Shown piece after piece: positions 1 to 64,000 of a DNA stretch of 64,000 nt. How positions within the stretch are numbered: position 1 is the first letter of the stretch; every line of letters starts with the position of its first letter. A program made the position numbers and the translations under genes. The notes under the pieces are model-generated. The model did no database searches. It was not told the origin of the DNA and was given only the letters and a program-made list of their open reading frames with translations. The stretch is from Octopus vulgaris (Eukaryota), in assembly GCA_951406725.2 (NCBI GenBank), contig OX597841.1, positions 13,330,001 to 13,394,000 on the forward strand, in the 5' to 3' direction.

Positions 1-64
1 CGTTTCAATTACATTAAAATATGCTTAATTCATACAAACACACACACACACACACACATGTATT

Positions 65-499
65 TTCTCTCTCTCTCTCTCTGTTTTTCTTTGTCTCTCC
101 ATCTCTCTCTCGCCATCTCTTTTTCTCTCTCTCTCTCTCCATCTCTCTCTCTCCATCTCTCTCTCGCCATCTCTTTCTCTCTCTCTCTCTCTCCATCTCT
201 CTCTCGCCATCTCTTTCTCTCTCTCTCTCTCTCCATCTCTCTCGCCATCTCTTTCTCTCTCTCTCTCTCCATCTCTCTCTCTCTCCATCTCTCTCTCTCC
301 ATCTCTCCATCTCTCTCGCCATCTCTTTCTCTCTATCTCTCTCTCCATCTCTCTATCTCTCTCTCTCCATCCATCTCTCTCTCTCTCCATCTCTCTCTCT
401 CCATCTCTCTCTCTCCATCTCTCTCTCTCTCCATCTCTCCCTCTCTCCATCTCTCCCTCTCTCCATCTCTCCCTCTCTCCATCTCTCCCTCTCTCTCTC

Positions 500-544
<45 letters not shown>

Positions 545-568
545 TCTCCATCTCTCTCTCTCTCTTTC
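65..568. repeat. (CT)n/ccatct compound microsatellite
   Basis: Direct reading. Confidence 0.95.
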
Positions 569-1375
569 ATATTCTCTGATTACAGAAGTTCAAAGGAAAC
601 ATAATATTTATTTTTCTAATTTGTTTTATTTCAAACAATTTAAATCCTATTTTTCTTCTAAATATTTCTTTTTTTTGTTTTCTATCTTTCATCTAATTTA
701 AAAACCTTTAAAAAAAGTTTCCTGAAACAAACAAAAAAACCCATCTTCAAAATATTTCTTGAAATTTTTCATCCCCTCCCCAATCTTTCCAAAAAATCTG
801 TCAAAAAAATTTGTTTGCATTTTATTTTATCCAATTATATCTTGTTTTTCTACTTGTTATAAAAACGGTTTTAGTTTGTTTAACAAAAAAAGAAAATCCT
901 TAAGCAAACAGAAAAAACTCTTCCTACAGAATTAATTTGAATAATTAAATTAAAGCAAGTCCAGATGTGTGGTTAAGAAGCTTGTTTTGCAATTACAATG
1001 TTTTGTGTTCAGTCCCAGAGCATGGCAACTTCATCAAGGAGTGTCTCCATTTGTAGCTCCAGACTGCGAGTGAATTTGATAGAAGAACATCGTGTATGAG
1101 TGGATTTAGTGGATGCAAATTGGTGACCCTTTGTGTGTCTGTGTGTCTCTCTCTTTGTCTTGATATTTTGTGATAGTTGTGAACAAGTGTCGCTGTTGAA
1201 CAAGCAGTGTCAGTCATTTCTGATATTCTGTGAGAACATGTTTGGTCAAGGGGAAATATCACCTTGCTTGGAAACAGGTGAGGATTGGTGACAGGCAAGG
1301 CATCCAGTCACTGAAAATCTGCCTCAAACTGTCAAACCCATGCAAGCATGGAAAAGTGGATATTAAATGATGGCA

Positions 1376-1410
<35 letters not shown>

Positions 1411-1419
1411 ATGTACTAT

Positions 1420-2207
1420 ATCTACCAGATCTAGTTACCATGTAGTGGTCTCCCTCATTGGCTCATACATACATATATACATACATAAGACATCATCATC
1501 ATCACTTTAACGTCCGCTTTCCATGCTAGCATGGGTTGGACAATTTGACTGAGGTCTGGTGAACCAGATGGCTGCACCCTGCTGGATGCCCTTCCTAACA
1601 CAACCCATCCTGAGATTGTAGTGGGTGCTTTTACATACCACTGGTACGAGGGTCAGTCAGGCAGTACTGGCAACGGCCATCCCCAAATGGTGCTTTTTAT
1701 GTGCCACCTGCACAGGAGCCAGTCCAGTGGCAGGGTGTAATTTGAGGGAGATTTGGCTGCTATTTCTACCAGATCTAGTTACCATGTAGAGGTCTCCTTC
1801 ATTGGCTCATACATATATATATATACATAGAATAGAGAGTAAGGTGTAATTTGAGGGAGATTTGGCTGCTATTTCTACCAGATCTAGCTACCATGTAGAG
1901 GTCTCGCTCATTGGCTCATACATACATATATACATAGAATAAGAGAGTAAGGTGTGAATTTGAGGGAGATTTGGCTGCTATTTCTACCAGATCTAGCTAC
2001 CATGTAGAGGTCTCGCTCATTGGCTCATACATACATACATATATACATAGATAAGACAGTAGGGTGTGATTTGAGGGAGATTTGGCTGCTATTTCTACCA
2101 GATCTAGCTACCATGTAGAGGTCTCGCTCATTGGCTCATACATACATATATACATAGATAAGACAGTAGGGTGTGATTTGAGGAGGATTTGGCTGCTATT
2201 TCTACCT
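1420..2207 (+). repeat. ~107-110-bp tandem satellite (about 5 units), interrupted by a family 2 element at 1490-1730
   Basis: Unit gggtgtgatttgagggagatttggctgctatttctaccagatctagctaccatgtagaggtctc...; starts near 1733, 1842, 1950, 2062 and 2169. Confidence 0.9.
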
Positions 2208-2230
2208 AATAGAGATCTACCTCAGCTCAG

Positions 2231-2270
<40 letters not shown>

Positions 2271-2908
2271 GATGATGTCATTACAGTATTGGTTTTCTCA
2301 GCTCACTTTCAACAATTACTTCCTGTTGCTGCAGGTGCTGAGGGTGTTGGTGATGTAATTTCAGGAGGGATGCTGGTGCGGTGGGGAGTAGGGGGTAGGT
2401 TAATGGTCATCGACATCCGCAGTTGTTGCTTTGCTTCTCTGCTTCAGCATGGCAAGGGTGGAGGAGAAGGAGGTGGTGGTGTTTGTGATGGTGATGGTTG
2501 TAGCCGTGCTTGTTGAGGGTGGTGGTGGTGGTGGTGATGGTGATGAGGGTTAGTTGTGGTGGTGGTGGTGGTGGTGGTGGTGGTGGTGATGGTGATGAGG
2601 GTTAGTTGTGGTGGTGGTGGTGGTGGTGGTGGTGATGTCAAATATAATTGATTTATCAGGTTCCTTGTTTGCATTGCAGCCGTGCAGACATTGTCTGTCT
2701 GTCCGTCTACCCAGCCACCCTTCTGTGTGTGTTGTCCACCCAGCCACCCTTCTGTCTGTGTTGTGTGTGTGTAGCATGTCCCTGTCTGTCCGTCTGTCCA
2801 TCCATCTGTCTGTCTCTCTCTCTCTCTCTCTGTAGCATATATGTGTTAGTTTGTCCATCCATCTGTGTCTGTCTGTGTGTCTATTGCATGTCCCTGTCTG
2901 TCAGTCCA

Positions 2909-2943
<35 letters not shown>

Positions 2944-3464
2944 AGGGCATATCCCAGTCTGTTTGTCTGTCCACCCTTCTCTCTTTCTCTCTCCTCACCT
3001 CTCTCTCTGGCATCTCTCTGTCCGTCTGACCATCCATCTATCCGTCTGTGTGTGTGTGTTCATCTGTCTGTCTCTCTCTCTCTTTCTCCCCTCTTTCTCT
3101 CCATGGTGTGTCCCTGTCCGTCCGTCCGTCCATCTGTCCGATATCAGACCCACCCACCCTGTCTCAATATAGCAATATATTATTTATTACCTTAGGAAAG
3201 AAAGAGAAAAACCAAATGGGGTAGGGTTGGGGGGGCAGGCAGTATAAGGGTGTGGTGTATGTCAGGGGTGGAAGGAGAGAGAGAGAGAGAAGAGAAAGGT
3301 GAAAGGGATGAGACCAGCTGGAGTGATGACGGGAGGGGCGACAGGAAAGTGAATGTAAGGGTTCTTTGTGGTTGATGTTCTTTAACCCTTAGTCAGACCA
3401 CATCAGGTCCACACAGGATCAAGACATTCCAGCTGTGACTACCCTGACTTTGTGTATCATTATA

Positions 3465-3496
<32 letters not shown>

Positions 3497-3497
<1 letters not shown>

Positions 3498-3920
3498 GCA
3501 CAGACAAGACTGTAGTAAGAAGCTTGCTTCCCAACCACGTGGTTCCAGGTTCAGTCCCACTGCGTGGCACCTTGGGCAAGTGTCTTTTACTAAAGCCTCA
3601 GGCTGACCAAAGCCTTGTGAGTGAATTTGGTAGATGGAAACTGAAAGAAGCCCGTCATCATCTTCGTTTAACATCTGTTTTCCATATATATTGATGTATA
3701 TGTTTGTGTGTCTCTGTTTGTTCCTCTGCCATCGCTTGACATCCAATGCTGGTTTGTTTACGTCCCCCGTAACTTAGCGGTTCAGCAAAAGAGACCGATA
3801 CAATAAGTACTAGGCTTACAAAGAATAAGTCCTGAGGTCGATTTCTTTGACTTACAAAAAAAAACCCTTCAAGGTGGTGCTCCAGCATGGCCACAGTCAA
3901 ATGACCAAAACAAGTAAGAG
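3497..3920 (+). mobile_element. SINE family 1 copy
   Basis: Same head, core and tail as 26661-27105. Confidence 0.85.
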
Positions 3921-3929
3921 TATAGATAT

Positions 3930-3975
<46 letters not shown>

Positions 3976-4749
3976 GCAAGGATGTAACTAGATATACATG
4001 AGCATCACAAAATAATCTTATTTCATTTAAGTGCTCAACAAGCTGTTACTAAGTAGCTGGGGCTATAACCTCCTGCATGTATATGACATAGACATACCTG
4101 TGCAAAAATTGATTTAGTCCCGACAGAAAACATTATCTAAAATTCACTCGGCTGCCACCCAACACCCCACAAATACATTAAATTTACAGAAAAAAAACAT
4201 TTTAAAAGGTTTGAGGCTTGCGGAGAACAAACGCCTCCGTGGTACATTTGCGGGCTGCGACACCTCTTGTAGCCAATCCCTGGCTAATTCAGTATATATT
4301 GAACTGAATAGCATGAACAAACAGAGGGAGATCTTCCTCGGTCAGTAGTGTTGTGGTTTCAGGTAAATTTAGTCTGTTGAGAAGGTGAGCAATTAGAACA
4401 GGTATTGGTGACAGGTGGGTTGCAGCCCACGTGCAAACCATTGAGTTTTTCTGTGGGCCTCACACCTTAAATTCTTTTATTTTCAAATTTAATGTATTTG
4501 TTGGATGGTTTTCACTTTTATTCTCTTACTTTTTTCAGTCATTAGACTGTGGCCATGCTGGGGCACCACCTTGAAGAATTTTAGTCAAACAAATCAACCC
4601 CAGGGCTTATTGTTTTTAAGGCCTGATATTTATTCTATCAGTGTCTTTTTGCCGAAGTGCTAAGTTACGAGGAATTAACCACAGCAACAATGGCTGTTAA
4701 ACACTAGTGTGGAACAAACATAGGCCCCAAGACACACGTGTATGTATAT

Positions 4750-4787
<38 letters not shown>

Positions 4788-4945
4788 CATGGGAAAATAT
4801 CTACTTTTGCCTCAGGTCAACCAAAGCCTTGTGAATGGAATTAGTAGACGGAAACTGTAAAAAGCCCATCATATGTATGTATTTATGTATCTATCTATAT
4901 CTCTGATCGAGATATAAACAGTCGCAATACAGAATCATAACATAT

Positions 4946-5404
4946 AGAGTCCAGAAGCTGGCTACCTGCATGGTTCATGGTTTCAAAAATTTGTCCTATG
5001 AAGAAAGGCTGAGGACGGTCGACCTTTATTCTCTAGAAAAACGCCGCCGCCGTGGTGATCTCATTCTCGCTCACAACATCATAAGTGGAAAGTGTAACCT
5101 CTCGAAAGAGCTGTTCTTCAATCCTGCTCCAGAGCGTCGACTGCGGGGTCATTCCGAAAAGCTCTACCTGCGACGATTTCGTCTCAATCGAAGGAGAGGA
5201 GCTTTCTCCGTCCGGGTTGTGGATCCGTGGAATAAGCTGCCAGATGAGATGGTGAAGATGCCGACGACCGCTTTGTTCAAAGTCTCCCTTGACCACATGT
5301 GGCCTGAACTCTTTACATGAACACCACCCTGTACTTAACTCCATGTCCCCCTACATGGCCTTGCTATTTGCTTTTGAGCCAAATTAACTAACTAACTAAC
5401 TAAC
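4946..5404 (+). mobile_element. CR1-clade LINE 3' fragment (ORF2 C-terminus, 3' UTR, (AACT)n tail)
   Basis: LSYEERL..LYSLEKRRRRGDLI...RGHSEKL...FSVRVVDPWNKLP, typical of the CR1 ORF2 end; tail aactaactaac. Confidence 0.9.
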
Positions 5405-7409
5405 ATATACTTGTCAACTAAGTGTGGCGTCCTATACAGGACAGGACTACTGACGTTTATAGCCCCAGGAAAATGTGCCCCAGCATGGCCACGGCCTTTG
5501 GGCTAAAACGATTTAAGGATTTATATATATATATAGGTGCAAGAGTTGCTGTGTGGTAGGTAGCTTGCTTACCAACCACATGGTTCCTGGTTCAATCCTA
5601 CTGCGTGGCACCTTGGGCAAGTGTCTACTATTATAGCCTCAACCCGACCAAAGCCTTGGGAGTGGATTTGGGTGATGGAAACTGAAAGAAGCCCATCCAT
5701 CTGCTTGACAACCGATGTTGTGTTTACATCCCCATAACTGGTTCGGCAAAAGAGACTGATGGAATAAGGCCTAGGGTCAACGATGAATAAATCCCGAGGT
5801 TGATTTGTTCAACTGAAGGCGGTGCTCCAGCATGGCTGCTGTCAAATCACTGAAACAAAAAGGGGGTGGGAAACCAGTACCAGTATTGATTTCTTTGACT
5901 AAAACTCTTAAAGGTGGTGCCCCAGCATGGCCACAACCTAACTGAAACAAAAGATAGAAGATAAAATTAGATGGAATTTGAATACAGGGGAGTGGTACTT
6001 GGCCTTTTATGTGTTTTTTGCTTTTTGTTCTCCGCACTGAATCAAACTGAATGATATTAACGCACTGGAGTTTGTAAAGAATGCTTAGAATTTCAGGAAA
6101 CGGGAGTGGAGACCCTTTTCCTCTCTTTCACTTTGCCTCACTCCCTCCACGTTTACGCACATGCACGCAGGTACACACACACACACTAATATATGCATAC
6201 ACACACACCCACACACTACACACACTCCCACACACACACAGAGCAGCATAAATAGGTTAAGTTTACAAACTAGTTGGATAAATAACATAAATATTGAAGG
6301 TTTCTCGTGTGTGTGGGGGGGGGTGGATGTGTGTGTGTGTGTGTGCGTGGATGTGTGTGTGTGTGTGTGTGTGCATGGACGTGTGTGTGTGTGGGTGGTG
6401 GTGGATGTGTGTGTGTGTGTGTGTGCTTGGATGTGTGTGTGTGTGTGTGTGCTTGGATGTGTGTGTGTGTGTTCATGTGGACGTGTGTGTGTGGATGTGT
6501 GTGTGTGCATGGATGTGTGTGTTCATGTGGACGTGTGTGGATGTGGATGTGTGTGTGTGTGTGTATGGATGTGTATGTGTTCGTGTGGACGTGTGTGTGT
6601 GGATATGCAAGTGGATGTGGGTGTGTGTATACGCACATATGTGCATGCATGTATAATATATGTGTGTACGTGTGTCTTCTCCATCAGTTCATAAGTAAAT
6701 ATTTGTTAGTTAATTATTTAATTAAACTTCAACGAATCCGGTTTCTTAAAATTCTTTCTGTTATCTTCATTAGCGCTGAGTTATCCCGTTGCCAGGATCA
6801 TTGCAGCGTTAAGCAAAATACCTTGTGGTATTTAATTATGGACCTTTCTGTTCTGAGTTCAAATCCAGTGCAGGGAGATTTCCATTCATCTGTTCACGTT
6901 CCTCTCTGTGTCATCATTAAGGGATATCATTAATAAATATCCTAGAAACAGCTGTAAGACCTATCTAGAAATGCTCTAATATCTATACAGCCTTGGGGTT
7001 TTTTTTATCTCATTACGCAAAATATTCTTATATATACATATATATTTGTATATACATATAGATATATATAACTTGACATAAAAACAAGCCTTTGTGTGTG
7101 TGTGTGTTTTGGTGATAGCTAAAAGGGAGAAGTACTCAGTACAGGAGGTGGAGTATAGCTATTAAATTTCATTTGGTTGAATGCACAATTATTAGATTTG
7201 TGCCATCTGACTGGGTCGTACACTACACGAAAATCTCATCTCGTTGAGATGTGATACAGATGGCATCAACCAGATTCATATCTATGTGGGTTTCTGAGGT
7301 TATTACACATAGATTGTGTGTGTGTGAGAGTTTGTGGGCAGTTGCCAAACTGAATGAGAGCAGCAATCCTCTCGCTTGCAATGTTATTCAACTTTGGGTG
7401 ATGTGACGT

Positions 7410-7444
<35 letters not shown>

Positions 7445-7574
7445 TCATCTTGTTCAAAACTTAGCTGTTGGCATCATGTGTGTGTGTTAGATAACCAGAG
7501 AGGTATGTGGCCTGTTTTGTGTGTGTGTGTGTAGTGAGAGAGAGAGAGAGAGAGAAAGCTAGCTATGTGTATAG

Positions 7575-7626
<52 letters not shown>

Positions 7627-8902
7627 CTGTGCATGTCTATTGTTTTATATATTACATATTTATACACACACACACACACACATGTATAGCTAAATATATA
7701 TATATATATCTATATCCTCTCTCTCCTCTCTCTCTATATATATATATATATACACACGCACATATGTATCCATAGCTATGTTTGTGTATGTATATATTCC
7801 TCTGTGTGTGTTTATGTGTGTTGATGTATTTATGTATGTGAATATATTTATATATATATAACCACACACACACACACACATATATACACACACTGATTTT
7901 CATCTTGATTCAGAACTTTGCTCTTTCTCTCTACCTAATGCTACGTATTAAATAAATAGCTCTGCATACACACACACATATATATAACACATGTACACAT
8001 ACATATACGCATACATGTACATACCTCCATACACACATTAAATAAATAGCTATGCATACACATGATATGTACATACACACACACACACACATATAATGCA
8101 TGTACACATACACACACACACACACATAATGCATGTACACATACATATACACACATGTACTCATACATGTACACACTTCCATGCACATACACACACATAT
8201 GCCAACGTAGAGGAACCTGGACATTAAATGATGACTGTGTGTGTGTCCTTGTCCATATTTGTCCCCATTCTATGCTCCATATCAACCCCTTAAATATATT
8301 GGAGTCTTAGAAATATTCACTCTTTTCGTTTATGATGTCGAGCACAAAAAAAAAAAGAAACCCATCTGTTTCTAAAACCAAACCCCTTTCCTTGACCCTT
8401 CCTCCTTTTTGGCAAAGTGACTGTACACAAAATGTACTGTTGCCATGGTTACAACATGAAATAGTTCTACTCAACCCTTGTGGTACCAACCCACCTGAGA
8501 CCACCACTCCTGGTTCTAAACTTCCTGATCTAGATTTAAACCTATCAAAAATCTCGTCAGTTTGTGCCAAACACCAAATTAAATAACGATGAAATTAATT
8601 CCCTAAATTCTTAATTTTCCAAATTAGTTGAAATGAAGGTCATGGATTTTAACAGAAATATGGTTGTAAAAGGGTTGAACTTTGTTTGCCAGGACTAAAC
8701 TGGGGTCAACTCCTTAGATACCAATCTACTTTGGACCACCACTCCTGCTTTTAAGATACAAACTTCTTGTCCGTATACATGTGTGTAGTGTCTTTATGTG
8801 TGTGTGTGTCTGTGTGTGTGTAGATGTGTCTATGTGTGTGTGTAGATGTGTCTGTATATGTGTGTGTAGATGTGTCTTTGTGTGTGTGTGTGTAGATGTC
8901 TT

Positions 8903-8933
<31 letters not shown>

Positions 8934-11499
8934 GTCTTTATGTGTGTGTGTAGATGTGTCTGTATGTGTGTGTAGATGTGTGTGTCTATATATTTGCGTG
9001 TATACACATAGGAGTCTGTCTGTCCGTCTTTGGTATAGACAAGAAACAGTAACTTATGTTCAAAGATAGTCTATAAATTATCTGAAGACACCCCATCACA
9101 CCCACCCATCCATGCCCCTCCAGCGTTAATAAACCATTGTCCATTATACGCAAAACCTCCCTTCCATCACAGACCACCACTTTATAAACATTGCGCAGTT
9201 TTCTTTCATAAAAATAGTTTTTATCTGTTGCCGACCAAAAAGAATTCTTCGTGAAAAACAGCTTCAGAACCGTTCTGGATTTTGGTTTAATTTTGGACTT
9301 GGTTCTTCAGTCTGTAACAAGATATCTGGTTTCTTCAGGTTTCCAAAACTGGCATCGCTTTATCTGTTATCTTTAATTTGTTTCAGTCATTGGACTGTGG
9401 CCATACTGGAGCAATGCCTTGAAGAATTTTTTAGTCAAACGAATCAATTCCAGTCTTTATTTTTTTGTTTTTCCTTTAAAGCCTGGCACTCTTTCTGTTG
9501 GTCTTGCTTTGCTGAACTAAGTTACAGGGATGTAAACAAACCAACACTGAACCTGGAACTATGTGGTTGAAAAGCTAGCTGTGTGACTGTTTCAGGTGTG
9601 TGTGTGTATGCATTCATGTGTATGTGTTTCTATGTATGTATATATATATATATGCATGTTTGTGTATGTATGTTTCTGTGTATATGTGTGTATGTATACA
9701 TGTATTTGTGTATATTTTGATTGTAGGTGTATACATACATATATATACTCACACACCAACCTCAATATCACAATCAAATCAAATAGAAATTGTAGTTGTG
9801 ACCCCCCCCCCCATGCCGATAGCACGTAAGAAGCACCATCCAATTATGGTTGATACCAGCTCCTCTGGCCCCTGTGCTGGTGGCACATAAAAGCACTCAC
9901 TACACTCATGGAATGGTTGGCATTAGGAAGGGCATCCAACTGTAGAAACCTTGCCAGATCAGATTGGGGCTTGGTGCAGCCTCCTGGCTTCCCAGACCCC
10001 AGTCGACCCGTCCAACCCATGCCAGCATGGAAAACGGATGTTAAACGATGATGATGATGACACCCCCCACCTATCCTGGTCTTGATGATGTCATTACCCC
10101 TTTTCCCTATTTCCCTTCCTTGATCACCTGACCAAACTGTATGTGACCCAATTTTTGAGCATATTGAGTTCCCTCATTGTTATACCCTTCCTTAATCGCA
10201 CCTTTCTGCTCTTCCTGCTTTCATTCTTTTCTCTCTTGACCCCTTCCTTTGCCCACACAGCTTACATTACCGAGTACCTGATATATTGTGTGAAAGGCTC
10301 CCCCCCCCCCCCGTCTTACAACACAGGTGCTGCCATAGTGACACCAATGCTCACCACCAGCACTAGCAATCCCTCCTCTCAGCACCACCACTGAGCTGCC
10401 CGTCCAGTGATTGGTGTCCTCAACGACCTCTCTAGAGCTGGCGTTGGGGGGGGGGGGGGCTACACCAAACACCAACTGCAAAGTGGCTGGTTAAACGAAC
10501 AGAGAAAGTGTAAGGTCATGTGGTGCCCCTAGGCTTGTTTCACTGCGGACTAGTTAAGCTTTGTTTTCTACTCTAGGCACAAGGTCCGAAATTTTGGGGG
10601 AGGGAACTAGTCGATTAGACCAACCTCAGTACACAACTGGTACTTAATTTATTGACCCTGAAAGGCAAAGTCAACCTCGGTGGAATTTGAACTCAGAACA
10701 TAAAGGCAGATGAAATACCGCTAAGCATTTCGCCCTGCATGCTACCATTTCTTTTCTACTCTAGGCACAAGGCCTGAAATTTTTTGGGAGGGGACCAGTC
10801 GATTGGATCGACCCCAGTACTTAATTTATTGAACCTGAAAGGATGAAAGGTAAAGTTAGCCTTGGCAGAATTTGAACTCAGAACATAATGGGAGAGACAA
10901 TACACTAGTTAGGCTTTCTGTTGGTAGCACGAGGGGAAGAAAAAACCACCTTGTAGTGGATATTGGATGTCTGGGGGCAAAAATGGATTGGACAGTCAAG
11001 GATGGAAAGTCTTTGATCCATGAGCCTGCTTCATCTGGACTGACCTGGGGCTAAATGAAAACAACTGCTGCTATGTATGGTCAGACAAATACACCCTCAC
11101 CACAACCATTGGAACCTATATGTGGTTTCTCAGTTTGCTAGAAAGAGCAGTGAAATGTCCAAATAAGATTTGTCTACCATTTTAAGAAAATGACTTAGCA
11201 GTTTGGCTTAGAGATTGACAGAATATTTTTTAAATCATCCTTGGTTAATTGTTGACCAAAGTGTTGTACACTCGGGGAACCAGAGATTAACAGAGATTAA
11301 GAGCAGACTCTTATTGTATTGTTTATCAATGTCCTACACCTTCCTTGCCACTCTTATCCAACCCTCTCATGACATTCTCCATCCTTTGTGTTCTTTGCCT
11401 GCCCCTTCATCTGCTGCCCTCTATCCTTCCTTCCTTCCTTCCATTCGGTTGCAAGAGCAGTCGAGGTTATTTCAGATAATCTCATTTTAAAAATCATCT

Positions 11500-11570
11500 C
11501 CGGCTAATCATTGAGAGGACATTGGTGTTGCCCTGGCGGAGGTTTGCGCTCTCTGAGTGCTCTTGCTATT
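11500..11570 (+). mobile_element. Helentron/Helitron-like terminal fragment
   Basis: ctggcggaggtttgcgctctctgagtgc resembles a common Helentron-type end motif (from memory). Confidence 0.35.
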
Positions 11571-11586
11571 ATTGTTATTATTATTT

Positions 11587-11934
11587 ACTCTTTTACTTGT
11601 TTCAGTCATTTGACTGCGGCCATGCTGGAGCACCACCTTTAGTCGAGCAAATCGACCCCAGTACTTATTCTATCGGTCTCTTTTGCCGAACCGCTAAGTG
11701 ACGGGGACGTAAACACACCAGCATCGGTTGTCAAGCAATGCTAGGGGGACAAACACAGACACATATATATACGATGGGCTTCTTTCAGTTTCCATCTACC
11801 AAATCCACTCACAAGGCATTGGTCGGCCCGGGGCTATAGCAGAAGACACTTGCCCAAGATGCCACGCAGTGGGACTGAACCCAGAACCATGTGGTTGGTA
11901 AACAAGCTACTTACCACACAGCCACTCCTGCGCC
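11587..11934 (-). mobile_element. SINE family 1 copy
   Basis: Reverse complement of family 1, inserted in an (ATT)n tract. Confidence 0.85.
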
Positions 11935-12125
11935 TATTATTGTTATTATTATTATTATTCTGAACTCACCTCCTTCAAGTATGACCAAAACAGATGAGTT
12001 TTTGTTTATCTGCATTGTTCAGCTGTTCTCGCCTTTCCCCTTCTTGTCGTAACACTTGTCCATTTGTCCGATGGCCCTGCTGACACACAACATCCTCCTA
12101 TGCACTCACACCTCAAACACATTGC

Positions 12126-12346
12126 TTAACCCTTTAAGCATTCAGACTTCTTTGTGAAATTTATTGCTTATTTAATTCCTACTGTTTTGAATTAATCACA
12201 GATTATTTTGTGACTTCAAAAATTTAAATGGTGTGGTTATATATTTTTAAAATGACATTGTAGGGTTGGTGTGAGAGGTTGGATCCAGACAGTTTTAACA
12301 TAAAACAGGTGGAATATTTGGGCCAGATTAAATGCTAAAGGGTTAA
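12126..12346. mobile_element. Second TTAA-flanked MITE family
   Basis: ttaaccctttaagcatt...aatgctaaagggttaa. A related copy at 41653-42152 is split by a SINE (41726-42025). Confidence 0.65.
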
Positions 12347-12384
12347 TGTTCTCTTCAAATCTGTTCAAAGTCCAACCATAAAAG

Positions 12385-12570
12385 CTTTCAGGCCAAACAA
12401 GTGCTTGCGCCAGCCTTGTTTCTCAATGAGTTGGGACACCTTTTGCCGTTCCAGATGTTATTAAGCTTTTCCATGGACGTTCTTGCCATGGCTAACCATG
12501 TCCACCTGTCTTTCTTCTGTGTGGCTTCATCAAACATTTGATCTCCAACATACTTGTACAACTCAATCTG
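12385..12570 (-). mobile_element. Degenerate RTE LINE fragment
   Basis: YKYVG...LAMARTSMEKLNNIW resembles the post-RT region of RTE. Confidence 0.5.
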
Positions 12571-14219
12571 TTCAAGTATTTGTTTCAGACTGTGGCCATG
12601 CTGGGGCACCACCTTGAAGAGTTTTAATCAAAAAATCGACTGCAGGACTTATTTTTTTTTTAAGCCTGGTACTTATCAGTCTATTTAGCTGAACTGTTAT
12701 GGGGATGTAAACACACCAACATTGGTTGCTAAGTGGTGATGAAGTGACACATCGATATATATATATACATATACATATGATGGGCTTCTTACAGTTTCTC
12801 TCGACCAAATCCACTCAGGTTTTGGTTGGCTTGAGGCTATAGTAGAAGAGACTTGACCAAGGTGCCACAGAGTGAGACTGAACCCAAAACCAAGTGGCTG
12901 GAAAGCAAGCTTCTTACCATAACAGCCACGCCTGCACCTAAAAAAAAATCTTGTGACACCCTCCAGAAGCTGAAACTCAGGATTGAACAGAAGACCTTTA
13001 GATCTTCAGCCTAATGCTGTCCCAAATGAGCTATTTTGTCTCATTGAAGCCCATCATACATATATATTTATGGAAGTGATTTTAAATTCTCAAAATACAG
13101 GATAATGCTAATAATATAGCCTGAACAGGATAAGCTACCCCTATTTTGCAGGGAAAAGTGTTGGCGGCTATGAGACTCGAACTCACACCTCTGTGATTAC
13201 ATGTCATGATGCTCTGATCCAAGTGTCTCATATATGTCTGTCTGTCTGATTGTCCTTTAACGTCCATTGTCCTTACTGGCATGGATTGGATGGTTTGACT
13301 GGGCTGGCATGCTGGAAGGCTGCACCAGGTTCCAGTCTGATTTGGCATGGTTTTCTACAGCTGGATGCCCTTCCTAATGCCAAACACTCCGAGAGTGTAA
13401 TTGGTGCTTTCAGGTTCCACTGGCACAACACCTGGGTGAATTTACGTGCGACCGGCACAGGTGCCAATTTGCATGATACCCATTATCTGTCACAACTGCA
13501 ATTCTGCTCTGTTTGATGGGTCTTCACACACACACACACACACACACACAATGGGTTTCTTTCAGTTTCTGTCTATGAAATCCACTCGCAAGGCTTTGGT
13601 CGGCACAAAACTATAGTAGAGGACATTTGCCTGAAGTGCCACAGCATGAGACTGAATCCAGAACCATGCGGTTCGGAAGCAAGCTTCTTACCACCCAGCC
13701 ATGCCAGCCACCTAACATGTATTTTCTCTTTTCCACGAATTTTGTTTTTCTTATTCTTGACAAACCAGAAATATCACACACAAGATAAAAAAAACAAACC
13801 CACCCTCATGGCCGATGCTACGCACCCCGAGTCTTTGCAGATGGGGCTCACTTCTGTTTGTCCCAGCATCTGGTTAGAATCTGCGGACATGATGTTGTTG
13901 GTGCTGTTATTCTCGTTAGCTCTGTCGCTAATGCAACGAAGACAGTTTGGTAATTACTTAAATAGGGAATGACATATTTTAGTGCAGTAGGTCAAACGTT
14001 TATAATTAATTAAAAATTGCTCTGTGGGTGGGGATGGGAAATATGAAAGAGGGGGTGGGGGACTGGGAAAAATAAGCTCGAAGAAGGGAAATGGTTGTTT
14101 GGTTAATAAGTTTGCTTCTTAAGCAAGTGGTTCAGTCCCACTGCGTGGCGCCTCGTCTTGGGCAACTGTCTTTTACTGTAGCTGCCAGGGTCAACCAATT
14201 CCTTGTGAGCAGATTTTTT

Positions 14220-14490
14220 TGTGTGTGTGTATAGGTACAGTTGTGTGTGTGTGTGTAGGTACAGCTGTATGTGTGTGTGTGTATAGGTACAGCTGTGTGT
14301 GTGTGTATAGGTACAGGTGTGTGTGTATAGGTACAGGTGTGTGTGCTGTGTGTATATAGGTACAGCTGTGTGTATATAGGTACAGCTGTGTGTGTGTGTG
14401 TGTGTGTAGGTACAGCTGTGTGTGTGTGTGTGTATAGGTACAGCTGTGTGTGTGTGTGTGTGTATAGGTACAGCTGTGTGTGTGTGTGGT
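14220..14490. repeat. Minisatellite ataggtacagct(gt)n
   Basis: About 10 variable-length units. Confidence 0.9.
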
Positions 14491-15929
14491 AAGTAGGTCT
14501 GTGGAGTCGAAGCCAAACACTCCGACTCCCCTCCTACTCACACCTCTGACTCCAACTCCTCTTTATGTCTTAATTGATTCTGCTCTACATCTCTCATGAA
14601 GCAAATTGGGAATCAGAGTCAGTATAGTTTTACTGACTCTGACTCCCACGGCCATATGGATCTTGGTTCAGTCCCACTGTGTGGCACCTTGGGCTGGTGT
14701 CTTTTCCTATACCCCTGGGCTGACCAAAGCCTCTATGAGTGGATTTGGTAAATGGAAACTGAAAGAAGCCTACTCTGTGTGTGTGTGTATATATATATAT
14801 ATATACTACACTCATGGAGTGGTTGGCACTACACTCATGGAGTGGTTGGCGCTACACTCACGGAGTGGTTGGCGATAGGAAGGGCATCCAGCCGTAGAAA
14901 CATTGCCAGATCAGACTGGGCCTGGTGCAGCCTCCTGGCTTCCCAGACCCCAGTTGAACCATCCAACCCATGCTAGCATGGAAAGCAGACGCTAAATGAT
15001 GATGATGATATATATGTGTGTGTGTGTATGGGGGGGCAATAAAGAAATAAATATCTACTAAAACTCATCCGTTTGTCGAGATCATTGACCTTGTTTTTTT
15101 CACTGACTCACAGCAGGTCAAATTAAATCCTATTTCACTTTTTATTTCCATCCAATGTTTTTCGTTTGCATCATTTGTTGTTTATCTTCTTGAAGCTCTC
15201 TCCCGTCCTTCCCTGGATACAGGCTGGGTGCATTCTGACATGTGGCTGCCACCCCACCCTCATCACATGACATCCTACTTACTGCGTTCTGTTAGTTTGT
15301 TTATATTCTATAAAATTTAAGAAATAGGAGCCAGCATGGTTGTGTGTGTGGGTGTGCATGTGTGTGTGTGTGCAGGATTGGCTGTGGGGTTAAGAAGCTT
15401 GCTTCCCAACCACAGGATTTTGGGTTCAGTTCCACTGTGCACCCCTCTGAAGTGTCTTCTAATAACCTCAGGCTGACCTCATGAATGGATTTGGTAGACG
15501 GAAACCTAATCCATTCATCAGGCTTCGATCAGCTCAAGGCTATAATAGAAGACATTTAGCCAAAGGGCCACGGAGTGGGACTGAACCTGGAACCATGTGG
15601 TTGGGAGCTAGCTACTTACCACACAGCCATTCCTGTGCCTATAATATATATATGACGGGCTTCTTTCAGTTTCCGTCTACCAAATCCACTGACAAGGTTT
15701 TGGTCAGCCTGTGGCTATATTAGAAGACACTTGCCCAAGGTGCCACGCAGTGGGACTGAACCCAGAACCATGTGGTTGGGAAGCAAGTAGCCATACCTGA
15801 CAATGACAAATCCCTTAACCCCTTGGGAGCATGGTGGGGCAGAGCACTGTAGCCATACAGTGTGTCTAGGGTGAGAAAGCCTGGCGGAATCCATCCGTCT
15901 CCAGGCTAAACTCATATATATATATATAT

Positions 15930-15972
<43 letters not shown>

Positions 15973-16049
15973 TACACATATACACACTTTTGTCTTTTAC
16001 TCGTTTGTCATTAGACTGCACCTGTCTATATAATTAATATTTCTATTAT

Positions 16050-16154
16050 CTAATTCGTTTTCCTTTTCTTTCTTTTACAGGTGAGTACATCCAATTGGCT
16101 CTTCCCTACCTTTTATTAATTCCGTTCTCCTTTTTACACATGGAATCGGTGAGT
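16050..16154 (+). other. Candidate recursive splice site (ratchet point) with a 68-nt RS-exon
   Basis: Branch-like CTAAT at 16050, pyrimidine tract ttcgttttccttttctttctttt, acAG|GTGAGT at 16080/16081, and a second donor cg|GTGAGT at 16149. Confidence 0.55.
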
Positions 16155-16339
16155 TTTTCCGGTTTGTTTGTTTACCAAAAGACTATAATAATTTGTTTGA
16201 AGCACTGCAGTATATGTATACGAGACAAGCGTTTGACAAAACATCTTCTGAGCAAGTAGGAAGTTGGAAGTTAGGTAAACTAATACGAGGCAATGTCTAT
16301 AATGAGAAAAGGTATTGTTTTACTTTGTTACGTCTGGAA

Positions 16340-16572
16340 GTGAGTCATTCTGTGTTAATGCTTTATTAATTAACACACTCACTGGTTTGATTTCCACTCG
16401 CTTACTTTTTGTTTTTTTTTACTAATTTTCATTGCTTCTTGCAACTTCTTCAATAGTTGTAGGCTCTGACCGTTGTAGGAGCCTCGTTCTTTTTCTCAAT
16501 AAATAAGTAAATGAGTGGAAACTGAACCAGTGTGTGTGTTAATTAATAAGGCATTAAAACAGATTGACTCTC
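16340..16572. repeat. Fold-back inverted repeat (~65-bp arms)
   Basis: gagtcattctgtgttaatgctttattaattaacacactcactgg...ccactc versus gagtggaaactgaaccagtgtgtgtgttaattaataaggcattaaaacagattgactc. Confidence 0.8.
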
Positions 16573-16639
16573 CCCAGACACAACAAAATATGCTTCAACA
16601 CACAAATTTAGAATCTTGCAAATATTGTTTTACCTTATA

Positions 16640-17042
16640 ATAATGAAATTATTGTGTATAGTGCTCAGGTGCACTACAGCTTATTAAAGGTGTATGTACA
16701 GTACATAGAATTATGTACAAAAGTCAGGAGTGCATGCGTATGGAGTGGGGTGGGAATATCAGATTTTGTGTTGGTGAATTTCGGGAAGCATGGAGGATTT
16801 AAAGGATTCAGTGTCTCGGCAACTAACAACTGATGCAGGTAGTTTGTTCCATGCTTCAGCGACTCTGAGTGTGAAGAAATGTTTCCGAAAGTCAAGGGAG
16901 CTGTGCTGTTTCCTGACTTTGTAGGGAATGCCCACATGTGTTGGACACATGGAGCTCAAAAAGGTGAAGGAGGTGGTTGTTGGTGCGATGGTTAATAATT
17001 TTATGGGTGTTTACCAAATCAGCTGCCAGACGTCGGAGCATC
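16640..17042 (-). mobile_element. CR1-like LINE 3' fragment (second family)
   Basis: LRRLAADLVNTHKII and RKHFFTLRVAEAWNKLPASVV...FKS across frameshifts. Confidence 0.8.
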
Positions 17043-17255
17043 AATGGTCGCAGCCAAGTGACTGAAACAAGTAAAAGAATATGATTTATAGACACATAGG
17101 TGTGGCTGTGTGGTAAGAAGCTTGCTTCCCAATCACATGGATCCAAGTTCAGTCTCATTGGATGGCACCATGGGCACGTGTCATTTATTATAGCCTTGGG
17201 CCAACCCAAGCCTTGTGAGTGGATTTGGTAGATGGAAACTGAAAGAAGCCCACTA

Positions 17256-17287
<32 letters not shown>

Positions 17288-17288
<1 letters not shown>

Positions 17289-17612
17289 CATCATCATCAT
17301 CATCATCATTTAGCGTCCGCTTTCCATGCTAGCATGGGTTGGACGGGTCAACTGGGGTCTGTGAAGCTGGAAGGCTTCATCAGGCCCAGTCAGATCTGGC
17401 AGTGTTTCTACGGCTGGATGCCCTTCCTAACGCCAACCACTCCGTGAGTGTAGTGGGTGCTTTTTACGTGCCACCTGCACAGGTGCCAGACAGAGCTGGC
17501 AAACGGCCACGAACGGATGATGCTTTTACGTGTCACCGGCACAGGGCCAGGCGATGCTGGCAACGGACACGAACGGATGGTGCTTTTACGTGCCACCGAC
17601 ACGGGGCCAGAC
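17288..17612 (-). mobile_element. Short retroelement family 2 with an RTE-type (GAT)n tail and internal tgcttttacgtgccacc repeats
   Basis: Signature ggcgttaggaagggcatccagccgtagaaac...catgctagcatggaaagcggacg(t/c)taaa(c/t)gatgatg. Further copies at ~1490-1730, 9820-10060, 13250-13470, 14805-15010, 19500-19970, 20800-21140, 50880-51340, 52020-52205 and 61403-61590. Confidence 0.75.
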
Positions 17613-17617
17613 AGAGC

Positions 17618-17655
<38 letters not shown>

Positions 17656-20600
17656 TACACACGGGTGTCCCTCAGCACAGCTTGACGAACAGTGTTGGTT
17701 TGTTTACATCCTTGTAATTTAATGGATCAGCAAAAAGAAGTCTGATAGAATGAGCGCCAAGCTTAGAAATGTTCCTGGGGGTCAATTCATTTGACTAAAG
17801 TCTTGAAGATGGTGCCCCAGCATGGGCAAAGTCCTATGAATGAAACAAGATATTTCATGTTTTATGCTCTGTATGTGTACATGCGCGCGCGCGTGTGCAT
17901 GCATGCATGCATCTAGTATACACACAAATATATCTGTGTATAGACTTACAGATATGTATATGCATTTATATACATATGCATTTATATATATATATACACA
18001 CACTTGTATATGTGTATGCACTTTTATACACACACACACACACACGTGTATATACACTCACACACATTCATTTATATATGTATGTGTGTGTATATATATA
18101 CATACACACACATACGTGTATATATACTTATACAGGTATATATGTATGCACACATACCCACTCATATATATATTCACATACACACATGTGTATATACATT
18201 TATATATGTATATATTATGCACGTTTATAGTTAAAGATATATATATGTACATATATACATACACACACACACACACACATTAGCTGCTTGTCTTTATCGT
18301 CCGTGTGATAACCTTTTTAAACATAATTTAATCTCAAATGCCATTCCTGTGTGTGTGCCTGCCTTATCTTCGTAACAGACTGCCACAGAATTCGACTATA
18401 AACAAGAATGGAAGTCTTAGAGAGCAGCGCCTGCAGAGAATTCCTACATTTGGTAAAGTGAATCAACTCAGAGAAGTGTCGGTTCTACGTGGTCGTAGGA
18501 TTTGCTGGAAATAGCAGTGAAATCTTTCTCGTATCATACATTGCTGTATTACAATAGGAGGAGGAAAAAAAGAGGAATGATGTGTTTGATTAATGTAGTC
18601 CTAGATAGGCTATGCCTTAATAAAAGATGGGCTGGTCATGGCTGGAAAGCTTTTACTTGTTTGTCATTTGACTATGGCCATGCTGGTGCACTGTCTTTAG
18701 TTGAAGAAATTGACTCCAGGACTTATTCTTTGTAAGCCTAGTACTTATTCTATCAGCCACTTTTGCTGAACTGCTAAGTTACAGGGATGTAAGCACACCA
18801 ACATCAGTTGCCAAGTGATGGAGGGGGGTGCAAACATATACACACACGTGTGTGTGTGTGTGACAGGCTCCTTTTAGTTTCCGTCTACCATATTCACTCA
18901 CAAGGCTTTGGTCAGCCCGAGGGTATAGTAGAAGACACTTGCCCCAGGTGCCATGCAGTGGGACTGAAACCGGAACCACGTGGTTGGGAAGCAAGCTTCT
19001 TTCCACACAGCCACTCCTGTGCCTTTGATTAAGATCTGAAAAGATGGTCATATTTGGAGGTCTGCTGGATCAGGACTGGTCTTAGAGGTAAGGTACCAGA
19101 AATGACACATTGGATTATGTAGTCCTAGATGCACTATGCCTTAACAACAGATGGCGTGGTCAAGGCTTGGACATACTTGATTGGTCCACTCAGGATTGCT
19201 GTATTCATCATCATCAAATGTGCGTAGCTCTGTTCTCCGTGTTGGAATGGTTGGATGCCCTTCCCTATGTCAACCAGTTTACAGAGTGGACCGGGTGGTT
19301 TTTTTTCTGTGGTACCAGCACCTGTGGGGGTCACCAAGTAAGTAGCAAGACAAAGCCCCTTGACTGAGAGGGGGGGGGGGGTAGTATTTAGGGAGGTGGC
19401 TTTTGTGCCAGTTGATGAGGGGTTAAAAGAATGAGGGAGAGAGAGAGAGAGAGAGAGATAGGGGTCTTGCTGTAGAAGAGATGCAAGGGTCCCCCAGTTG
19501 GAGAAGAGCTGCCATGGGTTGAGCAGTTTGACAGGAACTGGCAATGCCTGGAGCCACACCAGGTTCCATAATCTGTTTGGCATAGTTTCTACAGCTGGAA
19601 GCCCCTCCTTATGCCAACCACTTGACAGAATGTACTGGGTGCTGTTTATGTGGAACCATCAACAGTGCTTTTTTACGTGGCACCAGCACTTTTCCATATG
19701 GCACCATCAGCAGTGCCTTTTCTGTGGCACCATCACCAGTGCTTTTTTTAAGTGGCACCGTCAGCAGTGCTTCTTATGTGGCACCAGTGCTTTTTACGTG
19801 GCACCTGCACGAGTGCTTTTTTAAGTGGCACCACCACCAGCATTTTATGTGACACCAGCACCAATGCTTTTCAGGTGGCACCATCACCAGCACTTTTTAC
19901 GTGGCTCCAACACCAGCGCCATTCACCAGTGCTTTTTACATGGGTCCAGCATCAATGCCAATGCATCTTGTGTGGAACCTAGATTTTAGGATATCAGTTT
20001 TGTTAAATGGACAAAAAAAAGCAGAGCTGACCTCATGGAGATCTGAAGAAGAAGAAATACCGGCCGACTCAGTGCTGTTCAACGGCGTCTGATTCCTTAC
20101 TATCAACCCCAGCACTTTTATCAATTCTGGAACAACGAAAAGTGAAGTTGACCTCAGCAACAACAACAATAATAATAATAAACACTGCTGTTAACGAAGA
20201 TACGATGGCATTAAACTGTTAAGTGCAGGAGGAGATAAAACGAGATTTGAAAGAGATAAAATAACTTATTTAGGTTTTGAGGTCTTGTCGGAGATGTTTA
20301 AATTAGAGTTACTGAATTTTTGCCTGGTATTTCTGGTGGTGGAGGGCTGACTGGGGTGGTGTTGCTGGGTACTTGAAGGGTGGATACCAACTGGAGTTTC
20401 TAGAATTCTTTTGGAATTCTACAGATAGACTACATATTTTTAAGAGGAGGGTTTGAATTTTAGGGATTTTGTTTTGAAGATATTTCTGTTTCATTCGGGT
20501 GGGGTCCTTATACACACTCACACATACACGTGTGTGTATATACACACACATAGAGAGAGAGAGAGAGAGGGAGAGAGGTTTGCTTCCCAACCACATGGTT

Positions 20601-21156
20601 CTGGGTTCAGTCCCACTACGTGGCACCTTGAGCAAGTGTCTTCTACTATAGCCTTAGACCAACCAAAGCCTTGTGAGTGGATTTGGTAGATGGAAACTGA
20701 AAGAAGCCTGCTGTGTGTGTGTATGTATGTATGTATGTATGTGTATATACATATATATATATATACATACATTATATATATATAAAGTACCTTTGAATCG
20801 TTGAGATTGTAGTGGGTGCTTTTTATGCGCTACTAGCACGGGAGCCAGTCAGTCGGCACTGGCATCGGCCATGTTCAGATGGTGCTCTTTACGTGCTACC
20901 AGCACAGTAGCCAGTCGCGGCAGGAGGCTGCACCAGGCTCCAGTCTGATCTGGCAGTGTTTCTACAGCTGGATGACCTTCCTAACGCCAACCACTCCGTG
21001 AGTGTAGTGGGAGCTTTTTACATGCCACAGGCACGGAAGCCAGTTGAGGTGGGGCTGGCATCGACCACGTACGGATGGTTCTTTTTACGTGTCAGGGGAG
21101 GCTGGCAACGGCCACGATCGGTGGGTGATTTTTACGTGATTTATATATCATATTTA

Positions 21157-21478
21157 TGTATAACCTCTCGAAAGAGCTGTTCTTCACTCCTACTCCAGAG
21201 CGCCGGCTGCGGGGTCATTCTGAAAAGCTCTATCTGCGACAATTTCATCTCAATCGAAGGAGAGGGGCTTTCTTCGTCTGGGTTGCAGATCCGTGGAATA
21301 AGCTGCCGGACGAGATAGTGAAGATGCCGACGACCGCTCGGCTCAAAGTCTCCCTTGACCACAAGTGGCCTGAACTCCTTACATGAACACCACACTGTAC
21401 ATAACTCCATGTCCCCCTACATGGCCTTGCTTTTTGCTTTTTGAGCCAAAAAATTAACTAACTAACTAACTAACTAAC
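21157..21478 (+). mobile_element. CR1-clade LINE 3' fragment (same family)
   Basis: Homologous to 5095-5404, with an (AACT)n tail. Confidence 0.9.
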
Positions 21479-22202
21479 ATATACATCATATTTATATATA
21501 TATATCATATTTATATCCACATATGTACGTATCTGTGTGAAACGAAAGATCTCAGATGTGACTAACATAAAAATAATTTCAAACTTCTCCAAGAATGTCG
21601 ATGTCTTAGCGATATATTTCCTTCTTGGCGTTTATCAGATGTCTGCCTCCAGTTGCATGGTATCCTGTCTGCATCCGATGCTGCTGCTGCTGCTGCAAAG
21701 AACGGTTGCTCAGTGTTCGCTTCAGCTCTGGCAAAAGGGAAATACCATGCGAGAATTTCAGTAGAAAGTTGATGGTGGTGGTGGTGGGCGGTGTCATGGT
21801 TGTTGTGGAGGTGGTGGTAGTGGTGGCTTTTGTGGAGGTGGTGGTGTCAGTAATTGTGGTAGTGGTGGACATGATGGTTGTGGTGGAGAAGTGGTGGTGG
21901 TCATCTTCAGTTGTGGAGGTGGTGTTGGTGGTAGTTGTGAAGTGGTGGCATTGGTGTGGTTCTTGTGAAGGTGTTGGTGGTAGTGGTAGCAGTGGTGGTG
22001 GTAGTTGTGGAGGTGGTGGTTGTAGTCACAGTGGCTGTTGTGGTGGTTGTTACAATGGTGTTGGTGATAATTGTGATGTTGGTGGTGATGGTGGTTTTCT
22101 CACCAGTGATGGTTGTAGTGGTAATTACTACTACTTGTGGTAATGATGGTTTGTTAGTAGTGGTGGTCATGGCATTAATTATACTGATGTCAGTAGTGGT
22201 GG

Positions 22203-22251
<49 letters not shown>

Positions 22252-22254
<3 letters not shown>

Positions 22255-24995
22255 GTATGTAGAAAAATACAACATGGACAAGAACGTATAACTCTTAGAA
22301 GACGACACAATAAACACAGACAGGACATTCGAAACCCTCAGTCTTCAGTCAAGAACCGGATCATCGTAGTAATTTCGGCTGATTAATCTTGAGATTACTA
22401 GATCACGGCCAGCCCTCCAAGAAAAACAAGCAACGAGCATTAGAAAAACTAAGCTGGAAGCGTAGATTTCCTGGAAGAAGGATCGAATGCATACGAACAC
22501 CAGGACAGCAAAAGGGACAGATATAAAAAAAACAAAAAACAATAATGGAATACAGAAACATGAAATACAGAAGCATTAACGGTGAAAACAACGGTGTCTT
22601 ACGACTGATAACAAGCAAACAAATTTTTTCTCTGGCGCAATGGAAAAAGCCTTTATAGTGGCGGACGAAAACAGCGATGTTAACAGAACGAGGGTCAGAG
22701 GCTGAAAGGCAGATTTCGGCCAACAGTCACGTGACAGAGAAGAGGGAAAAGAAAAGAAAGAGAAGCAAAGGAAGAGAGAGAGAGAGGAGGGACAAACGCA
22801 ACAAAGAGAGAGAAGAGAGAGAAAGAAGGAATCAGAGAGGAGAAGGGATGGGTGTCGAAGAATGACCTGTGAGTGCAGAGCGAGACAAAGAAATAGGAGG
22901 GTAGTGGAAGACTAGACCAAAGAATCAGAGGAAAGAGAAGAGAAAAAGAGGATGAGTAGAGAGAAAAGAGAGAGAGGGGGACAGATCAAGTAAAAATGAG
23001 AGAGAGAGAGAGAGACAAACAGAGAGTCGTACCAATTATTAAGAATATGTGCTCACATAAATGTTAAGGGGGGTACGGGGCGCCTGGAATATATGTTAAG
23101 GTATGTAGAAAAATACAACATGGACAAGAACGTATAACTCTTAGAAGACGACACAATAAACACAGACAGGACATTCGAAACCCTCAGTCTTCAGTCAAGA
23201 ACCGGATCATCGTAGTAATTTCGGCTGATTAATCTTGAGATTACTAGATCACGGCCAGCCCTCCAAGAAAAACAAGCAACGAGCATTAGAAAAACTAAGC
23301 TGGAAGCGTAGATTTCCTGGAAGAAGGATCGAATGCATACGAACACCAGGACAGCAAAAGGGACAGATATAAAAAAAACAAAAAACAATAATGGAATACA
23401 GAAACATGAAATACAGAAGCATTAACGGTGAAAACAACGGTGTCTTACGACTGATAACAAGCAAACAAATTTTTTCTCTGGCGCAATGGAAAAAGCCTTT
23501 ATAGTGGCGGACGAAAACAGCGATGTTAACAGAACGAGGGTCAGAGGCTGAAAGGCAGATTTCGGCCAACAGTCACGTGACAGAGAAGAGGGAAAAGAAA
23601 AGAAAGAGAAGCAAAGGAAGAGAGAGAGAGAGGGAGGGACAAACGCAACAAAGAGAGAGAAGAGAGAGAAAGAAGGAATCAGAGAGGAGAAGGGATGGGT
23701 GTCGAAGAATGACCTGTGAGTGCAGAGCGAGACAAAGAAATAGGAGGGTAGTGGAAGACTAGACCAAAGAATCAGAGGAAAGAGAAGAGAAAAAGAGGAT
23801 GAGTAGAGAGAAAAGAGAGAGAGGGGGACAGATCAAGTAAAAATGAGAGAGAGAGAGAGACAAACAGAGAGTCGTACCAATTATTAAGAATATGTGCTCA
23901 CATAAATGTTAAGGGGGGTACGGGGCGCCTGGAATATATGTTAAGGTATGTAGAAAAATACAACATGGACAAGAACGTATAACTCTTAGAAGACGACACA
24001 ATAAACACAGACAGGACATTCGAAACCCTCAGTCTTCAGTCAAGAACCGGATCATCGTAGTAATTTCGGCTGATTAATCTTGAGATTACTAGATCACGGC
24101 CAGCCCTCCAAGAAAAACAAGCAACGAGCATTAGAAAAACTAAGCTGGAAGCGTAGATTTCCTGGAAGAAGGATCGAATGCATACGAACACCAGGACAGC
24201 AAAAGGGACAGATATAAAAAAAACAAAAAACAATAATGGAATACAGAAACATGAAATACAGAAGCATTAACGGTGAAAACAACGGTGTCTTACGACTGAT
24301 AACAAGCAAACAAATTTTTTTCTCTGGCGCAATGGAAAAAGCCTTTATAGTGGCGGACGAAAACAGCGATGTTAACAGAACGAGGGTCAGAGGCTGAAAG
24401 GCAGATTTCGGCCAACAGTCACGTGACAGAGAAGAGGGAAAAGAAAAGAAAGAGAAGCAAAGGAAGAGAGAGAGAGAGGAGGGACAAACGCAACAAAGAG
24501 AGAGAAGAGAGAGAAAGAAGGAATCAGAGAGGAGAAGGGATGGGTGTCGAAGAATGACCTGTGAGTGCAGAGCGAGACAAAGAAATAGGAGGGTAGTGGA
24601 AGACTAGACCAAAGAATCAGAGGAAAGAGAAGAGAAAAAGAGGATGAGTAGAGAGAAAAGAGAGAGAGGGGGACAGATCAAGTAAAAATGAGAGAGAGAG
24701 AGAGACAAACAGAGAGTCGTACCAATTATTAAGAATATGTGCTCACATAAATGTTAAGGGGGGTACGGGGCGCCTGGAATATATGTTAAGGTATGTAGAA
24801 AAATACAACATGGACAAGAACGTATAACTCTTAGAAGACGACACAATAAACACAGACAGGACATTCGAAACCCTCAGTCTTCAGTCAAGAACCGGATCAT
24901 CGTAGTAATTTCGGCTGATTAATCTTGAGATTACTAGATCACGGCCAGCCCTCCAAGAAAAACAAGCAACGAGCATTAGAAAAACTAAGCTGGAA
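22252..24995 (-). mobile_element. Tandem array of an ~845-bp non-coding retroelement-like unit (3 full copies plus a 208-bp partial) inserted in (TA)n; Penelope-pLTR/retrozyme-like
   Basis: Units start at 22252, 23098, 23943 and 24788 and are almost identical. (TA)n lies on the left, and atatat plus GAT/GTG-rich host sequence on the right. The terminal 208 bp are homologous to dispersed TA-flanked copies at 34.2 and 39.4-39.9 kb. No credible ORF. The array is directly visible; the class assignment is inference. Confidence 0.85.
22332..22414 (-). ncRNA. Hammerhead-like motif with non-canonical strand order (repeated at 23178-23260, 24023-24105, 24868-24950)
   Basis: Minus strand reads GUAA-UC-UCAAGA-uuaau-CAGCC-GAAA-UUAC...UCUUGA-CUGAAGA-cugag-GGUU. 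Stem I is UCAAGA/UCUUGA, stem III is GUAA/UUAC, and the triplet is AUC. Confidence 0.4.
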
Positions 24996-25383
24996 ATATA
25001 TGATGTTGATGAAGTTGTTTAACTTTCGGTTTCCCTATCAAGGGCAATCCAACATTGACCATCCTGTCTGTGTGTATCAAGGAATATATTGCACAATCTA
25101 CTCATGATAGATTAAGATTGGTGGTTGGGGTTTAAGGGAGGTTTCACTGCTATTTCTAGGAAGGTGAGTGACTGCATACAGGCCGTCATCACGATGGTGG
25201 TGGTAGATATGGATGCACACACACACATGTTCATATACACATTCATATACATGTGTGTGTATATAATTTAGAAATGGAATAAAATCTTTATAAGAATTTA
25301 TCAAGTAGTCAGTGTGAAAAACCTCATAAGAGAAAAAAAACACCAGTTTTTTCACTTAAATATATTTATTTATATGTATGCCC

Positions 25384-25433
<50 letters not shown>

Positions 25434-25481
25434 GTGTGTGTGTATATATAATCCAAATAACACAGATACAGGTATCTACAT

Positions 25482-25528
<47 letters not shown>

Positions 25529-26574
25529 CAAATATATATACGTTTATATACATACATGGAGATATATACAAAAGTTTATATATGTATGTACGTGTATCAA
25601 CATTGTCTATATTCATACCCATAGAACACATGTATACGTATGTGTATATAGTTACGTGTGTATGTGTGTATATATATATAAACAGATGCAATACATACCT
25701 GTGTACCTGTGTACCTGTATATATATAGATATACATTTATGTATATATACACATATACTTAGTGTGTATGGAGGAGGAGGAGGAAGAATACCAATGCTAA
25801 GAATACCATTGGCATTTGTAGAAGTATGTCAGTGTTTGTTGTAGTAGAAGTAGTAGCAGCAGTGGTACCTGGGGTGGTGGTGGTGGTGGGGTGAATGACA
25901 AACCTCCAGATACAGCGCCCCTCCCCTCTAACACACTAGAGCAACACCTACAGACCGTCTGAGGAACCAGCAGTTGCATCCATTTTTAGGCTTTTTATAT
26001 ACTGTGGGGTTGTGTGTGTGTGTATGTGTATTTGTGTATGGGTGTGTGTGTAATGTATTTATGTATGGATGCTTGTATATATGCGTGTGGTTGTGTGTGT
26101 GTATGTGTACTTGTGTATGATGCTTGTATATATGCGTGTGTGTGTGTGTATATGTATTTCGTGCTAGCGCGGAAAACGGACATTAAGCGATGATGATGAT
26201 GATGTATGGGTGTGTGTGTGTATTCACTCTGGTTCTATGTTGGTTGTGATCGACGAGGGTTTTCAGTTCGTCCGAACAACGGAACAGCCTGCTTGCGAAA
26301 TTAATGTGCAAGTGGCTGAGCGCTTCACAGAAATGCGTGCCCTTAACATGCTTAATGTAGTTCTCGGGGAGCTTCAGCGCAATGCAGCATTTGACGAGGC
26401 TGGACCCTTGTGAATTACAGGTACAACTCACTTTTGGCAGATGAGTGGACTGAAGCAACGTGAAATAAAGTGTCTTGCTCAAGGTCACACTGCACCACTG
26501 GGAATTGAACCCACGACCTTACAATCATGAGACTAATATCCTAACCATGAAGCCCTGCATCTGTGTGTGTATAA

Positions 26575-26657
26575 TAGGGGGTGTTGAAAAGATCCTGGCT
26601 TTGGGTAAAAGAAAATAGAGGAGGATCAGTTAATTATGACTTTATTCAACATATTCA
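26575..26657 (-). mobile_element. Mariner 3' terminal fragment (same family as 37700-37862)
   Basis: Reverse complement matches 37779-37860. Truncated by a SINE at 26661. Confidence 0.65.
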
Positions 26658-26660
26658 ACA

Positions 26661-26822
26661 GACGTAGGAGTGGCTGTGTGGTAAGTAGCTTGCTAACCAA
26701 CCACATGGTTCCGGGTTCAATCCCATTGCGTGGCATCTTGGGCAAGTGTCTTCTACTATAGCCCCAAGCCGACCAGAGCCTTGTGAGTGGATTTGGTAGA
26801 CGGAAACTGAAAGAAGCCTGTC

Positions 26823-26900
<78 letters not shown>

Positions 26901-27105
26901 CTGTGTGTGTGTCTGTGTTTGTCCCCCTAGCATTGCTTGACAACCGATGCTGGTGTGTTTACGTCCCCGTCACTTAGCGGTTCAGCAAAAGAGACCGATA
27001 GAATAAGTACTGGGCTTACAAAGAATAAGTCTCCGGGTCGATTTGCTCGACTAAAGGTGATGCTCCAGCATGGCCGCAGTCAAATGACTGAAACAAGTAA
27101 AAGAG
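26661..27105 (+). mobile_element. Full-length tRNA-derived CORE-type SINE (family 1, octopus OR-like); the most abundant repeat in the window
   Basis: A box tggctgtgtgg, B box gggttcaatccc, CORE-like cttgggcaagtg, internal (TA)n/(TG)n, tail gaaacaagtaaaagag. About 25 full or partial copies, e.g. 960, 4520, 5535, 9360, 12575, 13550, 14660, 15370-15790, 17095, 18650, 20575, 27455, 34440, 41726, 48985, 53715. Confidence 0.85.
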
Positions 27106-27909
27106 TATATTCCCTTCTCAGATCCACACACTTATTGCAGGGCTCCTTCAGTTTTTCTAAGCTCTGTAAAAGAACTTGGTGGGTGGGGCCTCTAAGCAGG
27201 CCTTTTATGATACCCTTAAAGCTAATGCAGTTGATTAGATGATCCCTGGTCCTCTGTCAGTCATTAATTATTATCTATTTATATAAATGTATGTATCACT
27301 AATTTAAAATATAGTGTTAGCCTGGTGTGCCAACAGATGACTTATGAAGTATTTTGCCTGGATTGATACTCACTCACTATTATCTATCTATCTATCTGTC
27401 TGTCTGTCTGTCTCTACCTACCTATCTTTCTCTATCTCTATTGTATATACATATATACGACAAGCTTCTTTCAGTTTCCGTCAACCAAATCCACTCACAA
27501 GGCTTTGGTCGGCCCAAGGCTATAGTAGAAGACACTTGCCCAAAGTGCTATGACGTGGAACTGAACCCAGAACCATGTGGTTGGGAAGCAAGCTACTTAC
27601 CACACAGCCATGCCTATAATAATAGTAATAATTGTTTGTAACATAGGCCCAAGACCTACAATGTTGATGAGATGGCGTTAATTAGTTTAATTAGCATCAT
27701 TGTTTGCAATACTTGACTGGAACTTCATTCCATCACTGGTACTTTATCCCCACCCCTTCCCCAGAAAGAAAAAAGGAAAAAAATGTATGAAAGGCACAAC
27801 TGACCTCAATAGAATTTGAACCCACAATGCAAAGAATCAGAACTGAACTGTTTTTTTTTTCTGATGCTCTGATTCTGAAATAGAATTGCAGTTATAGGAA
27901 ATATCTTTA

Positions 27910-28323
27910 GGGGCAGGAGTAGTTGTGTGGCAAGTAGCTTGCTTACCAACCACATGGTTCCGGGTTCAGTACCACTGTGTGGCACCTTGGGCAAGTGCCT
28001 TCTACTATAGCCTCGGGCCGACCAAAGCCTTGAGTGGATTTGGTAGACGGAAACTGAAAGAAGCCCATCATGTGTGTATGTATGTACGTGTATATATATA
28101 TATGTGTGTATGTATTTGTGTGTCTGTTTGTCCCCTCACTATTGCTTGACAGTCGATGTTGGTGTGTTTATGTCCCTGTAACTTAGCGGTTCTGCAAAAG
28201 GAACTGATAGAATAAATACTAGGCTTACAGAGAATAAATCCTGGCATCAGTTCGTTCGACAAAAGGTGGTGCTCCAGCATGGACGCAGTCAAATGCCTGA
28301 AACGAGTAAAAGAATAAAAGAAA
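27910..28323 (+). mobile_element. SINE family 1 copy
   Basis: Full head-to-tail match. Confidence 0.85.
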
Positions 28324-28449
28324 AGGCATTACTTATCACTCTAGCAATTATAATAATACTTACGAGGATGATAATTAGCATTTATAATTACCATAATTAG
28401 GACAATGAAGATGTGAGAATTAAAAAATAAAATAGAATAAAAAATTAGT

Positions 28450-28910
28450 CATTATTGCTATTATTATTATCATCATCATCATCATTATTATCATTATTAT
28501 TATTACTATTATTATTATTATTTTTATTATTATTATCATTATTATTATCATTATTATTATTATTATTATCATTATTATTATTATTATTATTATCATTATC
28601 ATCATCATTATTATTTTTATTATTATTATCATCATTATTATTATTATTATCATTATTATCATTATCATCATCATTATTATTATTATCATTATTATCATTA
28701 TCATCATCATTATTATTATTATCATTATTATTATTATCATCATTATTATTATCATTATTATTATTATCATTATCATCATCATTATTATTATTATTATTAT
28801 CATTATTATTATTATCATTATTATTATTATTATCATTATTATTATCATTATAATTATTATTATCATTATTATTACTATTATTATTATTATTATTATTATT
28901 GTTGTTGTTG
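28450..28910. repeat. (ATT/ATC)n trinucleotide tract
   Basis: Direct reading. Confidence 0.95.
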
Positions 28911-30455
28911 TTTGTGTTTTGGTAATGTTTGTGGGGAGGTAACTTTGTCTGGTTTCCCCCTCGTCACAGGTTGTGGGGAGATAACTTGACATTGGTTGTC
29001 AGCTGTTGTACACACACTTCTCCTCCCTCCCACTCTCCTCCTCCTCCTCTCACTGTTATTCAAGCCTGTAGAGTTTCTCTTGCCCCTCGCTGAAGCTGTC
29101 CTCCTCCTCTTCCCCCTACTGCCCCCACTATCATCATCATCATCATCACCACCAGTATCAATCAGTAAGGTTTAGTTATTATTAGGGCAAGCTGTGTCCC
29201 TCTTTTATGTATGTGTGTGTGTGGGTGGGTGGGTGTTAATATGTTTATGTATGTGTGTTTCTATATGCATGTTTGTATGTGTGTGTGGTGTTTATATCTG
29301 TGTGTTTATATCTATGTATGTATGTGTGTGTGTGTGTTTATATTTGTGTTTGTTTATATATGTGTTTATATCTATCTATCTATGTGTGTGTGTGTGTTTA
29401 TATTTGTGTATGTAGTGTGTGTGTGTGTGCTTATATCTATGTGTGTGTGTGTGTGTGTTTATATTTGTGTGTTTGTTTATGTCTGTATGTGTGTTTATAT
29501 CTATGTGTGTGTTTATATCTATGTCTGTGCATGTGTGTTTATATCTATATATGTGTGTGTGTGTGTTTCTATTTATATGTAAGTATGTTCTTTGGTATGT
29601 AAGTTTTCTCCCCCCCCCTCTGCCAGAATCGAAGCCATTCTCCTGCAGAATGTGACAAGCGTCTTTTGTTTTCACTCAAGACATCTCCTGGGATTTGCCC
29701 TTATCAGATTTAGTTGGGGTGTGTGTGTGTGTATGTTTAGATAAACTTGTACTCAATGTTTTGAGTATCACTTTAATATACAACTGTGTGTGTATATGCA
29801 CCTTATTACAGCTTGTGTGTGTGTGTGTGTATATTTGTGTTTGTGCATGTATATATGTATATATTGTGTGTCAGCTTCTGTTGTGTGTGTGTGTACACAT
29901 GTATGTATATATTTAACACTTTAACCTAGATATATAATATATAAACACTTGAACATGGATGTTGACCCCTTTTTAGCCCCTTTTTTTCTTAATAGTACAT
30001 CTCATTTTCCTATTTAAATATTCCCCCCCCCCCCGAAAGAAATAGGGTCGGCAGAGCATCCTTTACTTATTTACTATGCAACCAGAAATTCATTATCTGA
30101 TGTCATTCTCTAAGACCCTGGGGTGTGACTTGAGGGAGATTTTGGTCCCTATTTCTTGCAAGGTCAGCTTATAGATATCACTGGACGAAATGGGGCCAAC
30201 AGACCCACACTGGAGGGCAGGGTTGGAATAAGGATTTAGACCCCAAGAGAAAAGAGAACTATAGGGGGAACTGGCATTGACCACTTTCTGCACCACTGGC
30301 ATGGGAGCCAGCCAGGGGCCACTGGCATCAACCATGTTTTGGTTGGTGCATTTTACATGGCGCCAGCATGGAAGCCAATCAGGGGGCACTGGTCACAGCT
30401 ATGATTTCAATTTTGACTCAACAGGTCTTCTCAAGCATATCATATCACCCGACTC

Positions 30456-30669
30456 TTAACCCTTTCGTTACTGACCCTGACTCTGTAGTACAAATGTCTT
30501 GTTTTCATAAGTTTTGCATGAAAATATACCACCAAACCTTAGTTGCAATTTATATTCCTAACACTAGCTTAATGATAACGAAGTTATTTTACTAAATTCT
30601 TTCTTATATTTAAAGTAATTGAAAGAAACACAGAGCATCTCAACAGAAATACGGTAACAAAAGAGTTAA
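30456..30669. mobile_element. TTAA-flanked MITE (piggyBac-type ends)
   Basis: ttaaccctttcgttact...gtaacaaaagagttaa. An inverted relative lies at 37199-37426 and a diverged one at ~8471-8680. Confidence 0.7.
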
Positions 30670-30719
30670 ATGGCCCTGGACATGCAACACTGGCATCAGC
30701 CCTGGCTGTGATCTCACTC

Positions 30720-30930
30720 TACTTGCCGGATCTTCTCAATCACAGCATATCTCCAAAGGTCTTGGTCTCCTGTCATTGCCTCTGTGAGGCCCAGTGTTCA
30801 AAGGTCATGCTCCACCACTTCATCCTATGTCTTCCTGGGTCTACTTCTTCCACAGGTTCCTTCCACAATTAGGGTGTGGCACTTCCTCACACAGCTGACC
30901 TCATCCATGCGTAACACATGACCACACCAC
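30720..30930 (-). mobile_element. RTE LINE C-terminal remnant
   Basis: Minus strand WCGHVLRMDE...VEGTCGRSRPRKT*DEVVEHDL, containing stops. Confidence 0.7.
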
Positions 30931-31599
30931 AACAGACATCAGTTATCACAACACCTCTACTAGCACCAAAACTGCAGCATAACTGTATTAACCACTATGC
31001 CTATTTCTTTATTAACCACAAGGAGCTAAACACAGAGGGGACAAACAAGGACAGACAAACGGATTAAGTCGATCACATCGACCCCAGTGCGTATCGACCC
31101 CGAAAGGATAAGTCGACCTTGGCAGAATTTGAACTAAGAACGTAGCGGCAGACGAAATACCGCTAGGCATTTCACCCGGTGTGCTAACGATTCTGCCAGC
31201 TTGCCGCCTTTTTTTAACCACTATGCCTGTACTGCCTCCACCATAACAACACCACGATACCTATACTACCACTCATACTGCAGCTGCAGTACCACTAATA
31301 CCACTACAGATACACAAATCCCAAACATTATAGTACCAACACCATTATCACTAGTACTATCGCCCACACTGTAGCAGCCTCCCTCATTGCTACTACAGAT
31401 GTACTATCACCTGAACCAGTGACACCAACCAGTGCAAGTGTACCACTGTTAATGCAGCGACCATTATTTATAGTTTTGTAGTGGTGCAGGTCGCAGTATA
31501 GTAGTACGCTGGTAGCATTGGTGGTACCGTTGTAGCGTAGTTGTTGTTGGCAGTGCTGCTGTAGTGTTGGTAGTGGTACTAATTGTAGTTTGTGATAGC

Positions 31600-32895
31600 T
31601 GGAATGATTGCGAAGGTAGTTGTGGTGGTAGTGGTAGTGGTGGTAGTGGTTGCAATCGTAGCAGTGGTCTGATGATAAGGAAGAGGAATGTGGTGGTGGT
31701 GGTGGTAGTGGTAGCAACTGTAGGTCATTAGAATAATTATAATAGCTGTGATGATGATTACGATGATGATGATGTTAACGATATTGTTGATGATGATGAT
31801 GATGGAGAAGGCGGAGAGTAAGGGTGTCGTTAATATGATCGTTATAATAGTTATATTGATTATATTCGCAACGATGATGATGATGATGATGATGGTGATG
31901 ATGATGGTTATTAAATGATATTGACGATGATGCTGACGAGCAGCGGTGGTGGTGGTGGTGGTGGCAGGCTAACGATTATTATTATAATGGCATGGATGGC
32001 TACAATGATAATATTATTAACGATGCCGTTGATGATGCCAATGGGAGGAGGAGGAGGAGGAGGGTTACAGTGGTGGTGGTGGCAAGTTAATACGATGCTT
32101 ATTACAATGGTATTGATTACTATGATGATGATGATGATGATGATGGTGATGGTATTACAGGCAGTGGTAGTTAGAATGGTTATTATAATAAACATTGATC
32201 ACTGATGATGATGATGATGATGATTGGTAGTAGTAGTAGTAGTAGTATTAATGGTGGTGGTGGTGATGGTTAATAATACAATGATAGCTGTATTACCAGC
32301 CACTATGGCAATGGTTAGGAATAGTGATGGGTGTGGTGGTGGTGGTGGTGATAGAGCTGATGATGATGATGATAATGATGGCTAATGGAATGATTACAAT
32401 AGCACCGATGCTATGATGATGATGATGATGATGATGATGGTTGGTGGTGGTGGTTGGTGGTTGTGATGACCAATGGAATCGTTGCAATACCATTAATGAT
32501 TAGGGTGATAAGAATAAGGGCAGTGGTGGAAGGTGGTGGTGGTGGTGGTGGTGGTGGTGGTGATGGTGGCGGTGGTTGGTGGAGATGATGAAGATGGTGG
32601 TGTGGTTGGTGGTGGCAGTGGTGGTGTAGATAGACAGCAGGGCTGGTGGTGGTGGTGGTGGTGGTGGCAAAGACTAGTGGTAGTGATGGTAATGGTGGAG
32701 GGAATGCTAGTCAAGGTGGTGGTAATGGTGGTGGTGGTGATGGTGGCAATGATGGTGGTGGATGATGATGGTGGTGGCAAAGACTAGTGGTAGTGATGGT
32801 AATGGTGGAGGGAATGCTAGTCAAGGTGGTGGTAATGGTAGTGGTGGTGATGGTGGCAAGAGCCAAAGTGCTGGTGGTGGTGGTGGTGGTGGTTA
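31600..32895. repeat. (GAT/GGT)n low-complexity block with an internal ~85-bp duplication (32663 and 32773)
   Basis: Direct reading. Confidence 0.9.
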
Positions 32896-33019
32896 ATAAG
32901 GATGAGAGGAAATTAATCAGAATCAACAAAATAGTAATTGTCTTGCCAGTTGTTTGTACGACCAATTGTTTCATATGAAATGAATGATTATTCTCTATGT
33001 ACGTACGTACGTACGTGTG

Positions 33020-33435
33020 TATATATATATACTTATGTGTATATGTATGTATCTGTATATATACACTTGTGTGTGTGTGTGTGTATATATATATATACTT
33101 GTGTGTGTATATGTATATATATATATATACTTGTGTGTATATGTATATATATATATATACTTGTGTGTATATGTATATATATATATATACTTGTGTGTAT
33201 ATGTATATATATATACTTGTGTGTATATGTATATATATATACTTGTGTGTATATGTATATATATATATATATATACTTGTGTGTATATGTATATATATAT
33301 ATATATATACTTGTGTGTATATGTATATACTTGTGTGTATATATATATACTTGTGTGTATATATATATACTTGTGTGTATATATATATACTTGTGTGTAT
33401 ATATATGTATACACACACACACACACACACACTTG
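33020..33435. repeat. Minisatellite (ta)n-cttgtgtgta
   Basis: About 14 units. Confidence 0.9.
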
Positions 33436-33611
33436 TAAAGTCATCATGCCACTTGCAAGACTATGACACCTGAGGGAGTTTGCTTTGTGTTAGAAGATGA
33501 GGGTTAAAATATAAGAAAGGGCCAAATCAGAACATGTACCTTGTTATTGAGGGACCACATGACTAAGGTTTTAGCATGTGTGTGTATATATGAACATATA
33601 TATGTACACAC

Positions 33612-33646
<35 letters not shown>

Positions 33647-33908
33647 GAAATGACACAGGAAAGCCAAATGGATTTCATTAGCTTACAGTTGTTTCTGCTA
33701 TAAAATGCAATGGACTCTCAGTTGAGTGCCTGAGTAACACCTTATAGTTTCTGCAGAGCCTCAAATATGAAATGCAATTTATATGGAGAAAAATGAATTG
33801 CCTTTGCGCAAAATGCAAGTAAAGCATTATTGGTGAGGAATTCTTTGTTGATGTATATTAAGAAAAAGGGGTGTGTCAAAAAAGCAATTTTATTTATTAA
33901 TGTGTGTG

Positions 33909-33940
<32 letters not shown>

Positions 33941-34099
33941 GGACCATAAACAAAACTTGACTTAAACAGGATTCAAACAATCCTATCAAGTGGTGCTATT
34001 AAGTTAGACATGGCCTGGACCAATCATTGGTCGAAACATATCTAAGTTTATCTAAGTTTATGTCCTGTTATTATTATTATTATTATTTTATTGTATTTT

Positions 34100-34403
34100 T
34101 GTATTTATATTTGTGTAACATTGTCTGTTTTCCATCCTTGCTTTTGTATACATTCGCTGCTTTCTTCCAAGGAATCTAATGCTCTTAGCTTAGTTTTTCC
34201 TTGGGGCTGGCCAGATTGGAGCAATCTCAAGAATAATCAGCCAAAATTGCGAGGATGATTCGGTTCTTGACTGAAGATTAAAGGCTTCGAATGACCCGTC
34301 CGTGTTTTTTTTGTATTGTGTATCTGGATGTTTTGTTGTCGCTTTTTGTATCACCTAGTTATCCGGATATTTTGCGTTCTTGTCCCATTTTGTATTTCAT
34401 TTT
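34100..34403 (+). mobile_element. Dispersed older copy of the same TA/CA-targeting element 3' region, including the hammerhead-like motif (34205-34290)
   Basis: ggctggccagattggagcaatctcaagaataatcagccaaaattgcgaggatgattcggttcttgactgaagattaaaggcttcgaatg aligns with the minus strand of the array unit. It ends in cgttcttgtcccattttgtattt followed by microsatellite. Confidence 0.75.
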
Positions 34404-34879
34404 ATACACACACACACACACACACACATACACACATTTATTCTTATTTTAGTCATTTTGATTGCAGTCATGCTGGAGCACTGCCTTTAAGGATTTTTAG
34501 TTGAAGCAATCAACCCCAGGACTTAGTCTTTGTAAGCTTAGTACTTATTCTATCAGTCTCTTTTGCTGAACCACTAAGTTACAGGAACGTAGACACACCA
34601 ACATCGGTTGTCAAGCAATGATGGGAGGACACACACACACATAAATGAATATACTACAATGGGCTTCTTTCAGTTTCCGTCTACCAAATCCACTCACAAG
34701 GCTTTGGTCAGCCAGAACTATGTTGTGGTGAAGCAAGATACACATACACACACACACGCACACACTTGCAGCTCTATAATTAGAAAATCTTCCTGGCTGC
34801 TATTGGAATGCACCACATCTGGTAGATTGTAAAAATGATTATAAAAATAGCAAGAGATAGATACACATGACCATAAACA

Positions 34880-35345
34880 GTAGACTCATAGTCCATATCA
34901 GCAAGATATTCAATCTGTCACTCCTTTGTGTTCCCTCTTTTACGGTACGTCTCCAATCTCCACAGTTTCTGGCAACCGCTACCCAGTTGCTAATATTGTT
35001 GTGGCAGGCCTTCATGTCCCTTTTGCAGACATCCTTGCACCGTAAGAACGGTCTTCCAACAGACCTAGTGCCCCTAGCAAGCTCTCCGTAGAGTATGTCC
35101 TTGGGGATTTTGCCATCTTCCGTACAACTAACATCTCCAAGTCATCTCATATGTCTTTGTGTGAGGAGTCAAAACATGCTTGGTATTCCTGCTTGCTTGA
35201 GGACATCTTTGTTGGGGACACAATCCTGCCATTTGATGCCAAGAATTTGACAGAGGCAGTGCAGGGGAAAGATATTTAGGCAATGCTCTTGGCACATGTG
35301 TATGGCATCCAGGTCTCACTGCCATACAGTAGAGTGCTAAGTACA
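34880..35345 (-). mobile_element. RTE (BovB-like) LINE 3' fragment
   Basis: Minus-strand translation pieces LCQILGIKWQDCVPNKDVLKQAGIPSM and EDGKIPKDILYGELARGTRSVGRPFLRCKDVCKRDMK. Confidence 0.8.
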
Positions 35346-36235
35346 TACATACATACATATCACACTGCAGAAATGCAGTTATCATTGGCATTAACATAGA
35401 AACTTAAAGTCCTGTGTGGGAGTCATTATAACTGTATCATTTAATGATATGCATATATTTTATGTGCTTTTGATGTCATTTGTCTACATACCTCTGGTTG
35501 ACTGTGATGAGTTGTTTCAGAGGTGAAGCAATATCTGGTGCTGAAGAGCAGAAATGACCATGAAATATTAATATTTGTTACTCTCGTTCACTTCTGGGGC
35601 AATTTCATTTCACCTATATTTGGGGTATTCAGTATTTTTTTTCAACACAATACTTCTTTGAAAGGGCTTTGTGGTATATCAATGTGATGTTAATATATTA
35701 TCAATATCACATTGTGATATTAATAATATTCTTGTGTATGTGTGTATACATACATGCATTTGCATATACAAGTTTATATGTGTATGTATATATATGTGTG
35801 TGTGTGTGTGTATCCATACATATATATATATATACTCATGCATTTGCACATACCTGTTTCTCTGTGTGTGTGTGTGTATACATACACACACATTTGCATG
35901 TATGTGTTTGTGTGTGTGTGTGTATTTATTTAAAAATCTATGTATTTGAAACTACTCCATTTTAATACACACACACACACACATGTTGATATAAGTGGCT
36001 CGTGTGTATAAAAATAACTTGGATGTGTGTCTGCATATGTAAATATACACATAGACACAGGTACATGCGCGCAAATACATACTTAAACACGCACATATTT
36101 AGACATGCATATATCTGTGTGTGTGTGTGTGTGTATAAATATACATAAATTCCTCTATATAGAAATATTCCTATGAAAGTAGTGTTATGATCTGCTCTTG
36201 GTCTTGATGGCTAAATTGAAAAGAATATACACACA

Positions 36236-36281
<46 letters not shown>

Positions 36282-36410
36282 TATATCCACATCTCCATAC
36301 ATGCAGTGGGTGTCCTATTTCTGCTTCTTATCTTTCTACCATATGAGAAAAATCATTAAGTTTATCTTCACTTATTTATGTGTGTGGGTGTGTATGTATG
36401 TATGTATGTA

Positions 36411-36445
<35 letters not shown>

Positions 36446-36738
36446 GTGGGAGTGTGTGTGTGTTCTAGAATTGACTCAATTATACCTGCTTCCTGTTTCC
36501 AAAATAGCCTACGTACTTAAGAAAGGAAGAACCACCATAGTCATCATCATCACCACTATTACTCTCATCGTCACCATCTTAATCACCATCATAATCATCA
36601 TTATCACAATCACCATTATCATATCTTCATTACTTCTACCACCACCACCACCATCATAATTTCACTTCCGTCTTAGTTTTCTTCTAACTGACTTGGGCTG
36701 AATACATCTCGCAGTATTTCACTTGTTGCAGTCCTCCA

Positions 36739-36772
<34 letters not shown>

Positions 36773-37198
36773 TATACCTTGTCATCATTGATGCACTTTA
36801 GTGGCCATTTCTGACCTGTCTAACGAGACTCTTCTACCTTACCCTAACCCCTCCACTCATCTTTTCCTTCGACATGACGTTTTGCAGCTGATGCCTTTTC
36901 CTACCACCAACCGTTTTACAATGCGATATTATCAACATTCTTATTGTTTCCGTTGTTTTGTCCAAGCTGTTCCCCATGTTTCACCCAGAGATGTCAAGAA
37001 ATGACAAGCTGGACATTTTACTATTAGTGCCATTTCTGAGTTCCATTGAGGCGAAATACTGAGAATTAGCATTTTGGTAAAACAAAGTTTGCAATTTTGA
37101 TTTTTAAAAGATTCCTATCGTTTCAAATTGATAATGTTTTTCTGAGGGTTTCTTGTAGTTCTGACAGTTTTGGGTTTCCTGTTATTTGGTCATAATGT

Positions 37199-37426
37199 TT
37201 AACCCTTTCGTTACTGAATTTATTTTGAGATGCTCAGTGTTTCTTCCAATTATGTTAAATATAACAAAGAATTAAGTAAAATAACATCGTTATCATTAAG
37301 CTAGAGTTAGGGACATAAATTGTGACTAAGGTTTGCTGGAGGATTTTAATTCAGAACTTTTGAAAACCAGACATTTGTACTAAAGAGCCAGAGCCGGTTT
37401 CAGCCGGGTTGGTAACAAAAGGGTTA
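37199..37426. mobile_element. TTAA-flanked MITE (same family as 30456)
   Basis: ttaaccctttcgttact...gtaacaaaagggttaa. Confidence 0.7.
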
Positions 37427-37699
37427 AGACCATGATTTCGTATTACCTCCATCCCCAAAACTCCAGTGATTACTGGTACAATTGTTCTGCTAGGCCATAC
37501 TTTTGAAACAAGGTGTTAAGCTGACAGAATCCTTAGCACACCCCAAGCAAAATGCTTAGCATTTCGCCATCCTTACAGTCTGAGTTCAAATTCTGCAGAG
37601 GTCGACTTTGCCTTTCATCCTTTCAGAGTTGATAAAATAAGCACCAGTTAGTTTAGCCCTGGGGTCAATGCAATCAACTTACTCCATCCTCGAAACTGA

Positions 37700-37862
37700 A
37701 GGGGCAATCTTCCGAGTTCTTGTACAGGGTTTAGAAAAACTGAAGGACCGCTGCAATAAGTGTGTGAATCTGAGAAGGGAATATGTTGGATAAAATCATA
37801 ATTAACTGATCCTCCTCTATTTCCTTTTACCCAAAGCCAGGAACTTTTCAGCACACCCTCGT
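37700..37862 (+). mobile_element. Mariner 3' end (transposase C-terminus plus TIR)
   Basis: QGLEKLKDRCNKCVNLRREYVG* followed by ...ccaggaacttttcagcacaccctcgt. Confidence 0.65.
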
Positions 37863-38089
37863 GTGTGTGTGTGTGTATATATATTTTAATGTATGTACAT
37901 GTTTGTGTTTACTATATTTTTCTCCGTCATTTCTAATTCAAAATAAATACATAAACCAGCCATCCAACCGGCCGACCAACCAGTACTAGTTGTACCAATG
38001 TACCGAGAGGTATGAAGTCATGTGGAAACCATTGAGCTGAGAGAAGGTAGGAGAGTGGGGGGGATGAACTCACGTAGACAAAATATACT

Positions 38090-38650
38090 GTAGCTGGATC
38101 TGGTAGAAATAGCAGCCAAATCTCCCTCGGATCACACCCTACTGTCTTATGTATGAGCCAGTAAGGGAAACCTCTACATGGTAGCTATAGCTGGTAGAAA
38201 TAGCAGCCAAATCTCCCTCAAATCACACCCTACTGTCTTATCTATGTATATATGTATGTATGAGCCAATGAGGGAGACATCTACATGGTAGGATGACCTG
38301 GTAGAAATAGCAGCCAAATCTCCCTCAAATCACACCCTACTCTCTTATCTATGTATATATGTATGTATGAGCCAATGAGGGAGACCTCTACGTGGTAGCT
38401 AGACCTGGTAGAAATAGCAGCCAAATCTCCCTCAAATCACACCCTACTCTCTTATCTATGTATATATGTATGTATGAGCCAATGAGGGAGACCTCTATAT
38501 GGTAGCTAGATCTGGTAGAAATAGCAGCCAAATCTCCCTCAAATCACACCCTACTCTCTTATCTATGTATATATGTATGTATGAGCCAATGAGGGAGACC
38601 TCTACATGGTAGCTAGACCTGGTAGAAATAACAGCCAAATCTCCCTCCAG
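38090..38650 (-). repeat. Same ~107-bp satellite in reverse orientation (5-6 units)
   Basis: tggtagaaatagcagccaaatctccctc at 38101, 38192, 38299, 38406, 38513 and 38620. Confidence 0.9.
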
Positions 38651-38910
38651 TCACACTGTATAACCTTCAAAAAAATCAAAGGGCACATTGAGTAGTGAAG
38701 TTGCTGGTGTATATAAAGAGATGGGTTGGTCATAACTGGAATGTCTGGGGTTGAACAACAGAATTTTATATGAATATTTAGCTTGATGAAGATTAATGTT
38801 GATGAAATCAATGATTTATGTGACTGATGCAATCATGTGATGTGCACCATAGCTGCATGTATCAATGAAGCACGTGCAGAAAGTGCATACGCTCACATAG
38901 CCTCTCTCTT

Positions 38911-38952
<42 letters not shown>

Positions 38953-39279
38953 AAATATATACATATACAATCGTTCATGTGTGTGTGTGTGTGTATATAT
39001 ATTTGAGTGTGTGTGCATTTGTATTTGTGGGTGTATATATGTGTACCTGTGCATTTCTGTGTGTGTGTGCACTCATTTGTGTATAGACGTGTATTTGTTT
39101 GCCTTTATAGATGTGTATGTGCATTTATATATATATAAATATTTATATATGTATGTATGTATGTGTGCATGCACACACCACACACACAGATACTCATACT
39201 CCTTGCACTATGGCCATGGCAGCCGATGTCTTTCCATCTTTACATTGTCTTCCCATATGCAAACTTCTTATCACATAAC

Positions 39280-39366
<87 letters not shown>

Positions 39367-39369
<3 letters not shown>

Positions 39370-39857
39370 AGCCGAAAGTGTGAGGATGATCCGGTTCTTG
39401 ACTAAAGATTAGAGGCTTCGAATGACCTGTCCGTTTTTTGTGTCGTCTCTTTGAGTGTTTTGCGTTCTTGTCCCATTTTGTATTTTTATATATATATTTT
39501 TATACTTTTATATATATATATATATAAGAAAACTCCAAATGACCCATCTTTGTTTTTACTTGTCCCTTTTTGTATCATCTGTCAGGATATTTTGTTGTTG
39601 CCTGTTGCGGTCTTGTCCCAATTTTGGGGATTTTGTTTATATATATATATATAGCAGCGTACATACACTTTGGTCTTTCTCTGTCTCTCTAGCTGAAATT
39701 GTGAAGATGATCTGGCTCTTGACTGAAGATAAAAGGCTTCGAATGACCCGTCCTTGTTTTCTTTGTATCGTCTATCTGGATGTTTTGTTGTCCCTTTTTG
39801 TATCACCTAGTTGTCCGGATGTTTTGCATTCTTGTCCCATTTTGTATCTTATTTTAT
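39367..39857 (+). mobile_element. Three consecutive 5'-truncated 3'-end fragments of the same element, each ending in (TA)n
   Basis: Fragments at ~39367-39487, ~39530-39638 and ~39690-39857 share (ttcgaa)tgacc...cttgtccca motifs and are separated by (TA)n. Confidence 0.75.
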
Positions 39858-39860
39858 ACA

Positions 39861-39910
<50 letters not shown>

Positions 39911-42900
39911 TGCGCATACATACACATATATAAAGTAATGATTATAAACGATATTATAGAAACTTGTTCGTTCCCAAAATTTATTTTCTCTGGTTTCATA
40001 ATTGCTGAAATCTACTCCAGACTGCATTACTGTCCAGTGGAGCAAATATGGAATTACCCATCGGAACAGTTCACTGTGTGACTGACAACTAATAGTAGTT
40101 GCAGACGTTGAATATTTGATCAATGTGGTTAGCCATAAAGTGGAACATAACTGAGAGCCACCACAGTATCCACCCGGATAGTATAGCACTCCAAAATCAT
40201 GTGTCTTTTCCATGTTGGCATGGGTTATATATAATGGGTGAAGACCCCCCCCCCCCTTCAATCATGAATGACCAGGGGATTGCACCTAGAAAGTTACTCT
40301 CTGCGGCACAAGTCTGGGCAAGATTGCTTATAGAAGACCAGCAGTCGCCCATGCATACCGGCCTCCCCTCTCTGCACTGCTATATGTACATAGGGTAAAG
40401 GATAAAGACCCCCTTTGGTCATGGATGATCATGGGATTGCACCTAGAAAGTTCCCCTGAGGCACGAGTCTAAGCAAGTTTGTTTATGGAAGACCAGCAGT
40501 TGCCCATGCATACCAGCCTCCCCCCCTCTCCATGCCACTGATGTTATCCAAGGAAAAGGCAAAGGGGCCGATACAGCTTGGCATCAGTGATGTTGCAACT
40601 CATTTCTACAGCTGAGTGAATTGGAGCAACGTGAAATAAAGGGTCTTGCTCAAGAACACAACACACAGTCCGGTCCAGGAATTGAACTCACTGACTCATT
40701 CTTAGTATGTGTGCAGTGGGTGACAACACAAGCATGCATGTGTGCAACATGTGGTAACTCACTCTTTCTACTCGTTTGTGCAGACGGAGGTGCGTTAACA
40801 TGCAGCCCCAGACACACACACACACACATAAGTATCTTTACCAGGTATTTTAGTGCTAGTTATAAAATGACTATAATTAGTGCAATCAGGCCAGCCAGAC
40901 ACACAGACAGATGTCTGGACAGTCAGTAAGATTGGACGGTCGGTAGGACTGGACAGTTGAACAACAGTTATGCAGACCCTGTGCAAGTGAAAAATAACAC
41001 CTCGCTTCATTTTGGAATTCCCCCTCCCCCCTGCCTTCTACTTCATAATTAGCGGTCATCACTGACCAATGAATCTCCCCTCTCCTTCACTTACTGCAGC
41101 CACCCCCCCCCCGTCCTCGGCCTTTCTCTCCCCCCCCCCCCTGTAATTAACAGATTGTTGTCACCCACCTTCCATATCTGGAGGTATTTGCGTTGCACAG
41201 TTTGGTGTGTCATCTCAGGTGCTAAACAAGTGCTTGTTGTTGTTGTTGTCCTGACGAAGCTGACCTAAGTTGAGAAATATTCCAGATGTGGCCATCCCAG
41301 CTTTTGTTATTCAGACAAAGTGTGTCTAGAACTAAATGTCTTATCATATGTCCTGTTGTTATGTAGCTTAGAAGGCGTGTGACCAGAAGAGGTCCATTTA
41401 TGACCATCCCATCTTACCCTCTTTTGTTCAGACATAGTTTATCTAAGACTATCTCATCTAATGTACCCCTGCTAATTATTGTTTAGCCCTAGGTCAGTCC
41501 TGATCCTGTAGACCTATAATGGAAGGTGTTCCAGCAATGGCCAGTTTTGCTGAGGAGGTTGTAATGATGTTGAAACAGACTTCAAGTTGTATGACCTTTA
41601 CTGCTAAAAATCATTTCTTGTCTCTCACCCACCCCTTGAACTGTTACCAGTTTTAACCCTTTAACTTTCAGATTATTCTGTCAATTGTAATCCTCATTTA
41701 TTCTCATTGTTTTGGATTAATTCTGCATCGGGCCGACCAATGCCTTGTGAGTGGATTTGGTAGACGGAAACTGAAAGAAGCCCGTCATATATATGTATAT
41801 ATATATATATATGTGTGCGTGTGTGTTTGTGTGTGTCCCCCTAGCATTGCTTGACAACCGATGCTGGTGTGTTTACGTCCCCGTCACTTAGCGGTTCGGC
41901 AAAAGAGACCGATAGAATAAGTACTGGGCTTACAAAGAATAAGTCCCGGGGTCGAGTTGCTCGACTAAAGGCGGTGCTCCAGCGTGGCCACAGTCAAATG
42001 ACTGAAACAAGTAAAAGAGTAAAGAGTTATCTCATGACTTAGAAATTTCAATGATGGGATTGTTTATTTTTAGAACGACATTGTAAGGTAGGTGTGAGAG
42101 GCTGGATCTGGTCAGCTAGAATATTTAGGTTGGATTAAATGCTAAGGGGTTGATTTCTTATCTTCTTAAAGAATTAGTGATTTCAAATAAGATTGTTTCA
42201 GCCCTTGTTTTCCTCCTCCTCTTCCTCCCCTCCCACCATCACCACCACCACCTCCTTGTAATCTACTTTTGCTGCCTCTGGCCATCCACCCTGTCTCCCC
42301 TACTTCTGTGTCGCATCTGCCATCTCTAACTCCTACTCTCTCTTTTTCTTTCTGCCTGTCTTTCTCTCTCCCTCTCTGCCTGTCTCTCTTTCCCTCTCTG
42401 CCTTTCTGTCTCTCCTTCTCTGCCTTTTTCTCTCTCTCTCTGCCTTTTTCTCTCTCTCCCTCTCTTTCTCTCTCCCTGTCTCCCTTCACCTCTCTCCCCT
42501 TCTCCCCCTCCTAGTTATCCTCTTTACTCACCCCCACCCCCACCCCGCCAAATTCACAGACCAAACAGGGTTAGCAGAAAGGTCGTGTTGTCAGGTTAAC
42601 TCGAGGTCATCCGAGGTCGCAAAAAGATCAGGTCACAAGCGGTCTTGTCTTTCCTTTTCCTGTAATGCAACTGACAAGATGGGGGGTGGGGGTGTATACG
42701 CAACGCCAGCATCATGCACGTGTACATGCACACGCATATACACACATATATAGATATGGGTGTGCATGCGAAGGGTGTGGTTTTTGTTCCTCCTCGTTTT
42801 AATGATGGAGGGGTGTGTGTGTGTGTGTGATTAGAGAGCTCTAGATACCAGGTACCCACCACCCGACCACCCTCCCCCCCCGTTAGTGTGGTACTTATCT

Positions 42901-43005
42901 AGACCCACCCACCCCAGGGCTATGCCACCCTTTACTCTCTCTCTCTCTCTCTCTCTCTTCCCCCCATACCTATTACTCTACGTTCAAACACCCTCCCTCA
43001 TTTCC

Positions 43006-43036
<31 letters not shown>

Positions 43037-43206
43037 ATTCTCACTTTGTCTCTCTCTGTCTGTCTCTCTCTCTCTCTATGTATTTACACCTTGTGTGCAC
43101 AATTAGGTTTACGTCTTTTGAGTTAGAGCTCCACATAGACTATCATCCTCCAGTCAGCTTCCAGTTTGGTGGTTAGTCAATCACTGCACTTAATAGTGTT
43201 ACTCTC

Positions 43207-43680
43207 CTTATGAGAGCTCAAAATCTCTCGTGGAAGCGCCATCCATCCAAAATGCAAATATATGGGAAATTATCACCTGTGTCATCTCTTGTGAAAGGTA
43301 GGAGAGTCCAGTTTGCTGGACATTGTTGTAGAGCTGAAAAAGAGGTCATTTCTACTCTTCTCCTCTGGAAGCCATCTACTCGCAATACCAGAGGGCGCAC
43401 ACTCTCCTACCCTGATGTAATCTCCAGGGATACAGGCATCCAGCAACAGGACCTCCGTAATGCCATGATGGACCGTGAAGTCTGGCGTAACATAGTAAAT
43501 TCCATTGTCTCGACCACGGTCGTGATACCAGAGGGTGCACACTCTCCTACCCTGATGTAATCTCCAGGGATACAGGCATCCAGCAACAGGACCTCCGTAA
43601 TGCCATGATGGACCGTGAAGTCTGGCGTAGCATGGTAAATTCCATTGTCTCGACCACGGTCGAACAATGATGATGATGAG
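43207..43680 (+). mobile_element. RTE-clade LINE 3' fragment with a tandemly duplicated 3' end and (GAT)n tail
   Basis: RRVQFAGHCCR...LLWKPSTRNTRGR...YPDVISRDTG...AMMDREVWR. The ~138-bp segment 43386-43522 is repeated at 43525-43661. Confidence 0.85.
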
Positions 43681-44586
43681 TGTTACTAATTATGATATAC
43701 AGAGCAGATGTAGGGAAAAATTAAGATGAACACAAGTTCCTTCCTTGTTACCCATAACTTTCCAATCTCACTTTCAGGCACAATATACCCAGGGCTATAC
43801 TCTACTAGATACAAAAACGTTGTTCCTTTCTTAAGATACTAAGAATGTGACAAGTGATTTAACTGCTATTTCTTGCAGGTCAAGGGATGGCATGGGGCAA
43901 TCATGAGCAAACTGGGACCCATTTGGGTTTCTGGAGGGTTCACCTAATTTCACGAGGAAAATAGTTATTAAAATTGTTTATGGTAGTGTGGTCCCTCTGA
44001 TGATGAGCCAGGCCTCCTGTGGCCTGTGCCCCAAAAAAGGGCTCCCCATAGCTGTCATAGTGGCACTATTTTGTGGTTTATCTGTTGCTGTGCATCTTTT
44101 TATTTTACACTCCTTCCACCTCACTGGCCCCTTTGCTTTGTTGTCCCCTAGCACTTCATTGTTCTCTTGTGCTCTGCCAGGCCCAGCCCCCCCACCACTT
44201 TGTGCTCTGTTGGTTCCTATGTGCTTTGTGCCCCTCCCCTTTGCTCTTCATCAACCCCCCCTCACACTTCGTAGCCTCCCATCATGCCTCATAGTACTCC
44301 CCACCCTGCTCTATCCCTTCTCCCCTTGAAAGCCCTGTGTCTCATCCCCCTCCATTCCCCCCTTTCTTACACCTTGTTGCGCCTTCCATCTTGCTCCCTA
44401 CCTGTTTTCCTCATCTTTCTTGCCCCCCTACTCTTGTATCCTACTCTCACCTAATATTTGCCATATGAAAATACTGGCTCGTTTATACCACTGCTGTGCA
44501 ATAATAATAATAATTTATTATTATTATTATTATTATCAAAAATAACAAAAATAATATACTGTTTTATGTATTTTCTTCAATTGCAG

Positions 44587-44612
44587 GTGCTTAACTGTAG
44601 ATTAAAGATGAG
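44587..44612 (+). other. Candidate 26-nt micro-exon (possibly talin 5' UTR)
   Basis: ttttatgtattttcttcaattgcAG|gtgcttaactgtagattaaagatgAG|GTAAGG: consensus acceptor and donor 26 nt apart on the talin strand. Confidence 0.4.
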
Positions 44613-44617
44613 GTAAG

Positions 44618-45163
44618 GTACCTGCACAGGCTGTCCCCTGCACAGACTGTCCCCATTCATGGTACCTGCACGAACTGTCCTTTGCACAGACTGTCCCCAT
44701 TCACGGTACCTGCACGGACCGTCCCCTTTCATGGTACCTGCACAGGCCGTCCCCATTCACGGTACCTGCACGGACCGTCCCCATTCACGGTACCTGCACG
44801 GACCGTCCCCATTCACGGTACCTGCACGGACCGTCCCCATTCACGGTACCTGCATGGACCGTCCCCATTCACGGTACCTGCACGGACCGTCCCCGTTCAC
44901 GGTACCTGCACGGACCATCCCCATTCATGGTACCTGCACGGACCGTCCCCGTTCACGGTACCTGCACCGACCCTCCCCGTTCACGGTACCTGCACGGACC
45001 GTCCCCATTCACGGTACCTGCATTGGCCGTCCCCGTTCACGGTACCTGCACGGACCGTCCCCATTCACGGTGCCTGCATGGACCGTCCCCATTCACGGTG
45101 CCTGCATGGACCGTCCCCTTTCACGGTGCCTGCACGGGCCGTCCCCATTCACGGTACCTGCAC
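44618..45163. repeat. GC/CpG-rich 28-bp minisatellite (~19 copies)
   Basis: Unit ggtacctgcacggaccgtccccattcac, period 28. Confidence 0.95.
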
Positions 45164-45171
45164 TAAGTGTA

Positions 45172-45211
<40 letters not shown>

Positions 45212-45933
45212 TATAAATTAGAGATAAAACCGCTATTATAGTGGTTTTATCTCGAATTTATATTTTATATATTTATATTGTGAAATTTGATTTAATACTA
45301 AATTGAATTTTTCCCTATAAGTTTGGAGTTATACTCCCTAATATTCTTCTTCTTATTATATATATATTTATGGCATTAAAAATTTTCTTTTGCCCTTATC
45401 TTGTAAATCATTTATAAATTCAACCTTTAAAGGTATTTTTTGATATGCTGTCCATTGATAAAAAATTTTTCCCGAAAAAAATGTTATTCTACATTAGTTA
45501 TATATTTATGTATATTATGAGCTGAGGATTGTAATGTCTGTCTGTCTGTCGAGCCTTAGTTTTCATGTGTTAGTGTGGTGGTCATTGAAATCATATCACA
45601 TTACATACATGCACACACTATTAAGAGCCTGTTTACAAGTGTGTGTGTGTGTTGGGGGTCATGTGTGTCGTGCTATCCTAGACACATGAGTGCAGTGGTG
45701 TCATGTGGGCCTATGGCTTTGTTATGTGTGTGTGTGTGTGTATCCTCTTAGATACATGAGAACGGTGTTGTAAGTTTATAATGTTAATGTGTGTGTGTGT
45801 ATCCGTGATCTGTGTGTGGCTGTTAGGTGTCGTGTAAGCTGTGACATCCGAGATACACATGGACAGTATTGCAATGTAGGACTATGACCTTAGTTTGCGT
45901 ATGTAGTGTTTAATTTGTATGTTATTTATGAGT

Positions 45934-46430
45934 GAAGGTGCCTGGCTCAGTGGTTAGAGAACTGGGCTTATGGTCATGAGGTTGTGAGTTCGATTCCCAG
46001 ACCGGGCCGCAGGTTGTGTTCTTGAGCAAGACACTTTATTTCACGTTGCTCCAGTTCACTCAGCTGTAGAAATGAGTTGTGACGTCACTGGTACCAAGCT
46101 GTATTGGCCCCTTCACCTTTCCCTTGGATAACATTGGTGGCACGGAGAGGGGAGGCTGGTATGCATGGATGACTGCTGGTCTTCCATAAACAATCTTGCT
46201 CGGATTTGTGCCTCAGAGGGGAACTTTCTAGGTGCAATCCCACATTCATGACCGAAGGGACTCTTTACCCTTCTTTGCCCTATGTACATATAATGATGTG
46301 GAGAGGGGGAGGCTGGTATGCATGGGCAACTGCTGGTCTTCCATGAACAACCTTGCCCAGAGATGTGCCACAGAGGGGAATTTTCTAGGCGCAATCCCCT
46401 GGTCATTCATGACCGAAGGAAGGTTTTTAC
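45934..46430 (+). mobile_element. tRNA-derived SINE family 4 with a duplicated 3' module
   Basis: tggctcagtggttag...gagttcgattccc, then cttgagcaagacactttatttcac, then two copies of gctggtatgcatgg...ctaggtgcaatcc. Relatives at 40250-40690 (-) and 59225-59690 (+); the head is shared with 26230-26560 (-) and 62490-62800 (+). Confidence 0.75.
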
Positions 46431-46684
46431 CCACAGCCATTGCTATGTTCTGCCAAGGTCAACTTTGCCTTTCATCCTTTCGCGATCAATAAATTAAGTA
46501 CCAGTTGCATACTGGGGTCGAAGGAATCGACTTAACCCCATCCTCCAAATTTCAGGCCTTGTGCCTATAATAGAAAGGATTATTATTATTATTAAAAAGG
46601 TGCAAGCTGGCTAAATTGGTGGCGTGTCTGTATGTGTGAGCAATTTCTTTGTGTCTGAAATAATTGTAAGGCATTTATAGAAAA

Positions 46685-47479
46685 CTAGCAGTATCACCCG
46701 GCGTTGCTCGGGTTTGTAAGGGAAATAACTATATAAGTATTTTTAGAGATGTAAAGTATAATAGCCATCTCAATATGGCTAACCACGAAGGGGGGTGTTA
46801 CTGTAGCATTTTACGTTCTGAGATTTAATAATACATTTTTAGAGAGTTACTTCCCTTATATATGCCAAAAATGCATTAAAAATGGGAAAAATTGATGGTA
46901 AATTCTTTTTAAAATCGTAGACTCATCGTAGACGCGCGCTAATACCCAGAAGGGCTCGATATGAATCACGACTATAAGACACCCGGTTTTGGTTAAACTG
47001 CACCGCAAAATGTGGGAGTAGTTAGGAATCTAAATCGTAGGAGACAGACCGAAGAAAGGCTGAGGACGCTCGACCTTTATTCTCTTGAAAAACGCCGCCG
47101 CCGTAGTGATCTCATTCTCGCCCACAACATAATAAGCGGAAAGTGTAACCTCTCGAAAGAGCTGTTCTTCACTCCTGCTCCAGAGCGTCGACTGCGGGGT
47201 CATTCCGAAAAGCTCTACCTGCGACGATTTCATCTCAATCGAAGGAGAGGAGCTTTCTCCGTCCGGGTTGCGGATCCGTGGAACAAGCTGCCAGACGAGA
47301 TGGTGAAGATGCCGACGACCGCTTTGTTCAAAGCCTCCCTGGACCTCATGTGGCCTGAACTCTTTACATGAACACCACCCTGTACTTAACTCCATGTCCC
47401 CCTACATGGCCTTGCTATTTGCTTTTGAGCCAAATTAACTAACTAACTAACTAACTAACCTCATTTTTATATATAAAGA
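46685..47479 (-). mobile_element. Non-autonomous Helitron
   Basis: On the minus strand it begins A|TCTTTATATATAAAAATGAG and ends with the hairpin acccgagcaacgccgggt followed by gatactgCTAG|T. This gives TC...CTAG termini, a sub-terminal hairpin and an A|T target. Confidence 0.8.
47051..47459 (+). mobile_element. CR1-clade LINE 3' fragment nested in a Helitron
   Basis: EERLRTLDLYSLEKRRRRSDLI...WNKLPDEMV; (AACT)n tail; Helitron sequence on both sides. Confidence 0.9.
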
Positions 47480-47814
47480 TTTCATTAAGGATTCTGTTTT
47501 AGTAAAAGTTATGAGGGAACAAAGTGTTGCGGGAAGCACTTATGTGGGTGTGCCCCGAGGGACCGTGAAGAGTTATGTACTACAGAGATGCATGAATGCA
47601 GTACTGCAATGTAGGTCTACAGTGTTAACTTGCATGCATATGCATGTGCAGCAGTTTGCACCAGCTGCACTATCTCTTGGATACTTCGACAGTCGTGTAT
47701 GAAGAAAGAAAGGTTTTGTTTTGCTGTTTACCATTTGTTCTGTTGAAGAACAAACGGTAAACAGGTGATGTCTGAGGAACAAGATACACCGTCTCTTGGT
47801 ACAGCGCCAGTTCA

Positions 47815-48105
47815 TGGTGGTGGTGGTGGAGGTGGTGGCACTGGTGGTGGTGATGGTGGTGGCGATGGAGGTGGCGATGATGGTGGAGGTGGTGGTGGTG
47901 GTGGCGATGGTGGTGATGGTGGCACTCGTGGTGGTGGCGATGGTGGAGATGGTCGTGGTGGTGGTGGTGGAGATGGTGGTGGTGGTGGCACTGGTGGCGA
48001 TGGTGGAGGTGGTGGAGATGGAGATGGTGGTGGTGGTGGAGGTGGTGATGGTGGTGGTATTGGCGGTGGTGGTGGTGTCAGGGATAGATGGGGTGGTAGC
48101 GGCGG
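47815..48105. repeat. (GGT/GAT)n low-complexity block
   Basis: Direct reading. Confidence 0.9.
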
Positions 48106-49899
48106 TGCAGTTTTGTTGATTGAATTGGTCCACCGCATCCCCCAGTACGTTACAGGTATTTTTGCTTTAACCTAGTTGTTGTTGTTGTTGTATCTATTGA
48201 GACATGCATTGTAAGTTCAGTTGCAGCTGCAGCTTGTGTCGAACATTGCAAACACGATGCACGCGTTTATGGTGCAGCCGAGCCTAAGCAGGAATCTATG
48301 GATGTGCAGCAGGGTGGAAGATGCAGCTGTTTGTATACCGTCTCTGTGTGTGTGCACGTGCAGTGTGTGTGTCTGTGTGTCTCTGTGCATTACGTGTGAG
48401 TGTATATATGGTGTATTGTGTGTTTTTGTGTGTGTTTTTGTGTGTGTGTCTGTGTGTGTGTGTGTCTTTGTGTTTGTGTATGTGTGTGTGTGTGTGTGTG
48501 TGTGGTGTGTCTGTGTGTGTGGTGTGTCTGTGTGTTTGTCTGTGTATGTGTGTGTGTGTCTTTGTGTGTGTGTGTCTTTGTGTGTTTGTGTGTGTGTGTG
48601 TGTGTTAGGTGTGTCTGTGTGTGTGTGTCTGTGTGTGTGTGTCTGTGTGTGTGTGTCTGTATGTTTGTGTCTTTGTGTGGTGTATTTTTTGGGGCTTGTA
48701 TCTTTGTGCGTATATTTAGATGTTTGCGTATTCTCTATTTATATTTACGCAGGAGTTCACACACACTTGTATCTATAATGCATCCAAATATCTACATAAA
48801 ATTGTTTTGTGAACATACATGCATATATCTATCTGTATGTGAATGTATGTATATGTGTGCGCACACACACACACACACACACAGGGCAATCACCAAGTTC
48901 AACACAGATTCTCTTCATATTTTCCTTTTTCTCCATGCACAGACACATGGAGTTCTAATTTCTTATGTTGTTGCACTTTAACTGCACAGTGGCTGTGTGG
49001 TAAGAAGCTTGCTTCCCAACCACATGGTTCTGGGTTCAGTCCCACTGCATAGCACCTTGGGCAAGTGTCTTCTATACCCACAGTCCAACCAAAGACTTGT
49101 GGGTGGATTTGGTAGACGGAAACCGAAAGAAGCCCGTCCTGTATATATAAATATATATATTTGTTGGTGTGTCTGTGTTGGTGTGTTTAAGTTCCCATAC
49201 GTTAGCAGTTTGGCAAAAAGAAACTGATAGAATAAGTACTAGGCTTACAAGTCCTGGGGTCGATTTACTCGGCTAAAGGCAGTGCTCCAGCATGGCCGCA
49301 TTCAAATGACTGAAACAAATAAAAGAATATATAAAAATATATATATATATGTATGTATATATAAGATGCAGACATGGCTGTGTGTAAGGGGTTTGCTTCT
49401 CAACCACATGGTTCCAGGTTCAGTCCCACTTCATGGCTCTTTGGGCAAGTGCCTTTTATTATGGTCCTGGGTCCATCAATGTCTCATGTGACTATTGCAT
49501 GTTTCTCCTAGCTTCTCTCTCTCACTTTCTCTCTCTCTCTGTTATTGTTTCTCTTCTCTTTCCTCTCTTTATCTCACTCCCTTTTTCTTTCTCTCATTCT
49601 TATGTATCCATCTCTCTCTCCTCTCTCACATTCTCTCACTCACTCACTCTCTCTCTCTCTCTCTCTCTCCCTGATTCTCCCACTCAGACACTTCCCACTT
49701 CCCTTCACCCTCACAGCTACTCTCTCACATTTCCACACACCACTCACCCCGTCACTCCTCCCTCCTCCCATCGTCCATCTCTCTCTCCTACTCTTCCTAC
49801 CCCTCTCAACCCCTCCACCACCTCCATAGCCCTAACCTCCATTTACCAAGTATTACAGAACACATCGTTGTTGCTCTTCTTCTTGTTGCTGTTGTTGTA

Positions 49900-50364
49900 A
49901 CTATATGCGATGGCAGCGGGGCAGGGAGGGGGGGCGTGGTCAGGCTTCATCCGTGAACGAATCAACTGGAGCGGAGCAGCAGGCTGAATGCTAGTCTCCA
50001 TGGTTGAATGGCTCAGGTATTGGCCAGAACTAAATCCTGCCAAGACATTTCTTCCGTCTGGCAACTGACCTGCTTTCAATGGAAATGGCTTTTAAAAGCC
50101 CCGGCTCTGCTCTCTGCGAATCTTCTTCTCCACTCATTCCGCAGAACGAATGAAATTTCGCTTTCCTTCCTTCCTGCCTTCCTTTCTTTCTCCCCCCCCC
50201 CTCTTTCTTCGTTTCTTCTTTTTTCTTCTTTCTATTCATATCTATTCATTCTTGTCTATGTCTCTCTCTGTCTGTGTGTCTCTATCCAATCATGTCTGTC
50301 TATCAATTTATCCATTTGTCTGTCTGTCTGTCTGTCTCTGTGTCTCAGTCTGTCTGTCTCTATC

Positions 50365-50395
<31 letters not shown>

Positions 50396-50591
50396 CTGTC
50401 TGTCTGTCTGTCTATCTCTGTCTGTCTGTCTCTGTCTCCTCTCTCTCTCTCTCTATCTAACTGTCTCTCTCTCCTCTCTCTCTATCTAACTCTCTCTCTA
50501 TCTATCAGTCTCTCTTTCTCTCTCCATCTCTCTCTCTCTGCCTCTCTATCTATCTATTTATCTATCAGTCTCTGGATGTTGTAAGGTAAGT
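49900..50591 (+). promoter_or_regulatory. Candidate alternative promoter/first exon (or 17-nt micro-exon 50569-50585) ending at a perfect donor
   Basis: Non-repetitive GC-richer island at 49900-50160 with a GC-box-like GGGGCGTGG (~49931), TTTAAAAG (50091) and Inr-like TCATTC (50134). Perfect AAG|GTAAGT donor at 50586, 8.2 kb upstream of the talin acceptor. Confidence 0.3.
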
Positions 50592-51438
50592 GTACCTGTT
50601 CACCAGAGTGCCAGTGTTCTGAGAGAGACGTTCTGCAGAAGAGGAATTGGTTGCTGTGTGCAAGGGAGGAGACCACAAGAAAGCTTCCTACCACAGCCAT
50701 GCCTGCATCTTATATATATATGTGGTCATGTGATGTGGAGGGATGCTGACAGCTCTATGAAGAACAGCCTCAGAATGCTGAACCTTTATGGTGAGATAAC
50801 AAAGCACTTCGGTGCTTGGGGCCTGACTGTACTTCAGGAAACTTGTACTATATGGCAGGAGTGCTAAGACCAATCCTTTTGGTGGTGGTTCCACATTAAA
50901 GCACTCAGCGCCACTCTTTAACCTGGCTGGCATCAGGAAGGGCATCCAGCCATAGAAAACCATTCCAAGTCAAACTGGGGTCTGGTGCATCTCTCCAGGT
51001 TGCCAGCTCTGGTCAAACTGTTCAACCCATGCCATCATGGGACAATGGATGTTAAATAATGATGAAGATGAGGATCATTATCATCATTTAACCTCCATTG
51101 TCCATGCTGGCATGGGTGGAACGGTTTGATCAGGCTGGCACTCTGGAAGGCTGCACCAGACTCCAGTCTGATTTGACATGGTTTTCTACAGCTGGATGCC
51201 CTTCCTAACGTCAACCACTCCAAGAGTGTAACAGGTGCTTTTATGTGCCATTTGCATGACACTGGGGTGAATTTACATGCCACTGGCACAGGTGCCAATT
51301 TGTGTGACACCAGAATCTGCGATTTTGCTTGTCTTGATGCCAAAGGCCTCATTTGTCATTGCCTCTGTGAGGCCCAACACTCAAAAGGAACCTCAGCCAC
51401 TTTGCCTCTGTGAAGCAAAGTGCTGATATATGTCTATA

Positions 51439-51843
51439 CTCTTTTACTCTTTTACTTGTTTCAGTCATTTGACTTCAGCCATGCTGGAGCACCGCCTTTA
51501 GTCGAGCAAATCAACCCCGGGACTTATTCTTTGTAAGCCCAGTACTTATTCTATCGGTCTCTTTTGCCGAACCGCTAAGTGACGGGGACGTAAACACACC
51601 AGCATCGGTTGTCATGCAATGCTAGGGGGACAAACACAGACACACAAACACATACATATATATATATATATACATATATACGACGGGCTTCTTTCAGTTT
51701 CCGTCTACCAAATCCACTCACAAGGCATTGGTCGGCTCGGAACTATTGCAGAAGACACTTGCCCAAGATGCCATGCAGTGGGAACGAACCCGGAACCATG
51801 TGGTTGGTTAGCAAGCTACTTACTACACAACCACTCCTGCGCC
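51439..51843 (-). mobile_element. SINE family 1 copy
   Basis: Full-length reverse-strand match. Confidence 0.85.
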
Positions 51844-52249
51844 TATGTACTGACGAAGTACTGAAGGTCAACCTCAGAACACTAAGCATTTCGGACAAGA
51901 GGACAAAGGACCAAGATGCCTGGTGCCTTGCTGCACCCAAGATGACCCATACTCTGCAGCGGAAGTGTTAAAGCCGCTGCCCCTAGTAAAGAGGGTCAGC
52001 CTACAAGAGTCTTGTGCAAGTGCCACGTAAAAAGCATTTGTGCCTGTGTCACAAGGGCACTCGGCACACTCTGTAAAATGGTTGCAGTGAAGAAGGGCAT
52101 CCAGCCATGGCAACCATGCTACAACAGACTGGAGCAGCTCCCCAACTTGCCAACGATGGCCAAACCATCCTACCCATACCAGTATGGACAATGGTCATTA
52201 AATGACGACACACACACACACACACACATATGTGCAAAGATGCATACAC

Positions 52250-52358
52250 AGCCCATTCTGCTTATATACACCCATTCTGCTTATATACACCCATTCTGCT
52301 TATATACACCCATTCTGCCTATATACACCCATTCTGCTTATATACACCCATTCTGCTA
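52250..52358. repeat. ~20-bp minisatellite cccattctgcttatatacac (5-6 units)
   Basis: Direct reading. Confidence 0.9.
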
Positions 52359-52756
52359 CAGCCACACTCATGACTCAACAATTCTGCTGCTAAAGCTATT
52401 GTAGTGATGGTCATGGTTGGTATGTAGTGGTGGTGGGTGGCAACTGTACTGAACAGTAGAGTTAGCAGAAGGATTAGTTGCAGAATTAAGATCATCTGAT
52501 TAAGAAGACATTTGAAGTAAGACAGGAGATGGAGATGATGATGATGATGATGCCGACTGGAACGAAGTCTTTGAGGAATCTTATCTCCGAACACCCTTTA
52601 AATCTCCACCGACCCCCATCTATACATACTCATACACACAGATTGATGTGTGTGTGTGTGTGTGTGAATAAATCCCCATTCTCTCCATCTTCAATGAACA
52701 ACTACTCACACTCTATTTCTTTCTCTGTATTTATTTATGTATGTGTGTATATATAT

Positions 52757-52807
<51 letters not shown>

Positions 52808-52884
52808 GTGTGTGCGTATTTCTACTTAGAGATATTTGTGTGTGTGTGTTTGTGTGTGCATATTTATACTTACAGATATTTGTG

Positions 52885-52928
<44 letters not shown>

Positions 52929-54329
52929 CACACACAGTTATGTGTGTATATACATCTATATATATATAGTTAGGTGTGTATATACATCTATATATGTATA
53001 GGGAGGTAAATGTGCACGTTTGTAAATATGTGTGTGTATGTTCAAGTATTTATAGGTGTGCATATACAGATATGCGTGCGTGTGTGTGTGTCTTACCATT
53101 TGAATTTACAAAAGAAAGGAGAAAAAAAACCTCTTCTCTCTATAAACTGATTTTACTTGAAGCTGATTCTTTCATGTTTACCTAGTTTAGTTGGGTGTGT
53201 ATGTATGTATGTATGTATATATATACACACACATACACAATCACTCGGTTAATGTCTGAAGCATTTTTATGGAGCCTGCAGTATAATGTGCATGTATTTG
53301 TGTGTGTGTATGCCTATACATACACATATATTGTGTCTATATTTCTATATGAATGTGTGTGTGTTTTCTATGTACATACACACACACACACACACTCTTG
53401 TCTCCTACGTATATGAATGCTTGGGTATATGTATTTCTCTCTCCCATACCATATATATGTGTGTGTGTGTGTGTGTGTTTATATATATATGCGTACACAC
53501 ACACATATATATACACACTCATTTACACACATATACATATATATATACATACATCTATATATATGCATGTATATACATATATACATACATCTATATGTAC
53601 ATATATATATGTATGTATGTATATACATGCACATCTATTCCATCCTTGTTAAGAGGCACAAGCACTTATATATATACACACACACACACATACACATACA
53701 TGCATACACACACATTAGGTGAAGATGTGGTTGTGTGGTAAGAAGCTTACTTCCCAACCACATGGTTCTGGGTTCAGTTCCGCTGTGTTCCACCTTGGGC
53801 AAGTGTCTTCCATTATAATTTAACCCAGGACCAGCTACGTGGTTGGGAAACAAACTTCTTACACACACACATGCTGGGCTTCTTTCAGTTTCCACCTACG
53901 AAATAACCCACTCGGATTGCTTTGGAGCCATCGTAGAAAATGCTTGCGGAAACGTGCCACTCAGTGGAACTGAACCCAAGGCTACAAGATTTGTAAACAA
54001 TCTCCTTAACCACACAGCCACCCCAGTTGTTGTTGTTGTTGTTGTTGTAGCTGATGATTCACTGCATTGTTTGTTTCCCAACCTAAACAACAAAACACAT
54101 TATCAGCCATAAACACACCAGTTGTGCTGCTCCTCTCCATAACTGGTGACATTTCCTTTCTTCCACTTACCCCTCCTCCCTTTCTCTTTGCCCTACCATC
54201 ACCCAACCTTGTTTTGTTATTTCCGGTCGGTTTGTTGCAGGCCGTCAGTGCCATCTACATCTTCATAGTCCACCGCGACCATGATGCCCAGCACCAACCT
54301 GTTCCACCGCGCCACACATCGTATCTCCA

Positions 54330-55100
54330 CCGCCCTCGTCACCACCGCCGTCATCACCACCACCACCACTGTCATCACTACCATCACTGCTACGACCACC
54401 ACTGTCATCACCACCACCACAGCTACCACCATCATCATCATCACTACCACACCACCACCACCACCACTTTCCACAACCCCACCACTACCATCACCACTGC
54501 CACCATCATCACCACCACCACCACCACCATCATCACCACAGCCACCACCATTGCCACTGCGACCACCATTGCACTATTAACCTTTTCCACTCCCACCACC
54601 ACCACCTCCCCTATCATCATTCTGCTCACCATCCCCACCAACCTTCATCACTACTGCATCCATCCTCATTGCTCTTGTCATCCCCTGGGTCATCAGTACC
54701 ACCCCATTATCATCATCACCATCATCCCATCATCATCGTCTTCAATCATAATCATCACCCCCAACATGACCTTCATCATCATCACAACCACCATCATCAC
54801 CATCGTCATTGCCATTGTTACCCATCATCATCATCATTGTCCCTATCACCATCTCCACCACCATTATCATTATCGCCACCATCCCCATCACCATCTTCAT
54901 CTCCACTACCATTATCATCACTACCATCACACCACCACCTCCATCATTGCCACCACCACCATTTCCACAACCCCCCACCACCACCATCATCACCACCATC
55001 ATCACCACCATTGCCACCACTATTGCCACTACTACCACCATCGCCACCACCCCCTTCATCACCACTACCATCGTCATTTTTCACCTCCACTACCACCGTC
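54330..55100. repeat. (CAC/CAT)n low-complexity block
   Basis: Source of the 360-aa His/Thr pseudo-ORF. Confidence 0.9.
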
Positions 55101-55774
55101 GATCCCCCCACGCCCTCCCACCTGGCCATCCACAAAGAGAGGAAGTTGAAAGGTCAAACGATATTAAAGATTATAATTTATTCCAAAGGAGAGAGGGGGG
55201 GGCACCCCGGTTGGAGATAATGGTTTGGGTGGTAGTGGTGGTGGTGGTGGTTGTAGTGGTTTGTATGTGTGTGTGTTGTACACTTACATATTCCTGCACA
55301 CATGCATGCATTTATGGTCTCTTGTCGGTGTCTCACACATTTAGGGGAACACATGCACACGCGGGGACTCACAGACACATGAATACACAGTGGTTTACAA
55401 AAGCACACTTTTGTGGACACACACGGCTTCATATTTGTGTATACACGCATTGTTACACACTCGTATACACATGCTTGCATATTTACATTCACACACACAC
55501 ACACACACACAAACACACACAAAATCCCTCCTCTCATCTTACTACCTTTGTTCACTTTCCCACCAAATTATAATGATAATAATAACAATAATAATAATAA
55601 TAATCCTGTCTGCTAAGGGTACAAGGCCTGAAATTTGGTGGAAGAGACCCTGAAAGGATGAAAGAAACAATCAACCATGGCAGAATTTGAACTCACAACA
55701 TGCTGTTAAGCATTTTGCTTGCTTGGCGTGCTAACCATTCTGCCAGCTTCCTGCCTTTAATAATAATAATAATA

Positions 55775-55990
55775 TTTTCTACTCTAGGCTCAAGGCCCAA
55801 AATTTTGGGGGAGGGGGCCAGTTGATTAGATTGACCCCAGTATGCAACAGGTACTTAATTTATCGACCCTGAAAGGATGAAAGGCAAAGTCGACCTCAGC
55901 AGAATTTGAACTCAGAACATGAAGACAGATGAAATACTGCTAAGCATTTCGCCAGACGTGCTAATGTTTCTGCCAGCTTCCCCTGCCTTA
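55775..55990 (-). mobile_element. tRNA-derived SINE family 3 (Meta/MESC-like core)
   Basis: Minus strand gctggcagaaacattagcac...gagttcaaattc...ggtcgactttgcctttcatcctttc...gtcgataaattaagtacc. Other copies at 10565-10885 (two), 31010-31210, 37515-37680, 46450-46580, 55610-55760 and 56115-56225. The core name is from memory. Confidence 0.75.
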
Positions 55991-56743
55991 ATAATAATAA
56001 TAATTAATAATAATTAATAATAAATAATAATAATAATAATTAATAATAAATAATAATAATAATAATTAATAATAATAAATAATAATAATAGCAATAATAA
56101 TAATAATAATGTTTGAAATTTAAGCCCAAAGCCAGATATTTTAGGGAAGGAGTATTATATTGACCCTGGGGGGGGATGAAAATAAAAATCGACCTCAGTG
56201 GAATTTGAACTTGGAATGTAAGGAGCTGGAGAGAACATACACACACACACACACATGCACACTCGCATACACACTTCTACAATCTGATGTTCTAACGAGT
56301 CTGCCAAATAATAATCAAAGAATAATGTCTGTTATGGTGCTATTATGATCATCACCACCACCACTACCACTACATGCAATCAGTACCACCAGCACCACCA
56401 CCACCACCACAAGCAATTAGTATTACCACCGCCATCTTGGCCCCCACCACCATCATCATCATCATTGCTATAATCACCCTCAACACCCATTGCTCTCACC
56501 ACTACCCACCTTCATATCTCACCCCTCTCAACACCCATTTGCTTTCTCCTCCTCCTCCCCTTCCTCTCTCTGCCTCTCCTCTCCTTTTATTCGACCTCTC
56601 CCACCTCTCTCTCTCCCCCTCCAGCATTCTACAATAAACTGTGACAACTTAGGTTCAAATTTCACAAGGGACACTCTGTCTGTGTGTGTGTGTGTATTCC
56701 TCTTCAACCCTCTCCTCTTTCTCTGCCACTCTTTCTCTCTCTC

Positions 56744-56825
<82 letters not shown>

Positions 56826-57049
56826 CACACAATGTCTACATATGTTATATTTCTGTCCCCACCCATCTCTTCTCTCTCTCATCTCTATGTATGTATGTAT
56901 GTGTGTGTGTGTGTGTATATATATATGTACTTGTTGGCATGTGTGTGTGAGTGTATATAATTACACATACATGCCAGCAAGTACACATACGTGTGTATCT
57001 ATCTATATATATGTGTATATATATATAGTTAGCTTGTCATTCTTTTTAT

Positions 57050-57096
<47 letters not shown>

Positions 57097-57265
57097 ATAA
57101 TATATATATGTATACACACACACACATTCATGTTTAAAGGCATACACATACATGCACACAGAACATGCATACCTTAAACTCTCCCTCTCCTTGTTTCATA
57201 TATGTGGTGTGTGTATGCATGTGAATACATGTATGTGCCTATATGTATGCATATAGGCATGTATC

Positions 57266-57301
<36 letters not shown>

Positions 57302-57529
57302 GTGTGTGTGTATGTATATATTTCCTGTGTGACACACACACACTGGTGGCAATGATTGACTGTGAGAAAATATCTGTATGATATTTTCGGTACGCAATTT
57401 TAACATAGCTAATGGTGACGCTTATTTTGGTATTTTTGTCCTGCAATTATCTGGAGGCTCTTTGACTGGCAGCATGGAATTAAACTGTGCTAGATTGCCA
57501 GATAAAACCAACTGGGTGTGTTGAGCAGG

Positions 57530-58530
57530 ATCTCTTTATCGTATCACCAAATAATTTTGGACAGAATGCCGGAGAAAATGTCTCGTTGTAATGAGTTGCT
57601 CCCCTTTATCGTATGACAAACATTTTGTGGGAGAATGTTGGAGGAAATTGCTTATGATTTTGAGTTATGTCCCTTTATTGTATGACAAACGTTTTGTGGG
57701 AGAATGGTCTCCCCTTATAGTATGACAAGCATTTTGTGGGAGACTTCTGGTGGAAATAGCTTATAATTTTGAGTTATGTCCCTTTATTGTATGACAAACG
57801 TTTTGTGGGAGAATGCTGGAGGAAATTGCTTATAATTTTGAGTTATGTCCCTTTATTGTATGACAATCGTTTTGTGGGAGAATGGTCTCCCCTTATAGCA
57901 TGACAAGCATTTTGTGGGAGAATTCTGGTGGAAATAGCTTATAGTTTTGAATTGTCTCCCTTTATTGTATGACAAACGTTTTGTGGGAAAATGGTCTCCC
58001 CTTATAGCATGACAAGCATTTTGTGGGAGAATTCTGGTGGAAATAACTTATAGTTTTGAATTGTCTCCCTTTATTGTATGACAAACGTTTTGTGGGAAAA
58101 TGGTCTCCCCTTATAGTATGACAAGCATTTTTTGTGGAAGAATTCTGGTGGAAATAGCTTATAGTTTTGAATTGTCTCCCTTTATTGTATGACAAACGTT
58201 TTGTGGGAAAATGGTCTCCCCTTATAGTATGACAAGCATTTTTTGTGGGAGAATTCTGGTGGAAATAGCTTATAATTTTGAGTTATGTCCCTTTATTATA
58301 TGACAAACGTTTTGTGGGAGAATGGTCTCCCCTTATAGTATGACAAGCATTTTGTGGGAGAATTCTGGTGGAAACAGCTTATAGTTTTGAATTGTCTCCC
58401 TTTATTGTATGACAAACATTTTGTGGTAGAATGCTGGAGAGAATGGCATATAATTTTGAATTATTTCACTCATTGTATGACAAACATGTTGAAGAGAATG
58501 CCAGAGAAACTAGCTTATGATGTTGTCTCT
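57530..58530. repeat. Higher-order minisatellite (~109-bp period built from ~68- and ~41-bp related subunits)
   Basis: Shared core cccttta(t)tgtatgacaa(a/g)c(g/a)ttttgtggga; homogeneous centre with degenerate edges. Confidence 0.9.
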
Positions 58531-58786
58531 CTTATTCTATGATAATTTGTGTGTGTGTGATAATGTAGGTGATAACAGCTTGTAGTACACAATTATCTCC
58601 CTTTACATTCTTTTTTTTTCATCTTTGTTATCTTGTCATTTTCTTATCTTCATCCTGTCTTCATTTTTATCCTTGCCCTCCTCCTCCCACTACGGTTTTC
58701 TACAAGATACCTCACTCCATCCATCAATCAATCAATCGATCGTTTCTCACCACCACGTCTTCTTCTTCTTCTTCCTCTCGTTGCAG

Positions 58787-58893
58787 GCTAAACCCTTTGC
58801 CAAAATACAAGACACACCAACCCGCAGCCGCGGCACTTGAATTAACAGAAAACTCTCATCTGCCGCTGTCCGTCCCACTTTTTTCGCCCAACC
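58787..58893 (+). other. TLN: 5'-UTR portion of the talin start-codon exon
   Basis: Long pyrimidine tract (tcttcttcttcttcttcctctcg) followed by ttgcAG ending at 58786, a strong acceptor 107 nt upstream of the ATG. This implies upstream non-coding exon(s). Confidence 0.8.
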
Positions 58894-59035
58894 ATGGCCA
58901 CCCTGTCGCTAAAGATCAGCGTTGTTGGCAGCAATGTAGTGAAAACAATGCAGTTTGATCCTTCTACCATCGTTTTCGATGCTTGCCACATCATCCGAGA
59001 GAAAATAGCCGATGCTATCGGCAACGACAAAAAAC
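58894..59035 (+). CDS. TLN: Talin, first coding exon (N-terminal F0 subdomain of the FERM head); the gene continues beyond the window
   Basis: Translates to MATLSLKISVVGSNVVKTMQFDPSTIVFDACHIIREKIADAIGNDKK, closely matching the talin N-terminus as I recall it (human TLN1 MVALSLKISIGNVVKTMQFEPSTMVYDACRIIRERI). Strong Kozak context ccaaccATGG. Donor GTAAGT at 59036 (phase 1). The ORF-track extension past 59035 is intronic. Confidence 0.95.
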
Positions 59036-59684
59036 GTAAGTTTTCTTCATTTTTGCTTTTTGTTTCATTTTTTAATTATGTCATTTTAATAAGAAATTTT
59101 AAATTTCGATATTTTGTCAAGCGTGGGTCATTGCCAGTGCCGCCTGACTGGCTCCCATGCCAGTGGCACATAGAAAGCACCATTCAAGCATGGTCGATGC
59201 CAGTACTGCCTGATTGGCCCCCATGAGGTTGTGAGTTTGATTCTCAGTTGTCTTCTTGAGCAAGACCCTTTATTTCCAGTTGCTCCAGTTCACTCATCTG
59301 TAGAAATGAGTTGTGATGTCACTGGTGCCAAGCTCTATCGGCCCCTTTACCTTTCCCTTGGATAACATCGGTGGCATGGAGAGGGTTGGGGCTGGTATCC
59401 ATAGGCGACTGCTGGTCTTCCATAAGCAACCTTGCCCGGACTTGTGCCATGAAGCCTTCTAGATGCAATCCCATGGTCATTCGTGACCGAAGGGGGTCTA
59501 TATTCTTTACCCTGTGTACATATAATGGTGTGGAGGGGGGTGGCTGGTATCCATAGGTGACTGCTGGTCTTCCATAAGCAACCTTGCTCAGACTTGCGCC
59601 ATGGAGGGAAACCTTCTAGATGCAATCCCATGGTCATTCGTGACTGAAGGGGGTCTATACTCTTTACCCTGTCTACATATAATG

Positions 59685-60510
59685 TACACTTCAAAGTAGT
59701 ATCCCCTGACTTCAGTGCACATATTGCAGTGTTCCCATCACTTTATGAAGGTCCCATGGAAGCCCCACAAAGTGGAGGCATCCAAAATCCTTGTCAAAAC
59801 ATCCACCCCTCAACGTTTTCAAAGCAGCTGCCCCTGAGCTTCTCTTTTAGATTAAAGAACAACCAGGAGTCACAGGGAGCAAGGTGTGGGCTGCAGGGAG
59901 GGTGAGGGGACAGTTTTGGTGCCCATCTCTGTCGATGAATTGGTTACCGGAATGGAATTGTGGATTGGTGCATTGTCCTGGTGCAAATGCTCTGGCCTTA
60001 TGTGACAAAATCTCTTCAGGAATTCCCTGAAAACCCTAACAAAGTACCCCTTCTTGATCATCAGGCCAGAGAGAACCCACTGGATCTAGACGATGCCCTT
60101 GTTTTTGAGAGAGAAAGGGGATCATGAGGGGCTTCCCAGTGGACTTGCTTTGCCTGCGATAGATGCTCAGCTCATACAAGTTTATCCACGACCAGTCTGG
60201 AGCTTTTCACAAGATCCTGTGGTGGTTTTCCCCAGTTTAACATAAAACTGTATTATGTCTCAATTTCCCGAATTGTTTTCATGTCTCGACTGCATTCTGC
60301 AAAACCAGTCAGCTGTGACCAGCAGCATTTAGCAGGGTGTGTCCACAGTGTTGTTACAGCTGTTTCCTTCAGTCTTGAAAAACAAAAGGTTGGCAGGTCA
60401 GCTTATTTGATGTACACTAACGACATTTTAAAATTAGAATAATCTACAACATTTATAACTGTCTCTCCTAAAAAAAAAAAAAGTCTCAAAACTTCTGGAA
60501 TGCACCTTGT
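59685..60510 (-). mobile_element. Degenerate mariner (Tc1/mariner) transposon
   Basis: Minus strand HLHQDNAPIHNS...TVPSPSLQP resembles the HHDNAPAH...HPPYSPDLAP catalytic region. TIR-like end ggtgcattccagaagttttgagac near 60500. Confidence 0.7.
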
Positions 60511-61699
60511 GTGAGTGTGTGTGTGTGTGTGTGTATTACTCCAGCTGTGTGTGTGTGTGTGTATGTATCTAACTGCATCAAAGTGTGTGTGTGTATGTGT
60601 GTATACATATATCTGGTTGTGTGTGTGTGTAGTGTCTGTAAATGTGTGTGTGTGTGTGTGTATGTATCTAACTGCATCAAAGTGTGTGTATGTGTGTATA
60701 CATATATCTGGTTGTGTGTGTGTAGTGTCTGTAAATGTGTGTGTGTATGTATGTATTAATCCAGCTGTGTGTGTGTGTGTGTATGTATGTTATCTAACTG
60801 CATCAAAGTGTGTGTGTGTGTAATTGTAGTCCTGGCTGTTGTAATTATTCCATTATCTGATGATTAAACCAAATGCCACAGTTTTTAGCTCCAGTCTTGC
60901 CTCAAAGAAATACCAAACGAAAATTCTGAGTAATTTAACCGTCTTACCCCCATCCCACCCACCTACCCCATTCGCCTTTTAATAGCTGCTGACTTAATAA
61001 CACCTGCCCACTCCTGCCCACCCCTCATTACTGGCTGTAACGAGGCTTTGAAATAATTTGATGCTGTTACTATTGTTGTTGTTGTTGTTTATAAATACAT
61101 TCATAGGAATGTGGGTTAGCAAGGCCTGCAAATTGAGATATTCACACACGAGGTTCACACGTTGGCTCTAAGACCTACGGAAAGAAAATGTAGGGGTGTA
61201 TCATAATTCGGGGAAGAGCTGCTGCTATACAGACATGTGTCCTGGACAGGATTTAGGATATCGGTGTAGTAAGGGACTCCTCTGGACCCAGAAAAGGACC
61301 ACTTACCTTATTGATATTGAAGCACTAGCAGTCACACTCCAGCCACTGGCCCCCTGGTGGACTGTGTCCTCTCTCTGTCTCACTAACATCATATCTTAGT
61401 TTCATCATCATCATCATCATCGTTTAACGTCCGCTTTCCGTGCTAGCATGGGTTGGACGGTTCGACCGGGGTCTGGGAAGCCAGGGGTTGCACCAGGCTC
61501 CAGTCTGGTCTGGCAGTGTTTCTACAGCTGGATGCCCTTCCTAATGCCAACCACTCCGCGAGTGGAGTGGGTGTTTTTACATGCCACCAGCCTCATTTAA
61601 TATAATCTTCAGTTATTTTACTCATAAAAGTACCACCATTTGTCACCTGTGTATGTATGTGTGTGTGCATATATATATATATATATATATCACCATGAT

Positions 61700-61986
61700 G
61701 ACTGTGACTGACCAGGCTATCAGATGTTGCTACACATCGCTGGTCACAATGCGCTTCACATAGCCTTCAAATGATGCCACCCCGCTGGCTAAGTGAGCAG
61801 GCCAACAGAAGAAAGAGTGAGAGAAAGTTGTGGTGAAAGAGTACAGCAGGGATCGCCACCACCCCCTGCTGGAGCCTCGTGGAGCTTTAGGTGTTTTTGC
61901 CGCTCAATAAACACTCACAACGACCGGTCTGGGAAATGAAACCGCGATCCTATGATTGCGAGTCCACTACTCTAACCACTGGGCCG
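61700..61986 (-). mobile_element. tRNA-derived SINE family 5
   Basis: Minus-strand head ggcccagtggttagagtagtggactcgcaatcataggatcgcggtttcatttccc with A/B-box-like motifs. Confidence 0.55.
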
Positions 61987-62844
61987 TTACTGCTCCGTGT
62001 GTGTGTGTGTATGTATGTATGTATGTATATATGTATGTATGTGTATATATATATATAGAGAGAGAGAGGGAGGGAAAAAGGAGGAGTAATTTGCTTAAAT
62101 GTCATACACATTGCCAGATGGTTCACTCAATATTCCTCTCCTGTATGTGTGTGTGTGTGTGTGTGTGTTGCATTGTAACTTGATTTAGCTTGTAATGACT
62201 GAGGAGGGTAGGTACCTGCTTGACAACTTGTCACATAACCACTTGAAACCTTCATACTAAATGCCTTCAAAATATCAATAATCGGCTTCTGTTATGTACG
62301 TTTATATAGTTATGTATAAAAACGAAAGCCTGTCTCAAGTCTTTTGCCTCATTGTGTTGGAGCTGATCCAAATATTTGTGAGGTGTTTAAGTAAAAGTGA
62401 GTTCTAGACTTCTCTCTGGATGGGGTTCCTGTCTGTTGCAGGGATAAATTGCCCTCACACTGCTGCTAATAGTACTTTTGTGTGTGTGTGGAGGCATTTT
62501 GCTTAGTGGTTAGGGCATTCGGCTGACAATCATAAAGTTGTGAGTTCAATTCCCGGCGGCACACTGTGCCATTGAGCATGACTCTTTATTTCACATTGCT
62601 CCAGTCCACTCAGCCAGCATAAATTCAAAGGGGCCAGCCTTGTCACATCCTGTGTTACGCTGAACTTCCTTGAGAACCATGTTACGGGTACGCATGTCTG
62701 TGGAGCGTTCAACCACTTTTATGTTAATTTCATGTGCAGGGAGGCTGTTCCGTTGATTGGATCAAATGGATCCCTCGTCATCGTCATAACCGACGGAGAG
62801 CCCAGCTATGCGTGCATATGTATACACACATACACAAAGGTATA

Positions 62845-63264
62845 GGCGCAGGAGTGACTGTGTGGTAAGTAGCTTGCTAACCAACCACATGGTTCCGGGT
62901 TCAATCGCACTGCGGGGCACCTTGCGCAAGTGTCTTCTGCTATAGCCTTGGGCTAACCAAAGCCTTGTGAGTGGATTTGGCAGATGGAAACTGAAAAGAA
63001 GCCCGTCATATATATGTATGTATGTGTGTATATATTTATTATTATATATATATATATATATGCGTGTGTGTTTGCGTGTCTGTGTTTGTCCCCCTAGCAT
63101 TGCTAGGTGTGTTTATGTCCCCGTTACTTAGCGGTTCGGCAAAAGAGACCGATAGAATAAGTACTGGGCTTGCAAAAGAATAAGTGCCGGGGTCGAGTTG
63201 CTCGATTAAAGGCGGTGCTCCAGAATGGCCGCAGTCAAATGACTGAAACAAGTAAAAGAGTAAA
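62845..63264 (+). mobile_element. SINE family 1 copy
   Basis: Full-length match with a small internal deletion. Confidence 0.85.
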
Positions 63265-64000
63265 GGTATAATGTGTGTGTGTGTGTGTGTGTGTGTAGTT
63301 TGATGGACGTGGTGAGATAGTAAGAGCTGTCATTAGGTAGGGTGTGTTTTGTGTGTGTGTGTGTGTGTGTATATGCAGATGTACATTTCTGTGTGTGTAT
63401 GAAGATGTATGTTGCATTCATGTGTGTTCTGGTGGGTGAGTATACATAGGATAGTGGATATGCATGTTTGTGTATGTATGTGTGTGTGTGTATGTATGTA
63501 TATGTATGTGCATGTATGTATGTTGTATATGTATGTATATATATATGTGTGTGTGTGTATGTATATGTATGTATATATCTGTGTGTATATATGTGTGTGT
63601 GTGTGTGTGTGTATACTTGTATGTGTAGGAGGGGGATGGGCAGCCGTCTAGATAGGGGGTGGGGTGGGATTGCGTTCCATCCTGTAATTTGTACATTAAA
63701 CACCCGCACGCCACCTATCATTACTTACCATTCTCTGTACAAAGGACAGGAGGCCTCCACCCCGTACCCCCCCCCCCCCCCCCACTGCTCTGATGGTACC
63801 ACTATCTTCCCCTCGCTCTTTAATCTCTCCCCCCTGCTCCTCCTCCCCTTTATTTCCCACCACCACCACCATCTCTATAACATGGCATTACTAATAACCA
63901 CAACCACCATGAGATTTCTACTATTACTACCACCACCACCACAATACACTACCAAGCCAATGGTGTCCTTTATAAGGTAGCTAGACCTGGTAAAAATAGC

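What the first reader, a model, noticed from the sequence alone, without database searches (positions are those of the whole stretch)
16050..16154. Textbook recursive-splicing site with a cryptic RS-exon, 42.7 kb upstream of the talin start exon
Seen: branch-like CTAAT, an almost pure ~25-nt pyrimidine tract, CAG immediately followed by the consensus donor GTGAGT, and a second GTGAGT 68 nt later, all in non-repetitive sequence on the talin strand. Established: AG|GT ratchet points followed by a cryptic exon define recursive splicing in long Drosophila and vertebrate introns. Inference: a long talin 5' intron is removed stepwise. I am not aware of this being described in cephalopods.
Basis: partly seen in the sequence, partly recalled or inferred. 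Interest (0 to 1): 0.7.

Follow-up and report, generated by a model that had tools for sequence, protein, structure and literature searches.

The report
Octopus talin recursive-splicing stepping stone
A fused intron-end/intron-start signal lies 43 kb before the coding start of an octopus talin gene, is conserved in a relative and belongs to a genome-wide excess of such signals, so this very long first intron is likely cut out in three steps, as flies do, although no RNA junction was available to show it.

Summary
The motif is real: branch-like CTAAT, a 22/23 pyrimidine tract, CAG|GTGAGT at 16080/16081 and a second GTGAGT 68 nt on. It is single-copy and conserved in a relative (1 of 46 positions changed versus 28 of 245; p=0.04). 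Genome-wide the strict motif occurs 81 times against 12, 12 and 23 for controls. The class has acceptor anatomy, the fly TT signature and excess donors about 58 nt downstream, and neighbouring sites are co-oriented (12 of 12). A second site lies 38.7 kb upstream. With a candidate first exon, chosen after the fact, the two sites cut a 123-kb intron into 42.0, 38.7 and 42.7 kb. A coding-defined 292-kb RasGAP intron holds three sense-strand sites and none antisense. Best reading (0.72): a Drosophila-type ratchet point with a cryptic RS-exon. No junction, saw-tooth or lariat evidence could be obtained, and the first exon is inferred. Main rival: an exon that is often included in the 5' UTR. No cephalopod report was found in the open library, but such enrichment is published for insects and sea urchin, and this scan's earlier unchecked notes flagged the same class in octopus. 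New member of a known kind; interest 0.5.

The parts
16050..16054 (+). Branch-point-like CTAAT (putative branch A at 16053)
   Evidence: Sequence. A branch-like YTRAY motif is enriched at -46..-20 in the motif class, 41 of 77 versus 18% background. Use as a branch point is inferred.
16054..16080 (+). Polypyrimidine tract and CAG acceptor, with TT at -6/-5
   Evidence: 22 of 23 pyrimidines. Acceptor score 11.8; 3 of the 32 talin acceptors used for training score higher. One pyrimidine-to-pyrimidine change in organism D and none listed in organism C.
16081..16086 (+). Ratchet-point donor GTGAGT fused to the acceptor
   Evidence: Sequence; unchanged in both relatives laid.
16081..16148 (+). Candidate 68-nt RS-exon; contains an ATG at 16140 that would open a 20-codon upstream ORF if the exon were included
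   Evidence: 5 of 68 positions differ in organism D, not significantly fewer than elsewhere (p=0.29).
16149..16154 (+). RS-exon donor GTGAGT (TCG at -3..-1)
   Evidence: Hexamer unchanged in both relatives, but -1 G>A in organism D. Score 2.3 on the talin-trained matrix, weak.
1..58786 (+). In-window part of the inferred talin 5' UTR intron. It continues upstream of the window, where a second ratchet-like site (G000:C28:13307356, 22.6 kb before the window) and a candidate first-exon donor (G000:C28:13265321, 64.7 kb before the window) lie
   Evidence: T>A skew like known talin introns, no convincing host coding exon found, start exon has its own acceptor. Inferred; no RNA support.
58787..59035 (+). 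Talin start exon: 107 nt of 5' UTR, ATG at 58894, F0 domain; it has its own acceptor, so an upstream exon must exist
   Evidence: acceptor score 8.5.
16321..16610 (.). Flanking high-copy inverted-repeat element; not part of the splice signal
   Evidence: 69-nt arms, 86% complementary; 3369 first-look candidates genome-wide.

Best explanation
The site at 16080/16081 is likely a recursive-splicing ratchet point, the second of two that would divide a roughly 123-kb talin 5' UTR intron into three pieces of about 40 kb. Inferred mechanism: the 68-nt segment is defined as an exon between the strong acceptor and the donor at 16149. The upstream exon, already advanced to the site at -22644, is spliced onto 16081. 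This rebuilds a donor from the upstream exon's last bases plus GTGAGT, and that donor is spliced to the start exon at 58787, discarding the 68 nt. Shown: the motifs, their spacing, conservation and class statistics. Inferred: the first exon, every splicing step and skipping of the RS-exon.
For: (1) Class excess: 81 versus 12, 12 (permuted) and 23 (reversed), or 77 after collapsing a 5-copy repeat family; 200 versus 58 and 65 with a shorter tract. (2) The class has acceptor anatomy: branch-like motif 41 of 77 versus 18%, unbiased -4 base, TT at -6/-5 in 64 of 77 versus 10 of 24 controls, p=1.6e-4. (3) Downstream donor scoring >=4 within +20..+140 in 24 of 77 versus 111 of 1617 windows, p=9e-10; at threshold 3 the median distance is 58 nt and lengths mod 3 split 10/9/8; intron-like composition. 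(4) Neighbours within 300 kb are co-oriented in 12 of 12 pairs, versus 48 of 99 beyond 700 kb. (5) A 292-kb intron bounded by adjacent nGAP coding exons holds 3 strong sense-strand sites and 0 antisense. (6) At this site organism D differs at 1 of 46 positions (branch to +6) versus 28 of 245, p=0.037; longest near-invariant run 95 nt, permutation p=0.002. (7) T/(T+A) is 0.55-0.57 in all three segments, as in known talin introns (0.53-0.57), versus 0.51 further upstream, and the nearest gene found upstream points the other way. (8) Segments are 42,035, 38,725 and 42,706 nt; P=0.0035 for random placement.
Against: No junction, saw-tooth or lariat evidence was seen. The first exon was picked after the fact among several donors, so the P value for equal thirds is optimistic. 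The skew change-point's best estimate was -45.9 kb (support -64.9 to -45.2 kb) and the CpG change-point was -34.6 kb. The site's own second donor scores only 2.3 and is not among the donors counted in the class test; at threshold 3 the controls also show donor excess, 9 of 24, p=0.0007. Flank T>A skew and AG depletion also appear in the controls. Organism C is too close to be informative (p=0.25), so conservation rests on one relative. A 44.5-kb intron of the neighbouring gene has no site, and talin's 42.6-kb intron has only a weak one without TT. The nGAP locus was chosen because it held two motif hits. About 15-28% of strict hits are expected by chance.
Confidence: 0.72

Rival explanations
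1. 16081-16148 is an expressed 5' UTR exon, alternatively or mostly included. The acceptor and the second donor are used, and the GTGAGT at its start is used rarely or only for skipping, as with the Ubx m1/m2 or mammalian expressed RS-exons. Inclusion would add a 20-codon upstream ORF.
For: If exon 1 ends in TCG, both donors read TCG|GTGAGT, so donor competition is a tie. A UTR exon has no frame constraint. The first 33 nt of the exon are invariant in organism D.
Against: Nothing but use as a donor explains the genome-wide excess of GTRAGT directly after acceptors. The second donor is weak and loses its -1 G in organism D. In flies intronic ratchet points outnumber expressed RS-exons, >500 to <50 (PMC8605326 Introduction).
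Confidence: 0.14
2. The GTGAGT at 16081 is an ordinary donor at the end of an alternative first or internal exon that happens to be T-rich.
For: AG|GTRAGT is also the ordinary donor consensus. The candidate exon 1 also ends in T-rich sequence. A few class members look like exon ends or microsatellites, such as L066, L123, L065 and L084. One nGAP homolog starts inside the long intron, so alternative first exons occur in such introns.
Against: No excess of upstream acceptors in the class (15 of 77 versus 25% background) and no CpG excess upstream; branch-like motifs and TT at -6/-5 are enriched. Here there are only 3 CpG in -250..-46, no AG for about 65 nt upstream, and repeat fragments from about 60 nt upstream.
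Confidence: 0.06
3. The motif is a chance or repeat-derived juxtaposition with no splicing role.
For: 12-23 of 81 strict hits are expected by chance. One repeat family supplies 5 hits, and another common repeat carries CCCCAG|GTCAGT. The site is flanked by repeats.
Against: Single copy, local conservation, full anatomy, a co-oriented partner site, and none on the antisense strand of the 123-kb region.
Confidence: 0.08

Closest known systems
Drosophila intronic ratchet points with cryptic RS-exons (kuz RP1/RP2, Bx, Ubx-RP, luna; Duff et al. 10.1101/006163; PMC8605326; PMC6110457)
   Same: Tandem strong acceptor and consensus donor, TT at -6/-5, short out-of-frame RS-exon (about 50 nt in flies; median 58 nt here), conserved core, several sites per long intron, enrichment in first introns, spacing into intermediate pieces.
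   Different: Segments here are 39-87 kb (7 segments in 2 loci) versus a fly median of 16.4 kb and maximum of 63.6 kb. TT is 64 of 77 here versus 196 of 197 in validated fly sites, though this set includes chance hits. No RNA validation here.
Expressed RS-exons (Ubx m1/m2; mammalian EJC-repressed RS-exons, PMC8605326 Introduction)
   Same: Short exon starting with a donor consensus; the outcome is set by donor competition.
   Different: Those are frame-preserving or annotated exons. This one is 68 nt, lies in a UTR and is not shown to be included.
Computational RP-site enrichment in large introns of insects and sea urchin (Shepard et al. 2009, PMC2773006)
   Same: [quoted passage not shown]
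   Different: No mollusc was studied there (0 hits for 'mollus'). Their control was the antisense strand of annotated introns; mine were permuted and reversed motifs genome-wide.

Membership tests
Recursive-splicing ratchet point (Drosophila type) | Strong 3' splice site directly followed by a consensus 5' splice site | tested here: met
   acceptor score 11.8, GTGAGT
Recursive-splicing ratchet point (Drosophila type) | TT at -6/-5 and a prominent pyrimidine tract | tested here: met
   The site has TT; class 64 of 77 versus 10 of 24 controls; criterion from 10.1101/006163
Recursive-splicing ratchet point (Drosophila type) | Located on the sense strand inside a long intron | tested here: inconclusive
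   For this site it is inferred from skew, the start exon's acceptor, the divergent neighbour and a candidate exon 1. Met for three sites in the coding-defined nGAP intron. No host exon was found at the C2 locus.
Recursive-splicing ratchet point (Drosophila type) | Downstream RS-exon donor a short distance away | tested here: met
   GTGAGT at +68, hexamer conserved but weak score; class excess 24 of 77 versus 6.9%
Recursive-splicing ratchet point (Drosophila type) | Site more conserved than its flanks | tested here: met
   Organism D: 1 of 46 versus 28 of 245, p=0.037; one informative relative only
Recursive-splicing ratchet point (Drosophila type) | Junction reads from the upstream exon to the AG|GT | tested here: inconclusive
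   No run on record as RNA held the site, and no joint or loose end at 16081 was seen in two low-depth guessed-RNA contig sets
Recursive-splicing ratchet point (Drosophila type) | Saw-tooth nascent RNA coverage and lariats to and from the site | not testable with these tools
   Only assembled contigs were served; no raw total-RNA reads
Recursive-splicing ratchet point (Drosophila type) | RS-exon absent from mature mRNA; included when the ratchet donor is mutated | not testable with these tools
   No contigs laid even on the talin coding exon, so mRNA structure was not visible

The most novel reading that the evidence does not exclude
Cephalopods run a fly-like recursive-splicing system with hundreds of ratchet points, but at a pitch of about 40-85 kb, scaled to their repeat-expanded introns. 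In talin the final ratchet point doubles as a switch: its regenerated donor ties with the RS-exon donor, so regulated inclusion of the 68-nt exon inserts an upstream ORF that dampens talin translation.
Probability: 0.15. Interest if true: 0.72.

Novelty: new member of a known kind. Interest (0 to 1): 0.5.

Why it matters
It would extend recursive splicing, validated in flies and vertebrates, to molluscs. It also supplies a concrete test set: the talin and nGAP introns, plus about 70 strict and 140 relaxed excess sites. Octopus introns are large and repeat-rich like vertebrate introns, which lack bulk ratchet-point enrichment (PMC2773006), so octopus can separate intron size from lineage as the driver of this mechanism. 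The mechanism itself is known and its wider presence in invertebrates was predicted, which caps the surprise.

Tried and rejected
RNA: no RNA holder was listed for 16010-16330. Laying X1, X2, X4 and X6 showed no joints and no loose end at 16081. One guessed-RNA contig (X1, depth 3) ends exactly at 16149 and another (X2) runs 15 nt across that donor; both may be DNA and come from one study, so neither is used as evidence. X1, X8, X9 and X14 gave 0 contigs on the talin start exon, which is uninformative because the tool drops human-like contigs; for the same reason the zero share in 18 species-label runs says nothing about inclusion. Promoter candidates at -67.9 kb and -113 to -105 kb were rejected as LINE fragments, and the donor at -101149 as repeat-adjacent. 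Origin of the RS-exon by tandem duplication was rejected (p=0.43). Repeat origin of the site: copies of the flanking element do not extend over it. A coding N-terminal extension was rejected: the exon's open frame stops in the start exon's UTR. Rfam gave only sub-threshold hits, mostly miRNA-like, on the flanking repeats. The site at +111371 in talin's 42.6-kb intron is weak (acceptor 4.3, no TT) and is not counted as support. The C2 locus gave two co-oriented sites but no host exon in 200 kb. The first 100 aa of the WDY-like protein could not be mapped, so its 5' end is unknown. A PDB search with the short nGAP exon found nothing.

Full report
Observation. The window lies at G000:C28:13330001-13394000 of a 2.80-Gb animal genome. 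Exons nearby and on C21 are identical to proteins that a source names from Octopus sinensis, so this is an octopus. Coordinates below are window coordinates; negative ones lie upstream (genome position = 13,330,000 + coordinate). The motif is as described: CTAAT at 16050, 22 of 23 pyrimidines, ACAG|GTGAGT at 16080/16081, a second GTGAGT at 16149 and no AG between 16015 and 16078. It is the only YAGGTRAGT in the window. The stretch 16020-16200 matched only itself, while a high-copy inverted-repeat element starts at 16321. The talin start exon is 58787-59035 and encodes FERM_f0.

More than chance? A strict pattern (18 pyrimidines, N, YAG, GTRAGT) has 81 matches genome-wide, against 23 for the reversed pattern and 12 each for two permutations of the last three bases. 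With 12 pyrimidines the counts are 200 against 65 and 58. Five strict hits belong to one repeat family and were collapsed to one, leaving 77. So roughly 70-85% of strict hits are in excess of chance.

Anatomy of the class. I held all 81 hits and all 24 permuted controls with 1.5 kb of flank, and trained matrices on 32 talin junctions, two of which look mis-assigned. A branch-like YTRAY lies at -46..-20 in 41 of 77 (background 18%; talin acceptors 13 of 32; controls 5 of 24). The -4 base is unbiased (A14, C22, G21, T20). Upstream acceptors are not in excess (15 of 77 versus 25%), and CpG is not raised immediately upstream. TT at -6/-5, which marks 196 of 197 fly ratchet points (10.1101/006163, passages), occurs in 64 of 77 versus 10 of 24 controls and 16 of 32 talin acceptors. 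A donor scoring at least 4 lies within +20..+140 in 24 of 77 versus 111 of 1617 control windows (controls 3 of 24). At threshold 3 the count is 27 of 77 with median distance 58 nt and no frame bias, but there the controls are also enriched, 9 of 24. AG depletion and flank skew do not separate class from controls. Among 147 listed sites (99 of the first 100 relaxed hits on C1-C9, one tandem duplicate dropped, plus the 48 strict hits on C11-C31), neighbours under 300 kb apart share a strand in 12 of 12 pairs, versus 48 of 99 beyond 700 kb. This ties the sites to transcription units but does not by itself show recursion.

Are such sites in long introns? At a C21 locus, chosen because it held two close hits, two exons that are adjacent in a 1260-aa nGAP protein lie 292 kb apart. 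This intron holds three strong sites on the sense strand, the third not used in the selection, and none antisense; five permuted hexamers gave none on either strand. The segments are 78.9, 49.7, 86.7 and 76.9 kb. A second locus on C2 was inconclusive. Against generality, a 44.5-kb intron of the neighbouring gene has no site, and talin's 42.6-kb intron only a weak one.

The talin locus. The start exon has its own acceptor and 107 nt of UTR, so an upstream exon exists. My exon scan found no convincing host coding exon between it and a WDY-like gene on the opposite strand at -144 kb and beyond. T/(T+A) in unique sequence is 0.55-0.57 from -64.7 kb to the start exon, as in talin's known introns, and 0.51 further upstream. 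No unique CpG-rich promoter-like patch was seen between the site and the start exon, apart from one marginal window in a simple-repeat region at 54101. A second strong site, TTGCAG|GTAAGT with a donor 36 nt later, lies at -22644 and had no other genomic match over the site itself. A unique CpG-rich patch with a TGACGTCA palindrome (the CRE label is recalled) and a donor at -64679 is my candidate first exon. It was picked by eye after two other candidates proved to be LINEs, and the change-point estimates are loose (skew -45.9 kb, support to -64.9 kb; CpG -34.6 kb). With it the intron is 123,466 nt, cut into 42,035, 38,725 and 42,706 nt (P=0.0035 if random, optimistic given the selection).

Conservation. 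One contig of organism D spans the site with 35 substitutions and 10 gap letters in 352 nt; 29 substitutions are listed by the tool. Only one falls in 16019-16113, a T>C in the tract. From the branch motif to +6 the count is 1 of 46 versus 28 of 245 (p=0.037), and the 95-nt near-invariant run has permutation p=0.002. Bin depths leave no room for gaps in 16021-16164. The second hexamer is kept but its -1 base changes. Organism C is too close to inform.

RNA. No run on record as RNA held the site, no junction was seen, and the talin coding exon itself drew no contigs, so RNA neither supports nor refutes the reading.

Mechanism. Most likely (0.72), exon 1 is spliced to -22644, then to 16081, then to 58787, each step rebuilding a donor, with the 36-nt and 68-nt segments serving exon definition and then being discarded. 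This follows the fly model (PMC8605326, Introduction and passages; PMC6110457, passages). All steps are inferred. If exon 1 ends in TCG, the rebuilt donor and the donor at 16149 are both TCG|GTGAGT, so partial inclusion is plausible. Inclusion would add a 20-codon upstream ORF from ATG 16140 that ends before the talin ATG. Rivals are an expressed UTR exon (0.14), chance or repeat origin (0.08) and an ordinary exon-end donor (0.06).

Novelty. Full-text searches found 0 papers with 'recursive splicing' and 'octopus'; 1 with 'cephalopod', both terms in its reference list; 1 with 'squid' and 2 with 'mollus', unrelated by title and not read; and 0 for a five-term cross-species query. Searches were seen as listings, apart from the papers named here. 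The library omits most subscription papers and I read no supplements, so a mention elsewhere is possible. Shepard et al. 2009 (passages and Table 2) already reported computational enrichment in insects and sea urchin. Earlier unchecked notes of this scan describe the same class in octopus and other invertebrates, none at this place or sequence; they are not counted as evidence. Verdict: works like a Drosophila ratchet point and meets every sequence-level criterion I could test, with membership unproven without RNA. New member of a known kind, interest 0.5.

Noticed in passing
G000:C28:13307356 (L004:7356), + strand, 22.6 kb before the window: Second ratchet-like site, TTGCAG|GTAAGT, with a 36-nt candidate RS-exon; part of the proposed three-step removal but outside the window. 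Conservation not tested.
   Followed up: partly
G000:C28:13264700-13265321 (L008:4700-5321), + strand: Candidate talin promoter and first exon: unique CpG-rich patch with a TGACGTCA palindrome and a TCG|GTAAGT donor; inferred, no RNA support.
   Followed up: partly
G000:C21:39656551-39948737 (L158-L217), - strand: 292-kb intron of an nGAP/SynGAP-like RasGAP gene with three strong ratchet-like sites at 39869799, 39820141 and 39733440; a better-anchored test case than talin because both flanking exons are coding.
   Followed up: partly
L056, L058, L075, L094, L104: A dispersed repeat family (78-87% identical over 160 nt) carries a full tract-TAG|GTAAGT with a branch-like motif, so a mobile element could seed ratchet-like sites.
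   Followed up: no
window 11044 (-) and window-relative -51829, -15839, -15743, -152613 (-): A very common repeat contains a T-rich tract followed by CCCCAG|GTCAGT or GTGAGA, a weak fused acceptor-donor, on both strands.
   Followed up: no
window 16321-16610: High-copy non-coding element with long inverted arms (69 nt, 86% complementary), thousands of first-look candidates; it could form long hairpins in pre-mRNA 170 nt downstream of the RS-exon donor.
   Followed up: partly
window 16149: A depth-3 contig of guessed-RNA run X1 ends exactly at the G of the second donor, as the 5' end of an intron would; a single contig that may be DNA.
   Followed up: partly
G000:C2:1836261 and 1882327 (L185, L190), - strand: Two co-oriented strong sites 46 kb apart in 200 kb with consistent strand skew and no recognisable coding exon, suggesting a giant unlocated intron.
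   Followed up: partly
G000:C18 and C8: All 8 strict motif hits on C18 are on the + strand and all 5 on C8 on the - strand; probably chance across some 30 large contigs.
   Followed up: no
window about 22400-24700: An approximately 846-nt unit is repeated three times in tandem (matching ORF translations at 22403, 23249 and 24094).
   Followed up: no
G000:C28:13130708-13185911 (L021-L016), - strand: WDY/WDR49-like gene head-to-head with talin; its first 100 aa could not be mapped in the 464 kb held.
   Followed up: partly

Follow-up and report, generated by a model that had tools for sequence, protein, structure and literature searches.

Metazoan non-LTR retrozymes are described, in the parts of the two sources drawn on here (Cervera and de la Pena 2020, PMC7229834; Li et al., bioRxiv 10.64898/2026.07.22.740005), as non-coding tandem repeats with one hammerhead ribozyme per unit and a GC content below 45%, for which a circular intermediate and a Penelope-like helper have been proposed. 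Their hammerheads are of type I and their units mostly measure 150-450 bp. In the type-SGC hammerheads (Eckert et al. 2023, PMC10085705), the blocks follow the order S-G-C, the linker from stem I to stem II is short, and an extra helix links the far ends of these two stems. The sections of that work available to us assume block C, which contains CUGANGA, to be indivisible, and state that SGC ribozymes have not been found in genomes of known organisms. The pseudoknot hammerhead (Zhan et al. 2024, PMC11300833) has a hammerhead core in which a pseudoknot provides the equivalent of helix II; its connectivity is Pistol-like and, in the portion of the article consulted, no break between A9 and G10.1 is described. 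Among Penelope-like elements, the Naiads are coding and insert at (TA)n; according to the parts of Craig et al. (2021, PMC8557442) used here, they are without canonical hammerheads and Naiad_Ovul is labelled HHR_half_core. Poseidon of Anolis starts reverse transcription inside its RNA at AT-rich targets and, in the experiments covered by the consulted text of Frangieh et al. (2024, PMC11167929), ribozyme cleavage was not needed by this one characterised Penelope-like enzyme in vitro.

We analyzed a 64,000-nucleotide stretch of the Octopus vulgaris genome (contig OX597841.1), hereafter the window, in which a tandem array occupies positions 22252-24995. Like non-LTR retrozymes, the family to which this array belongs is built of non-coding tandem repeats whose units each contain a hammerhead, and its copies are dispersed in a genome that also holds Penelope-like elements. 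It differs from them in its 845-bp unit, in a split-core hammerhead whose permutation is non-circular, and in a strictly fixed end at (TA)n.

The array is composed of a non-coding unit of 846 bp (22252-23097), two units of 845 bp (23098-23942 and 23943-24787) and a 5'-truncated fourth unit of 208 bp (24788-24995), all read on the minus strand; the preliminary description had given three units of about 845 bp and a 208-bp partial one. Between units there are no substitutions and the only indels lie in simple runs (one G, one T and one GA dinucleotide). The differences had been presented as length changes in simple runs, which is correct, and as single-base changes confined to GA/G runs, which is not, given the two-base GA change and the T run. 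To the left, the array abuts a target tract of (AT)23.5 (22205-22251), in agreement with the (TA)n reported earlier for the end of its minus strand; to the right stand three AT units (24996-25001), the rest of the TA tract at the truncated end. As AT repeats are found at both edges, the array splits one TA tract. The absence of coding capacity was also borne out, the longest stop-free stretches of the array being 45-111 aa of low-complexity sequence. The unit is devoid of the reading frame for RT and GIY-YIG that defines an autonomous Penelope-like element, and no such frame was adjacent on the same strand at the motif loci examined. One contig of a DNA run (X1) begins exactly at the right junction, at 24996, without any base of the element, a weak hint of an empty allele in that sample. 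In another run of raw DNA reads with the same species label (X23, about 3% read), positions 21900-25300 had almost no coverage; for a family with hundreds of copies, this could reflect a different lineage or read filtering.

A search of the octopus genome with the unit yielded 1,757 first-look candidates, and the 40 that were scored were 99-100% identical to it. Twenty inspected loci, located on many chromosomes, carried 0.8-4.3 units each, with one and the same left end at (TA)n and 20 different right ends; across loci, the length of the partial unit ranged from 46 to 815 bp. The fixed end, with the same type of junction as at 22205-22251, was common to 30/30 other loci (20 top hits, six sampled by position and four further ones). 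Its sequence was TATATATT at 29 of these loci and TATATATA, as in the window, at the remaining one. Since the left end at (TA)n is shared, it corresponds to the 3' end of the minus-strand RNA. The right ends of 21 long insertions, a sample of top hits biased to long copies, fell at 21 different positions compatible with a uniform spread (KS p=0.83). With one end fixed and the far end variable, the 208-bp piece is a random 5' truncation and not a terminal repeat, so that the earlier view of it as a pseudo-LTR bracketing spacers had to be abandoned. The partial tandems resemble those known from Penelope pseudo-LTRs in having a fixed 3' end, a variable 5' truncation and a microsatellite target.

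Near-identical units that differ only in simple runs might be produced by an assembly artefact, a local tandem duplication, a satellite or a terminal repeat of DIRS/LTR type. We regard all of these as highly improbable, because the unit is found at dozens of loci on many contigs with differing unit counts and one fixed end, and because sister subfamilies display the same architecture. Furthermore, the fixed-length terminal repeats around a coding body expected of DIRS/LTR elements are missing: no coding region separates the repeats, and the length of the partial unit is not constant. Combined, these results indicate that the array is a recent insertion of a young, dispersed, non-coding retroelement family; the preliminary description had already taken it for a recent retrozyme-like insertion at a TA microsatellite, a view that is upheld against an assembly artefact or an ordinary satellite.

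Two more young sister subfamilies (L263-L272, L139, L159) are likewise arranged in tandem, with units of 691-713 bp and 777-793 bp. In an old lineage (L155, L200-L224; 333 candidates, about 83% identity), the stem sequences are entirely different and the split-core layout is the same. Three older, 5'-truncated relatives are present on the plus strand of the window itself (34175-34314, 39368-39494 and 39691-39773); they are about 76-80% identical to the end of the unit and each stands beside TA or CA runs. Elsewhere in the window, a weak tRNA-like match (31 bits) at 12971-13040 on the minus strand is probably a tRNA-derived repeat, and related minisatellites of 107-110 bp occur in opposite orientations at 1734-2206 and 38148-38656.

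To describe the ribozyme, a hammerhead descriptor accepting any strand order was applied to the unit. It gave one match, and none in 2,000 dinucleotide shuffles. The first complete copy lies at 22325-22490 on the minus strand, as delimited by the descriptor, covariation and helix folding. In RNA order, it consists of the 5' strand of a closing helix P0 (22490-22477), a P5 hairpin (22475-22416), the 5' strand of stem II (22414-22409), P4 (22408-22401), stem III' with AUC, ending at C17 (22399-22393), stem I' (22392-22387) and, after a linker of 4 nt, stem II' (22382-22377); these are followed by GAAA and stem III (22376-22368), P4' (22362-22356), stem I with CUGAAGA (22354-22342) and the 3' strand of P0 (22339-22325). 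This order is non-circular: the CUGANGA strand is parted from stem II and two helices close the gap. The descriptor located complete motifs in the next two units, at 23171-23336 and 24016-24181 on the minus strand. The ribozyme-like motif of the preliminary description is confirmed as a hammerhead core, its unusual strand order having been missed; of the four copies then counted, three are complete. In the fourth, the hammerhead core is retained and both closing helices are missing their 5' strands, because helices at unit positions 216-239 fall past the end of the 208-bp piece.

The core elements of a hammerhead are present, namely CUGANGA, GAAA, U16.1 and H17 beside stems I, II and III. With type-SGC hammerheads, the octopus motif shares the S-G-C order, a short linker between stems I and II, and the interaction stem; it differs from them in that block C is broken between A9 and G10.1, with two helices closing the break, and in that a strand of stem II lies 5' of the cleavage site. 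Its order, II-S-G-C with block C split, is also not the CGS order of type I. Searches of the unit against Rfam, at gathering and E-value thresholds, found no ribozyme family, and a metagenome scan for the split-core motif gave 0 matches. An HDV-like reading was weighed by eye and dropped.

Conservation of the motif was assessed over the genome. A pattern fixing core and anchor bases only had 6,908 matches, versus 6 for the control. For the pairing analysis, 50 distinct motifs were assembled from 57 sources (the window, six loci, the first 10 of the 100 matches listed, and 40 regions chosen by hand, mostly because they were divergent). Mean pairing was 5.72/6 for stem I and 4.72/5 for stem III, and stem II paired with its upstream strand at 4.66/5 versus 1.84/5 at the canonical downstream position, 0-2 nt after CUGANGA, where type-SGC hammerheads have their stem II strand. 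A canonical SGC stem II right after CUGAAGA was ruled out on these values. Six different fully Watson-Crick versions were seen for stem I, five for stem II and eight for stem III; by this comparison of aligned sequences, the three stems covary across subfamilies. Position 17 was C in 38 of the 50 motifs, A in 10, U in one and G in one. The arms flanking the break form two helices, leaving 0-2 nt after A9 in 49/56 motifs and 0-1 nt before G10.1 in 46/56. Stem III and P4 are joined in 40/50 motifs by a kink-turn pattern; motifs of the window type carry U instead of one of its G residues.

A second search was made with the flanks only (2,158 matches versus 5 for the control). Thirty loci were taken from it and one misregistered row was dropped, leaving 29 (22 distinct). 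C3, U4, G5, A6, G8, A9 and A13-A15.1 were invariant in all 29, G12 was retained in 27, and N7 was variable. This pattern bears on the possibility that the fold is non-catalytic, for instance a hammerhead descendant that binds protein or stops RT, with the pile-up of copy ends described below being due to RT stalling or a protein nuclease. Such an interpretation could appeal to the pseudoknot-free minimum-energy fold of the unit, which differs from the active fold in that stems I and II are absent, and to known hammerheads, which carry no insertion of more than 1-2 nt next to CUGANGA in the sections of Eckert et al. (PMC10085705) available to us. We nevertheless judge it improbable, as there is no variation at the catalytic positions, and N7 and the three stems vary in the ways that hammerhead rules permit. 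In the literature searched, with subscription papers outside its coverage, no description of this wiring was found, and what could be consulted of PMC3088659, PMC6765202, PMC13725137, PMC10162972, PMC7936874, PMC13282606 and PMC4209133 reports only small core insertions or other variants.

The descriptor predicts cleavage after AUC, between 22393 and 22392 on the minus strand, with equivalent sites at 23239/23238, 24084/24083 and 24929/24928. A cut at the other AUC, in AUGAUC, was rejected because descriptor and covariation place it after GUAAUC. Among the matches listed (best 100 of 699), 21 loci of the window subfamily truncated near the motif could be resolved. Their 5' ends, scored by eye as abutting a TA run within a window of 29 positions, were exactly at the predicted bond in 5 cases and at most 8 nt on its 3' side in 15; only 1/21 fell in the 20 positions beyond it (binomial p about 1e-9). 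With a broader pattern, the tally was 5, 14 and 2 of 21 at, inside and beyond the cut, respectively, four loci being common to both lists. Microhomology with TA may bias these counts; AT-rich positions beyond the predicted cut are empty of copy ends. Two of 20 Naiad copies, both at one locus, also begin at their predicted cut. The pile-up at the predicted bond therefore points to cleavage in vivo, and self-cleavage of the family RNA after AUC is likely. RT stalling on a non-catalytic fold is further disfavored by these results, given that the edge of the pile-up lies on the predicted scissile bond and not at the 3' entry of the structure, and that the two Naiad copies just mentioned begin at their own predicted cut.

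How a cleaved RNA could give rise to arrays depends on where reverse transcription begins. Just beyond the position of the fixed end, the units contain an internal ATATAT (23089-23094, with further copies at 23934-23939 and 24779-24784, plus strand), the putative annealing site for a nicked TA target. The same design is found at the tandem junctions of a young Penelope-like family and of the sister subfamilies. Poseidon, by comparison, uses a start site lacking homology to its target in the text consulted (PMC11167929), whereas the internal AUAUAU of the octopus unit matches the TA tract. A cut linear monomer primed at this internal site can give only about 141 bp; anything longer requires that the template be circular or uncut, or that the enzyme jump between templates. 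One copy, L181 (1.17 units), ends precisely at the predicted cut, and partly cleaved linear precursors therefore serve as templates too. Such a copy agrees with a scheme in which the ribozyme is real and no covalent circle is formed, the arrays being derived from read-through transcripts of tandem arrays already in place, as linear multimers left uncut or cut in part, or from template jumping on linear monomers. Tandem arrays are common in the genome, and unprocessed RNA was the dominant substrate of the Poseidon element in vitro, as far as the accessible description goes (PMC11167929).

The sequence of the units within arrays is informative in this respect. Full-unit pairs were free of substitutions in 26/28 comparisons within arrays and in 178/602 between arrays. 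Each of L037, L049 and the array of the window has private variants that recur in all its units; unit-specific changes, too, are seen in L031 and L032. The 67A state of the window was matched exactly eight times, four times within the window and once in each of four single units elsewhere, and no other array of the assembly carries it throughout; 67A is a CpG change and can recur. From these comparisons, the private variants favour one monomer read repeatedly, and an unassembled homogeneous donor would also fit. Linear templates would require for the same variants either a single-monomer template or an unseen homogeneous donor, no array in the assembly has 67A in all units, and 0/21 long insertions end at the cut. 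Templating without a circle is consequently rated as rather unlikely, though it is the most serious competitor of reverse transcription around a circle.

Sequencing runs were inspected for the presence of the unit. It was present, whole or in part, in 20 listed runs from 8 studies. In four runs (three guessed to be RNA and one of unknown kind), contigs cover the whole unit at a word depth of about 19 to 1,600, with zero depth on the flank 25052-25243; one further run had a depth near 3 on the unit. The run contigs carry the variants of the main subfamily, not those of the window. Two contigs close at unit length, a closure that tandem transcripts would give equally.

The preliminary description had called for an autonomous Penelope-like partner. 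Two young Penelope-like families with intact RT and C-terminal GIY-YIG frames, of 781 aa and of 1,049-1,132 aa, do end at (TA)n; the latter shows 99.8% mean identity over its 3' 270 bases (12 copies). What did not hold was the expected sequence link of the unit, and of its 208-bp end, to such ORFs: across 50 loci, the 781-aa family bore no resemblance to the unit, the other family gave chance-level hits only, and both were set aside as relatives of the unit. Both have a CX4CX2C linker, a feature tied to Neptune elements in the consulted part of Craig et al. (2021, PMC8557442). The 1,049-1,132-aa family (L225-L228, e.g. G000:C2:55914500-55922500) is 4.5 kb long, forms partial tandems and has, by eye, a hammerhead-like motif of minimal type I form in which position 3 is U. 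The 781-aa family (L111-L130) has a repeat-rich 3' region with two alternative 3' ends at (TA)n, and descriptors detected no convincing hammerhead in it.

A different connection emerged with the Naiads. The 3' ends of the published octopus Naiad consensuses are wired in the same split-core fashion and have other stem sequences; the genome contains 357 exact matches to the Naiad split-core motif. Of 20 sampled copies, 12 form 5-6 of the 6 possible Watson-Crick pairs in the upstream stem II, and at most 3 pairs are formed at the downstream position. These copies, with a mean pairwise identity of 0.83 and a maximum of 0.92, look old. We infer that the ribozyme is shared with the Naiads and that the motor is of Neptune type, which is the weakest step of the explanation.

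Taken together, we propose that a dispersed family with a covarying, rewired hammerhead recently inserted here to form the array, and that a Penelope-like reverse transcriptase, with a TA tract as the place of priming within the RNA, travelled 3.25 times around a circle of about 845 nt; we assign this reading a probability of about 0.63. The dispersed copies, with their fixed end at (TA)n, variable far end and conserved hammerhead core, covarying and ordered II-P4-S-G-P4'-I/CUGANGA, are its observed starting point. The RNA would cleave itself after AUC, as the pile-up of copy ends suggests, and monomers would be ligated into circles. A nicked (TA)n target would then anneal to the internal AUAUAU, which lies about 141 nt downstream of the cut. 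Short inserts ending at the cut would come from linear cut RNA, and multi-unit arrays ending anywhere would come from circles. The enzyme would come from a young, TA-targeting element of Neptune type, the ribozyme wiring being common to the Naiads.

The family works like a non-LTR retrozyme, with a hammerhead that is not of type I. In a broader form, it would be an active lineage of animal retrozymes whose hammerhead lies outside the six described permutations, split at A9/G10.1, with two stacked helices and a kink-turn bend, and its ribozyme would be the one presumed absent from Naiads. The genome would preserve the two outcomes of the cycle: linear cut RNA would have left short inserts, and circles on which priming took place internally, through annealing of TA, would have left multi-unit arrays. 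We hold this joint proposal to be somewhat better than an even bet. If true, a natural hammerhead wiring would break the assumption that the CUGANGA block is uninterruptible, and about 7,000 copies of this wiring would be present in the genome of an animal. The 'half-core' Naiads would also be accounted for, as would the failure of type I descriptors to detect whole families of retrozymes. In the young arrays, the cut site is known, the priming site is fixed and there are private variants, which makes testable the long-standing proposal that Penelope-type tandems result from more-than-unit reverse transcription of a circle made by a ribozyme.
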